A DNA stretch of 61,309 nt, filler included, from Hausera hauseri (taxonomy: Eukaryota), in the NCBI GenBank assembly GCA_046269625.1. It is 7 parts of 7 records of this genome, joined end to end, with 100 filler letters (N's around TTAATTAATTAA, not from the genome) between each part and the next. Parts side by side here need not be neighbours in the genome. Positions count along the whole stretch, not along the records: positions 38,069 to 48,601 come from JBJURY010172194.1; 6 more parts are not named here. One strand, given 5' to 3'. The notes beneath the pieces are model-generated. The model had not been told where the DNA came from, searched no databases, and saw only the letters and a program-made list of their open reading frames with translations. This document shows positions 1-61,309 of the stretch, one piece after another; positions within the stretch are counted from its first letter, which is position 1; every line of letters begins with the position of its first letter. Position numbers and translations under genes: made by a program.

Positions 1-1750
1 GGGGGAAGTGTTCTAAGGCACGAACTATAGCCAGATGTTCTCAATCAAAAGTTGAATATCTAGTTTCCGGTGGTGTTAATTTTCTGGAAAAGAATTCTGG
101 AGGCTGATTTTCGCCTTTATACAACTGATGTAGTACAGCGCCTACTGCGATGGTTGATGCATCTGTGGTCAAAATGAACTTGGAATCAGACTTAGGAAAT
201 GCTAATATTTCAATAGTCTTTAGTCCTTCTCGTAGCCTATCAAACCTATCGACCTGTTGTGATGTCCGCCACTAAAGTGGGCAAAAGGTGCCGTGAGTTC
301 CGAACAATGTGGAACATATCTGTGGACGAAATGTAAGGTACCAAGAAAACTGCACATTTCTGTATTTGTCCAACTCAGTCAGACTGAGGTGAATGGCCGT
401 TTGATGAAATAATATGTCCATGAAAATTGACGCGTTTTTGGAAGAAGTTACATTTGACAAAATTGATCTGTAGATTGTGCTGGTTAAGTCGTTTGAAGAT
501 AGAGTGTAAATGTTCTTCGTGTTGTCTGATAGAATAAGAATCAACTAAAATATCATCAATATATGGATGCCAAAAGGAAAGTTTGAAAGGATTGAATCGA
601 CGTGTCACTGAAAAGTCTGCGCAGCATTCCGTAGATGGAAAGGCATGTACAAGTACTCATAAAGACCGAAATGTGTAGCAACTGCAGTTTTCTCGATATC
701 TTCCGCTGCGACAGGATTTTGGTGGTACGCTTTGGCTGAACCAAATGTTGAATAGATTGTGGTAGAATTAAGCCGATTTAACATGTCTTTATTCAGAGGT
801 AGTGGGTATGCATCCAATATGGTTAAAGTGCTAAGCAGGCGGTAATCACCGAATGGTTGGAAGGATCAATCTTTTTTTGCACGACGTGGAGAGGCGAAGA
901 CCATGGGGATTTAGATCTGTGAACAATATCTGATTGTTCAAGTTTAAAGAATTCAGCCTCTATGGCCTGCATGCGGCTAGGTGATAATGGACGTATCTTT
1001 TAACAAATGGGTCTTTGGTGTTGTGTAATGATATGGTGGCAGATGTCATTTGCAAGAATGATTTTTCGATCTTTCTGAAGTATACAAGGACAAGAAGAAT
1101 TGATAAATTGTTGCAAACTTGCAGGTAGTTGCAAGATTATTGGAGGTTTTGATGAACCTATGTTGTTAGCGGTACGTGATATATGTACGTTAATTGCTTG
1201 TGCGAAGTCGAGTGGAATCTGATGTAAATGGTCGTTCTAATGACAGTATTTGAGGAAGTGGTTGTGTTTAGTGATTTTAGAGAAGTGACAAAATCATAAT
1301 AACGAAATAAAATATGATTGTTAACAGAATTCTAATTAGGTATTGACTTTTTAGGATTAATTTCCTCCTTATCATTGACTACGCTGTCCTCGGCTTGCTG
1401 TCTATTCGTACGTTACAGTCGCCAGTTGTATTGATTTTCAAACATCGTTCTTTACAATCAATTAACAGGTTGTATTGCGAAAGGAAATCGGAGACAAGAA
1501 TTGCCGTCTAAACGTTATCGACTGTAAACGTCCAGTAAAACGTTGAGGAAAATTTTGGAAGATTGAAAGATAATTTGCGTGTTCCGGAAATACGAAGAGG
1601 TTAACCGGAAGCGGTGTATAAAGGTTTTATTTTAAGTGAAGAATGCTGAACTGAAAAAGAAAGTTGTAGTATTAAGATCGCTGTACCGGTGTCGATGAGA
1701 AAATCTATGGATAGATTGTTTGGAGTAGAGATTACACCTTTTAGTGTAAA
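1..1750 (-). pseudogene. pol: Gypsy pol (protease-RT-RNase H), fragmented
   Basis: ORFs 605-817 and 375-608 carry RT motifs; DTG protease and TDAS RNase H motifs lie in neighbouring frames. Confidence 0.9.
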
Positions 1751-1981
1751 GACTGCAAAAGATATGTGTCGGCAATAAGGATTAATTGAGTTGCCTTTGA
1801 GAGACTGTGCCGTGAGTGCTGGTGGCGAAATCAGTTTTTTGGATTGGTGAGTTTGGGTGGTTATTATTAGATAAACTAGAACGTCTGTCGTTGGTGTAGT
1901 TAGCGTTGTTTTTATAATTGCGTAAGAAATTACTAGGTTTTAGCATCCCATTGCGTTTTCATTAAAGAATCATTGTATGAT

Positions 1982-2365
1982 CTAGTCAACTGATGGTTCT
2001 GTTAGTTTTAATACAGCATTGAACAACTGCGTATGAGGGTCAGGATGTCGAAAGATGTCCAGTAAGTTATAAATTGATGGCTTTATTGAGTTGTGTAGAA
2101 GATGGACTAGATTATGGGCTTCGGTTAACGATTCGGTTATGCCGTTGGACTGTAGCCAAAGTTGATAGAAGTGAAGCCAAGTCTTGCTACAGTTTTCATT
2201 GTCTGTAAAGTATTCGGTGCAATGTGAGGATGTAGTAGAAGTGGTTTTAGGTGAGAAGCTAGGATTAATTGAAGGAGTTTTGTTGGCTGATTTTGGATAA
2301 TAGACAATGAATTTTGGTTTTGTGGTGACCTTATCTGTGAGGTCACTGGCTGGTGAAGATAGCAT
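1982..2365 (-). pseudogene. gag: Gypsy gag-like fragment
   Basis: Upstream of the protease on the same strand; W...F...GIT pattern typical of Gypsy gag N-termini. Confidence 0.55.
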
Positions 2366-2656
2366 GCCACCGCGGATTCTGGGGTGAATGTGTAAACAGA
2401 GGTAGTATTGTGAAGAAGTGATGTGTAAAAGTCTAATTAAGATGAATCTATTGTGAGTCAGATATTAGTCGTTGAGAAGAGTGGTTGTATTGATGAGGTC
2501 ATATAATTGTGTGTTATATATGCGGTATGTATTAATTTATTTACAAAAAAGTGGATGAAAAATGGAGGTAATAAGCATCTAAGTGAGTCATGTAGTATCC
2601 CCGCACATTGCGTCCCGTGCCCTGCAACCGTTAGATGGGCAGCCGAAGACGTGGCT

Positions 2657-2673
2657 CCGTCCCAACGGCACCA
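2657..2673 (-). promoter_or_regulatory. Putative primer-binding site (TGGTGCCGT..., tRNA-His-like), downstream of a possible short LTR 2677-2812 (TG...CA)
   Basis: Minus strand reads ...GACA-ATC-TGGTGCCGTTGGGACGG upstream of gag. The LTR boundary cannot be confirmed without a second LTR. Confidence 0.45.
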
Positions 2674-3099
2674 GATTGTCGAGACAAGGTTATCTCCATC
2701 GGTGAACCCAACCGAAGATGCGGTATGACCACTGGCGTTCTATTGCTTTCTTATGTTGGATATGGAAGTTCTTATCCTTCTGTCTCAAAGTGATTTTCGA
2801 GTTTGTGTCACATTGTCTATTACATAAGAAATACTGTGAATGGCGGTTAGGTGCAATCGAGAAAGGTGCAGAACGTTGGAGGATAAGTGCCTAAGATCTA
2901 TGGGAAAAGATTGAACTGTAATTTTAAGTGTTAAATCGATTTTTTTCGCACGAAAATTATCATTGGGAAGTAAATCGGTGTTTACTGAGTAGCCGAATAC
3001 CGTATAATTGTGTAAGCGCTGAAATTTTAGAAATATAAAGCATTGAGTCTTGGAAAAGTGATACATACGGGAAATACTGAATATTAATGTTATCAATGT

Positions 3100-3495
3100 A
3101 TGAAATATTACTGATGTAGTTAATATAACACTTAATATTTCTTCGGTATCTTCATTTAGAATAAACAATATCTAAGTAAATCTCTGATGCAAGAAACATT
3201 TGAGAATTTAGATTTTATGCAAAATCAGTATTACCTTTGCATTTTGGAAAGAAATAAAATGACTCAACGTGATATAATAAATTTGTTTGGCAAATTACAG
3301 AAGGGTGGTGAATTACCATACTTTATAGGACGTCAGTACTAGGAAATTGGAAGTAGACATTAAATCGATTTGCATGATTTTTGGTAGACATTTTGGTTTG
3401 TCAATGACTAAAACTGTAGGTACAGCTGCACTGAAAGCTGCAAACGATGCTATATTTAATAAGAAAACTATAAATGAAAAGTTTTATAAAAATGC
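3100..3495 (+). pseudogene. Polinton remnant: penton C-terminus followed by cupiennin-like gene
   Basis: SVLPLHFGKK* (ends 3257) then MTQRDIINLFGKLQKGGELPYFIGRQY (from 3259), homologous to contig-2 SLTIHFG and QQGGELLYFLGEQY in the same gene order. Confidence 0.75.
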
Positions 3496-3520
3496 CGGTT
3501 CTGGGACACCCCCCTCGGGC

Positions 3521-3646
3521 AAATTGCGCAACTTCAGGTGTAAATTGCGTCACTTCCGGTCCAAATTGTGTCACATCCGGAGGAAATTGCGCAATTTCCA
3601 TCGAAAGTTGCGCAATTTCCACAGGAATTTTCGCAATTTCCGGGCA
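3521..3646. repeat. Six-copy 21-bp tandem repeat (AAATTGCG(T/C)(C/A)A(C/T)TTCCGG-like)
   Basis: Units start at 3521, 3542, 3563, 3584, 3605, 3626. Confidence 0.9.
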
Positions 3647-3947
3647 GGAAATGACGCAAAAATTGTGTAGTAGGCGTGTCCTGATGAAAAAGCCGTAAGG
3701 ACACGGGGAAATTGATCTGAAAGAAAAAGGGGTTTTTGGGGAATTGCGTGTGACGGAAGAAAAATAATGCAATTTTCTATTCATGGTAGACGTAGGCACA
3801 TCACGGCGCATCGGATGGTATAAGGATTGTAGGGATCACTCTTCCGAATGGTCCGTAAAAGGGTATGCCGGTTCTGGAACAGCGGTGAAAATGACCGGAA
3901 AGTCAACACCTCAGCCCGTAGGAGGCGTACGGAGTTCGGTTTGGTGT

Positions 3948-4771
3948 CATTCGATTCCTCTCAATGAGCTGAGTTGAATGGACCACAAAGTGATGTGATT
4001 GGTTTGTACGGGCCGGAGTTATGAGCAGAAAAGTGAGCTCAAAAATTTTTTTGTTTTGAGTACTACTCAAAAACTAAATGCGATATGGTAAATTTTTATG
4101 TTCCATAGAGTAGTACATGTGAAACGCTATTGCTCGGTATCCAAATGGAGTTGGTGTGATGATTCGAATGAGTACAAATCAATTGTGCGCTAGAGCGATT
4201 TAAAGCATCTGAAAACGGGAAAAAACCGACTAACTTCGTAACTGTAGTGATTATGGCGTCACGTCACATATCATTAGAAAGGTAATGATGAGACGAATCG
4301 AATGGTATATAGTATGGAGTCAACGGACTCACCTCGGCTGAGTAGGGGGATTAGGGAAATTTTTTACATTTTTCGGGTTGGTATCGGAACCAATAGACAT
4401 ATTGCCTTTTTCTCTGTGCGGTTGATCTAGTCATGTCAGCCCGATTCGAATGATATATAACATGCTTAGGTAACTCTTCAGGTGGCCCGACAAAGTATAT
4501 GCCGGTTCTGGAACAGTTGAGGGTTTTCAGGCAAATTTCCAATAATGTCCAACAGCTCAGCCGACAACAGACCGATTGAGTCCGTTCGGGTATCGTTTGA
4601 CACATCACATTGTGCTGCGTCAAATGGACGCTTGCGGACTGTATCGGTCGTAGTTATGAGCGGAAGACGACGCAACAACAACGGTTTTAGGGGTCGGGAA
4701 ATGACCTATAGCCCCGTAACTGTAGTCGATATGGGTACCGTTCGATTCGTTTCACTGAGACGAATCGAACG
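3948..4771. repeat. Dispersed array of ~33-bp dyad-symmetric sites (12-bp arm, 9-bp spacer, 12-bp arm)
   Basis: Perfect arms CGTTCGATTCGT/ACGAATCGAACG at 4739-4771; imperfect copies at 3948-3980, 4272-4304, 4419-4452, 4594-4626. Confidence 0.7.
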
Positions 4772-5000
4772 ACGTCGAAATTAACGTGATTGGACCAGAG
4801 GGAACCATGTATGCAAGAAAGTTTGAGTACTGAGTAAAGTGCATGATACGTTGTGCTCAGCATATGTGTATGTATATAAAGGCGTGAATACATTTTATTC
4901 CTTGTTTTAAATAATTGCAAAAAAAATCATTTACAAGGTCATTGTGCAGTATATATAAAGGAAAGGAAAAGAAAAAAGCTTTATTTGTTCTGTGGAGAAA

Positions 5001-5321
5001 ATGTCTGCGATTGATTTAAAACTTGCAATTGAAGAAATTGAGGTTTTTGTTTCGTTATTTTTTTATAATGTTTTTTTTCAATAGATGATGCAGGAACAAA
5101 TTAAAATGCTGTGGAATGAGCTACATACACCATTTAACATATCAGAAAATGGTTTAGCATCCGAATTACTCACACAGCGATGTATGGAAAAATTAAAGTT
5201 TATGGAGCCGTATTTAGGTCGTTTGCAGATGAAACTAATATATCAACATAATCAAATTCTCCTATTGAAAGTGTTAATCAATTCCTATATTGTGAGAAAC
5301 GAATCATTTGGCAATGAATAA
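5001..5321 (+). CDS. Small spliced hypothetical protein (exons 5001-5042 and 5085-5321, 92 aa)
   Basis: ATG at 5001; 42-nt GT...AG intron with polypyrimidine tract restores frame; TATATAAAGG boxes at ~4873 and ~4952; AATAAA overlapping the stop. Confidence 0.55.
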
Positions 5322-5625
5322 ATGTTTTTGTTTGACCTTTTCTTATCTTCAACGCTCTAATAGTTAATGTCAACATTGTTTATTATGTTGTATGAGCATA
5401 GTCCAACATTTTATTATGTCATATGCTCATACTTTACATTACTCTGTAGATTGTTATGCTCAAAGGTAAGCACTATTGTTTACACTATACAACGATATAA
5501 TCAAGCATCATTTCAATCAGAATTATATTTATTCTCTTGTACTATTTAGTACAATCACTTTATTTCAAACAAACATGAATAAAGTATGTATATTGATTGA
5601 CTTTTTTCTCTTATTACATTTATAG

Positions 5626-6010
5626 TGCAAATTAACCAAACCTCAGGCGATGAATCCCCCACAGTATTATGGAATTAATAGAAACGGATTAACATACTTT
5701 GTTTGCCCCGAATGTCAATTGGCAGAAAACATTCCGTTCTTACAATTTATGGACAAACATAAATCTCATTTAACAACATTCCAGAAAAAAAGAAGAGATT
5801 TTACAGTTATCTTTAACCAATCCTCAGCCACAGCAGCAGCAGCATGAGATAAATCCAGCACAGTATTATGGAATTAATAAAAACGGATTTACATACTTTG
5901 TTTGCCCCGAATGTCAATTGGCAGAAAATATTCCGTTCTTAGAATTCATGATAAATATAAATCTCATTTAACAACATTCCAGGAAAAAAAGAAAAGAGAT
6001 ATTTTACAGT
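5626..6010 (+). repeat. Two tandem copies of a CxxC...H-x2-H zinc-finger-coding unit upstream of pPolB
   Basis: QYYGINRNGLTYFVCPECQLAENIPFLQFMDKHKSHL at ~5650-5800, near-identical second copy at ~5851-6010 (frameshifted, one His to Tyr) running into the PolB frame. Confidence 0.8.
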
Positions 6011-9000
6011 TATCAATTGCAAATACAGATTTATCTACGATGGCAGGAACATTAAACAGAAAAAGAAATTCTCAGCAGGTAGTAGACCATACTGTGAATA
6101 AAAAAACCAGTCGAAAACGAGCACCGGTCAAACAATCCATGAATAGAAGAATACAGGAATATGAAATTGAACCGGAGAATGATTCAGATTTTGGGAATAT
6201 TTCACAGTTTTTGGACAATTCAAAGATGGAGATTACCAATATCATACAGGATTCTCTACAAAGTTTACAATCAATCAAAGTGAATTTTTTTCTTGAAGCT
6301 ATTTATACGAATATAGATAGTGAGATTGCCAAACGAGCATTTAAAACATCTAGTAAACCCGTATTAATGGATACAGATATTGGTGAATTAATTGATTCTG
6401 AATATAAAAAGCTCATCCATGAATCCGATGAAAGTGAAGCAAAGAAGAGTGGTTGGACACTGGAGAAAATCAAAAAAGTCAATGTTCGCATATACAAATA
6501 TTCTCCACTTTCCGGATCTTCATACATTCCGCTTCCTGATTGGATTATACGAACTAAATCGTGTATCAATGTCAAAAATTTCAGAGACAATTTATGCTTC
6601 AAATATTCAATACTTGCAAGCCTTCTCATTAATCAGAATGAAAACAGTCCACACCGAGCAAACAAGTATGACAATTTACAACATTCATACGATTTTTCAT
6701 GTATACAATTTCCACCCAATATGCATGATATTGAAAAATTCGAGAAAGCAAACAATATATCCATTAACGTATTCGGAATTGATGAAGAAACGAACAAAGT
6801 TTATCCACTGAAAATTTGCAAGACTGAAAAGGATGATCACCGTGATTTGTTACTGCTGATCGAGAACAATATTGCTGCAGATAATAGAAGTCATTTTGTA
6901 TACATACGAAATTTCGAAAAATTAATTGGCTCACAAATTACAAAACATAAGCACCGAATATTTATTTGCAAGAGATGTTTAGTTCATTATTACCAACAAA
7001 ATCAATTAGATGAACATAAACTGTACTGTACTGCTGAAAAACAGGCTCTTCGAGTGGAATTCCCCGAAGAAGATGAAATTCAATTTAAGGAATACGAAAA
7101 AACCGTTCGTGTACCTGTGGTAATATATTGTGATTTTGAATCTATTCTGAAACCAGTACACACTTGCAATCCACAAAACGGTATATCAAGTACGACAACG
7201 AAGCAAATACATGAACCTTTGTCATTTTGTATATTTGCCAAGGGCTATAGCAATGAACCTTATCTATATCGAGGACCTAATGCCTCTGCCGTATTCATGT
7301 CAACATTGGAAACAATTGCGAAGGATATTGAGAAAAAAATTATGGACAATCCTACGTTAGAATTACAGAAAGACGAAAAAGTTCAGTATGACCGTGCTAC
7401 AGTGTGTTATCTTTGTGATAATCCATTCTCGAACCAAGACCGAAATTTCAAAATACCTGATTACGATAATTTCACAAGGAAATATCGAGGCGCAGCATGT
7501 AATAATTGTCATATTCGATGTAAACGGATCGGATTTTTTGTTCCAGTTGTTTTTCATAATCTATCCGGATATGACTCACACTTTTTCATTCGGGAACTCG
7601 GTGAAACACAAGGAAGAATAACTGTCATCCCACATAATGAAGAACGGTATATCACGTTCACAAAATATATCGGGAAAGTTGAACTTCGATTCATAGATAG
7701 TTTTAAATTCATGTCCAGTAGTCTTGATGAATTGGTGAGAAATTTACCACTCGACGCCTTTATTGAAACAGTGAGACATTTTAATGATAATCGCCTTTAT
7801 AATTTGATACGACGGAAAGGTATATTTCCATATGAATATATCACCGACTGGGACAAACTTGAAGAATCATCACTTCCACCGAAAAATGAATTTTTCAGCT
7901 CATTATGCCAGTCGAATATATCCGATGAAGAATACAAACATGCGGAAAACGTTTGGCGTGTGTTCAATTGTCAAAATCTCGGTCAGTACAGTGACATATA
8001 TTTGAAGACCGATGTCTTACTATTGACTGATGTATTTGAGAGATTCCGTGATGTTACAATGACATCACACAAAGTTGATCCAGCCCATTATTTCACAGCA
8101 CCCGGAATGGCGTGGAGCGCAATGCTAAAAATGACGAAAGTTAAATTACAGATAATCAAAGACTACGATATGGTGCTGATGCTGGAGAACGGTATTCGAG
8201 GTGGATTGTGTCAGGTTGTACACCGGTATGCGGAGGCAAACAACAAGCATATGATAGGCAAATACGACGAAAGTAAAGAGTCCGTGTACATTACATATCT
8301 TGACGCTAATCATTTATATGGATGGGCAATGTCAAATTACCTACCGTATGCGGATTTCCAATGGATAACATGGAATGGTGATATGGACGGTGACATACTT
8401 AATATTAGCGCAACAGCATCGACGGGGTATATATTCGAAGTAGACATTGAGTATCCGGAGAGTCTACATGACGAACATGACCAGTTACCATTTTTACCGG
8501 AAACAACTAAACCACCAAATGAAAAAATAAAAAAATTAATACCGCATCTGGGAAATAGAACAAGGTACGTTGTGCATTATCAATACCTACAGCAAGCCGT
8601 TAGACATGGATTGAAAATCCGGAAAATTCACCGAACAATTCAGTTTAAGCAATCTTCATGGTTACAGCCATATATCCAATTTAATACAGATTTACGAACA
8701 ATGGCTCAGAATAAATTTGAGAAAGACCAATTCAAGTTGTACAATAACGCTGTATTCGGAAAAACCATGGAGAACATCAGAAATCGGCAGCATATCGAGC
8801 TGGTTAATGAATGGAAAAAGGCAAGGAAACTTATCGCTAAGGCAAACTTTCTCAACGCTCAGATTTACACGGAAAAACTTGTTAGCATCCATCTGGCTAA
8901 AACTCGACTGGAATTTAACAAACCCATCTACGTTGGACTGTGCATTTTAGACATGAGTAAAGTGCTCATGTATCAATTTCATTACGATGTAATTTTACCT

Positions 9001-9499
9001 AAATTTGGGTTAGACCGATTACAGTTACTATACATGGACACGGACTCTCATGTACAGAATTCAGTCGTCGGATATATTTGAGGAGTTTAAGGAAATGTCA
9101 GCGTTTTTAGATACATCTGATTATCCACCTTCACATCCGAATTATTCAACGGAAAACAAATTGGTTCTTGGAAAATTCAAAGACGAAGTTAACGGAGCAA
9201 TAATCACAAGATTTGTGGGTCTTCGTCCGAAAATGTACGCTTTAGAAATTGAAGGAGGTGATATTATTAAAAAGCGTGCAAAGGGTGTTCAGAGAGCAGT
9301 ACTGCAGAAAAATATTACATTTGATGATTATGAAAAAACTTTGTATGAACAGCAAAATATGATACATACAATGCATGCTATCAGATCACGCTCCCATACA
9401 GTGACAACGGTACAGATTCAGAAAATCAGTCTCAATAAGAATGATAACAAACGTGTTATTCAAGCTGATGGAATACACACAGTATCACATATATTATAA
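5902..9499 (+). CDS. polB: Polinton/Maverick protein-primed B-family DNA polymerase (TP-like N-terminus, vOTU-like protease, exonuclease with EndoVII-like insert, polymerase); one frameshift at ~9049
   Basis: Exo YCDFES, HNLSGYD, YLKTDV; Pol YLDANHLYG, KLYNNAVFGKT, YMDTDS; C-terminal LGKFKDE...LRPKMYA...KRAKGV in ORF 9050-9499. First ATG typical of the TP region is at 6040. Confidence 0.95.
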
Positions 9500-9592
9500 A
9501 TATGTTAATAAAGTTTTTTGTTGTCTTTCTTCCATACATACTTAAACTAAATTTGATAATGAAATTTTTATAAACAATCTTTTATTTCTTAC

Positions 9593-9910
9593 ATGATGTC
9601 CTCCAGTTTCAAGAGTTGCACCATCCTTCTTTCCGCTTTCAATTAAATCCATGATTTTATCAAATTGAACCCGATCGATCTAAACAACATAGCACAGTAT
9701 TTCCTTTCGTTTTTCTATTACTTACTTGTGGACCATGTTCGGTTTTATCATCAAACGGACTGCCGATTACTTTCTTTTCGGCTAGAGCCTTCAATTTTTT
9801 CACGAATTCATCATATATACTCGCCTCAACAAACGTTCGTGTGCCGGCCACGCAACACTGACCCTGATTTGTCATACATGCTTCGTGGGCCATAGCTGCA
9901 GCTGCATCTA
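9593..9910 (-). CDS. Aldehyde dehydrogenase (ALDH1/2-like), two internal exons (9726-9910, 9593-9679), partial
   Basis: [23 protein letters not shown]...[13 protein letters not shown] | [27 protein letters not shown], including the catalytic Cys; 46-nt GT-AG intron and flanking splice sites. Confidence 0.9.
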
Positions 9911-10528
9911 CTGAAAAAACATTACATATAAATAAATCAGCACACCCTTTCCAAAAGAATTTTATTTATTTTAGGAAAAAACCTTTCTCGATATAAACTA
10001 AAGAAATAATTTTCAAAAATTTTCTAAGTTTAATATATAGAGATTAACTCTCGATTATGTAATTCGGCGTTTTAGCTATAACTCGAGAACCAAGCAAAAT
10101 TACCTTGTGAAACTTATACCGTTCGACGCAGAATTAAAATCTTTACAAATTTCATGTTGAGAAAAGTTTTGTAGCTTTTGTAAATTTTGTGCTAGCACAT
10201 ATTTTGCGCTGTAGCACACATCCGAAACATCTTTGTCCAAGCAATATAAATACCAGTCGATGCGGAATTAAATTCTGCACAAAATGGCTAATCCAAAAAA
10301 AATTATTTCAAAACTTTTCTTTTGAAAATTTTTGGGAAATCGCGGGGGAAATGCGTGGAGACTGCATGCGTTGGGAGTGTATGCATGAAATCAATCGATT
10401 TTGACGGTTTTTCTGTATCAAGACCTTTAAGAGTTAATAACTTTGGAACTCCTATGAATATTTTAATGCATATAGTATCGTTCGATTCTCTGGAACGAAC
10501 TTATTATACTCATAAAATAGCATTTAAA

Positions 10529-10628
10529 NNNNNNNNNNNNNNNNNNNNNNNNNNNNNNNNNNNNNNNNNNNNTTAATTAATTAANNNNNNNNNNNNNNNN
10601 NNNNNNNNNNNNNNNNNNNNNNNNNNNN
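10529..10628. other. Artificial contig linker
   Basis: N44-TTAATTAATTAA-N44. Confidence 0.98.
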
Positions 10629-11362
10629 AAGTTTGAAGGTGAATTTTGGACGGTAATTTTACAGAACTCGTTAAATTGGACGAAATTATTCTCCTAGACT
10701 TCTATGAAGTTAGTTATTTATATCACTTATGTTACAAAAATATTTTCAGAACTTCACTATTTTGTCAGTGCAAAATCAAAATTTATGAAATTATAATACC
10801 GGGATTTAAAATAATTTAACTAGAAAATTGAGTAACTTTACTTTTTTAAGAAAAATATTTAATTTCAAAGTTTGGAGTCTTGTTTGAATTTCTTAACATT
10901 CAGTATTATCTTGCAAGATCAAGCGTACAAATTTTTCGTTTTTATTTTTTTTTATGAAATTAGAATTTCACAAACGTACGATTTGCTTAAATACAGATCT
11001 GTAGGCAATGTAACGTTGTGGCACAATCAATAGAGCCGCTCAGCATTACAGTTGAACTTACAAGGACACGAATTTTACTGAAAATCTGGTTTCCATAGTG
11101 AGAGGTGCGAAGATAATGCCGATTAATAGTATGAAAACAAAATTTCCGAGAAAGCCAAAATAATTTTGAATAAAGCTTCAATACCTTTCTCGAACAAATA
11201 TTCTTACAATATTCGCTTTGTAGCGTTTGTTTGATGTTCTGCTGAAATAAAAAATAATCATCGAATTGGGCCCGTGGTCAGTCATGTGCACAGCTACATT
11301 GTACAAATACTATTATGAAAGAAAAGGAAAAATATGTTCGGCTCCAACCCCCCTGGGGTACC

Positions 11363-11520
11363 GTAACCTTGGAACAGCACAATGGGAACCGTCTCGAGGT
11401 GCCCGTTGCTATGGACACGGTCCTATGACAACCGTTGTTAAATGCCCCGTTGCCATTGGATCGTTACCAGGGCAACCGATGCCTAGTGGTGGTTGTTATG
11501 GTAACTATATACATGGCAAC
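11363..11520. promoter_or_regulatory. Cluster of RFX X-box-like palindromes
   Basis: GTTGCTATGGACAC 11405-11418, GTTACCAGGGCAAC 11463-11476, GTTGTTATGGTAAC 11492-11505, plus half sites. Confidence 0.5.
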
Positions 11521-13108
11521 CAACAATAGATTTTCGAAGAAAATCGATAAGTTCATTTTCCGAATAATTTATTTTATACAGTAATCCGATCGATTTATCG
11601 ATCGGGCTAAAGTGATAGTCGATACAGCACATGTTCATACATCGATCTGTGCACTTGAAATATTCGATGCGCTATTCGAAATGGATGAAAATTAATAATA
11701 CTGGTTTTCCGATAATTCGAATATTGATTATTGAAACTTGTGACCAAGCCGAATTGATTGAAAACACGTTGCTGTATACAGTTGATAATCAGTTTTTAAA
11801 TCGATCAATTGGTTATCGAACAATATCGATTAGAATGTTAGTGGTTTAGAGCACACGTGTTTTTTACGCACAAGGAAGCAAAATTCGAAAATTCTTTAAG
11901 CGTAGACACATAGGAAACAATATATGTCGAATCTGAATCCGGTGTCAACTATTCGAAAACAAGTTCGCAAATTTAATAATTATCGATTGGAACTCGAAAA
12001 CTTTGTCAACCGTAATTTATTCGAACAATCTGACAATTTCGTTAGATTCCCAATATACGAAAACCTCAATGAAATTTTAAATATGGCACAGTGAAATTCA
12101 TATAATTGATGCATTAAAACAAATTTCGAAAAAAGTGAAATACAAATACCACCTACATAATGGACTTTATTGATAATATTATATCTGATATGAGAAAACT
12201 TTCACTGAATGATGAGCCTAGTGGAGATGTTCCAGAATATACACGTGTTCAGTCAGAAGATCATAGAGAGAATGAATAAATGGATACAGTAAATAAAACA
12301 GAAGTTAATGAAATGTATGAAGAATGTAAAGATGATGATGAATTGTGATGTTGACGAAATTGGGCTCAAGTGGGTGGAAGTGTCCACTCCTAACCACATT
12401 CCCAACACCATAGAACAAAATCCACGCTACTTACTGCGGAATGAGACAAATCGGTTGTTCATGATGAAGAGAGCAAACGTTTGTAGCGCTGGTAAGTGAT
12501 CAAATGTAATGTAGAGGCGCTAGAAGACAAACAAGGAAAGCAAGAAATCTGCAACAAGAAACGCGATACAAGTGAGTAGCACACTGATGATAAGTCACAT
12601 TGTCAAATAGATGACGGCGAATCGAATGGACACAGGTGCACCTCGGTCAGGCCAGTGGAAAAATCGACGGGAAATATCCTAATTCAAAAATGTCCCTTTA
12701 CTCAAGTCCGCCGGTGACGGGAATCGGTTGAGCACGTAATCCGTCGTGAGCTCAAAATTTCATATTATAACTAACTCATGACCAGACGACACTGATGCGG
12801 TTAAAAGTGCATTGTTAAAACCATCATCATTATTTTAGATGCATTGTAAAAGTTATGTTTTAATGAGCTGTTAATTAAATCCGTCAGAATGAATGAACGA
12901 CTAATAGTTAACATTTCAGCCAATACAATTGTTCCACCTATCTGGCCATAACGGTAATTTTAATTATACACTGACCTTGTTTTCGAACAACCACATTTCC
13001 CCACCTATCTCGCTGTAACAAACATTTTTTATCTGACCCAGTTTTGGACAGTAGCATTTCACAACAAAATAGCATGTATTTGAAATTCACAAAGCAACCG
13101 TAAACATT

Positions 13109-13469
13109 TAGTCATTGTTCACACAAGAGTTTGTAATGTAAGCCACAATAAGCAGTAATGTCCACATAATACGGTCATTGGATGTTGATAATGAAGTCGA
13201 TTATATTCAACACGATGAGATTGTTATTAAGTTTGACAAACTAACGATGAAGGGTAGTAAAATCCAAGCGTATCGAATACTTTGACAACGGTAGGATGTA
13301 CGTGCGCAGCAATCCAATGTTCGCCCGGTAAGGATGAAGTTTGTGTATTGATAATGAAACCACCAACTTGTCTTAAATCATGCGGCACACGAACCAATGG
13401 AAACATACCGCGAAAATTCACACCCATGAGTAGTTTTCAATAGTGACGGAGTTCAATGGAGCTAAACAT
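13109..13469 (-). pseudogene. Adenain-like cysteine maturation protease
   Basis: FIINTQTSSLPGEHWIA...VFDTLG then, after a stop, YQHPMTVLCGHYC: H, D, Q and C catalytic residues. Confidence 0.9.
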
Positions 13470-13542
13470 AAAACGTGATTTAAGCATAGTAGCAATGATA
13501 AATTACTTCATGTTAGAAAAGAGAGAGACATCCAATTTTATT

Positions 13543-14712
13543 TATACAATGACTGTTCCGTTTTTCGTTATTTCTACATCGGCATCAAATACACCGTAAA
13601 TGTACATAACAGTAGACTGTGCCATCGCTTTTGAAAGTAAACCTTTAAACGTAGATTTCCCTGCAGTTGAGCCTCTTCAACATAATAATCCTTAGTCATG
13701 ACAAAAGTAAAGAACGGTAGGACGACTTGAACAAATCCATCTATATTACATTGCTGACATTTTTGTTCAGCAAACCCATATTGCGCATGATAGATTGCAT
13801 ATATGTGCAAACGTAATCGTCGGTCTTAAAATTTTGCTTATACGTCTCAATGAAATCAGCATTTTTACCCAAATTGATGTCATCCACACTGCTGTTGGTT
13901 AACGTTTCCGGCACAACTTTTGGCAATCGCATATCGGCAAGCAATGCGTCCTTGTAAAATTTTGTCGAACCGTTGGGTATGGAGTAAAGGACGAGTTCAG
14001 TGCGTTGTATCGGATAACAGCCATTCCGAGTTCAAGCCCATTCGATGTCCCATGAACACAGATGGTTCAACCTTTACACGACATACGTATAATCGTGCCT
14101 TGGTAATTTTCAGTATTGGTTTAAGATTTGCAACTGCAATTTTCAAACAGAAGACACTGTCACTGCGTTTGAGTTCAATGATGGCTTTAACGTCACGTAA
14201 CAGGTATTTCGGCTGGTCGAAAAAGTCAAAATACAGCGGTCCGCACATTGTAGAATTCTTTGACTCTGCCACCCATGTCTGACGGTCAGATACAGTTGCA
14301 TCGTATCCAACGGTTTTTAGATGAGTCGTTTTCATGTCTGCACTATGATTCAAAACCGTTCCCATGAGCGCTTTGATACTGTACAGACTGATATTGCCTT
14401 CAATTTTAACACTGTTTAGAGTCTGTGAATCTTCCTGGAAAAGTGTGAGGAAAAGTCATTTGCTGGTATGACAGTGTCCGTTACAGCGAGGGCCATCGAT
14501 GCACCCTTTTTAACAAGGACTTTTACATACAGCAGCGTATCATTCAAATCCAGGTATTCATTGTCCGATGCTATTATACTGATCTGAAAGTCAATGTTGT
14601 CTTCTGTTGAAACACAGTCAACGGGGTAGATTTCTTCAAACGCCGCACTGTCAATAATGACTTGGGGTGCGGCCTTGTCAAATATACACAATTCAGATTT
14701 TGCGGATGCCAT
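13543..14712 (-). pseudogene. Double jelly-roll major capsid protein (hexon-like), fragmented
   Basis: KSELCIFD...YLDLNDTLLYVKV; GPLYFDFFDQPKYLL...IELKR; GNLRLKVYF: typical Polinton MCP blocks over several frames. Confidence 0.9.
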
Positions 14713-14718
14713 GTTCAA

Positions 14719-15072
14719 TCAATGGAAAATCGTACGACGGCGTTTCTTTATAGTTGGTAAGCTCGATGCTTTACGATGTTTTCTCAAACCACTGCTGATG
14801 AATTGTTTTTTGACTGTTTCAATGACTTTTGGTGAAGCATCTTTTACTTCTGACAAGGTGTGTACCTTCGGTAATTGTAAAATCGGCTTGTTTTCGTACA
14901 ACACATTTTGTGCCGTTTTCGCTGCCACGGCTCAAATACGCTTCAACACCGGAAATGCTAAACGTGCCAATGTACGCAACCACCCAGAACCGTATTGTTC
15001 GCCTAAGAAATACAGCAGTTCACCGCCCTGCTGAGGCTTACTGTAAATGGATACTAATTGAGAATCAATCAT
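14719..15072 (-). pseudogene. Cupiennin-like amphipathic virion protein
   Basis: QQGGELLYFLGEQYGSGWLRTLARLAFPVLKRI*AVAAKTAQ...KKRRRTIFH; lies between penton and MCP. Confidence 0.75.
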
Positions 15073-16034
15073 GTTTTCGGCCGAAATGAATAGTTAGACT
15101 GGTTGTGGTACCGTAGGGAAATTCAATAAAGAAGCCCGCGTCACATTGGACATTGACTTCAACATTGTTCATAGATGTAGATGCCATGGGTAGGTACATT
15201 GGATTATTGAGCTTGACAGTGACATTGTCACCAGCAGTACACTTGCTGCTTTCCCGATAAATTGCACGGAGTAGTTATACACGTATCCCACCCACAAAAA
15301 TCGGTTAGGTGACGTTTACGTAATTGTACATTTGACTTAGTCTAGTTTTCAGTTTGGGTTTAAGTGTTGTAACATTAGCCGTCTTCGTATTCTATGCCTC
15401 AAACCAATGTTTTTCAAAACTCAATACCATGGCCAAAGCTTTGTCCAATGAAATGTCGACAATATCCTTAGCCAGTTCAAATTTAATGTACCAATCTGCA
15501 TCTGACTCGAAAACTTTGAATATCGCTTTGTACTTTTAATTTGAAGAAACGTGTTGACAGAGATGTGCTATAGATTCGCAATAGACATTGTCGCCAATCG
15601 ATACGTATGATGTTGAAACCCTTTGGGCTGTATAGGTAAATTTTACCGTTATCTGGTAATATTTGGGACTTAATCTTGGAGCAACTGCATATTCACTTTT
15701 AATGTCTTTAACTTTGTACTCTATATTTTTGAATTCAAATTTCTGGGCCATTTCAGAGGACTCAAAGTTGACAGTAAATTCAAAATCTTCCATAAAATGT
15801 AAGTATTCTCCTAAAATAAAAACACAGATCTTGCCATATGAAGCGTAGTTTGTACTGGTCGTACAAATGTCAACAGTGCGTAGGGAAAGTTAAATTCCGT
15901 CAGTGCAACCTCCCAATTTCCGGATAAATAGAAAGGATTGTCCAAATTGCAACGTATTCATTGGCTGAATTGTTCGGACGTGTCTTCGGACAACTGTTAC
16001 TCGACAACACCATGTAAATACTCGTATTCACCAT
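15065..16034 (-). pseudogene. Minor capsid (penton-like) protein B, fragmented
   Basis: N-terminal YMVLSSNSC...NNSANEY...GNWEVALTEFNF; C-terminal NPMYLP...SLTIHF. Confidence 0.75.
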
Positions 16035-16071
16035 GATGACAATAATGATTATGTAGTTTGTTTATTATCAA

Positions 16072-17100
16072 CGTTGACGAGGTCGAAAATGTAGCCTCAA
16101 ATGTGTTGTTGGCCCAAAGAGAAATTTAATGGGTTCCTAAAATTCATCAAGCATATACGCGGAAATACTGTGCACAGTATTGTGAGGCAATGATAAGTAC
16201 ATGGGTCTGATCATATTAACGTGAACTGTTTCAACCGATGTTCTGTACTTGTCAGAATCCAGTTTGATAGAAGCCAGCAGTTGTTTACGTTCTCCACTAA
16301 CAAGTACGGATTCAGTTAAGTCCGTTCAAATGTTGATTTTACGAAATGTTCCATAGAGTTGCGGTTTGTATTGGGCAACAGTAGATTGTTCAACAGTGGT
16401 TTGATAGAATTCACGTTTTGAAAAACCCAGATTTCGAGCCGATAATTCATCAAAGGCAAAATATGTAACCTTGTCATGTAGTATAATCGAAATATGAACA
16501 TCTGCGTTTATTTCACATGTCTTTACGGCTAATGTTGCCGCTTTCGTAATGTATTCACAAATTATATGGTGCAATATACGAGCAAAAGACTGATTCTGAC
16601 TTTATCCAGTTCACTACAACTGCGGTTGTCACATTAGAGGAAAGGTTCAATTTTTCGCCAATTATAATATGTCCACCGAGTTGTAGACCTTTGAGCGTAC
16701 ATTGACTTATTGAAAACCCCATGCCTCAGCATCAGCTACGGATTTAAACTGCAATTCCATGGTATGTCAGTGTGTTAGTTTCATACGGTAGTTTGAAAAA
16801 TGAGCGTAAACAGAGAAATTGTATCGCGAATAATTGCAAAGAATATATTTGTTAGAGTCTCGGATTAACGATAAGCGGCTTGAAGCAAGATATTTTTCTA
16901 ATCGGGTAAAGTAAATACCTCTTTTTCCACGTATTGATTTGGGTGAAAATGTAAATATGAATCCCGTCAGAGCCACTTCCCAGGTTCCCGTGCGTAATTC
17001 CAGCGGTTGGTCCAAGTCCATGGAAAACCGTTCACTTGTATTATTGTTAATCAGTGATGATGACTTTTCACTATCAAGTACCAAGTAAGTGCAAATATCC
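16072..17100 (-). pseudogene. Minor capsid (penton-like) protein A, fragmented
   Basis: N-terminal YLVLDSEKS...NNTSERFSMDLDQPLELRTGTWEVALT; C-terminal RPMYLSL...HLRLHFRP. Confidence 0.65.
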
Positions 17101-18056
17101 AGCTGGGTTTGCTGTACCCTTGCCACTTGACTAGATATTGTTTATTCGAACCTTTGCCGCGTGAACGTATAATTTCCTAAATACGATATACATCGGGTTT
17201 CTCTGACAGTACCTGCAGTTCCTGTTCGTAGAATTTACCACCTATTTTCTCACCATTCTCACCTTTCAAAACGTACATAACGGGTGATTTTTGTGTTGAT
17301 TGCTGAAATTCAAAACATCTCATCGCTCCAGTTCTGATTGAAATTCTTGATAAGTGGCGCTGTGCTCATCCGCAAAATGCGTTCATAATCGCCAATTCTG
17401 TACTTCGGACGACGATTAACTGTTTGTTGTCGGTTTGGTGAAGCTACATATCCAAATCATCGATTACATCAACCGGACGTAATCGATTGATTCCATAGTG
17501 TGTCGAGTGATTGTATGCATAAATAATATCCAGAGGTACATATACCCTGTGTTTATTGCCTTGCTTGGTGAACAATTTGTTTAGGCGACCGCATAAGTTT
17601 CAATTAAATCGTTCAACGAATGCGGCCTTGTATTATGAAAATACAGAGTAGTGGCTTACACCGAACCGGCTGAAAACTGAGGCAACATGAGAAATGTAAA
17701 ATTCCTTGCCCAAGTCCGTTTGTATGTGCTTCGGCAGCTTTCTTACCGCATTTCGATTTGACTGCGATTACATGTGCAGAGCCACTAAACACATAAACTT
17801 ACGTTAACACGTACCGATACCCATCGTTAATGCTTGCGTACGGGATAATTTCAATCAGATTTATTTGCCATACTTTGTTTACGCCTGCAGCACGGTATGC
17901 ACGAGTTTGAAATCTTCTTATCGGTTTGTTTAGGCTGCATGCCAACTGTCTGCCTAACCAACGTTGGGTTTGTCGACTACACTGCCGTACAGTCCTTGCT
18001 AAACTGGCGACGCCAGTATACCCGACGGGATGACGCGGATCGAACCATACGTCCAT
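17090..18056 (-). pseudogene. int: Polinton retroviral-like integrase with C-terminal chromodomain-like region
   Basis: FDPRHPVGYTG, VWQINL, YRYVLT, HIQTDLGKEF, AAFVERFN, YNHSTH, GKFYEQELQ, YLVKWQGY. Confidence 0.9.
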
Positions 18057-18204
18057 CGTCGGTGTTATAGATGTCGCTTTTGTTGGAATTACAACAATTG
18101 GAACGAAACGTAAATGAAGGATTTGGTAGAGTTGGACAAAACGATGAAAGCCATGCACCCATATCTACAAAACATCGAATACTTACACAAATCGTTTACA
18201 CTGT

Positions 18205-18519
18205 TTACCCGAAGAGACCACCAATTAATGACGCGACGACCGGTAAAATTGCACCAAGGAATCCTCCATATTAGTGATACATGACCTCCCGTTTAAGTCG
18301 CTTACTACAAGCGTTGGCAATGCCAATGAGTCGTTTTCGATACTTCAGTAAATTTCGCTTCCCATTACCAATGTTAACATGACCCACAACAATATTGTAC
18401 AAAATTTCCATTAAATCGTCTACTACAAACTGCAGGAATGATCGTAGCATGTTTCCCTTATATCTCTTAGGTGTCTTGAGTAAAGCAATAAAGTACGACT
18501 GACTACGTTCGAGTCGCAC
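18205..18519 (-). pseudogene. Adenovirus pX-like core protein
   Basis: LMEILYNIVVG...KREVMYH*YGGFLGAILPVVASLIGGLFG*; the C-terminus resembles adenoviral pX (GGFL...). Confidence 0.7.
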
Positions 18520-18568
18520 ATTTTTTGTGGACGTATTGATGCTGAGACGTAGTTTTTTATAACCGTTG

Positions 18569-18736
18569 CTACTGTGACGGTAATTTGCGTCTAGTTGTTG
18601 ATGATGCTGCTACTGTTCGAAACACAGAATTGATTAATCGCTTGACTGTAGCGGCTCGCTTTGATACACATTTCTTGCCGCCGGACACCTGCTTGGCAGG
18701 TTTACGCTTAGCAATTGTTTTTCGGAAATTCTTCAT
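18569..18736 (-). CDS. Small K/R-rich protein (possible core protein)
   Basis: MKNFRKTIAKRKPAKQVSGGKK..., immediately after the ATPase stop. Confidence 0.35.
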   Translation of the reverse strand: MKNFRKTIAKRKPAKQVSGGKKCVSKRAATVKRLINSVFRTVAASSTTRRKLPSQ

Positions 18737-18740
18737 TTTA

Positions 18741-19425
18741 TCACCATAATGTCGTCGATTTTTGAATTTGTTTATAGACACATACACCTTTTTGATTGAA
18801 AATGTCTGTTTGTACACGCATGTCATCGGGACACTGTTGCGTAAAGTCAATGAACAAGTATCCGTGTGGCTCGGTCGTAGCATCAAGATATGCATTTATC
18901 AAGTAGTTCCGGTTGTGAGAAAATGCTTGTCGTGCAACGTAATCAATGATAGTCTGATCATGGGGATTTTTGAACAACAAAAAGAAGTTTACGTTTAGAT
19001 TTCTTGTTCGATGCTATCCGCCCCGAGGGAACAGGTTTTGCGTAATGAAAACAACTGTTACGCCACGGTGCCGTGCAATCTTCGTGAATAGGTTGTTGAA
19101 GTCTGTTTGTTTCGTTGCCTCTTGAAATAAGTCATCAGTGACAATGACATCACCGTGGTGTAATCGTTTAGACTAGTTCACATGAAACCCATCTATTACC
19201 GTTACGGATTTCAATTTACAGAATTCCTGACGTGTCAAGCCGGACTTTCTATCATTACCACTGCCCTTATGCCAGTAAATATGACTGAACAGCGACGATT
19301 GGAATATTTCATGGTAGTTCTGCAGCAATTTGCAAACAAAGTGCGTTTTTCCACTTCCACGGGGGCCTAAAATCTGGAAAAGGCATTATTCTGCAGCTTC
19401 GTGTCGTTGGTGACGCATTTCTCAT
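18741..19425 (-). pseudogene. FtsK/HerA-family (A32-like) packaging ATPase
   Basis: Walker A GPRGSGKT, Walker B IVTDD, RHRGVTVVFITQNLF, LFKNPHD, PHGYLFIDF. Confidence 0.92.
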
Positions 19426-19467
19426 GCATTTTGTTTATAATCACACGTACATATAAATAGGTGCAGC

Positions 19468-19944
19468 ATGAACACTGTTTCAATCATGATGACCAATATC
19501 AACTATCACAGCCATGTTACTGAATATATTATTGCATTGTCGTTTAATCGATGGAAGCCGATGTATTATGTCCTAAAGTTTCCAGAATTTACATCCATCA
19601 TATTTCCATCGGGAAAGTGTCGTGTTATAGGTTGTCGCAAACCAATTACAAATGTCCAACAACTACCATTCAGAATTGGAATTGACCAAATTCAATCAAT
19701 AACGGTAACAAATCAGTTAGATTGCTCACCAACATCAACTATTCTGCACAAATTAGCAATGACTACCGAATGTATTTATGAGCCCGAACTGTTTTCTGCA
19801 CTGCGACTAACACTATTCCACCCGGTTTGTGTCTATGTCTTTAGCAGTGAAAAAATTGTTGCATTGGGGATTCGGACAATCAACTATAAAACGACTATTA
19901 ATCAAATTAAACACCACATAAGTGTTTTTGCTGAATCAACGTAA
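19468..19944 (+). CDS. TATA-binding-protein-like protein (two TBP repeats)
   Basis: TSIIFPSGKCRVIG and YEPELFSAL...VYVFSSEKIVALG match the two TBP direct repeats; uninterrupted 158-aa ORF. Confidence 0.8.
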   Translation: MNTVSIMMTNINYHSHVTEYIIALSFNRWKPMYYVLKFPEFTSIIFPSGKCRVIGCRKPITNVQQLPFRIGIDQIQSITVTNQLDCSPTSTILHKLAMTTECIYEPELFSALRLTLFHPVCVYVFSSEKIVALGIRTINYKTTINQIKHHISVFAEST

Positions 19945-20883
19945 TGTACTCTGGCAAATGGACTATAAATATCATTCTCATATTCGTTCAGACATTATTA
20001 CGATGGAAAACGATAAAAGGATTTTGCTCAATAATACTTGTGACAATGACAAAAGTACAGGTTGGTTATGACTGTTTGGTGGCAGGAATGACGATGTCAA
20101 CTATCTGGAACCGAAACCTGTCCAACAATTAGTGAAATCGATATTAAAACGGCAAGGGAGAATTGTTGCTGATAAATGCATGTCAGACGAAGACAGGGGG
20201 ATAATGCTCAACGGTAATGATTGTGGTCATGATAATGAGAGTCCCGATTTGTCACGAGTGCTTAGTGGCAACAATTCTAATGTCAACTGTCTGGAACCAA
20301 AAAGAGAACCTGTCAAACAATTAGAAAAACCTAAATTAGAACGGCAAGCGCGAATGACTAATGGATTAAAGAAATAAAAATTAAAGCCGACGCAACAAAC
20401 ACCAACATTTTTACCTACACAACGTTTTAGAAAGTATGAAATGCATCATATGCAAACACCCATAGAGATTTTGTTAAACGGCCCCATGTTGTTGACCACA
20501 CCCAAGTACAGTTATCGTTTAAAACCGCTATCAAGTGAAAATGTTGCGAAACTTGATAATGCTTTAACTCAATTAAATATGGACTTAAGGCTGAAGGAAA
20601 CGGCCTTACAATAGCAATATGTCGTTTTACCGGCCACAAAATCTAAACTGATTGATTTTGTCGGTCGTAAAATGTCTAATGTTCCCGATGATTTAAAGTG
20701 TCGAGTCACCATTGAATTTCAGGATATAAAGAAAAGGATAGTACCAAAAGCTCGATTTGGCTTTTATCCGAAGCCCTTTTTGATTGTCAATAAATGTTAT
20801 TGTTTTAATTTTCATCTTTTTTCATGAACATAAAAAATGAGTATAAATATACATGTGTAATGGGCTTTTCATTAATATTGATA

Positions 20884-21348
20884 ATGAATGTTGTAAAGAT
20901 TATCTTAACAGATGAAAATGCCTCTGTACCGAGACGTGTTACAGTAAACATTTCAGACTACGATGTGTTCTCCAATGTCAATACGACAATTGCAAACACC
21001 GCAATCAAATTTATAACGACGTGGATTCAATAGGCGATTCCGTACGGTTACTATGGCCAACTGATATCGAAAAGTGGGTTGGCAAAGCTCGGATTGACGG
21101 TACTTGGCGGTGTAATTGATCCAGACTTCCGTGGCTAAATTAAGGTGCTGATGGAAAACTATTCTGGCGAAACGTACAGTATTTTGAAAGGCTATGCAAT
21201 CGCACAAATCGTTTTTCTGTTATGTGAAGAGGCTGAATTCAGTGTAATGTCACCTGAAGAATGGGGATTGTTTTGTGCCAATGAATCAACATTAAATAAA
21301 TGCAATGAAGCTAGTTTCCGTAAAATGGACAAGGCCACTTATGTTTAA
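20884..21348 (+). pseudogene. dut: dUTPase
   Basis: YDVFS, IPYGYYGQLISKSGLA, GVIDPDFRG*IKV, IAQIVF; two in-frame stops. Confidence 0.9.
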
Positions 21349-21412
21349 TGATAGTAAAAATAATTAGTTATTTTGCGTTGTAAATTAAAATGATTTTGTA
21401 CGTAAAATAATA

Positions 21413-21781
21413 ATGGCGATAGGATTTATCGATATTGAGGCTTTTTAGTACAACAATGATCAGCACATAATAAAGAAATTGTGTATTATGGACGTAAGTG
21501 ATATTTTCAAACCGCTTAAGCACATATTCGAGCGGAACGTTGAGTGGAACGATTTGACAGAAAAGGCAAAAATCACCAATGGATTTCTCATACAACATCG
21601 CCATAGACTTTATTGGCATGTAGACAACGCAAACTTTTGCGCGTCATGTATCATGAGAAACATTCGAGATAGTTTTGACATTTCAAACACAATTTTTTGC
21701 GTTAAAGATTAAATATATAGTCAAAAGTTTACGAAATTACATTTGCACCTTCCAGACTTGTGAATGACGACGTACACAACC
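21413..21781 (+). pseudogene. DEDD-like exonuclease-fold protein
   Basis: MAIGFIDIEAF*...HIIKKLCI...HRHRLYW, resembling the D-x-E/Q-G-F...IKEL...HGLxW proteins of Polintons. Confidence 0.55.
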
Positions 21782-21881
21782 NNNNNNNNNNNNNNNNNNN
21801 NNNNNNNNNNNNNNNNNNNNNNNNNTTAATTAATTAANNNNNNNNNNNNNNNNNNNNNNNNNNNNNNNNNNNNNNNNNNNN
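21782..21881. other. Artificial contig linker
   Basis: N44-TTAATTAATTAA-N44. Confidence 0.98.
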
Positions 21882-23203
21882 GGTTAAAAGAAACAAGACA
21901 TGGTTTTGAAGATGAAATTGAGAGTATGGAAATAAACGTATATATATATTATAAAATAAACCGAAAATTCAATGTTATATGGAACTGTTTCAGATTAGAT
22001 AATTATGACCTTTTAGGAATGATTGACGAATGTATTAAGTTATTAACAAAATTCAAAACGTTAAATTCATACGAAGATACAACGCAATAGGCTCGTCATA
22101 CAATTCCGAAAGTACAACGAATTGTTGGTTGATCCTTTGTTCAATATGGCATATTAGATAAATCGTTTTATTTATCGGATAGTCCTTACTCTTGGCTTTC
22201 ATTATGTTATCCGCGGACGCGTCCACGCCCTTCGCCTCGTCGCCCAGCTTGGGTTTAGTTTGAAAAATCCCCGCCTCCTGTATGATGCTCACATTGGCCC
22301 ACCAAAAAATGACAAAGTATTTTTGAATTATAGTCACTTTTTTGTTTAAATATGCTTGACAGCAACTATTGTAAATTTATGAAAAAATATACTTACGGCG
22401 TTTTATTTTGAAAATTTATGAAAAGCTTGTGTCTGCAATTATTTTTTATTTCAACCTTAAAAATTGGTTTAATTAATTATCACGTTTGATAATTTTCTAT
22501 ATGTAAATATAAAGCGATGAATTTTCTAAACGGTAACATTCCAGCTTCTTCAATTTTTCCCTAAACATGCAAAGAAATTTTCAAATAACAAAAACTTTTG
22601 TTTCCAGTGTATCTTTCATGTTATGTCAAGGTACAGTGCATTAATCTAATTATTGGACGCTTTGTTAGTATTTCTTCGCTCATGTATAGATTGTGGCTTA
22701 ACACTTGAATCACGTCATATTACGAGCTAAATATTAGACAGACATTTAGTAGTTTGACAGAGTATCAAGAATTTGTAAATCTTTAATTTTGCAGAACTAA
22801 AAGTAACATTACCTTGAAAAATTCACAACTAAAACCCGTATACTCAGAGGGAAGGATTTTATATAATCCGAATTGTTTCATAGACTAATAATCTCCAGAA
22901 TAACTTTTCATAGTTTTCAAAGGTTTTAGATTTGACAAAAGAAATAATCTCGAGTGTGGTCAGATTTAGTGAATGTTTAGTCCACTCCTCCCATATAAGC
23001 CATAGTGTTGTCGTTTAGTATAGGGCGTGCCACAAAAAACCGTCAGTTTACATATATCACACAAGTGAAAAACAGTAAGAAACAATAAATTTACAAACAT
23101 CAAAAAAGGAATTAAAAATAATAACAAATAACCACAATAACTAATACAAACCATCACAACCAAAAAGACAAAATGCGGTAACCAGCAAATCAATAACAAT
23201 AGC

Positions 23204-24006
23204 TGTAATAGTGTTGAAACAGTTGATAATGACGACTTTATTATTGATAATGATCGACAATGACCTTATTATTTCTTTGCATTCTGTTGTCTGATTCAAA
23301 TTAATGTCATCCAATATATTTATGTGATCGCTAATTTAACATTAATTATTCTGATCGAACTAAGATCGTATTTTTGTTTTTTTACATTATCACTGATTTT
23401 ATCATATGGAATTTTATTTGTCTGTACCACTGATTTTATCATATGGAATTCCATACGTCTGAAGAAGGAACTATATAAACCCTCATAACATTGTTACAAT
23501 ACATAATAAGTAAAGAAAAGAAACAACGATGATGTTTGATTCGTGTAAGTTTTTTATCATTGATTTTGTAAAAGCCATTTGTAATCATTTATTATTTGAC
23601 TTCTTTTAAAATTATTGTTTCGTTATTATTGATTAAAAGTTATAAGATAGTTTTCTTATTTTGTTCTATAGTATTCGTAAAGTAAAAAGTTTTGTAGTAA
23701 GATTCATTATTAATTTCCTAAAAACAGGGTTCAGTTTATTTTACGGTCATAAAGAACCGTATAACCTCAAAATCTCCTAAAATCTGGGAAAGACACCAGT
23801 GTCCCTCCTGGTGATCGAATTCATATACACAAATTTGATTTTTAAGCCGACCCCACAGGCGGCTCTCGAGACTAAATAGAGTAATTAGGCTCAAGGAAAA
23901 TAATACCCTGAGCTATTTGCACTGAAGTAAATAAGCATAAGTTTGAGGTTACAGAACCCAAACTCATTTATCTAAATTTCTAGATTTTTAAACCTTAAAC
24001 TTATCA
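23204..24006 (+). repeat. Putative 5' LTR
   Basis: Ends ...TTATCA just before the PBS; TATATAAA at ~23472; 23-bp direct repeat 23391-23413/23428-23450. The TGTAAT start at 23204 is a guess. Confidence 0.5.
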
Positions 24007-24007
24007 C

Positions 24008-24024
24008 TGGTGCCCCGAGTGAGG
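24008..24024 (+). promoter_or_regulatory. Primer-binding site, elongator tRNA-Met-like
   Basis: TGGTGCCCCGAGTGAGG, one mismatch to the complement of the vertebrate elongator tRNA-Met 3' end as I recall it (TGGTGCCCCGTGTGAGG). Confidence 0.75.
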
Positions 24025-24160
24025 AGGCACACTGGCGTCATATTCTTTGCGTAATAAACAAAAAGTATACGCTAGCAATACAATCTCTGCTACTGATTCG
24101 GCAAGGAGTAGTTCCGAATCAGATACGAATCCCGAAGTAAATTTGATTGAGAATCCAGAA

Positions 24161-25018
24161 ATGTCAAACTCAGGGCTAGGACAAAGCCTAGAAAGCAATT
24201 TATCAGGAATCATGGTGCTTCCAATGGACAAATACGAGGCTAAACTGGATCAGGACTATGCAGAATTTATCATGCAGTACGAGATGTACTCAGAGAGTTT
24301 CGGTTGGACAGACGAGCTCAGGATGAAGAGGCTTCCTTTGCATTTGAAAGGAATAGCACTTAGTGCTTATACACAAATAAAAGATGACGAAGATAAAGCT
24401 GATTGGGCTAGTCTTAAGGACGCTCTTGAGGAAAGGCTCTTAGTAGACCCGTCAGGAAAGGGTCGAATTGGAGAATTCAATAGAAGGCGTCAAAGGAAAG
24501 GCGAAACCGTGCAAGAGTTTGCATGTGCCCTTCAGAAATTGGCTCAGAGAGCTTATGTAGATGAAGATATAAGGCAAGATGCCCTCCTGGCTCAATTCTG
24601 TTATGGAGTTAATAAAGAAATACAGAATTATATTATCGTCGCTGACCCGGATACCTACAAAGAAGCTGTTAACAAGGCAAGGAAAATTGAAATGAACTAC
24701 GAGAGACTTGAAAGCGCGAAAAGGCCCTTTAAGAATGATGAAAAGAAACAGAAAAATTTTCAACAAAAGAAAAGTTTTTCAAAACCATTTCAGAAGCATC
24801 AAAATCAACCAGAGCAACAGACTCAGAAAAAAGTTACATGGCAAAAGCCACCTCAGAATAACTGGCAGAATCAACCCCAAAAATCTGCAATGAGAAAACC
24901 CCCAATTAATCAGGATGGACAACCGTTGTGTTTCGCGCGTCAAAGATATGGACACATGGCTCGTTCCTGTCTTGGTCAAGGACAGTCAAGTCAAAAGAAA
25001 AAAAATTCGATATCGTAG
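24161..25018 (+). CDS. gag: Gag (retrotransposon capsid plus degenerate CCHC knuckle)
   Basis: LPLHLKGIALSAY, RRQRKGETVQEFACALQKLA, AQFCYG, CFARQRYGHMARSC (second Cys to Arg). Confidence 0.9.
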   Translation: MSNSGLGQSLESNLSGIMVLPMDKYEAKLDQDYAEFIMQYEMYSESFGWTDELRMKRLPLHLKGIALSAYTQIKDDEDKADWASLKDALEERLLVDPSGKGRIGEFNRRRQRKGETVQEFACALQKLAQRAYVDEDIRQDALLAQFCYGVNKEIQNYIIVADPDTYKEAVNKARKIEMNYERLESAKRPFKNDEKKQKNFQQKKSFSKPFQKHQNQPEQQTQKKVTWQKPPQNNWQNQPQKSAMRKPPINQDGQPLCFARQRYGHMARSCLGQGQSSQKKKNSIS

Positions 25019-25480
25019 GTAATGTGTCTGATACAAATAATGAGCACAAAACTACAGACACAGAACCCGAAGAAATAATTGAAAAATTACAAGAGAAGAT
25101 TAGGTCAAAACTAAAAGAGAGTAAAACTAATACGATAGAAGAGGAGGATAAGATAGCTGAATTAAAACAATTGGATCTTGAAATAAAGAGCAACAAACTT
25201 GTGAGAGAAGACAGAAGGTGAATGATGTTAAATCAATGATTGCTCCCCATGGTAAAGCTAAAAAGACTCCTGTATCAGAGTCGGATACCGAAAAAAAAGG
25301 TCGAAAAAAAAGGATAAGCCTCTGATACAAGAAGAGGAATTGAAGACTCCGGAACTGAATCCCCCTTCGGGAAGTGAAAGTGGATAAAGTGAACTAAGTG
25401 GCGAAAGTGAACCCAAAGAGAAAGTGAAAAGAATGAGGAAGAAGAAAATAAAATAAAAATCTCCAAATTATGAGTCATCT

Positions 25481-26008
25481 GTGGATTTGGATCAAGATGG
25501 TAAAGAAATAGTTCGGAAAATATTAAACTACACTAATCAAGAATTAATCGATGGCACCCAATTTAAACAAGATATCTCAATGTTGTTGTCACCAACAGTT
25601 AGGCATCAACAGTTTGCTAATTTATTGGATTTGTTATTGATGTATGCCGCTGGCACAAGCCCATACCAGAATGTCGTACGGTATATAATTTATCGTTATG
25701 CAGACCGGGTAAGAATAGTCGGAGAAAATCCCGAAGTAATGGTTACCCTCAAACAATATAATCAAGATTTTCAGATTTTTAGAATGAAATCGCTAGACAC
25801 AATATCTATGTTAAAGTACCGAATTAATGAAATAAATCAACCTCAAGGTAAACTAGAACTACGCTTTTATGGACAAACGCTGATAGATTATGAAACCTTG
25901 TACGAAGTAGGAATTTGGGAAAACCGGTATAATCCTATATGTATTTCTTATAGGCAATCAGAACAAGAGGTAATTGATGAGATTATAACTGATGTTAGGC
26001 GAAAATAA
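25481..26008 (+). CDS. Post-gag polyprotein fragment containing a ubiquitin-like domain (~25739-25950)
   Basis: MVTLKQ...DTISMLKYRI...LELRFYGQTLIDYETLYEVGI versus ubiquitin DTIENVKAKI...[20 protein letters not shown]. Confidence 0.7.
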   Translation: MDLDQDGKEIVRKILNYTNQELIDGTQFKQDISMLLSPTVRHQQFANLLDLLLMYAAGTSPYQNVVRYIIYRYADRVRIVGENPEVMVTLKQYNQDFQIFRMKSLDTISMLKYRINEINQPQGKLELRFYGQTLIDYETLYEVGIWENRYNPICISYRQSEQEVIDEIITDVRRK

Positions 26009-26980
26009 ATACAAGGCTGAACATCAATATCAGACTCAACCGGTAGAGGTAGGAATGAATATACCTATATCGGAACAGGTACAAACAGATAAAAAAGGTC
26101 GTGGAAGACCAAAAGGAACAACAAAACTGTATCAATTAAAAGGCAGAAAAGCTCGAGATGATGAAGTTGTTCGAAGATTATTAACAACGGAAGATGAATA
26201 CGACGTAGACAATGTATCGTTGACAACATTGTTGCAAACTTTGTTAGCACGAATGCATAATGCTTTTGTCGAATTTAATACGAACTTACAGATACCAGAG
26301 CCATTAATGCAAAGTATCAAAAATGAAATCGCAAAGATTAGTGAACAGTTTGCAGACATCCCTACAGATGAGAGGATAAATGAAATTCAAGAGAGGGATA
26401 TCTTATCAAGAATGATGGGAACGGGTATATCTCGAAATAAAATTATAACAGCCATATCTTACCTCTTATACAAAATAATGGTGATGAATGGTGAAAATCC
26501 AAACCAAGAAGAAATAGAGAGAAACATTGAGATTGCTACAAGGGCATTGAAAACTAATGTAGAAGGATGGGTGAAATGTAGAGGAGGATGGATTACCAGT
26601 CTGGTTCATGCCGCAATACATGAATCGGTTCCAACTATACAACGAACAGAACATTTTTCACCTCAACAACCAGAGAGGCAACGAAATATACAACCAGACC
26701 TTGACTTATCATGGTTAACTAAAGTTATACCTATTCTCCTCTTGTTTAGCCTTATGCCAAAAGCACTTTCAATCATTGCTTATGACTGTAGTCAAGCTAA
26801 GGAAGGACCAATATATTCCTTACTGGACCTGGAGAAATGTCCGTTTGCTAATCCGGCTTTATTAACAACAAAAACGGATAAGACATATTATGTTTATCAA
26901 GAATCGGAGTTTGTGAAAACAAAAGTGAAAGAATGTTTTGTCAGGAAGAATCACTTCCATTTCATTTGTGGATACTGGTA
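25992..26980 (+). CDS. env: AT-hook and helical region, signal peptide, and N-terminus of a chuvirus-like glycoprotein (partial)
   Basis: KKGRGRPKG; VIPILLLFSLMPKALS followed by IIAYDC...YSLLDLEKC...VYQ...ECFV...FICG, the characteristic start of chuviral-type glycoproteins. Confidence 0.8.
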
Positions 26981-27080
26981 NNNNNNNNNNNNNNNNNNNN
27001 NNNNNNNNNNNNNNNNNNNNNNNNTTAATTAATTAANNNNNNNNNNNNNNNNNNNNNNNNNNNNNNNNNNNNNNNNNNNN
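26981..27080. other. Artificial contig linker
   Basis: N44-TTAATTAATTAA-N44. Confidence 0.98.
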
Positions 27081-29782
27081 ATTATCGACCCCAAGTAATC
27101 TAACGAATAATAAGATAATCTGTATAAGTAGTGTTTCTTGCTCGCATCACCTTTTTTGTACCATTTGTATCTTAACAGGAGATTTTTGATAATAGACTCT
27201 CTGTTATTACTCACGTAGTTTCAGTTTTGAAATCGAACTCACTATAAGGCTAAGACTAGCCCGATTTTCAGTCTGTTAAATTAAACCAAAAATGCATATC
27301 ATAAAATTAACAATATTAATAATGTTTATTCTAATAATTTTAAAGTGTCTGTTTAATAAAAATATTAATAACTCTGTCGCTTTTTTACATTTGAAAGAAA
27401 GTAACTTCAATAAAAATTAAATTTAAATTGATTTTGATTTTATAATTTTTAAATCCACTGATAACGTCATAAATGATTCTTAACTCTGCAATAACTAAAT
27501 TCAGTGTCATATCAATAGAATCTCATTAAAGTGGATAAATTTATGAATCGATCGTTGTACGGTTTACTAATGAGTATACTTGTAATTAATGATTAATGAC
27601 ATTCGATGAAGGGGATGTTGTTCAATCCTTACTAATTCTGGTCGGGAAAATATTGTTAATAATAATTTCGTGTAGAATTAATGGAGAGAACAGGTTTACA
27701 TCCTTTTACTTTAAACGCGAAATTAACGGGTGAAGCAGATGCAAGAACCTCACCTGACCTTAACCTATATATTAATGTGTAGGGGTCGGTGGCCGTGAGG
27801 GCTGATTTTGACTTTATCCCTTACTGTTTTACTTGGCACTTGATTACTTGTTTAAACAGGCTGCCATCACGTAGGTTTGATGTGGTCGGCGATGATTCCA
27901 ACGTTACTTAGTGTGGTTAACTAATTAAATACCGTATTTATGGAAATACTATAAACGCTAATAAGTCTCTAACGCAAAAATAAAAATGTAATTGATGAGA
28001 TTAAAAGTTCAAATATGAATATCATAAAAATAGTACCAGTAGACACTAATAGATTAACAAACAAATCTAATGTAATATCTAAGACCTACTAAAGAATCAA
28101 GCGATATCATACAAAGTCTAGTTAAGTTTGGTTACTGTTTGAACCCAAAACCGATCACTTATTTATAGTACAAATTTTCCATGCTATTAACGTGAGTAAA
28201 TAAAATAATATGACAAGCAAATAAAATAATGTGCAATATACCAAGGAAAATACACGTAAAATAATTAATTTCATGGAATCACCAAGATTAGTCAAGTAAT
28301 TTCGATCAGTCAACAAAATTATTTACATTTTTTATTTAAGATCACCGTACAGTCAGGTAATATTTATTTTCAAATTTTCTATGTTTATTTTCTTTTAGAT
28401 TCAAGCAATATGATAATAAGCCAAATATTAAATCATGTATAAATTAAATTGAGATTCTTCACAATATTAGAATTAGAAAAATATTTAAGTTAAATTCCGT
28501 TACGCACATTTATTAAACTATATAATTTTTCGACGGTTTCATTTTGATTTGTACAAATAATTTTTACAAAATACAACATTATATATCGAATTAACTTATT
28601 CTGAATTTCGTTAAATCTTAAAATTCAATTTGATACTTTGAAATTAATATTTTACTAATCGACTTTAAATGATTTTTTGTCGAATATATTTGACAAAATA
28701 TAAAAATCCATATCAATCCAATTTAAGTTAAATTTAATATTTAAACTTAGGTTTAAATATTGAAATTTCGAAAATATGAATTTGTTAAGTTCGAAGAGTG
28801 GCGAGGCACACTTTTCGACTCACCCTTAATTTATAAAAGTTTAAACACCCGAACCCTATCGGATAGGATACCAAAATGAGGCCCTGGATTTTATTGATAA
28901 ATTAACTTTTATATTAGTTTAATAATGAGAAATTAAACGATACTCAAAATCAGAGTCGATCTCTATCAAACAAAAGAGATTAAATGGAAAATTGTAATTA
29001 ATAAATTATACTGAGTCTTAACTCTAAATTCAGTCTAAATGTCAGATAGTTCTCCAGATTTTGATCCATCAAAATCGACTGAACAACCGGTATCTATTAC
29101 AGGTAAGGCAAAAAATGAAATAAAAATCTTCATTGAACAAAAATGAAAAACTAATCATACAATTTCCAACAATGCAAAATATAAGATTAAATGAAGATTA
29201 ATAAATGAGACAAAGACTTACATCCATCATACAGCATACTTTAGTGTTGAACAAAACAGTGTGTCGGTGAACTTATTATGTCACTTGTATTTATACTATT
29301 TGGATACCACACAAAATATGAAAAGTAAATAGATGAAATAAAGTTTTTGACCATTTTGACAAAATATTCCGCACCATCGAAGATCGCATAGCAAATCAGA
29401 ACTAAAAATGTACTTTTGTCAAATCGCCAATTAGTTAGGCCACACCGATTGATCACCAATGTGAAATTATGTCTGCAAACTGCCATTGAACATAATTCGA
29501 TTAAAAGTTTTTGGCGCCAGTTGATTCGACAAACTGGTGAAGCTTAAAATTTCTTATACCTTAACAATTTCTGTGACGAATCACAAAAGTTGAAAATATT
29601 AAATTAAGCCTAATTGGAAAGGATATCAGTATTTTCCATCATTTCTATTAAACAATCAATTTCTGAGTATAATAAATAATGTTTTTATTTCGAAAAATAA
29701 AAGTCCAAATGAAATCACAGAAAGAAATTATAATTTTATTTTAAACAAAACTGACCAATAAAACTGTCAAGTCAAAAAATAT

Positions 29783-30580
29783 TTAGACAATCTTTTCCAG
29801 ATCCTGTGCATATTGTAACATACTGTGCAAAACATCTAAATGAGGAAATGACTCGGTATTTGAGTTGTCCTTTTCATCAAAATTCACATTTCCATTTGAA
29901 TCACAAACCCAATTTCTGTCTTGTAAAAATTGTCGCACATCATTGTCGTCATTTAAATAAAGCATTTTCATCAGTGCCTGAGTTGATAAGGAATTGTAAG
30001 ATTTTTCCAAACAATCTGCAATTTCATTTCTTGTAGTATGACACAAAACTTTCATGAATACTGCAATCCTCGGAGAATTCACATTGAATTTGGATGAAAA
30101 CAATTCACGATACCATCCCTCCATGAGACACTGTTCAATTTTAATTGGAAATTCGATCGACTCGTTTCTTTTCTCCTCTAGTGACAAAAATTCCAATTCA
30201 GAATGGAATTGTGCCAATTTATTTTGAGAAAGTAAACGAAGTAAATTCAATCCAATCAGTTCACATTTGTGACTTTTGTATGGCAATTTATTTTTGATGT
30301 CGACATAGTAATACTGCAACTGATTGATGTAGTTTTCAAATAATGGAATATTCTCGGTTTCGATAGACCAAAATGCTCCAATTTCCAATATTTCTCTTGA
30401 TATGACTAACAATTGTTCTTCGGATAATTCACTGGAAATTGGTAAATCATTTATGAACATTACTTTTAACTTCAATGACATTAACATGTTTTCAATAAGT
30501 TGTAAATTCCTGTCTTTCTTATTCCATTCATTAACCAATTCTTGATATTCGGAAATGATGTTGGTGGATTCTTGAAACAT
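29783..30580 (-). CDS. PSMD8: 26S proteasome regulatory subunit Rpn12
   Basis: REILEIGAFWSI, LIGLNLLRLLSQNKLAQFHSELE, IEQCLMEG, RNEIADCLEKSY, YAQDLEKIV*; full length, intronless. Confidence 0.95.
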   Translation of the reverse strand: MFQESTNIISEYQELVNEWNKKDRNLQLIENMLMSLKLKVMFINDLPISSELSEEQLLVISREILEIGAFWSIETENIPLFENYINQLQYYYVDIKNKLPYKSHKCELIGLNLLRLLSQNKLAQFHSELEFLSLEEKRNESIEFPIKIEQCLMEGWYRELFSSKFNVNSPRIAVFMKVLCHTTRNEIADCLEKSYNSLSTQALMKMLYLNDDNDVRQFLQDRNWVCDSNGNVNFDEKDNSNTESFPHLDVLHSMLQYAQDLEKIV

Positions 30581-33271
30581 TTTGATTGTTGTTATTAGAA
30601 TATGATTTATGAAAATAATTTATTTAGAAACAAATAATTAAATATTAATATTTATGTTAGGGTTTGTTAACAATTAAGTCCAACAATAAAAATCCAAAGT
30701 TAGCACTCAGAATAATTAACAAAAAAATTTTCCAACTCAAATCAAAATTTTAAATGCAGCACAGCTTATTCTACCCAATCCAAATACAACATAACATTTA
30801 ATTTCGCAATTTTAAAATACTAATTTTTTCCAACTATTCGACAGAAATAATTTCCTCCAGCAGTTCAACCCAAAAGAGCAATTCGACATACAAAATGAAA
30901 TAGACTTTGATATTTATTCTGTAATTCAAAATAATTCAGTGCAGATAAAATAAAACTGACTGTGTGAATATTATTGTTATCAATAATAAATCCTTGATTG
31001 TATAAATGTCTTCTTCTTCTGATATTGTTAAACGCCTTGATGCGTATTCCGTCTATTTTCTGTTTCATGTACATTATTGTTAACCAAAAAGTGGCAAAAT
31101 AACTAATTAAGGGTTAATTAATAACCTTTTTGAAAGTATCTGATTTAATTTCAGATTATCTGATTGTTTGATACTCATTGTTCAATGTGTAGAAAAATAC
31201 GAGGATATTAGTTGTGGATTAAAGAAGTCCCAGAATGTTGGAGAACTTATTCTAATATTTGCAAATTATAAAAGCATAAAGAAAGAGGCATAAATGGTCA
31301 AAGTTTTAACTTAATGAAATTATATTTTGTACTTTGTTGACCGTAGATCTATGAGAAAAAGTAATTAAAAATATTGATGAGTCAGAAATTTCAAATACTT
31401 AATGCCAAATTGAATGATCAAGATGACATGGAGTGTTGTTTCTTTTTTAAAATTTAAATTTGTGATATTGTAACCTGAATTATTAAGTTGACATCAAGTG
31501 CCATTTGGATTTTGAAAATTGAAAATAACAATAGATAAAATGGTAGTTGAAGTTTGGAAAATCCAAACTTGAAGTATTGTTGAAATTTTGAAAATGTCAA
31601 TTAGAGTACCATCGAATTTGGGCAATCCAAAAACGGTAGTATATAAACTGCCAGTAATTGTAGATAACAACCATAATACATACTGAAAACTCTGATAGAA
31701 TTTTAATGAAGTTTTGGTTAATTTTCTTTGTTATTTTATTTTTGTCATTTTTGTTGTTGAAAATGAACGATGTTATAAATTAAATCAACAAGCCGCTGTT
31801 TTTATTCATTTGTAAATTTCGTTATTAATAATAAATATTTTTAAATTGTGAATTATAAATCATTTCTATTTTTAATTCAATTAATGCTTTAGACAAGTGA
31901 AGTATTTCAAAAGATTCAGCAAATATACTGATTAAATATCAAATGTGATTCATAGAAGAAGAAATTGAATGATAACATACATGAAAGGATGTGAATATTT
32001 TACGTTCATAAATTAAAAGGAAACGAGGTATATTGATGAATAGGCGCAGGTAACTTTGTTACCGAACCGCCATGAACCCATGAGAATATTAATTTTCAAC
32101 TTTTATGTTGGATATAATTAAACCAATATGGTGATATCCAAACATAAAATTGGTGGCCAAGATAGGGACATCCTCATTTGAATCATTTGGCAAGATTGGA
32201 AATTATTTATCATTATTGATAATGTGAGTGAAGATTACACAATAAATCAAATATCAAGACAACACTGACTGGAGAAAAGGAAGGAAAATTTTGTCAGAAG
32301 TACAAAATTCCTGAGCATAATGGGAAGACTTGAACAAGTGCTGAAAATCTCCAATCGCCTTATTTTGGCTTCCTTGCAAAATCTTTTCCCATATTGTTTG
32401 TCAAAATTATATTTTACATGTCTCACTGACTATTTGTTGTAAACCTCTGTGTGGCAGTAATAGATGGTAGATATTTTTGTAAAATAAATTCAAGTCCATT
32501 TTTTTCACAATTTTTAATTATTTATGGTGAATACGTAATCATATATTTTTATGTTGCAGTTTTGATGGGGAACGACATTAGAGGAGTAAAGAAAAAAGAT
32601 TTCTTAATTTCAAATTTCCTGAGGAATTTCGACGAACTTCTTAGCTTGTTGTATTTAAACTACAGTTCCGAATGCATCTACTCATTATATATACATGATA
32701 TACATATGGAAAATTATTTAGAAAAACGTTTATTATGAATAACTTGTTGCAGAATTAAAACTTCATTCATTCCATTCCTGGAAAGTACTGTGGAGTAGCT
32801 TTATGAAAGTCTTCTTGATGTTTGTGAAGAAAGTAATTCATTCAACCATTAGTCATTGGTATGGATTGAGACCCAAGTTGCAGGTTTCATAGTACTGTTG
32901 TCGGATTCCAGAACATAATATATTGATGTTTTGGATGATTTCCATTTGTTTTCATTCGAATGAAATAATTTTGACAGACTTTAACCGAATCACATATATT
33001 TTTTGACAAACAACATCGAGATAGTGCAGAATTTTTCGACAGGTCTTCGGCGGTTATACACAGAAATTCGTCAGGCAACATTTTCGTTTGTTGCAGTTAT
33101 GCGTGAGTATTTTAAAAACAGCATCACAACCGTTTATCATGCACGCATTTTTTCATCTTCAATTCCATATTTCTGTCCATAACGAGCAAGTCAGTGGTGC
33201 CCAAATTTCCATATTTCGACACAACTCATGTCGTTCCTATTGTGAGGTTTTCGGCTCTTGCGCCGGTGGGT

Positions 33272-33371
33272 NNNNNNNNNNNNNNNNNNNNNNNNNNNNN
33301 NNNNNNNNNNNNNNNTTAATTAATTAANNNNNNNNNNNNNNNNNNNNNNNNNNNNNNNNNNNNNNNNNNNN
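33272..33371. other. Artificial contig linker
   Basis: N44-TTAATTAATTAA-N44. Confidence 0.98.
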
Positions 33372-34162
33372 TTCAAATTAAGCAAAACGTGAATTTAAAG
33401 CCCAGTGAAGCGAAATCAATAAATCTAATAGCGGGAATTGATAGAAAGTAATGTATGGTGAATTGGAATATGATGTTATATATTCGAATTTGAGCTTCCA
33501 AATCGAATATTTAGCTATTTGAACTCGAATATTCGGTCCAGCATGCATTATTCGAAGAATCTGGTGGCTTTAATCGATTATACATGCGCGAAAACCTATA
33601 AGTCAATCAATATCGGCGCGGTACAGTGCACCGCGGTGTATTAAAACAAGGTTTAATAACAAGTAAAAAGTATATAAAAATACTAAGTAATTAAACGGTG
33701 CATATATCGATTGAAAAATTGACGGTGAAATTGGAGGTGAAGCACATTGAAATCAATAAATATAATAGTGCACGTAGGTAGGAAACAATATATGGTGAAT
33801 CTGAATCTGGTGATACATACTCGATTACATTATTCGAAATCAAATAATTGTCAATTCGAACTGAAAAAAAATCCATAATGTGTACGTTTTTCGAAGAACC
33901 TGACGAGCTCAATAGACTCCCATATATGAAAACTTTGATAAAATTTTAAATTCGGTGCGGAGAAATTTATGTATTTGATGCATTAAAACAAATTTTGGTA
34001 CATATATGCATGACATTGACAAGTCAAGTTCATCATGTAAACAAGTTTATGCAAATGATGCATTAAAACAAAGTGTTCTAGAATGTTCGAAAAAATCGAT
34101 AAACAAGGCAGTATGTCTTGACATGTCTACATATTTCATTATTTCCAAATTCATTTCCAAGA

Positions 34163-34797
34163 ATGGTAAGTTTTAAAATAACTGATTTGTTTAGATTTGC
34201 AACTTCTACAAATTTTGTATGGCGCAGAAACACAAGGAACAGAATTGCCAAAGTGTAATGCAGCACCATTTTGGATACCAACACAATAGAACTCAATACT
34301 ATGTATGTCCTGCATGTGAGGCAGTGTGCCGGACAGGTTACAAGGAATTTTACAACCAACATAAACAGCATCTGGATTCTTTCATAAAATTGAAGAAAAA
34401 AATATTCAACAATAATATGCCAATGACAACAAGTGTCCCAAAAGCAAATCAGATGTGCGGTTCCTATGCTTATTGCACATCCAAAGCACATAATCCGCAA
34501 CAGTGTCATGAAACGATGCAGCGGTATTATGGATACAAATCCAAAAATATCCAATATTATATATGTCCGGGATGCGAGACTGCATGCGGTGCAGATTACA
34601 TAGAGTTCTATTATGATAAGAAACATTATTTGAGTCACTTCGCATCAAAGTCAAGAAGGCCATCTATAATGAGTAATATAATATTGATGCATCTGCTTTG
34701 CTGTGTGATGCTTCGCATTATGATGCCTCGCACTATTCTGCCCCGCATTATGCTGCAGGATATGGTACAGCAGCTGCGAAACATACTAGAGAATTGA
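34163..34797 (+). CDS. Tandem zinc-finger repeat region N-terminal to pPolB
   Basis: Two units, each C-x5-C-x4-H-x4-C plus QYY(V/I)CPxC...H...H; ATG 34163 plus a possible 29-nt intron (34166-34194) joins ORF 34219 in frame. Confidence 0.6.
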
Positions 34798-34799
34798 AA

Positions 34800-37700
34800 C
34801 GCGCAGCCGCATCATGCGCATCAGGCCCATCAGGTGCATCAGGCATATCAGGCGCAGCGGCTCCATCAAAGTGAAAAAGACAGCGGCCAGTTGACGCGGC
34901 AGCATTAAACAGGAAATTCCGCAGATGTGTTATTGATGCAACTGACCAAACAACTATCAAGGAGTTCCTGGAATGTACAAAGGAAGAAACAGAGGGAATT
35001 CTCCAGGACAACATAGCTGAACTCAAGGCCCTTAAGGTTAATATGAAACTGGAGGCTGCATACATCAATGTTGATGACGAAAAATCCAATAGGGCTTTCA
35101 AAACCAAAAATAGGCCCATATTAGAAAACGCCAATATAACAGAGTGGCTGCATGAAGAGCATGCGAAGCTGATCCGTGAAGCTGAGGAGAGTCAGGATAA
35201 GAAGAGTGGATGGACTCTGGCAACCATCAAGCGATTGCTTGTGTATGTTTACAAGTACTCTCAAATGCAGGGCAGTTCTTATATTCAGCTTCCGGAGTGG
35301 ATCGCTAATAAAAAAGCGTGTCAATGTCCATAATAATGACAACATGTGTTTTATGTATGCCGTTTTATGTAAACTCATACGGAATCAAAAACATGCAGAA
35401 GATGGAATTTGGCTATATAATGATCTGAAGCACAACTATGACTTCTAATGTATTAAGTTCCCACCATCCATACATGAAGTATAGAAGTTCAGTCGAATCA
35501 ACAATATATCCATCAACATTATTGAATTGGATTATGAGGACAAATTTTATCCTCTGCAGATATATGATACTGAATTGGAGATCATAGGGATCTGCTCCTA
35601 CTAGACGATGAAGAAAAAAACCATTATGTGTGGATCAAGAACTTTGAGCGTCTAGTCAGATCCCAAATTACGAAACACACAAGAATCGAAATATGCAAAC
35701 AATGCTTTTCCCATTTCAGTGGTGATGCAGCAGTGGAGACGCTTGCAGAGCACAAGATGTACTTCAACAACAATTACTGTATTAGGCCAGAATTTTCCAA
35801 AGAGGATTACACTGAATTCAAGGAGTTCGAGAAGAAGCTCAAGGTCCCAATAGTTATCTATTGCGACTTTGAGGCTATTCAGCGTCCAGTTCAGACATGC
35901 ACTCCCAGTCCTCAATATAGCAGCACAACGGCATACCAATATCATGAACTCTTATCATATTGTGTGTATGCCAAAGGACTGGACATTAACCATTTCTATT
36001 CAGAGGTCCAGGTGCAGCAGCACATTTCATAAAACGACTTGAAGACGTGGCTTATAAGATTGGAGATTTGCAGTAGCAGCATAAAAATAATGTGAGCATG
36101 TCGAAGCAGCAAGAAGAAGAATGGCGCAAGGCAACAACATGTTACTTGTGCTCAAAATCATTCACTAAGGATAATTATAAAGTCAAGGATCATTGTCATT
36201 TTACAGATGCTATTGAGGGACAGCATGCAACAACTGCAATCTACGCTGCAAAACATGTACATATGTGCCTGTGGTGTTCCATTATCTCAGTGGCCATGAT
36301 TCCCATTTCATAGTCCGAGAATTAGGCAGCATTGAAGGAAACATTGAAGTGATCCCCAACAGTGAGGAAAACTACATACCTTTACTAAGCATGTGGGCAA
36401 AATCAGGCTTCACTACATAGACAGTTTCCGTTTCATGTCGTCTTCACTGGATAGTTTAGTGAAGAACCTCCTTGCAGAAGAACTCGAGAAGACGAAGCGG
36501 TTCTTCCCCACTGCATTTGACCTAGTCAATAGGAAAGGCGTGTTTCCTTATCACTACATAACCTCATGGGGAACACTGGACGAGACCTCATTGCCGGCCA
36601 AGAAGGACTTTTGCAATATCCTCTCTGATTACGATATCAGTAATGCTGACTACCAGCATGCTTAAAATGTCTGGCAGGCATTCCAATGCCAAACAATAGG
36701 GGAATACAGTGATATTTATCTCAAGACGGACGTGCTGCTGTTGACAGACGTCTTTCAGAGTTTCAGGAATATCACAATGAAGAGTCATGCATTGGATCAG
36801 GCTCATTTCTTCACGGCTTCAGGGATGAGCTGGGCAGCAATGCTAAGATATACTGGTGTTAGTCTGCAGATCATTAAGGATTACAACATTATCCTTATGG
36901 TCGAGAGAGGCATTCGAGGCGGAATATGCCAGGCCATTCACCGGTATATTTAGGCCAGTAACAAGTACATGGCCGAATACGACTCATCCAAGGAATCCTC
37001 ATATATGTCATACCTGGATGCCAACAACTTGTGCGTATGGGCAATGAGCGTCCCATTGTTATATAATAACTTTAAATGGGTCGAGAATCCTGAAAACATT
37101 CCTATATTGGACCTGGATCCCGCTGGAGATACGGAATATATACTGGAGGTGGATATGGAATATCCGGCTTCCATCCATGCAAGGCATCAACAGCTGCCAT
37201 TCCTCCCGGAGAGCAGGCCTCCGCCCCGTGGAAAGCATAGAAAGCTGCTCTGTCATCTGGGTAATAGGGAGAGGTATGTAGTTTACTACATCAATCTCCC
37301 GCAGGCAGTTAGACATGGAATTTGTATTACTAAGATCCATAGAGCCCTGCAGTTCAGCTAGTCCATGTGGCTGCAGCCCTACATAGATCTCAATACCAAG
37401 ATGCGAACTAATGCTAAGAACGATTTTTAGAAGGACCAGTTCAAGCTTTACAACAACTCGGTCTTTGACAAGACCATGGAGAATATCCGGAACAGGATCA
37501 ACATTGAAGTGGTATGTGACTGGAATCGAGCAAAGAAGCTTATTGCCAAGCCCAACTTCCACAGCAGCATCATATATGCTGAGAACTTGGTCAGCATCCA
37601 TATATTGGAAACTGCGTTGGTATTCAACAAGCCCATATATGTGGGTATGGCAATCCTTGACCTGTCAAAGACCCTGATGTATCATTTCTACTACGACATC

Positions 37701-37968
37701 ATGGTCCCCATGTTCAAGTCCATGCAGCTGATGTATATGGATTCTGATAGTTTCATCTATCAGATCCATACAGATTATATTTGTGAGGACTTTTCCCAGT
37801 TAACCCAACATATGGATACCGCGGTCTATCCGAAAAATCATCCCATCTATTCAGTTGCCAATAAGAAAATCCTAGAGAAATTTAAAGACAAGGTAAATGG
37901 AGCAATTATCTCGAGATTTGTAGCTCTCAGGTCCAAAATGTATGCTCTAGACATATGTGGTCAGATCA
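34800..37968 (+). pseudogene. polB: Second Polinton pPolB, heavily disrupted, truncated at the contig end
   Basis: Collinear with copy 1: KKSGWTL, DNMCF, YCDFE, CYLC...DHCH, RKGVFPY, YLDANNL, MENIRNR, YMDSDS, KFKD. Confidence 0.95.
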
Positions 37969-38068
37969 NNNNNNNNNNNNNNNNNNNNNNNNNNNNNNNN
38001 NNNNNNNNNNNNTTAATTAATTAANNNNNNNNNNNNNNNNNNNNNNNNNNNNNNNNNNNNNNNNNNNN
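37969..38068. other. Artificial contig linker
   Basis: N44-TTAATTAATTAA-N44. Confidence 0.98.
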
Positions 38069-38426
38069 ACTACTGGGTGTGTCCCGATTTCACGCATTCC
38101 TACGATGTTTGACATGGGTATTTCTAAAGTTCGACAATGCTATCGATGCGATATCCAGTTATGATATATCCATATAAACAATGTTCTATCTCGGCCTAAA
38201 CAAGTTTGATGTCTCTACCTCTTGAGAGTGTTTCCTTACGAATTCCTGTCGTATCATAATATTTCTCGCGAACGCGTTATCTCGGACTGATAATAGTACA
38301 ATATACTTCTGTTCCGTTCGTTTCTCGAACTGAGACTTCCATTGGGATCCTTTGTGCATCATCTCCTTCTCCACAATTGATTGCTATGATTCTGGTATTT
38401 CTGGCATCTTTCACTAGTCTATACGA

Positions 38427-38846
38427 TTACAAGAATGTGTCCAAATCCTTTTCTGACGTTACCTTGAACATTAATTTTATATGAAGGGCGGCTACTCTGA
38501 ATTCTAATTCATAATGCTGTAAATCTTTGCTACGTAAGCTAAGAGTACTGAATGTATATTGTCTTCCGTTGTTTGTGTTCCATTCTTGGTCTTTGAACCG
38601 ATAGTATGTCTCACCATCCGCCAGGTGGATATAAATATTCTGATGATGTTCGTATGTTTGGGCATCCTTGTCTTCTCTCATGGCGTAAAGGTAAACAATC
38701 CTATTTTCTTCCGTTATACCCTTTAAATTGTTAGGAATTTTACTGGTCTGATCATACTTCACGAAGGTGTTCTCATGCAAGTTGTTATTTATTTCTCTAT
38801 ATATTGATTTAGAATTAGGGAGAAGGATGGTAGCGTAATTCTGCAA
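38427..38846 (-). CDS. Hypothetical accessory ORF fragment 3' of the second membrane gene
   Basis: 139-aa open frame, co-oriented; splice-acceptor-like TTTATTTTTTAG at ~38979-38990. Confidence 0.4.
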   Translation of the reverse strand: MQNYATILLPNSKSIYREINNNLHENTFVKYDQTSKIPNNLKGITEENRIVYLYAMREDKDAQTYEHHQNIYIHLADGETYYRFKDQEWNTNNGRQYTFSTLSLRSKDLQHYELEFRVAALHIKLMFKVTSEKDLDTFL

Positions 38847-39074
38847 GAACTCGTCAATACTAAGTCGGCGTTTTCGTCATTTATCGATACTACATCGTTC
38901 TCGTTCTTGGATAGATCGTGGTTCGTCGATCCTAGATCATCCGGTATCCGTTTTCGTATTTCTCTCTTTACTCATCGGTCTAAAAAATAAACAGTAAGGG
39001 TTAATCTTACAACAAAGGATGGTTTTAAAATGAAACCAATTCTTTGTTAGATGATAGAATAACCCGATCTGTAA

Positions 39075-40510
39075 TTGTCAGGTTATTTTATCATATACGT
39101 ATTCTTGGGGTTCCAATACCTTTAGTTCCCATTCTAAATTTTTAGGACGCTTAGGACGACAATTTTTGGCAACTAATCGAAAAATCGCAATTAATATAAT
39201 GAGAACAAACGTTGATAGTATTCCAACGAATACGATTGGTAAGGTGGTCAATCTTAGTGGTGCTTGCGTGGTAACTAGAGTTGTGATTTCATTATCTATA
39301 TTTTCATATAATGGCGATCCTGTGCGGATTTCGTCTAGGGTACGTACTTTAATTGTTTGGCTTTGTTTATATTCTCTGCATATACTTACACTATGTATTC
39401 AGATTGTGGTTTTAGCAAATTGCATTCTGTCTGATAAATATTTTTAAGCAACGTTACAATTTGACCATTATATGTTGTTCAGCAATTTATATGTATATCG
39501 TAATTTTGTTTTTCTTCCACAAAGAACACAATTCTAAGTCGATATTTTGAATATGTAATAGGTACGCTTTCTAATTCCTTTTTAGTTATATTGTTCGACG
39601 TAACTGTTCTGGTAGTGGGACTAACTTTAGTGGTCGACTCTTCGGTCGTTGTTCCCACTGGAATTTTCCAAATTCAGTTTTCTGGATAGTAAGTTCGTAA
39701 CTGTGTACTCTGTTTATCGGGTCGTACCTCGTATAAGTCAAATTTTATCTTGAACTCCTGGTTCACGGGTATTTTACAACATGGATGTTGCACGCTTGCG
39801 TGAATAGAACAATATTCTATCTTAGGGGTCGGGCTTTTTATTGCTTCGAATGTGATGCTAATTTCTCGATTGACAGTTAGCTCTGTCCGGGCGTCTACTT
39901 GGATACATTGTTTTTCCCTGTTTACAGAGATTCTCTGGGTATTTTCGTCTAATAGCCTTATATCTGGGTCGGTGGATCGTAGCATTTCGTCAGGTTTTAT
40001 TCCATGATGTCTGTTCCATGCAGGAATGACTAATTGGAATTGTGGCTTTGTTTCGATATAAACTTCGGATGAGTCCGGTAGGTATAGGCGATAAGTAAGA
40101 TTGTAAGTTCGTCCAAAATCTATGTCGCAACACTGTGTATAATTTCCAGGTTCAAAGTCACAGTTTTTTACTTCTTGTGTCGTTACATCGTTTGAGACAA
40201 TTTGAAATCGTCCAAAATTATGGTGTGGCCTCCAAGCCTTAAATCCGATACATACGGAGTTTGGCGAAAAATAATGGATTGTCATTGATTGCAATAATTT
40301 AGTATCTTCTTGTTTTTGGATCTCCTCAGATGTTAATTCTTTTCTTTCCGGGATGTTTTTCGTCTTTACTCCGATTTTCCGTATTCCATATACGTCTCCT
40401 AGTGTAGACTCTTCATTCCACCATTGGGTTTGTGTCCTCGGAGTATAAGGAGCAATCAGTGACAGGGCTAGAACTATTTGAATGTATAATATTGGTCTGA
40501 CGATTATTGA
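39075..40510 (-). pseudogene. Type-I membrane protein in frame with the integrase C-terminus
   Basis: Hydrophobic signal PILYIQIVLALSLIA; two similar Cys-rich beta-type domains; Thr-rich stalk; TM LPIVFVGILSTFVLIILIAIF then basic RLVAKNCRPKRPK (~39140-39245). Frame is disrupted after 39674. Confidence 0.65.
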
Positions 40511-40559
40511 AGAAATCTTTGTTTCGTGTCTGCGTAAATTATAATGCTTGTTAGGTCGT

Positions 40560-41620
40560 ATTTCTGTTTTAACAACTAGTTGTATTGACACTACTTCTTT
40601 CCCGTTTTTGTTGATGTACACCTTAGTTGGTGTAGTCCTAACGATTTCATACGGTCCTCTGCCTGTACATGTCAATGTTAAAGACGTACCTTTTTTAGCT
40701 ACCGGATAATGTAAATAAACCCAATCTCCACTTTAAATCATGCGGTTTTGCTTTCTTATCATATTTCTTCTTAAATTGTTCTTGGTATCCATTAGATATT
40801 TTTTTGGTGATTTTACAACATTTTTGTAACCGTATCTGTAGTATTTCTGCAAAATTTTGTTCTAAATCCTCTGTGATATTTGTATATGGTATCATTCCTA
40901 AATCTGTGGGCAGTACTGCTTCCCGCCCGTACATCATGAAGAACGGTGTAAGTCCTGTCGCTGGATGTGGTGTAGTATTGATGGCGAATTGGGTACCTTC
41001 CAGAAATTCATCCCAATCCTTCTGGTCTTTTGCCACTACTGTGGATAGTATGCGTATGACGGTAGCATTCATTCGTTCGACCATCCCGTTACACTGGGGG
41101 TGATATGCAGTAGTGGTTAATCGTTCGATCTCAAATAGCTTGGTGATTTTTTCGAAAAGTTCACTCGTAAAGTTTTTTCCTCGATCTGTCAATATTTGAT
41201 CTGGCGGTCCATATCTGTAGATGATTTTCCTAACCACAGCTTCAGCTAGGGTTTTTGCTTTCTGGTCAATTAGCGCTATCAGTTCGACAAAATGAGTTAG
41301 TCGATCAATAGAGGTTAAGATATTTTTATTGTTTTTATGGCCTGTATGAAGCGGTCCTACGATATCCATTGACATGGCCTGCATAGGCCTATCCCGTACG
41401 TTAATTGGCTTTAACTCGGCCATGTAATTTTTTATCTTTTGTTTAGTCGCACATACTTTACAGGCACTCACCTAATTTTTTACATTGATATACATACTAG
41501 GCCAAAAATATTTATTTAGTATCCTTTCTAATGTCTTCTTCCAGCACGTGTCTGGCTAAATATGAATCATGTTCCGACATTAACACTTCGGTTTGTAACT
41601 CTTTTGGAATAACTATCAGT
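40560..41620 (-). pseudogene. int: Gypsy integrase
   Basis: H...H...CKVC, MDIVGPL, TDRGKNF, GMVERMN, and GPY motif (GRGPYEIV). Confidence 0.95.
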
Positions 41621-41899
41621 TTCCTTCCTTTTCGTTTGTAATACAAAATGTCTTCCTTGTTTTTATCATTTAAGACGCATTATTTATGTCCATGTCTGTG
41701 TAAATGTTTCTTTAATTGTCGTCCGTTTGGTATAATGTCTCTTTTGGCAAATTCTATAATCTGTTGGATGACTTTATCCTTTCTTTGCTCGGTATAGATT
41801 TTAATTGCTTGATCCATCGTTAGGGCGCGTTGGCGATCTATTACTTCTTCAAGTCGACTTTTCCTCATTACGGTAATTGCGCTTGTTTTGGTTTTTAAC

Positions 41900-43172
41900 C
41901 TTGATAATGCGTCGGCATCTACATGTTTATTTCCTGGCTTATACTGGAATTCGATGTTATATTTAGAGATTTCTTCGATTCATCTATTAAGTCTACATGT
42001 CGGGTTATTTGCTCGGAATTTTAGAGTCCTGATGGCCTTGTGATCAGTGACAATTATAATATTCTGTCCGTATACATAGACGTTGAAGTGTAGAAGTGCC
42101 TCTTTCACGGCTAGAGTTTCTAATTCGGTGACGGAATAATTTTTCTCAGCCTTCTTCAGGGAACGTCCTCCATAAACAATTGGGTGTTCTAATTCTTCAT
42201 TTTCTCTTTTCTGCGCCAATTCATATCCGATACTTTCTTTGCTGGCGTCTGTCTTGATTATAAAGGGTAAGCTAAAATCTGGATATCGTAAAACAGGTTC
42301 GCTTGTTAATATCTTCATCTCGTCGAAAGCTCTTTGTTCGACATCCGTCCATTTCAATTTTATTCCATTTTTAAGGAGACGATATAAAGGTGCATTGATT
42401 TTTGAGTTATCTGGCACATAGGTGACAAAATATCCGCAGAGTCCTAGCCAGTGCCTTAACTCTTTGGTTCTGTGGTTTCATGCAATCTGATATTTTATTT
42501 AATAATCATTTATCCGGTTTTGGTCTTTCTTCTCTAATTATATGGCCAAGGTAAGATACTGCGTTTTGAGCCCATTTACATTTCTTCAGATTTAATTTCA
42601 ATCCGGCTTGTTCCAATCGCATCAGCGTGTGTTCAATATTCTTCAAGTGTTCCTCTTCTGTTTTTGATGCTATAATTACATCGTCTAAGTATGCGAAGGC
42701 ATGGTCCAGTCCCATTAGCATCTGGCCCAGTAGTGACACCGAACGGCATGACATTAAATTCATACACTCCATCGTGTATTTCAAATGCCGTCTTATATCG
42801 ATCCTCATCCTCTATCTCTACTTGCCAGTATCCAGATTGTAAGTCCAGAGTAGTGAACCATTTTTCTCCCGAAAGTCTTTCCAAAGCCTCCTTTAATGAT
42901 GGTAAGGGGAAGGAATCCTTCATCATAAGGTTATTCAATGCTCTGTAGTCAATACGAAATCGATGTTTTGTACCTTTCTTTTTAACCATGAGGATCGGTG
43001 AATACCAAGATCTGTAACTGGGTCTAATTATATCGGCCTTAAGCATCCGTTCGACTTCCTTTGTTATCTCGGATCTCAGTGAATGCGGCGGGAGATACCA
43101 TTTAGGTATCTTCTGATCTTCAAGATCTATTTCTTCATTTGAACCGGGCTTTTTCTTAAGTGGAATAGTCAA
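41900..43172 (-). pseudogene. pol: Gypsy reverse transcriptase and RNase H
   Basis: IDYRALN, DSFPLP, LDLQSGYWQV, MPFG, AYLDDVII; TDASKESIG, YSVTELETLAV, TDHKAI. Confidence 0.95.
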
Positions 43173-43322
43173 TCTTAATGCTTTAGCCCTACCATATCCT
43201 CATCGTCTTTAGCGATCACTGATTTATAACGGCACAACAGTTCATAAAATCGACAATAAGATTCGGGAGAAAATTTAGTTTCTACATGAGGTGGAAATTC
43301 GGCATACTTATAAGGCTTTTCT

Positions 43323-43990
43323 TCAAGTTATAGACGATACCCTATAAGTATTTCCTAGAGTAGTATAAGCATGAAGCTTGACGGGAGTCGATGCATTATT
43401 TGCCATTCTGATCGGTATACGACCGGAGTCTACTCTTGTTAGTATGTTACTAAGTATTATATTCGGATTTAGTGTCTCTTTTGGTTCGAAATATACCGGT
43501 TGATCGTTGTCTTGCTGAATCTGCGCATAGATTATTAACTCTGTTTTCGGCGGAATGCTTTTGTTTACAGGCATCCATACCTCTCCAAATTTCCTTTTTT
43601 TGGCATTTTTCACACTTTTATTTGGTTCGATTTTTATTAATTTTCCTGTTTGTAAGTCGATTGCTATGTTTGGTAACCTTTTCAGTAGATCACATCCTAA
43701 GACTACGTCGTCGGTTAATTGTTCCATAACTGCAAATTCATGACGGAAAATTTGTCCAACTATTTGGACTGCTGGATTTTATTTAAACATCGGTTTCGAC
43801 ATTTGACCAAAAGCTCCTGTACTCCCTGGATCTTTTGTGGATGGTGGATATAATTGTCCTCTTAACGATTGAGGTATCGAATCGTTTTTAATGTAAACCA
43901 TTTTAGACCCTGTATCGATTAAGGCATAAACTTCCCAATCTTCGATAATGACTTTGGCCAAGGGTCTTCCTTCTATCACCGTTCCGAAAC
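43323..43990 (-). pseudogene. Aspartic protease plus PR-RT linker domain
   Basis: YALIDTGS and DVVLGCDLL. Confidence 0.9.
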
Positions 43991-44639
43991 AGCTTGATGC
44001 ATCCTTTGGGCGTTTAGTCGCCGATATCTTGTGTACATTGATTCGGATTTCTCGGGAGGATATTATGTCCTCTGCCAGTTGCTTTAACTCTCCATTTGGG
44101 TATAATTCATTGTTTTTTAGTTCTTCCTCTTCATGAGTACTGATTAATGGTTCTCGGTTCTTAGTGTGCGGTTCTTTGTTCCACAAGGTTCTTAACCTTG
44201 AGTTTTCCCAGACAGGCGATTTAGTCTCTATTTTTCGAGATTCTCTCGGGGAATACAACATCCTGAGATCATCCCCAGGCTGTCGGTAACACATTTTCCG
44301 TAAGACTCCGTAACGTTTCGTTCCTTCGTAAGGGTCTTCTACCTTAATTGTCCTTTTATAGATTTCCGTTTGATATGAACTCATTGATCGTTTGTCACAG
44401 TCTTCATAGACGGGCGCAGTAGGAGGTAGCATAGACAATGATGCTTTAATGAGAGTATGTCTTATGTCTATTTATCCCCGAAAGTGCTTCTCCTCCCTTA
44501 GGCTCGTCATCATCTGAATTATTTCTTCGTGTGTTAGGTTTCGTAAATTTCCGCTTGTACAAGAACATAGGCCTTCCCTTTTGTTTACGATTGTAATTCC
44601 CGACATGGCGTTCTAGGTCCGATTTCCATCTATTTTCTT

Positions 44640-46470
44640 CATATGCTTTTAAGAACTTTCAAAAGGGCGTTATTATTGCAGTCAATATTTTACATGAAAA
44701 TCCAGTCAATGTAAATATTTCGTACCCACTAATTACTGCTTGGATGACTGCCTTGATCATTTGAATTAGTAAATATATTGCCAACAATCCAGATGCTGCT
44801 TGTCCGAAAATTAAAAGTCTTCCCCAAATTTTGTAAAGTATTTCTGTGGTTACTCGTTGGTAATGGTTTACACCAAGTAAGGATTCCCATTTAGCCTGAT
44901 ATCGTGTATCGTCTACTACCGATGCCATGGCTCGGTTTAGTTCATATGTTCGTTGTCGCAGAAAGCGAAGAATTGTCTGAAGGCTTCGATTTCCTTAGGC
45001 CTGTATATGCCTTTCGACGAGGTATCTTGAAATTTATCGTCCGTAATTTCTTTCGCAAGATTTGTTCTTGTTAGTTTATTTGGAGCGGTAGTAATACCTC
45101 CGTTTGGTAAACTAATCCAGTCTGTTTCACGCCGTCTAAACATAGGTTCTCCTAAGCTTGCCTTACAATCTTTAAGAATGGTTGGCTGGGTTGCATTATC
45201 CAATAATACTCTCTTCAACGGTGTAGCTGACCTGGGAGTATTCTGATAAATAACAGGGAGTTCCTGAATGCAACATTTTTCCTCGACGTTGATAGGTACA
45301 TCTCTCTTCGTATTCGTAGGTCAACAGTACCTCGCCCGTGACCCGACCGAAAATTTCTCTCAGGAATTGTTGGAGACGCCAATTCCGGGTTGGCGTATAT
45401 AAGGGCCAATTTCGTCCTCATGATCTCCGTATCTAATTTGCAGTCATTCGTTATCATTTTGTGATGTAACTCCGTTATTCCGACTTATCTTTTGTAATAA
45501 AAGTAATCATCTCTGTTCTTTAAATAATCCTCAATCCGGATATCCTGTGTTTCCAACTTATAGGTCTTCGCATTTATCTCGGTTTCGGCGATAAAGAATG
45601 CCTCACAGATAGTAGCGAACATTACTATGTCACAAGGGGAAATCATCTCCTTTTTAATAAATTTCAGTCCATGCTGATCCGAGACTAATATAGTGGGTGT
45701 AGAGTGTCCCGATAAGTCTTCACTTGTCCTTGAGTTGGTATCAGATTTATTCACATATAGCTTTCCGGTAGTTTCACTAAACTTCAGTTCCTTAATTTTA
45801 ATAAAATTACAACTTCTTCCAGAGAGAGGTTCCCATATTATAACAGAACTTCTAAAAGCAAAGGTTCGGTCTGGTAAATGACACTTTTGATTCTCGGTGT
45901 ATAACTTGGTGACACTATGGAACATTATTTTCTGTGATCGCATCTCCGATTCGTAGAAATCCACGACTACCACGTTTGCTTGTAATCCTTTTCCGGTGTC
46001 GTATTCCGCTTCGTAACAATGTCTGCTATGCATATCTAACCTTCCGACCATTACTTTGTATGCCCTAATTATCTCTCCTGGTTGCATTTCTAATTCCATA
46101 TTGTCCCATTGTACTCTTCCGGTCTCCTTAGCCTGTCTGCAGTGCTGGCGTTCTAAGTTCATTGAGATTAGAGGAGTTCTTGGTTTGATTATTGAGGAAT
46201 GTCCGTGTACTAACCCATAGTGAGAAATGCTACGAGATCGTCTGAGCATACATTTAATTCCGTCTAACGATATCAATTCTTGTTGTTGGTACAGGAAGTA
46301 ATTTTTCTCTCTCGTTTCCAACTTGTGCGGCTTGGCATCTTCGCATACCTCTAAATCCGTTAGGGAATATCTCTGCCCTAGTTTAAATTTATCTCAATCG
46401 TAGACGGTAACAGAGCCTATTTGCTTTATTAGCATTATCAAGGTGAGGAGGTTAATTAACCAAAATGATT
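44640..46470 (-). pseudogene. env: Chuvirus-like (class III, gB-like) envelope glycoprotein, fragmented
   Basis: Signal peptide then VTVYD*...YSLTDLEVC...YFLYQ...IKCML; GIYRPKEIEAFRQF; C-terminal WGRLLIFGQAASGLLAIYLLIQMIKAVIQAVISGY...GFSCKILTAI membrane region. Confidence 0.85.
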
Positions 46471-47130
46471 CACTTTTCCGGAGGCTAATATCCGTGGTTG
46501 TCAAATTTCGTAACATATCGTCGAGTCTATTACTATTACTGGTCCGTTTGTCTTCTTCCTTGTCAAATAGTCTTGACCAAGTTACTTTGTGGGGCAGCTT
46601 CTTCGCTGTTCTTCGTGCTAAGCTTATAGCTCTGTTGATTTCATTCTGTCGATTAGGGATTATTTTGATATTTAAATATAGTAATACTTTTCTTAATTCT
46701 TCGTGGGTGTTTTCCACAATGATCTTTTCGATTACCGCTTCGTTAGTTAAGTTAATTTTTAATAGTTTAAAACGTGAACTTCTCATCATTCTAGCTGCAT
46801 TATATATTACTTTTTTCTTTATCATCTAGTGTGTAACCCCGAAAGCTCGAATAATTTACAATTCGTATCAAGTTCTTCACTAATTCATTTAATTCTTCAT
46901 TGTCGGTACTGAAAGTCGGAATCGACATTTGTCTCAATGCCTAACCAATTCTCCATTATAGTCAACCCCCTCTTGCATCTTTTTAGGCCTACCGACTGGA
47001 TGTTTCTATCTTTGGACATTGGCTGTTACTTCACTCAATGGTACTAAATTCTTGACGTATTGTTCCTTATCCTCATCCGTCTGTAAATACTTGAAATACA
47101 TTGCAGCATCTCGGACTCCCATAATTTGTC

Positions 47131-47784
47131 CTACGCACTGTTCTGTTTGGCCTTCTGCATGGCTTCTACTTTGGTATGTTCATTGGCTATTATTACTACT
47201 ATTCGATTTGTTTCATTGGGAATAATCCCGACATCTATTAATTGTTCTAAATCGTCGAGTATTTTACCTATAAAGTAAAATCTATAATTTAGCTCGTTTG
47301 TTCCACCATTATTTAATAACCATTCTTTTATATCCCTCACATTGAAATATGTAGTGAACTCGCATTCTTTCTCGTCCATCCACTCGGGTGTTACTATTAC
47401 TTTCATTGCCACCTCAGGTTTAGCCCTCACGATTTTAGCGTATTTCCTTATCGGAAATTTCGGCACCGTACTACAAATTGTATTTTCAGTAGATAATTTA
47501 GTTAAGGTCGGAATAAGTTGTCCCAACTTACTCTCAGTAATGTTTACGTTAATTAGTTCAATTAAATCCCTTTCGGTTAGCTCTGAGTCTAGGCACATCT
47601 CTACATTGAATCTCCTGTTCTGCGGACACATTTCTATTTCTTTTAGCTGTACTGGGGTCACACGATTTTCGGCCGTTATCGCATCCAAGTACGCATCCAA
47701 TTCCGGTTTATTCCCAACATCGGGAAGTCCATAGCCTATTAAGTTTGTATTCGTTCTTTGCACATTTTCTCTAATTTCTTTCAA
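47131..47784 (-). CDS. Polyprotein fragment with ubiquitin-like domain (~47190-47406)
   Basis: MKVIV...NVRDIKEWL...YRFYFIGKILDDLEQLIDVGI; homologous to 25739-25950. Confidence 0.7.
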   Translation of the reverse strand: MKEIRENVQRTNTNLIGYGLPDVGNKPELDAYLDAITAENRVTPVQLKEIEMCPQNRRFNVEMCLDSELTERDLIELINVNITESKLGQLIPTLTKLSTENTICSTVPKFPIRKYAKIVRAKPEVAMKVIVTPEWMDEKECEFTTYFNVRDIKEWLLNNGGTNELNYRFYFIGKILDDLEQLIDVGIIPNETNRIVVIIANEHTKVEAMQKAKQNSA

Positions 47785-48601
47785 TCATGGTTGTATTTCT
47801 TTTATCTGTGTAGGTCGGAAACCTATTCCGTTTCCGCAGGCATACTGAATCGTTTTCAGTAATTCGCCTAATTCAATAAAATCAATCAATCCCTTTTGGT
47901 GATAATCAATTAGCTCAATAATTACTTCTCTTTGCCATCTTTGTACAAATTCTCACTTATTTTTAATTTCTGATTCCGTAAAAGCGTATTTATTCCCATA
48001 GCTTTCGAACTCTTTTGACATTTCGTCTAGCCTTGTTGCCCTTTGTTTTGTTCTCTTGCACATTTCTTCTACTTGCCGTAATTTGGGCAATAACTGCCTT
48101 ATCTTCTCATCATTAATCTCCGTCATTTCTACAAATACGTAGGCTAGCCCATACATCTCCTTTATGACTTTTGAGTCGGGATACATTGCATCCAACAATT
48201 TCTTTATGAACTAAGATTCCGCAAAACTAAGATGTTGATCGTTTCTGATTTTTGTTAACTCGGTATGAAAGTTCTGATCCGTACCGTCTATCCATTCGTG
48301 TGGTTTCTGCACGAATTTTACTGCTTCCGTTAGAGCTACTCTATATTCTGGACAAATAGCTAGGGTTTTGTTATCCTGGATTGAAATATCGTCGATAGGT
48401 TTATCTGTTAGATGTTGGACTCCTTTTAGTCGGATGTTTCTTAATCTTCTATAAAAATTGCAAGTTATATTTCGCTTTTCCGTAAAGTTCGTCTCTCGAT
48501 CATTTTATAAATCTCTTCCAATATCATTACTTCTTGCTTCTTCTTCATAAAGTATAGCTGTCGTAGTGCTTCAAATTGAGTTCGTATATCTATTTCTGCT
48601 C

Positions 48602-48701
48602 NNNNNNNNNNNNNNNNNNNNNNNNNNNNNNNNNNNNNNNNNNNNTTAATTAATTAANNNNNNNNNNNNNNNNNNNNNNNNNNNNNNNNNNNNNNNNNNN
48701 N
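48602..48701. other. Artificial contig linker
   Basis: N44-TTAATTAATTAA-N44. Confidence 0.98.
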
Positions 48702-48964
48702 GGCCTTCGCAGCGCTTAGCTGCTCGGGCCTAATTAAAGCTGCAAGCAGCGTTGAGGCCCTCGCAGCCAAGCGCCGCTCTGGCCTCATTGCGACCGCCGG
48801 AAGTCCAGGTAGTTTGCCCAGTCGCTATCTCAAACGCTGTCGTGGTCATCCGGCATCCGTTCACTAGGGTGTGCATTTGTCAAATCTTGTAAATCTCCTG
48901 CAAACTCCAGAGCTCCAGCAGCACCTCCCGGTCACAATGGTGAACGCTCCCATTTCATTTCCAC

Positions 48965-49430
48965 ATGCATTCACTAGAGTGTGCAGATGACAAAATCTTT
49001 ACATGGACCAATAAAATAGGTTCCAGACAATCCCGTCTTGATTTTGGGCTTATTTCCAAATGTATTAATAAAGACAACACTGCTGTTAATATTCTTGCCA
49101 CCTCTCTTACTGATCAAAGAGGTATTCACATTAACATCCATATTTATACTCCTGATAATACACCTTACAAATGTGCTTACTGTAAAGTAAATAACTCCTT
49201 GCTAAAGCATGATATAGTTAAAGCTCATATTAGTAAATTAATTATACTTTATTGGACTTAAGCTAAAACGGAAGGGTGTTTTTGCAGCAATTGGGAACGA
49301 TCAAATTTGAAAGTGGAAACTTTGTAGATGATAGATCACCTCCTATTACCTAAAATTCCCAGAAGATATTTCAGAGGAAGATAAATTAAATTTAATAGAA
49401 CCTAAAAACAAACTGGATGCCTTATATAAA
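48965..49430 (+). pseudogene. LINE (L1/Tx1-like) ORF2 endonuclease fragment
   Basis: FTW...SRLDF...TD(Q)...YCKVNNSLL matches the APE C-terminal motifs SRLD, SDH and WKLNNSLL. Confidence 0.8.
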
Positions 49431-50369
49431 CACAATATTGTTTTGTTTCCAGGTAATTCAAAATGTATTGTATTAAGTTATTAATTTAGTTTGACAGGTT
49501 TTTTTTAGTTTGTAATGCAATATTTAGGTGAATTGATTTGAGTTATAATTGGAAAAGGAAGTTGCCGTTGTTGTATTTTTTAAAGACCTTTAAGTTAATG
49601 TAAAAAATATTAAGGAAATTATGATATTGGGTAATGTGTTATTGTAAGGTTAATTTTAGAGAGTAGAGTTTTTATTTTAATAAAAATGTTCAGATTAAGT
49701 TTTTATTTTATAAGAACATATTTGAGTTGACACAAACTGTTTAGTTTTGTGTCTTGCTGAATAGTTATGTAAATCTGTTTACTTAAATATTCAATGTAGA
49801 TGTGTTATATTCAAGGTTTTACACTGTTATTATCTTGTGAATGTAATAATGTAATAGGTATGTAAATGTTTATTGTGGTAAGGTTCCAAGTTAGTCTGAA
49901 TTGTTTCATTTAAGAGTCTTTTATGGAATATTTAGGTGAACTGATTGGAGTTAAAATTTGAAAAGGAAATTGCTGTTTTTGTCTATTTTTAAGATATTTC
50001 AGTTTATTTAAGTTAAGAAAGATATTATGAAAATGGGTAATGTATTACAATTAGGGTAACATTAGAGGTTATAGGTGTTATTGAAAACAAAGTCAGGTTA
50101 AGTTGTTATTTTTTAAGATTTGTGAAGACATGGTTTAGTTTTGTGTCTTCTTAAATAGTTAGGTAAATCTGTTAATGTAAATATTGTATTTAGATTTGTT
50201 ATATTAAACATTTCACACTAAATTATTATGTTGTAAATGCAATAATATAAAAAGGTATACCAATGTTTAAATGGACTACAAATTTATTAACACAAATACA
50301 AAAAGAATCAAATCTTTATTCCCCCCAAAACCCCACATAAAAAAAAACACATATATAAAAAACGCCAAT

Positions 50370-53300
50370 CACACATCTTGTGGAGTGGTTTGTAGTTCGT
50401 CTAATCCCTGTGTGTCAAGGGTTTCTTTGGTCCTGAAAATGATTTCATACACAGCAAATTAAAAAACATATGTATTACATTTTAGTACCATGAAGTAACC
50501 ATCTAAATTGAATACGATGCAGTACAAACGTATAACTGTATATTTTGCATTAATAAAAGTGAGAATAAGACAAAACTGATTAGGTTTTTTAATGTTGATG
50601 TATGTTATTTTCTGAAATGTTTAATCTAAGAACTGTAAATGAATTTTAAAAACAAATGTATTGAATTGTATTTGATATTTTTTGGTGTTATTGTTAAATA
50701 TCAATTCAAATGTGTTCACTTTAATATTTTATGTAATTTCTTGTTTAAAATATTTTATAGTAAGTTATTATCTTGGAAAGTAAATAAAGATTTGGAAATC
50801 TGAAATTATTCTAGATATTTATAATCCTGTTTGAAAGTACAATATTATATTCTAAAAAACTAGGTTTATAAATGTTTATTGTGTTTATCATATAGTAAGT
50901 TATTTTAAAATCTTGTATAAGAATTTTAGTTTGAAATTGGATGCGTATTTGAATGATTTTTTTTAGAACGAAAATGGTTAATTTTGTTTTTGTCTTGTTT
51001 TTAATTAATGAATAATGATCAGTTATTAATGTTTTTTAAAGGTTTTAGAGAGGGATTAATAGCATATCTATAAAGTGGTTATTAGTATATAGTAATAATA
51101 TTGAAATTTAATTCAATTGAGTTTATTTGTATTGTGCTTAATCACAAGAAATTTTTTGGAGGGTATTTTACAGGAGTATTTACATACATTGAAAAGCCAA
51201 TTAGTAAAGTTGTTTCTGTAAAGAGCATCATTTTATTATCAGAAATAACTAAAAAAAATTCTAAATGAAATAATAAACACTACGATTACAATAGGCCTTC
51301 GCAGCGCTTAGCTGCTCTGGCTTAAAAATAAACAAGGACAGTTACCCATCTTGTGAGGTGATTGGGAGTTTGTCCAATCCTTTTTCGTCAAGGTTTTGGG
51401 TTATTCAAAAAAATATTTGATATAGAATAAATAAAGAATATATATATTTATTACATTTTTTATATCATGAAGCAATAATCTAAAGTAAACACATAAAAAT
51501 TATTTGATGTAGAACCAATTAAAAAATATTCATTACATTTTTTATGTCATTAAGCAATAATGTAAATTAATCACATGCTTTGGTGAAAATGAATATCTGC
51601 ATATTCTATATTAATAAAAGCAAGAAAGAGGCTAAATAGATGTTTTTTTTAATATTAATTTAAGTCTGTTCATTTAATTTTGTTATTTACAGATGTTATT
51701 TAAACATTAGTGAAGGAGTTATTTCTTTTTTAGTATAAGTCTTTGTAAGTTCATTATTTGAACATATAATATTGTTTATATATACTTGTAATGTAGTGAT
51801 AAAGTACAATCTTATATGTGAAGGGAATATATCCTAAAAAAGATTAGTGTTTAAGAATTCTTGATTTAGTTTGAAAAGTTTAATATAAGAACTCTAAAAT
51901 GAATTTAAAAATAAATGTATTTAACTGTATTTGGTAAGTATTTTTTAATTGTTAAACAGTTATTCCAATTTGTTCTTGTAAATATGTAATTGACATTTAT
52001 AGTTTTAAATTTTTTATAGTAAGTTGTTCTGTTGAAAATTTTAAAAATATATTTGAAAACTTAATATTTTAATATAAAATTATTTTAGATATTTGTAATT
52101 TAGTAATAAAGTACAATGTTATATTTTAAAGGAATTTGTTTACGAATGATTACTGTGTTCATAATTGAGTAAGTTATTTAGAAAAATGGAATCTAAGAGC
52201 TTTTGTTTAAATTTGGATGTGCATGTATTTGAATGATTATTTGAAAGGAAATGGTTCATTTTGTGTGTTTTTTAATTAATGAATAATGAATGACCAGTTA
52301 TTAATCATTTATAAAGTTCTTTGAGATATTTATATTTAGCATATTTATAAAGCATTTTTTAGCATCTCATGATAATGAAATTCAATTCAATTGACTGTAT
52401 GTGAATAGTGCTAAATCACATCAAAGTTGTTTTAAGGAATTGTACAGGATTATTGACATATCTCAAAAAGCCAATTAGGTTCTGTAAATGTCCCCCCTCA
52501 CCCACCCCCAAATAAAGGACAATTACCCATCTTGTGAAGTGATTGGGAGTTCGTTCAATCCGTCTTCATCAATGTTTTGGTTTGTTCTAAAAATGATATG
52601 ATATATACCAAATTAAAAAATATATTTATTACATTTTTATACCATTAAGGAATAATTTAAATTAAACACCCATGCTTTTGTGAAAATGAATCTGTGCATA
52701 TTCTGTATTAATAAAAGTGATAAAGAGAGAAAATAGATTATTTTTTGACATATTAATTTGTCTGTTCATTTATATTTGTTCTTTAGAGATGTTATATGAA
52801 ACATTTGTAAATAAGTTAGTACTTTCTAAGTATAAGTTTTAGTAAATCTATTCTTTTAACATATACTATTGTTTATATATAATTGTAATGTAGTGGTAAA
52901 GTACAATATTATATCTTAAGGAAATAGTAAAAAAAGTGTATTGTGTTTTGGAATTATTGAATTATTCTGAAATGTTCAATGTATGAACTGTAAATGAATT
53001 AAAAAAAACAAATGTATTTAATTGTATTAATTAAATTTTTGTAATTGCTAAATAGAGATTCTAATGTGTTTCCTATAATTTTTCATCAAGATTTATAGTT
53101 TTAAATATTTTATAGTAAGTTGTTATCTTAAAACTTTAATAGATTTGGAAACCTAATCTTTTACTATTAAATTATTCTAGACATTTATAATCCAGTGATA
53201 AAGTATAAGATTATATCCTAAAGGAATAGGTTTACGAATGTTTATTGTGTTTTTAACTTAGTAACTTATTTAGAAAACTGGAATGTAAGAGTTTTTGTTT

Positions 53301-53705
53301 AAATCTGGATGTACATGGATTGGAATGCTTATTTTGAAAGAAAATGGTTGATTTTGTGTTTGTTTGTTGTTTAATTAATGAATAATGCCCAGTTATGAAT
53401 GATGTATAAAGTTTTTATAGAATGATTTATAGCATATTCATAAAGTATTTATGTGTATGTAATAATAATGAAATGCATTTCAATTGAGTTTATTTGTATA
53501 GCGCCAAATAATCACAAAGTGGTTTCATGGAATTACATAGAGAAGCTAATTAGTAAAGTTGTCTATCTAAGGAATATTATTTTATTCCAACAAACACCAC
53601 AAAAATAAAACATAAATTAATTAAAAACAGACTATTACCCATCTTGTGGAGTGTTTGGTGATTCATTGCACTCCATGTTTTTCCAGTCCTCCTCTTGTTT
53701 GGAAA
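50370..53705 (-). repeat. Four diverged ~1.0-1.2-kb tandem units, each with a 60-nt exon-like core
   Basis: Cores at 50373-50432, 51346-51405, 52527-52586, ~53638-53700; flanking AT-rich sequence is also homologous. Confidence 0.75.
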
Positions 53706-56700
53706 ATGTTGTTAGACAGCACAAAAAAAAAAACATATTTGTTACATATGTATTTTATCAAGTGATCTTATAAAGAAAGCACATATGATTTACTAAAAAA
53801 TAAATATTTAATACACATATGATTTACTAAAAAATAAATATTTCATACACATATGATTTACTAAAAAATAAATCTTTAATGAATGGTCAATGGGTAATTT
53901 AAATTATCTGTTTCAAATTATTATACATCGTTGTTAAAAAGTAGATATCATAAAAGAAAAAGATGTATTTCAAACTATAAATTCAGTATAGAATTCTATA
54001 AAATTAAACATACATACCACTTAATAAGAAAAATTTTTCTGTTTCCAAGACTTCGATTTTGTTCAGAGCCTCTTTTAGTTTGGCATCCATGGTTTTTATG
54101 TGTTTTGTTAATAGTGTGTTTTTTTGTTTCAGTGCTTCCTTTTGTTTTTCTTTTTTGCTTATGACTTGCAGCACGGCATAAAATGCCTCATAGCATTTCT
54201 CATATGTCTTTTGGCGTGATGCTGTTGGATCTCCACAAAGGTACTGTAACAGAGAAGTAATGATTTTGGAAAATTGTTTATATTGAAGGACTTTAGTGTA
54301 CAAGTTCTAAAGTTGAGGTGATAACAAGTAAAATGTTTTCAATTACAAATAAAGCTTCATTGTTTTTGATTTTAGTGTTGTGTTTAAAATATGCTATCTG
54401 TACACATACACATATTCTTCATGAAATCAAAATTGCTGGATTGAAAACTTAGCCTTTACAGTTTTGAATCTGTCATCAGGAAAGTTACTGTTTGTTGACT
54501 ATGTATTATGCCGATTTTATGCATCTGATTTAATACATTTTGCTGGGTTCATTCATATTGATCTGCTGACATGGACTTAGTTTTATGCTGTCTTTGTTTT
54601 ATACATTTTTGGTAGTCTTAGTGCATTCTTAGTTTAATGTATTCTTTGTTTAGTGAATGTAATATGTTATTATTTGATATTTTGGATCATAGTACTATTT
54701 TTTAATTACAATTTCCATTGTTTCTTTAACTTTTTGGATGTAAGTGGGATTGTATGTACAGAGTTTTGTTCCACCTCATATACCAAGTCATGTGAATGAG
54801 GTGTATTTAAATATATGATATGTTAGCACATAATTGTTTTTACATAAATCACAAGTTCCAAAAAACATTCATCAATAATAATAATTTAAAAAATCATGCA
54901 TTTTTTAAAAGTAAGCAATATTTTCAGGTTTCATTTATAAACTTTTATTTAACATGTTAGTTACATTGAAACATGGGGACTCATTTCTAAGAAATTTGGA
55001 TATTATTGTATTGACATTAATCAATTGGCATGAAATGTCTGGTTTTGTAATAGCATTTCATATGAAACTTGTTAAATTCAAACCAAGGATTAAAAACTAG
55101 AGGAATTGGTTAACAAATAGTTTACTTTATATATAAATTGGATTAATGTATTTTACATTTATTGACTGTATTTAATAATTATGTTTTCTTTGATTAACAT
55201 CTGTGCCCTACGTATGATCTGTATTTTTTCTTGTTTATATGGCTTCAGTTTGCCACTGTACATATTGAAAGCTGGGAAAAAGCTATATTGTCTTTCAAAA
55301 AGAATAAAACAAGTGATTCAATGTCCATGAGGAGATAATGTAGCATTTTAGAAAAATGTGCAATAACCATTTACTTTCTTAAGCATTAGTGTTAGGTTAT
55401 GTTTGTTGTGTAATGATATTATAGTATTTTTTCATTTGTTTTCAAAACTTACGGTTGCAATGACAGCTTGATCTTTTGTGGCTTGTATTTCTGGATCTTT
55501 GAAATCAGGATAGTTTGTTGGTGACATATCCATTGTAAGAGAGGTTTTTTTTCTGTCAATATAAAAACAATTTTTTTTTAAAGGAAATCTTCACAAATAG
55601 TTATATTTTTTGTCTTTTATTTAGACATAATGTTTACATGATTTTTCAAGTAAGAGTGAAACATACCTGTGTTAGTTTTGGATGTCTTTTCAAATATTTG
55701 GCTGCTGTTTGTTCTTCTTCGTCTTCTTCAGTTGGTTTCTTGTTCTTTTTTGGTTGGCTTCTGGTTCTTTAGTTGGGTTTGTACTTTCTCAGTATTTAAA
55801 CTTTTTACCTACAGTGGGTGGGATTTAATTTGAACCAAATCACAAATGCTCGCATAACAACATTAGGAGCCAGACATACAGACTCCAGTCTGGCCCTTTT
55901 GTTGCTGGAATCAACAACGACCCTAACGATTCTGTATTGTTTTGAGTGAGAGGTCCAGGTGTAGGTTCCAAGTAAACAAGTTAAGTCATCATAGAGTTTT
56001 TAGCTGGAGGTAATCTGTACTGTAAATCACTATAGGTGGGCTTTACTTGAAGAAATCCTGCAAACTCGTTTTCTGAAAATGTTTTTTTTTTATTAAAAAT
56101 GTTCCATTTGTTCAATTCGCACATCTTAAATTTGTACAACTCAAGTAACTTGATAATTATGAATATGTTTTAATAACAAAATAGTGTACAAAATTAAATT
56201 TGATTGATTTGTTGTAACTTACATTTGGGTTTCTTTGAAATATTATTCAATATTGATATTGGTATTGATAAATCTGATGAAACCAAGTGAATTTCTGCAA
56301 TTTAAGTATTGTACACCTAAAATGAGTTGATAAGTTTTGTTAGGTTGTACTTAAATTATATAAGAAAGACAACTTTTTCCACTGGAAATAATGTTCTGAA
56401 ATTAACCTGAATTGGATAGACATAAATATTTAAGTTATTGTCTGCAATATTATTTTTTGGTCCCCATCATCAGTAATAACATTACAGTTGTACATATATA
56501 AAAGAATAAAATTAAACTAAACCAAAAGTATGGGGCCGTCAGAACACTGTTTGTTTTTAAACACTGAAATTAGTTTCATAATTGTTTAAATTAAACATTT
56601 CTTGAAAACAGAAAAAGTTAAAATAAGATTTATTAATAGCATATAAAAAAAACCAAAAACTATTTTTGGGGAGCATCAAGTATAAATGAATAGGTTAATA

Positions 56701-57069
56701 AATGTCAAATCATCTAATGAATATACTTTATTTTTAAGTTGAAAAAATAATGAATTGTGTGGAATAGGGCTTCTTGTAATATTTGTTTTTGTACTGTCAA
56801 TACATCCTTTAATGTTTGCAGTGACATACTGGGATCATATAGGATGAAGTAAAGGATGAGCACTGTCAAATAATTCTGGATTTCAAATTTAGAATTTGTA
56901 GTTTGTAAATTCATAAAGTTCATTGCTGAAGACAATAAATATCTTTCCATCTAAATTGAGACCTGTAGATGTAAAACACAACTTCTGTGAATAACAATGT
57001 TTTTGGTTAATTGTATTTAATTAAACTTTAGTAATGAGAAAAATGTTTAGTTTGGCTTAAAATTACAAG

Positions 57070-59770
57070 CTGTTTATATTGTTTCTCATGTATGTAAACA
57101 TTTTCTATAAGTTACGTGTAGTTGTGTATTAGTAAGCTAAAATTACATTTCATTTTGATTCAATTTTAAGGAGGAGTTAGTTTAGTTAGTTTTTGTTTTA
57201 AGAAAGGTTAAAATAAAGTTACCAAATGTTTATCTTGGAAATATACCAAGTCAACAAAGTCAGTCATTCCAGACATCTTAGGTCGATGTAATTTGAAGGA
57301 TGATGGACGCATCAAAACAAAGCTAAATACATGTCAGGTGCCAGACATACACATTCCAGTGTAATCCTTGTATGGGTGGAATTAACAAAGTTCTTAACGA
57401 TCCTCTATTGTTGTTGGTGAGAGGTCCAGCTGTATGTTTCAAGCAGTCATAGACAGAGAGAGTTGCGACACTTTTTGAACTCGCTGATACGCGGTCATGT
57501 GGTTTATCTAGCTTTTAATAGTTCCAAACAGCTCATCACTGTCAGTCAGTGTTGCCAGATCTCGCAATAGAAACAAGCAACCAGCTCCATGAAAAAAAGC
57601 CCAAAGCAAGAGACCCGCTCTTTGAAAACAAGCTTAAAACAAGTCCAACTGGCAAGCCACTATCTAGTGAAAACAGAGGCAGTTTTTAAACAGTATAAAC
57701 ATACATTTATTATGGCATTACATATAAACTGCAAAATTATACTTAACACTTTGAATAACATACTTTTACATTCTTTAAACTAAAAATACATTTTGCATAT
57801 GTAACATTAATTCAACTGTTATTTTTACAAATTAATCCCATTAAGCCTCTGGGACTCATTTACCAGAGAGAGCTGAATTCTAAATGAAGAGTGATGACAA
57901 CAATGGACAACGACAACAACAGAGCAACTTAAAGGATGTGTACAAATTTAAAAAAGAAAAGTATATATATAATATTTAATATATATATTTTGATGGCATA
58001 CCTATAAATGCATTATGGAGTATATGCCAATACTCATCATAAAGACTGTGTTCACCTACTTTGTAATAGTAAACTTTTGTGTAATTCTTAAAATTTTGGT
58101 TAGGTTTGTAGTTAAGTAAAATCACATGAGGTAATGAATTATATATGTTGTATTTGAGTTCCACAGATCTGTACTGAGATCAGAAAGTTGTTTGTTGTGC
58201 TTTCAGATGGACCTCTAAATTTTGAAATTTTCAATTTTGACTTTTAAACGTACATTTACCTGGATATTGTCACAGTACACTGGACAATTCATTTTTTTAG
58301 CTTAATTCCACAAAAAGTTGTTCCCCTGAATTCCTTCTAGTAATAGTTATTCAGTGTAATTTTGACATATTGTTAGCTAACAGCGATCCCTAATACACTT
58401 TGAGAGAAAATCAAAATTCCAAGATGTCCGCCTTAAATAAAAAGTGAAAAAATATTCTAAATTACTTAATTTTGGTCTTCTTGAACCGCAAGTTGGTGTG
58501 ATGGTAACTGATAATTTTTTCCATCCAATGCTACATGACAATAAAAAACCAACATGGGTACCTATGCTACATTTAAATTGATTTAACTTAGCTTTTTTTA
58601 CACATACAAAGTTGAACTTTGTGGAAGTTATAGTTGAAAACGGTCCCCATTATGTACTAAACCTTAATCAAAATTCCCAAATGGCTGCCATAGCTAAAAA
58701 TGATAAAATACAATATGTCATTTTGAGAGCTATAGTGCTATATGTGAGTAAAACCAAAGCATTTGAAGAAAAAAAAGTTGGTTCTAAAGATTTGAGTTAA
58801 CCTTGTTAAATGTATCTATGTTGGTTGTTAAGCAGTATATTGAGAGAAACTGTTTATATTGTTCCTCATGTATGTAAACATTTTCTCTAAGTTACGTGTA
58901 GTTGTGTATTAGTAATCTAAAATCACATTTCATTTTGATTCAATTTTAAGGAGGACTTAGTTTAGGTAGTTTTTGTTTTAAGAAAAGTTAAAATAAAGTT
59001 ACCAAACGTTTATCTTGGAAATATACCAAGTCAACAAAGTCAGTCATTCCAGACATCTTAGGTCGACGTAATTTGATGGATGATGGACGCATCAAAACAA
59101 AGCTAAATAGATGTCAGGTGCCAGACATACACATTCCAGTGTAATCCTTGTATGGGTGGAATTAACAAAGTTCTTAACGATCCTCTATTGTTGTTGGTGA
59201 GAGGTCCAGCTGTATGTTTCAAGCAGTCATAGACAGAGAGAGTTGCGACACTTTTTGAACTCGCTGATACGCGGTCATGTGGTTTATCTAGCTTTTAATA
59301 GTTCCAAACAGCTCATCACTGTCAGTCAGTGTTGCCAGATCTCGCAATAGAAACAAGCAACCAGCTCCATGAAAAAAAGCCCAAAGCAAGAGACCCGCTC
59401 TTTGAAAACAAGCTTAAAACAAGTCCAACTGGCAAGCCACTATCTAGTGAAAACAGAGGCAGTTTTTAAACAGTATAAACATACATTTATTATGGCATTA
59501 CATATAAACTGCAAAATTATACTTAACACTTTGAATAACATACTTTTACATTCTTTAAACTAAAAATACATTTTGCATCTGTAACATTAATTCAACTGTT
59601 ATTTTTACAAATTAATCCCATTAAGCCTCTGGGACTCATTTACCAGAGAGACCTGAATTTTAAACGAAGACTGATGACAACAATGGACAACGACAAAAAC
59701 AGACAAACTTAAAGGATGTGTACAAATTTAAAAAACAAAAGTATATATATAATATATAATATATATATTT
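57070..59770. repeat. Near-identical ~920-bp direct repeat (57070-57990 and 58850-59770)
   Basis: Offset 1780 bp; identical ORFs 57589-57783 and 59369-59563. Confidence 0.95.
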
Positions 59771-59933
59771 ATATACATACATGAGATGTGTATGTATAAA
59801 ATAGATATACTGTATAGAGCATAAGATGGCCATATAATGTGTGTGTATGTAAGAGAATTATGAAATTGTGTATATATGTCAGTGATATAGATAATGTGTA
59901 TATCAACACATACACAGAGACATATCTCTATCT

Positions 59934-60058
59934 TTATATATGTATATATATATATTTATATATATATATAGATAGATAGATAGATTCATAGACCGACGGA
60001 CGGACGGACGGACGGGCGGACGGACGGCCGGATGGACAGACAGACAGATAGATAGATA
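59934..60058. repeat. Compound microsatellite (TA)n(GATA)n(GACG)n(GACA)n
   Basis: Directly visible. Confidence 0.95.
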
Positions 60059-60784
60059 TTAATCAAAATGTATCAACTGTGTTTTTCCAAATTTGTCATA
60101 TGAATACAGTATTTTATTAGTGTTAATGTTAACTCACTAAGAGTATTCAAAAAATGTTCAATAGAAAAACAACTGGATTGTTTTTGTAACAGAAGATGGG
60201 TTAATAGAAGGAAGGCTAACTGTAACATGTTCATTTGAAGAGTAAAACATCTTCTGTTATAAATAAATTCCAGTCATTTGTGTATTGAAAGTTTTTTGAA
60301 CCCACCAGCAGTCAATGCAGAATCTAGCTTTTATATGATATCTGTGTTGCCAACTGCACCTCTCACTGTCTTGTAAGTGTTGGAATAGTGTAGGGGTTGG
60401 TTTGCAATAAAATTTAAACAACCATACCAATGTGTTTAGAAGTGCCCACAAATGAAGCACAATAAATGTGGAATAGAGAGGTTTTAGGTCATAAAATATG
60501 TGGGAACATGAACGATCACAACTGAAATGGGGAGATATTGTTTTACCGCTACCTAAATGTATTGAGGGGTGGGAGGACGACTTGAGGAAGTGGCCGAAAA
60601 TAATGTACACTAGCATATTTAGCTACTTTGTTGACTGTTGCTTGAGATGGTGAAGCGATGAGCAATCTGAAAAGGTCTGAAGCTTATCAGTATCTTCACA
60701 GTAACAAGGTTGGCCCTGTTTTGTTAAGAGAGGTGGGACACAATTTTATTTACCTTAAGGCAAACGTACAGCCCAGCCAAAGCC

Positions 60785-60915
60785 CAGTGGTGGAATGTAA
60801 CTAAGTACAAATACTTTGTTACTGTACTTAAGTACATTTTTTTTGTATCTGTACTTTACTTAAGTAGAATTAAATGTGGGTACTTTTACTTTTACTGCAC
60901 TACATTTTACCTGAA
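60785..60915 (+). mobile_element. Terminus of a Tol2-like hAT non-autonomous element
   Basis: CAGTGGTGGAATGTAACTAAGTACA...TACTGTACTTAAGTAC...TACTTTTACTTTTACT pattern familiar from teleost genomes. Confidence 0.6.
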
Positions 60916-60917
60916 GT

Positions 60918-61309
60918 AGTGGGCGTACTCGAGTCAAACTTTCCCCAACAATATCAATGCGTTTAGAAGTGCTTACTGATGACGCACAATAAATCTCGTA
61001 CAGATCAGTTGATGTGTCACTGAAATCTAACAATTTGAATAATGTAGGGGGCGCACTTGAGTCAGATGTTAACCCACCATATCAATGTGTCCACAAGTGC
61101 TCACTTATGATGCACAATAAATCTGGTTCAGATCGGATAATGTATCACTGAGATATAACTGTTGGAATAATGTAGGGGGCGCAATGGAGTCAAAATTTAC
61201 ACCACAATATCAATGCATTTAGAACTGCTCCCTGATGATGCACAATAAATCTCGTGCAGATCGGATGATTTTTCACTGAGATATAACTGTAGTAATAGTA
61301 TAGGGGGCG
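60918..61309. repeat. 128-bp tandem repeat (3 units; weaker copies at ~60290-60560)
   Basis: TAGGGGGCG at 61045, 61173, 61301; GCACAATAAATCT in each unit. Confidence 0.9.

Follow-up and report, generated by a model that had tools for sequence, protein, structure and literature searches.

Giant gypsy-like elements of planarians, Burro/GYPSM1, are over 30 kb in total length, have long LTRs, and encode one giant ORF with gag, a ubiquitin-like domain, and accessory ORFs. According to the accessible sections of their description, env is located in frame between gag and pol and matches mononegavirus fusion proteins, a further domain lies between protease (PR) and reverse transcriptase (RT), ankyrin repeats occur in some members, and BIR, MATH, and BCL2-like domains are carried as cargo (PMC6431247). 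GAG-ENV-POL errantiviruses with an HSV/gB-type env have been described in Platyhelminthes, Nematoda, and Bryozoa (Chary and Hayashi, PMC13524379), and a planarian genome contains multi-copy intact elements of this kind, with up to 215 copies (PMC13524379 supplement 1). In that study elements with three ORFs were treated, other arrangements were outside its search, and its main text does not mention fibronectin, immunoglobulin/Ig-like, accessory, ORF4, in-frame, or Burro. LTR elements of bdelloid rotifers have extra ORFs after pol, among whose products are DEDDy exonucleases and small transmembrane (TM) proteins that contain cysteines (Rodriguez et al., PMC5408684). As far as the accessible sections of that paper go, the rotifer ORF3 is separate and replaces env, the elements are devoid of a pair of upstream fusogen and second surface protein, and fibronectin is not mentioned.

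The window, a stretch of 61,309 nucleotides of Hausera hauseri joined from seven parts (assembly GCA_046269625.1), contains a decayed Ty3/gypsy element in one contig (Table 1). Both element ends fall outside the contig, element-like sequence reaches both contig edges, and no terminal repeat, LTR, or long direct repeat was found within these 10.5 kb. The Pfam domains RVP (E 0.005), RVT_1, RT_RNaseH, and rve follow each other in the PR-RT-RNase H-integrase (IN) order of Ty3/gypsy elements (Metaviridae), and a GPY/F module after the integrase core could be aligned with L007 and L001 by tblastn. The ORFs are broken by many stops and frameshifts, in contrast to the uninterrupted ORFs of the gB-type errantiviruses, yet the order ubiquitin-like piece, fusogen, PR-RT-RH-IN, and post-integrase protein has been retained. 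In an integrase tree with 30 rows, built after removal of near-copies (P0008 among them) and of those unrelated branches that were longest, the window integrase and P0025 were sister to a clade of relatives (93/78), with a long window branch and a node that was not starred.

Table 1. Features of the decayed element and its post-integrase region (positions along the whole stretch).
Feature	Positions	Strand	Basis
Contig with one decayed gag-fusogen-pol Ty3/gypsy element	38069-48601	-	N-spacer limits, Pfam domains
ORF1 piece with ubiquitin-like stretch (47346-47188)	47131-47784	-	matches the pre-fusogen region of relatives
Class III (gB/Monjiviricetes-type) fusion glycoprotein, broken; signal 46465-46412, ectodomain, TM 44817-44743	44659-46465	-	PF24664
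pol: protease (DTG 43922), PR-RT linker, RT (YLDD 42691), RNase H; stops and frameshifts	41680-44471	-	Pfam, motifs
Integrase core	40695-41471	-	PF00665 E 3.7e-14, tree
Integrase C-terminal part, GPY (40657), YNLR (40543); opens the 352-codon frame	40532-40732	-	motifs
Internal signal peptide, core 40495-40451, likely cleavage near 40424 (predicted, by eye)	40421-40495	-	hydropathy
Domain 1: four Cys (VCI 40255, C 40162, QCC 40135), YNLTYRLY 40105, two N-glycosylation sequons; repeat of domain 2	40031-40288	-	motifs, strands of the low-confidence P0001 model
Domain 2: four Cys (QCI 39910, C 39811, PCC 39784), FKIKFDLY 39754, seven-stranded FN3-like sandwich	39683-39940	-	predicted model
Thr/Ser-rich linker beyond the first stop	39554-39673	-	12/20 residues Thr/Ser; Thr run likewise placed in P0001
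Domain 3: two Cys, putatively FN3-like, homologous to post-integrase domains of intact relatives; stops 39481, 39388, frameshift between about 39395 and 39350	39336-39553	-	relatives-only profile
TM anchor 39242-39180, basic stop-transfer residues, 33-residue tail ending YDKIT (YDKI 39095-39084), stop 39080-39078	39078-39242	-	hydropathy
149-codon frame, probably start of a downstream accessory ORF	38427-38876	-	repeated in run X1
Decayed DEDD-type exonuclease	38094-38426	-	profile of L007/L008 ORFs

The upstream parts of the element were compared with its intact relatives, each of which consists of one ORF, with lengths reaching 4057 aa (2694-4057 aa for the fusogen-bearing ones); they carry gag, zinc knuckles, ubiquitin-like, ankyrin (L007, L008, P0003, P0007), and PF24664 domains. 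The ORF1 piece matched the pre-fusogen region in 8/11 relatives (best E 1e-6 within that set), and its ubiquitin-like stretch was under the Pfam cut-off (E 0.059). The fusogen was recognized by PF24664 with E values of 1.1e-13 and 3.7e-7, and its four pieces all matched 13 of the 15 relatives tested (best E 3e-34). The combination of a Ty3/gypsy pol with an upstream class III env that has a signal and a TM helix is that of the gB-type errantiviruses, and, as judged by eye, six Schmidtea env rows (PMC13524379 supplement 2) share motifs with the alignment of the relatives and with the window fusogen. The 14 best matches of the PR-RT linker were all clade proteins; this conserved domain had no Pfam match, and Burro has a dUTPase-like domain at that place. 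The RNase H had its best matches outside the sister clade. Gag was not matched in the contig, which starts inside ORF1; it is present in the relatives, and another copy of the family has it at 24023-25018. MATH, BIR, BCL2-like, and ankyrin domains were not detected by Pfam in the incomplete window copy, and MATH, BIR, and BCL2 were not listed for the 15 relatives scanned, which is a difference from Burro as described in the accessible sections of PMC6431247. A BCL2-like reading of positions 46825-46394 was without Pfam support. Set against Burro by its partly accessible description only, the relatives share the giant ORF, gag, the ubiquitin-like domain, ankyrin, and the upstream fusogen, while a signal-FN3-TM protein after the integrase is not named in the accessible text of PMC6431247. 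The backbone of the element is already known from the planarian Burro and the GAG-ENV-POL errantiviruses; for the post-integrase surface protein no description was found in a literature search, whose reach did not extend to key papers.

The original prediction had described one open frame leading from the GPY motif via a signal into two similar Cys domains, and the frame and all named motifs were found. The stop-free frame comprises 352 codons (40732-39674, minus strand), a length that was reached in 0/1000 base-shuffles of the contig. Of the integrase, this frame contains the C-terminal GPY part only; the core is in a different frame behind a frameshift near 40.73 kb. The GPY...YxLR motifs are common to the window and its relatives. 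The predicted signal has a hydropathy of 2.25 over 15 residues. The similarity of the two Cys domains was upheld with a z value of 5.4 in the window (2/1000 shuffles as high) and of 10.9 in the homologue P0001 (0/1000 shuffles) and with a profile-profile E of 2e-5, and domains 1 and 2 are a real duplication. The Thr-rich stalk, the TM helix (hydropathy 3.05), and the YDKI tail had been expected after disruptions, and they were located downstream of the first stop at 39676-39674. The inventory of two domains was incomplete, because domain 3 had been missed.

P0001 is an intact full-length homologue of 479 aa (37% identity, E 1e-50) and was the only match among 1.84 billion representatives. The 13-residue core of its signal is nearly identical to that of the window, and its tail ends with YDRIT. 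At the level of the predicted protein, it confirmed the whole architecture beyond the breaks of the window copy. In a near-length search P0001 retrieved only itself among 3340 candidates (a cluster of one), and a weak word-index search of proteins of 512-2000 aa yielded no fused or longer form of the window-type ectodomain (0/1009 candidates). Viral contigs gave no match with integrase or P0014 queries, and a metagenome scan with the P0001/window alignment had 0 matches in 271 stretches.

Domain 3 linked the window to the intact relatives. It reached 25.0 bits on a relatives-only domain profile, compared to 13.0 bits for the best of 1000 shuffles, and was the sole match in the six frames of the window; domain 3 of P0001 also matched, and for both 0/1000 shuffles were as high. 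Domains 1 and 2 of the window did not match this profile (18-396/1000 shuffles as high). When the window/P0001 ectodomain was compared directly with just L007 and L008, the likeness was not significant; significance required the wider profile of the relatives. With a whole-ectodomain profile only P0001 stood out, and the full-sequence score of the window was outside the top 15 of 1004. The check for an Ig- or FN3-like fold leaned towards FN3 for the model of domain 2 and was negative for Pfam. The seven-stranded model (pLDDT 70) was superposed with a best Z of 7.2, below the mark of 8 of the tool (rmsd 2.9 A, 78 aligned), most top rows being FN3 proteins, and FN3 was also at the top in Foldseek (E 0.02). 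Pfam fn3 and clan profiles matched neither the window pieces nor P0001, and L008 had Fn3_Dep-1_1st at E 0.021 only. These data give modest support for a predicted FN3-like sandwich of domain 2. The full-length model of P0001 had a pLDDT of 44, and its Foldseek search returned no PDB entry at E 0.001 and uninformative viral rows.

The region represents a decayed gene of a type I membrane glycoprotein with a signal, three predicted FN3-like domains, a Thr-rich linker, a TM helix, and a short tail, and it almost certainly belongs to the planarian-type gag-fusogen-pol Ty3/gypsy element. This supported the earlier view of an element-borne membrane protein at the classical env position. In run X1, 30,025 contigs aligned to the window contig and covered 30/30 bins, and many diverged copies of the post-integrase region were present. 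The exonuclease remnant downstream had no direct Pfam match, and it reached 17.4 bits on a profile of L007/L008 ORFs (best of 1000 shuffles 8.9); PF00929 was found in 2/4 of the ORFs behind this profile, and in L007 and L008 an exonuclease likewise follows the TM protein. The 149-codon frame had no Pfam match at the cut-off, and its likeness to ORF2 of L007 was rejected (z 2.3, not significant). A match to an unrelated host gene had been named as a finding that would speak against the prediction, and the repetition in X1 and the exonuclease remnant argue against a single-copy host gene. FN3-TM proteins are common in hosts, and FN3-type look-alikes in the ESM Atlas scored 0.78-0.88, under the 0.9 mark, with host FN3 proteins at 0.80-0.88 as leads only. 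However, the region lacks introns, is in frame with GPY, and is repeated together with the element, and 14 intact relatives have homologous domains at the corresponding place, so that a host receptor gene beside a dead element, or a one-off passenger inside it, is already largely refuted and extremely improbable.

As judged from the encoded proteins, the glycoprotein forms the C-terminal end of a single giant ORF in the intact relatives. In the sister integrase clade, 19/20 proteins run in frame from the integrase into signal, ectodomain, TM helix, and tail, and the ORFs of P0004-P0011, P0014, P0018, P0020, and P0021 are uninterrupted. An env in frame between gag and pol is found in 12/20 clade proteins, and the other eight begin later in the ORF; the gene calls of P0003, P0013, P0017, and P0023 start inside pol. 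The clade had been collected with an extension-bearing query among proteins of 1302-4144 aa only, a design that hides relatives with a short pol. As a control, 99 other matches were inspected at a hydropathy threshold of 2.0, whereas the clade had been scored at a more lenient 1.7: 60 had a recognizable GPY, eight of them with a hydrophobic segment behind it and five with two or more, including P0042 and P0046, which carry a fusogen family there. The signal lies 77-147 residues past GPY in 9/18 clade proteins listed, compared to 56 in the window, and about half of the proteins (9/18 listed; 10/19) have an extra protease domain in between. Relatives that stop right after the integrase had been considered a counterargument; most do not stop, but P0008 and the nearest one, P0025 (43-45% integrase identity), do, the ORF of the latter ending 64 residues after GPY. 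The predicted co-occurrence with the upstream class III fusogen was found in 11/12 clade proteins that have the fusogen in the same ORF, and in 11/14 fusogen-bearers once P0025 and P0038 are counted, with P0008, P0025, and P0038 having a fusogen and no second protein.

The in-frame polyprotein is very probably the normal state of the lineage, and the protein that had been called separate would most likely be its last part. For the sub-lineage of the window, a separately translated ORF3, with its own start or a spliced RNA, could be envisaged, the open junction being a product of decay; this would be compatible with any function. The gene call of P0001 is free-standing and starts at a Met of its own upstream of the signal, P0025 stops after GPY, the sole X1 contig listed across the GPY-signal junction does not differ from the window sequence and could derive from this very locus, and accessory ORFs of Burro may be independent or part of the polyprotein (PMC6431247, accessible sections). 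Conversely, the window frame lacks a Met upstream of the signal (the first is at 40285), 19/20 sister-clade proteins are fused, and gene callers also begin past a frameshift or stop in damaged copies such as P0003, P0013, P0017, and P0023. A separate ORF3 is regarded as unlikely.

In the polyprotein the order would be signal 1, fusogen, TM 1, PR/RT/RH/IN, signal 2, FN3-like ectodomain, TM 2, and tail. By the standard rules for signals and stop-transfer sequences, this order would give a self-consistent topology: the chain would enter the ER twice, with both ectodomains in the lumen and the enzymes in the cytosol, and signal peptidase and the protease(s) of the element may free the parts. Because both glycoproteins would be cut from one chain, they would be made 1:1. 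The ectodomain evolves much faster than the fusogen or pol, while signal and TM helix persist: between P0004 and P0005 the identities are 94% for fusogen, RT, and IN and 58% for the ectodomain, and between P0004 and P0006 they are 68, 86, 85, and 21%, respectively. The most likely role of the variable protein would be adhesion or receptor binding: displayed with the fusogen, it would attach the particle, or the cell that produces it, to a target cell, and the conserved class III protein would fuse the membranes. For attachment as the job of the post-integrase protein the chances appear to be almost even.

Split attachment/fusion systems are represented by H/HN/G and F of paramyxoviruses and by gD or gH/gL and gB of herpesviruses, and in the alphavirus E2/E1 and flavivirus prM/E pairs several membrane proteins are cut from one polyprotein. 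A conserved fusogen encoded together with a more variable surface protein resembles these systems by analogy only. In contrast to them, the two glycoproteins flank the replication enzymes here, and there is no sequence or structure match to the partners of paramyxoviruses, herpesviruses, alphaviruses, or flaviviruses. Rhabdovirus G and baculovirus GP64 are examples of class III fusogens that act alone, a point against the attachment reading. A complex prediction of fusogen and ectodomain of P0004, with the alignment not used, had a score of 0.01 and speaks neither for nor against a pairing.

Two other functions were weighed against attachment. With the same gene and processing, the protein might act on the host cell by imitating a surface receptor or serving as its decoy, for immune modulation or to block re-entry of related elements. 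Cytokine-receptor FN3 domains are among the structural neighbors, the fast divergence would be expected of an arms race no less than of a switch in receptor, and other cargo of the lineage is host-modulating (ankyrin, ubiquitin-like, exonuclease; in Burro BIR, MATH, and BCL2-like, according to the accessible sections of PMC6431247). P0015 has a second signal-FN3-TM cassette ahead of the protease, and Yxx-hydrophobic motifs are found in 10/18 tails and in P0001 (a raw count without chance control). This possibility is nevertheless doubtful, as the position is fixed and synthesis would be 1:1 with the fusogen in most relatives, the tails are short, not conserved, and without a common signaling motif, and an FN3 fold alone is no proof of function. 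Alternatively, membrane anchoring might be selected: signal 2 would tether pol/integrase, the tail would recruit sorting or budding factors, and the ectodomain would be a replaceable spacer. Signal and TM helix are kept in 19/20 proteins while the ectodomain varies from 97 to 391 residues and is not of the FN3-like profile type in 5/19 (P0009, P0018, P0020, P0021, P0023), the tails of P0020, P0021, and P0023 contain PPxY, and an extra protease domain precedes the signal in 10/19. However, folded, disulfide-patterned domains of the profile type, in one to three copies in 14/19 ectodomains, exceed the needs of a spacer, which makes anchoring alone quite improbable.

Taken together, there are hints of a two-protein entry system, so far undescribed for such elements. 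With a probability of roughly one in three, a clade of invertebrate endogenous retroviruses would have a two-glycoprotein entry machine, in which a conserved class III fusogen is joined by an interchangeable FN3 protein that binds receptors and evolves fast, the two being derived from one polyprotein of 3000-4000 residues that enters the ER twice, with the enzymes looped in between. Env-carrying Ty3/gypsy elements have been described with one envelope protein, and for those outside Drosophila the mechanism of cell-to-cell movement remains elusive (PMC13524379). A second, co-translated surface protein that evolves much faster than the fusogen is a candidate for setting cell or host preference or for meeting host defence. 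The polyprotein also has an unusual-looking arrangement in that pol is flanked by a membrane protein at either side. If the hosts are planarians, as suggested by the family likeness, an RNAi-tractable animal would be available for tests. If the two-glycoprotein reading is true, the position after the integrase would hold a tropism module that can be exchanged, and no retroelement before this one would have had a split attachment/fusion system.

The window consists of contigs linked by N spacers, and contig 38069-48601 contains one decayed LTR-type retroelement on the minus strand. Pfam searches located PF24664, the fusion glycoprotein family of Monjiviricetes (E 1.1e-13 and 3.7e-7), upstream of pol, followed by a sub-threshold match to a retroviral protease (E 0.005) and then by reverse transcriptase (RT), RNase H and integrase in this order. 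These domains are arranged as in Ty3/gypsy, and a class III fusogen precedes pol. A frameshift near 40.73 kb separates the integrase core from the part that carries GPY. It had been noticed that one open frame leads from the GPY motif through YNLR into a hydrophobic segment followed by two Cys domains, and this was verified. The frame comprises 352 stop-free codons, and none of 1000 shuffles of the contig yielded a frame of this length. Past the first stop, the expected Thr/Ser-rich linker, TM helix and tail were found as well, the tail having 33 residues and a YDKIT end. The similarity of the two Cys domains was confirmed (duplication z 5.4 in the window and 10.9 in its homologue), but a third domain had been overlooked, which lies between the linker and the TM helix and contains two stops and one frameshift. 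The sole match among 1.84 billion representatives was the intact protein P0001 (479 aa, 37%, E 1e-50), which aligned to the entire broken gene from the signal through the YDRIT tail, with 10/10 ectodomain cysteines in register. At the level of the sequence, the post-integrase protein is therefore real. The gene call of P0001 is stand-alone and has its own Met, while the window has the open frame from the GPY motif; a separate translation of the protein in the window's sub-lineage, which is independent of its function, is rather improbable.

Copies of the element were searched for in X1, a sequencing run that is possibly the window's own source. The 30,025 contigs aligned at 80-100% identity covered 30/30 bins. 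Four of the eight pieces among the matches listed were copies of the post-integrase gene that showed 55-80 differences over about 350-500 bases. One contig among the matches listed spanned the integrase junction, and it was identical to the window. The first stop seems to be private to the window copy, because nearly all X1 depth at this site differs from the window. A profile detected a decayed exonuclease downstream of the TM protein (17.4 bits versus 8.9 bits for the best of 1000 shuffles), and the related genomic loci L007 and L008 have exonuclease ORFs at the same place. An unrelated host gene outside the element does not fit this picture, as the gene is repeated in X1 and is followed by the exonuclease remnant of the element. 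By its sequence context, the post-integrase gene belongs to the element. In L007 (7268-10374) and L008 (6861-9923) two exonuclease-like ORFs lie behind the polyprotein, and between them a short tandem repeat with a common core is present (89 and 78 bases apart, respectively).

L007 and L008 were also the best integrase matches among 80 loci found with RT. In both, the pol frame stays open past the integrase; an extra protease comes next, then ankyrin repeats, a signal, Cys domains, a TM segment and a tail. Relatives were searched with residues 850-2368 of L007, and 120 of 153 matches were listed; as the query carried the extension and the proteins covered were limited to 1302-4144 aa, the count of relatives whose pol is short is too low. 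A quick integrase tree revealed a clade of 20 proteins (19 among the matches listed plus L008; P0002 equals L007) with an SH-aLRT of 98, and 14 of them were grouped at 96/97 in a careful tree. Near-copies exist (P0004/P0005, P0010/P0011, P0015/P0017), and thus the clade represents about ten independent lineages. In the careful tree the window, itself a long branch, paired with P0025 (91/87), and this pair was sister to the clade (93/78, node not starred). The best matches of its fusogen pieces, PR-RT linker, RT and integrase, though not of its RNase H, were clade members or P0025.

Relatives that stop right after the integrase would have spoken against a second membrane protein. Signal-like and TM-like segments followed GPY in frame in 19 of the 20 proteins of this clade; P0008, and outside the clade P0025, do not continue in this way. 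The original prediction of co-occurrence with the upstream glycoprotein held in part. Twelve clade proteins among the matches listed (2694-4057 aa) have the fusogen in the same ORF, and 11 of these 12 contain both glycoproteins; the remaining eight begin later in the ORF, so that they cover its downstream part alone. P0008 is an exception, P0025 has a fusogen and ends 64 residues past GPY, and P0038, which is further out, likewise lacks the second protein; the latter two argue against a fixed pairing. Among the other 99 matches listed, a later hydrophobic segment was found in 8 of 60 with a recognisable GPY, at a stricter threshold than for the clade. At least one additional retropepsin-like domain follows the integrase in each of P0002-P0011, P0020 and L008. 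Ankyrin repeats vary in place, after the integrase in L007, L008 and P0003 and ahead of the protease in P0007. In P0042 (residues 1995-2928), outside the clade, pol-chromodomain is in frame with a PF24664 fusogen after the integrase, and behind that fusogen come another protease domain and one more hydrophobic segment.

Only relatives went into a domain profile, to which 14 of 15 candidate proteins contributed 29 domains. The profile scored 25.0 bits with the third domain (D3) of the window and 36.1 bits with D3 of P0001, and 0/1000 shuffles equalled either value; D1 and D2 were not significant with this profile. It matched 14/121 proteins (13 by construction and P0001); among the 80 loci its matches were limited to L007 and L008, and in a six-frame translation of the window to D3. 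D2 folded alone was predicted to have seven strands (pLDDT 70). Its best structural neighbours were FN3 domains of cytokine receptors and fibronectin, FN3 being one of the two fold types named originally as candidates, with a best match at Z 7.2 (rmsd 2.9 A, 78 residues; Foldseek E 0.02) and none at Z 8. Pfam fn3 had no match in the window pieces and P0001. From the model, D2 is likely FN3-like. Other ectodomain types occur in 5/19 proteins: the ectodomains of P0009 and P0018 lack Cys, and those of P0020, P0021 and P0023 are short and Cys-rich. These mixed types in one place indicate that the slot is conserved and its content modular. The C-termini of P0020, P0021 and P0023 have a short seven-cysteine ectodomain in this slot and PPxY in their tails. 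In P0015, besides the post-integrase cassette, another one of the signal-FN3-like-TM kind precedes the protease (residues 45-230).

Features of the window, with positions along the whole stretch
Feature	Position	Strand	Remarks
Decayed Ty3/gypsy element	contig 38069-48601	-	
Stop-free frame after GPY	40732-39674	-	
D1	40031-40288	-	
D2	39683-39940	-	
D3	39336-39553	-	
Second element, same family	24023-26980 (contig 21882-26980)	+	gag with zinc knuckle, ubiquitin-like region, signal, fusogen start; fusogen truncated by contig end; best matches in the same clade
Rpn12/PSMD8 ORF, intronless	29783-30619	-	human 182 bits, plant 132, yeast 107; an animal is the probable host
Family-B DNA polymerase gene	5881-9499	+	1066-codon open frame; presumably Polinton/adintovirus pPolB, by eye
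Family-B DNA polymerase gene, broken	34875-37967	+	presumably Polinton/adintovirus pPolB, by eye
Frame	13997-14455	-	presumably a Polinton-type capsid piece, by eye
Frame	19441-19944	-	presumably a TATA-binding-protein-like piece, by eye
AT-rich degenerate repeats	49700-59200; 60400-61309		periods near 1.1 kb, 1.78 kb, 128 bases

The order and the frame of the parts were observed directly; the topology is deduced from the accepted rules on signals and stop-transfer segments. The fusogen signal would lead the chain into the ER for the first time, and the fusogen TM segment would return it, so that PR-RT-RH-IN would be made in the cytosol between the two glycoproteins. The second signal would mediate a second ER entry, the second TM segment would serve as anchor, and both glycoproteins would be made 1:1. 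By eye, small residues at -3 and -1 end the second signals in most rows. In 10/19 proteins an additional protease domain lies between the integrase and the second signal; it could release the integrase from the membrane.

P0005 and P0004 share 94% identity in each of fusogen, RT and integrase, and 58% in the post-integrase ectodomain. For P0006 versus P0004 the values are 68% (fusogen), 86% (RT), 85% (integrase) and 21% (ectodomain), and for six further rows, with partly aligned columns, they are 38-44, 58-72, 62 and 15-25%. The gene apparently stays open while its ectodomain changes fast, as would be expected if it touched host molecules. The putative job is attachment or adhesion beside the fusogen (probability about 45%), which is favoured over a host-cell decoy, an unlikely though serious alternative, and over a mere anchor, which is very unlikely. 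The results obtained are compatible with attachment and with a decoy alike. Paramyxovirus, herpesvirus and alphavirus systems may serve as an analogy for attachment beside a fusogen.

Planarian Burro/GYPSM1 elements encode gag, env and pol in a single giant ORF, env lying in frame between the other two; a ubiquitin-like domain and ankyrin repeats are present as well (PMC6431247). Chary and Hayashi report that flatworms, nematodes and bryozoans harbour GAG-ENV-POL elements with an env of the gB type (PMC13524379); by eye, the Schmidtea env rows there have motifs in common with the relatives found here, which makes a flatworm host likely. Rotifer elements have separate TM or DEDDy ORF3s (PMC5408684). 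The literature covered on these elements names no post-integrase signal-FN3-TM protein, and an earlier mention may exist. Taken together, the element has a known backbone, a second surface protein encoded in frame appears to be undescribed in these sources, and the feature is real, element-borne and lineage-wide.

Follow-up and report, generated by a model that had tools for sequence, protein, structure and literature searches.

Retroelements with the gene order GAG-ENV-POL and an envelope protein (env) of the HSV/gB type have been published for Nematoda, Bryozoa and Platyhelminthes (PMC13524379). Nematode non-canonical ERVs (Metavirus) carry a captured RNA-virus glycoprotein, with env ahead of pol (Sacco 2022, J Gen Virol, as cited in PMC13524379), and mosquito BEL/Pao elements with a chuvirus glycoprotein have been described as well (Dezordi 2020, as cited in PMC13524379). 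Planarian Burro elements have Ubi2/SUMO-like and BCL-2 domains and an in-frame env between gag and pol (PMC6431247), and bdelloid rotifer LTR elements contain an extra ORF3 after pol, including small transmembrane proteins and DEDDy exonucleases (PMC5408684). Our comparisons refer to the accessible parts of these papers.

We analyzed a window, i.e., a whole stretch of 61,309 nucleotides of Hausera hauseri DNA, which consists of seven contigs with N spacers between them. An earlier note had described one gypsy element in two diverged copies; contigs 3 and 6 belong, however, to two families and are not two copies of one element. They are, with high probability, broken copies of two Ty3/gypsy LTR retroelement families that carry the gene of a gB-type class III fusion glycoprotein between gag and pol. 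Their layout is like that of a compact planarian Burro, and their intact forms probably used one long polyprotein to make enveloped particles. Within this explanation, the domain order, the class III fold and the existence of unbroken relatives that keep gag, env and pol in a single frame are observations. Judged by likeness alone, the host is probably a flatworm. The gag-env-pol layout with a gB-type env is already known; order and extra domains, which the note had taken to be new, have both been published (PMC13524379; PMC6431247).

The elements share with Burro or GYPSM1 a Gag with zinc knuckle, a ubiquitin-like domain, in contig 3 also a BCL2-like one, an in-frame env before the protease (PR), a conserved domain between PR and reverse transcriptase (RT), and the organization as one polyprotein (PMC6431247). 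The Burro env gave mononegavirus glycoprotein matches, like the gB-type env here. In contrast, the Burro ORF has 4,873–5,140 aa, whereas the arrangement in contig 3 and its relative P0003 is far more compact, i.e., about 800 aa from gag to env. The Burro cargo domains MATH, BIR and ankyrin were not seen in contigs 3 or 6 or in P0003, contig 6 lacking the 5′ part of its element, and a counterpart of the Burro BCL2-like domain was supported in contig 3 but not found in contig 6. A post-integrase membrane protein is not mentioned for Burro in the accessible part of PMC6431247. The elements are likened to Burro by its published description.

Smed_errantivirus_1-6 (cysteine group C1a, PMC13524379) have the same order, env class and signal-ectodomain-anchor plan as the elements here. 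Inspected by eye, P0003 shares with the Smed rows the full set of eight cysteines in domains I-II as well as several short motifs, and of these eight C1a cysteines six are present in the contig 6 env. The elements listed there are intact, whereas the copies on contigs 3 and 6 are broken, and the main text of PMC13524379, as far as accessible, makes no mention of ubiquitin, Bcl-2, Burro, polyprotein, fibronectin or exonuclease. The nematode ERVs share with our elements the captured glycoprotein and the position of env before pol, and the mosquito BEL/Pao elements share the glycoprotein superfamily; contig 6 differs from the latter by a pol with RNase H (RH) and integrase (IN) of the Ty3/gypsy type. 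Rotifer extra ORFs replace env (PMC5408684), whereas contig 6 has its membrane module and exonuclease-like ORF in addition to the gB env; fibronectin is not mentioned in the accessible part of PMC5408684.

Two broken gypsy elements and their upstream domains

Contig 3 contains, on the plus strand, a primer-binding site (PBS), gag, a ubiquitin-like module, an AT-hook, a Bcl-2-like domain and the glycoprotein start. Contig 6 (38069-48601) holds a decayed Ty3/gypsy element on the minus strand, in which a ubiquitin-like module and a signal segment precede the glycoprotein with its transmembrane segment, followed by PR, RT, RH and IN. A stop-poor reading path with about a dozen frame switches runs along the entire contig 6, and the frames of the opposite strand have 5–6% stops. 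Both copies carry stops and frame switches, which concerns these copies and not their families. Gag to pol on one contig is absent in the window, and contig 6 lacks gag and both LTRs. In run X1, which may be the window's own source and hence does not count as independent support, many diverged contigs cover the coding length of both families. Upstream of env we found the following features, with motif coordinates taken from alignments:

24008..24019, plus strand: contig 3 primer-binding site, one base past the likely right end of the LTR
24161..25006, plus strand: contig 3 gag, with capsid and a decayed zinc knuckle (PF19259, E 0.002; profile A2 against the dArc2 capsid, E 8e-4)
25532..25957, plus strand: contig 3 helical and ubiquitin-like module (PF00240, E 0.003; profile searches)
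26091..26117, plus strand: contig 3 AT-hook motif (by eye; region 90% identical to P0003)
26211..26606, plus strand: contig 3 Bcl-2-like domain (PF00452, E 0.003, under the Pfam cut-off; profile A1 against Bcl-xL, E 3.5e-4)
47134..48600, minus strand: contig 6 decayed N-terminal polyprotein part (5 stops in 489 codons; gag itself off the contig)
47185..47571, minus strand: contig 6 helical domain and ubiquitin-like domain (profile from P0003, P0007, P0012 and P0061 matches at E 4e-10)
46979..47005, minus strand: contig 6 AT-hook-like basic core, non-canonical (by eye)
46500..46825, minus strand: contig 6 helical bundle, at the position of the contig 3 Bcl-2-like domain (generic helical structure matches, Z up to 5.9)

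By eye, the contig 3 PBS has one mismatch to the Met-CAU tRNA end from supplement 1 of PMC13524379, and repeat-like cover in run X1 starts near 23750-23920. LTR, PBS, gag, ubiquitin-like domain, AT-hook, signal peptide and glycoprotein start had been reported on this contig; all of them stand, the LTR as a single likely right end beside the PBS, of which no second copy was found. The gag of P0003 matches PF00098.

A ubiquitin-like domain upstream of env is present in both contigs. The profile that matched it in contig 6 was built from the four relatives named above, none of its rows coming from contig 6, and alignment A2 matches ubiquilin UBL structures (E 1e-5). No Pfam family was found in the first 340 codons of contig 6. 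Basic cores similar to that of contig 6 lie ahead of env in P0006, P0007, P0009 and P0061.

The Bcl-2-like domain of contig 3 had been missed in the earlier note; 119 of its 132 residues are identical in P0003. Its Bcl-2 signal comes from profiles only, as Atlas and single-sequence PDB searches gave no useful match. In the contig 6 helical bundle, the Bcl-2-like profile found no Bcl-2 likeness and a structure search gave generic helical matches only.

The fusion glycoprotein and its position before pol

Glycoprotein and pol comprise the following features:

26724..26978, plus strand: contig 3 signal segment (26724-26780) and first 68 glycoprotein residues, cut by the contig end
46403..46459, minus strand: contig 6 internal signal segment before env (hydropathy 1.78; helix 120-132 of the structure model)
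44605..46402, minus strand: contig 6 gB-type class III fusion glycoprotein (PF24664; stops and two frame switches inside; end at about 44605)
44731..44787, minus strand: contig 6 env transmembrane segment (hydropathy)
43674..43970, minus strand: aspartyl protease (PF00077, E 8e-6)
43330..43598, minus strand: conserved domain separating protease from RT, where Burro has its dUTPase-like domain (best matches P0010, P0006, P0031; no Pfam dUTPase match)
42428..43160, minus strand: reverse transcriptase, one frame switch inside (PF00078, E 3e-16)
42004..42351, minus strand: RNase H, Ty3/gypsy type (PF17919, E 2e-30; PF17917, E 5e-27)
40556..41540, minus strand: integrase core and C-terminal domain (PF00665, E 4e-14; PF18697, E 0.012)

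The co-orientation of ubiquitin-like domain, AT-hook, signal peptide, glycoprotein, PR, RT, RH and IN on contig 6, as stated in the earlier note, was confirmed, with the AT-hook-like core being non-canonical. PF24664 (Monjiviricetes_fusion) matched the contig 6 env on three pieces (E 3e-16, 4e-7 and 1e-13). A model of the N-terminal two thirds of env (pLDDT 81.6) aligned with HSV gB at Z 10.0 (rmsd 8.5, 295 aligned), class III fusogens filled 12 of the 14 top rows of the structure search, and herpes gB made up 34 of the 35 matches of the env profile against the PDB. Structure prediction, which had been proposed as a check against herpes gB, hence recovered the class III fold, and the family match, the HSV gB alignment and the profile matches bear out the assignment as a chuvirus-like or gB class III fusogen. 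From hydropathy only, the ectodomain sits between signal segment and transmembrane anchor. The glycoprotein start of contig 3 is homologous to that of contig 6 (34% over 92 aa, E 1e-8), and the contig 6 env is collinear with P0004, P0006 and P0010. A word-based search with this env found no relative among 1321 candidates, and locus scans for relatives found none in viral contigs and none in metagenome contigs.

The gag-env-pol order that had been proposed is borne out in unbroken relatives, with gag-env on contig 3 and env-pol on contig 6. P0003 (1130 aa) runs in a single unbroken frame from gag into env, which is reached by residue 810, and is 53–86% identical to the contig 3 pieces. P0022 and P0196 each contain gag-env-pol through integrase in one protein, and env lies in frame between gag and protease in P0003, P0007, P0015, P0022 and P0027. 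Env and protease occurred in one protein in 11 of 29 scanned matches, with env first in all 11. The relatives were found by an env query and as single proteins, the sample therefore favours one-frame elements.

In the contig 6 pol, PR, RT, RH and IN follow one another as in Ty3/gypsy (Metaviridae), and its RNase H and integrase are of the gypsy type. A search with this pol yielded 73 long proteins, with the env family in just one. In RT, RNase H and integrase trees, which contain 24 env-less rows hand-picked from 73 matches and no named reference clades, and of which the RNase H tree is a quick one, contig 6 takes a long branch without firm placement, outside the supported env-bearing groups. 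This, and the fact that the glycoprotein falls into a Monjiviricetes family profile, would suit a chance nest of an endogenous chuvirus glycoprotein or BEL/Pao env ahead of an ordinary gypsy pol. Such a nest is largely refuted and we regard it as hardly credible. Contig 6 is collinear from env to integrase with the single-frame proteins P0006 and P0010, and a search for an internal LTR between env and protease found no repeats >33 nt in the contig, both of which speak against a nested insertion, in line with the earlier note, which had argued against a chance one. Moreover, the best matches of integrase, RT and PR-RT spacer domain are env-bearing relatives, and among the Pfam matches of contig 6 ORFs there are no Pao-type gag, RNase H or integrase families, whereas gypsy-type ones lie far above cut-off. 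In the env tree (74 of 136 rows, those covering at least 230 profile positions), a 27-row clade (SH-aLRT 94) has contig 6, P0003 and all 15 polyprotein-embedded envs among the 74 rows, apart from the stand-alone glycoproteins of about 650 aa. This clade also supports the proposal of an old lineage.

The elements might also be intracellular retrotransposons, with env and the second membrane protein described below used for membrane assembly or direct cell-to-cell passage and not for free infectious particles. They are known here from their genes, and the in-frame fusion couples env to Gag, an arrangement that fits assembly at membranes no less than entry. We nevertheless judge this rather improbable, because a full-length class III ectodomain with anchor has been kept across relatives that are just 24–39% alike, and env is as conserved as the capsid between contig 3 and P0003 (gag 89%, Bcl-2-like domain 90% and gB start 90% identical; linkers 41–58%).

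The membrane module after the integrase

Two ORFs after the integrase in contig 6 (40507-38085) had not been listed in the earlier note. They contain the following features:

39082..40507, minus strand: second membrane module, continuing the integrase frame (signal, predicted fibronectin-III domains, Ser/Thr-rich stretch, transmembrane segment, short tail)
40451..40507, minus strand: signal segment of this module (hydropathy 2.24)
39340..40321, minus strand: predicted fibronectin-III domains (low-confidence structure model)
39180..39236, minus strand: transmembrane segment of this module (hydropathy 3.12)
38085..38975, minus strand: further decayed ORF, cut by the contig end; its last third (38420-38130) weakly resembles DEDD 3'-5' exonucleases

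Structure modeling suggests that the post-integrase membrane protein likely has fibronectin-type folds. The ectodomain model (pLDDT 53.9) had its best Z of 7.5 to fibronectin-III proteins, with about 40 of 50 rows FN3 by title, and Atlas gave fibronectin-III at 0.82, as a lead only. Sequence searches of the module gave no FN3 match; the first row of alignment A4 was read in the wrong frame, so that part of these searches and of the tail comparisons carries less weight.

A membrane module of the same topology is found in four of five relatives that reach the integrase end (P0006, P0010, P0021 and P0231) and is absent from P0196. Instead of one conserved feature, the module might represent host membrane genes captured separately, or host DNA next to the element. 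The post-integrase ectodomains of contig 6, P0006, P0010 and P0021 showed no significant sequence likeness when compared, contig 6 has no 3′ LTR, and the summed cover of 39125-40884 in run X1 stays below that of most of env and pol; these points, like P0196, speak for separate origins. However, the module is in frame with the integrase in contig 6 and in all four unbroken proteins, and in contig 6 a stop-free ORF (39674-40732) covers both integrase end and module signal. A cysteine-leucine-proline-tyrosine pattern, drawn post hoc from these tails, moreover occurs among 328,408 residues in the tails of P0006, P0010 and P0231 only, and its single occurrence in the window lies in the contig 6 tail. 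We therefore consider separate captures or adjacent host DNA unlikely, if conceivable.

For the last ORF, three of seven weak PDB matches were PolC exonuclease, ISG20L2 and DnaQ (E 0.2–0.35), and no Pfam or NCBIfam match was obtained. Our literature search found neither the post-integrase membrane module nor the exonuclease-like ORF in print for the gB-env gypsy group.

A possible four-pass polyprotein

Hydropathy predicts a four-pass topology of the polyprotein. The chain would start in the cytosol with Gag, the ubiquitin-like domain, the AT-hook and, in some families, the Bcl-2-like cargo, which would dampen host cell death. An internal signal would thread gB into the ER, with the Gag precursor staying membrane-anchored after cleavage, and the env transmembrane segment would bring the chain back to the cytosol, where PR-RT-RH-IN follow. 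Past the integrase, a second signal would export the fibronectin-type domains, and the last transmembrane segment would anchor them. The parts would be released by signal peptidase and by the protease of the element. Capsid, fusogen and enzymes would arise in a one-to-one ratio and be collected at one membrane for budding. Herpesvirus gB-type fusogens depend on separate receptor-binding partners; by analogy, attachment would be the most likely role of the second membrane protein.

We tentatively propose, as a possibility with the odds against it, that an invertebrate gypsy lineage builds a two-part entry machine from one polyprotein. Here, the gB fusogen would lie between Gag and protease, and an attachment protein of the fibronectin-III type would be fused after the integrase, with Pol tethered between two membrane anchors, like the herpesvirus split of receptor binding from fusion.

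Since a fusogen between gag and pol together with ubiquitin-like cargo is a known layout, the contigs add to it a further pair of decayed families. What deserves attention is the membrane module fused after the integrase. A second, fast-changing surface protein would give a testable answer to how retroelement gB-type envs find cells, and a single four-pass polyprotein would be an unusual coupling of capsid, envelope and enzymes for a retroelement.

Domain order of the contig 6 and contig 3 elements

A reading path with few stops spans all of contig 6 (38069–48601, minus strand) with about 12 frame switches. Pfam analysis returned, in order, PF24664 (Monjiviricetes_fusion) on three successive pieces, protease (PR), reverse transcriptase (RT), RNase H (RH) and integrase (IN). 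A profile made from four relatives placed a helical and ubiquitin-like (UBL) module upstream of the glycoprotein, and an alignment including the contig 6 ubiquitin-like module matched ubiquilin UBL structures (E 1e-5). Pfam, profile and hydropathy hence bear out the order read in the earlier note, i.e., UBL, signal, glycoprotein, PR, RT, RH, IN.

Features of the contig 6 element
47571–47185, minus: helical and ubiquitin-like module (profile of four relatives, E 4e-10)
46459–46403, minus: hydrophobic segment, one side of the glycoprotein (hydropathy)
44787–44731, minus: hydrophobic segment, other side of the glycoprotein (hydropathy)
40507–40451, minus: hydrophobic signal after integrase (hydropathy)
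39236–39180, minus: transmembrane segment after integrase (hydropathy)

On contig 3 (21882–26980, plus strand) the primer-binding site starts one base past the likely LTR end and, by eye, differs by one mismatch from a Met-CAU tRNA end tabulated in PMC13524379 (available part). Gag comes next, then a ubiquitin-like module as in contig 6 and an AT-hook, and finally a signal segment with the start of the glycoprotein. All these features had been claimed and were found, the LTR end being graded likely; the claimed homology of the two glycoprotein starts was confirmed as well (34% over 92 residues, E 1e-8). Judged by sequence, contig 3 belongs to the family of P0003, a 1130-aa database relative matching it at 53–86% per piece, and is a copy with frameshifts. 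Thousands of diverged short contigs from one sequencing run cover both elements, which is evidence of repeat families but not of linkage or activity.

P0003 holds capsid, zinc knuckle, ubiquitin-like module, AT-hook, helical domain, signal and gB (herpesvirus-type fusion glycoprotein) in a single unbroken frame; gag and env are therefore one polyprotein. A HMMER search with the last 753 residues of P0003 returned 134 matches, of which we scanned 29, picked for length or upstream matches. Env and protease shared one protein in 11 of the 29, always env first, and in two relatives, P0022 and P0196, a single protein extends from gag across env as far as integrase. The gag-env-pol order inferred earlier thus holds in unbroken relatives. 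Contig 6 aligns collinearly with P0006 and P0010 over the env-to-integrase span and has no internal repeat >33 nt, and a nested insertion between env and pol was therefore rejected; that the contig arose by chance nesting is extremely improbable. In an env tree (74 rows, quick search), contig 6 and P0003 fell inside a 27-row clade (SH-aLRT 94) that takes in all 15 polyprotein-embedded envs. Against the tree and order evidence we weighed that pol trees do not resolve the position of contig 6, and that only 1 of 73 long pol matches carried the env family.

Some relatives differ in content. P0231 (4,844 aa, one frame) carries ankyrin repeats, zinc fingers and several protease-like domains besides env, pol and a membrane module after integrase; it resembles the giant planarian gypsy element Burro in size but differs in domain order. 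Repeated protease domains also occur in P0004, P0006, P0007, P0009 and P0027. P0010 (HBK71150.1) is an env-pol-membrane polyprotein whose label gives a Flavobacteriaceae MAG as its source; it likely stems from animal DNA that was binned with bacteria. P0111, P0117, P0131 and P0075 are gB-type glycoproteins with a 330–590-residue N-terminal extension of unassigned sequence and without pol; three of them sit in a separate env-tree clade.

Glycoprotein fold and upstream domains

We modeled contig 6 with AlphaFold from 46825 to 45315, a stretch that takes in the N-terminal two thirds of env, with X at two stops and a 93-row alignment (pLDDT 81.6). Among 48,161 PDB representatives, class III fusogens made up 12 of the 14 top rows, led by herpes gB (Z 10.0, rmsd 8.5, 295 aligned; further gB rows Z 9.4, 8.4 and 7.9) and including rabies and Chandipura G, Bourbon and Thogoto GP and baculovirus GP64. 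For the N-terminal two thirds, the model thus supports the predicted class III fold. A profile from the same alignment returned 35 PDB rows, 34 of them herpes gB, with weak scores (best E 0.03); comparison with chuvirus G was through PF24664 alone. By eye, P0003 and the Schmidtea rows of PMC13524379 (available part) have eight domain I–II cysteines in common, two of which are absent from contig 6 env (46402–45323, minus). Should these two pair in a single bridge, their absence would mean an altered bridging scheme rather than decay.

Between AT-hook and signal, contig 3 encodes a Bcl-2-like domain (Pfam E 0.003), and 4 of the 29 scanned relatives gave weak matches of similar strength. The Bcl-2-like profile matched Bcl-xL over the BH1–BH2 region (E 3.5e-4). 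The order ubiquitin-like then Bcl-2-like recurs in P0061 and P0012; P0007 has the former and lacks the latter. The corresponding contig 6 region is helical, and neither profile nor fold search found Bcl-2 likeness there. Contig 3 and P0003 share 147/166 residues in the capsid, 119/132 in the Bcl-2-like domain and 62/69 in the gB start (about 90%), versus 41–58% in linkers, a contrast that points to selection acting on the three domains.

The element observation is real and well supported, and mostly already known. The supposed newness of its order and extra upstream domains was not borne out, the order being published in the available parts of PMC13524379 and PMC6431247 and the upstream domains in the latter. 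PMC13524379 gives GAG-ENV-POL with HSV/gB-type env for nematodes, bryozoans and flatworms. PMC6431247 describes Gag, Ubi2/SUMO-like, BCL-2, in-frame env and PR in Burro, presented there as the first case of an env positioned between gag and pol.

Other contents of the window

The window joins seven unrelated contigs with N spacers. Contigs other than 3 and 6 hold further repeats and one host gene, hence a repeat-rich eukaryote genome; likeness to published planarian elements suggests a flatworm host. A 1066-codon ORF on contig 1 (5881–9081, plus; no Pfam match) and its decayed homolog on contig 5 (34875–37968, plus; 58% over 467 aa) resemble by eye the protein-primed family B DNA polymerases seen in Polintons or adintoviruses. 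Decayed frames on contig 2 (13500–19300, minus) suggest by eye a Polinton-like module comprising packaging ATPase and integrase pieces together with others like capsid and cysteine protease. Contig 1 also has a second gypsy pol (1–2470, minus), likewise decayed, with gag, protease, RT and RNase H; it is weakly like the contig 6 RT. An uninterrupted 278-codon ORF (29783–30619, minus) of the CSN8/PSMD8/EIF3K family (E 3e-27) is likely a host gene for a proteasome subunit that lacks introns, or else a retrocopy. AT-rich contig 7 carries degenerate repeats spaced about 1.1–1.3 kb and a 128-nt tandem repeat at the contig end (49700–53550, 60400–61309).

The post-integrase membrane module

The contig 6 frame runs on past the integrase C-terminal domain into a signal, a beta-rich ectodomain, a Ser/Thr-rich stretch, a transmembrane segment and a short tail. 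Sequence searches with this module returned no named family, and an Atlas search gave a lead to fibronectin-III proteins (0.82). A single-sequence model (pLDDT 53.9) has two beta sandwiches, and most of its top structure matches are FN3 proteins, with Z peaking at 7.5 and none reaching 8. The ectodomain is hence predicted to be likely of fibronectin-III type. The final, decayed contig 6 ORF has weak DEDD exonuclease matches; rotifer elements carry exonuclease and transmembrane ORFs after pol (PMC5408684, available part).

Five env-pol relatives extend to the integrase end. In four (P0006, P0010, P0021, P0231) the frame stays open through a signal-like segment and an ectodomain to a transmembrane segment, and in P0196 the protein ends after integrase, without the module. 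Sequence comparison found no significant likeness among these tails. That they are unrelated captures appears rather unlikely to us. Our literature search found no fibronectin-type protein after integrase; Grohme 2018, Sacco 2022, Repbase and the eLife figures were outside its scope and may contain one. What probably remains new is thus the post-integrase membrane module, with a likely fold and a putative function.

Beyond the domain order, the fold and the single-frame relatives observed, we infer the topology and processing of the polyprotein. One polyprotein would be threaded through the ER membrane and cut by signal peptidase and the element's own protease. The products would be Gag anchored in the membrane and bearing regulatory cargo, gB as a trimer, the enzymes and a second surface protein. 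An intracellular or cell-to-cell life without free particles is, in our estimate, a rather improbable alternative to budding. Under the polyprotein reading, particles would bud carrying gB and the second surface protein, the latter likely serving attachment.
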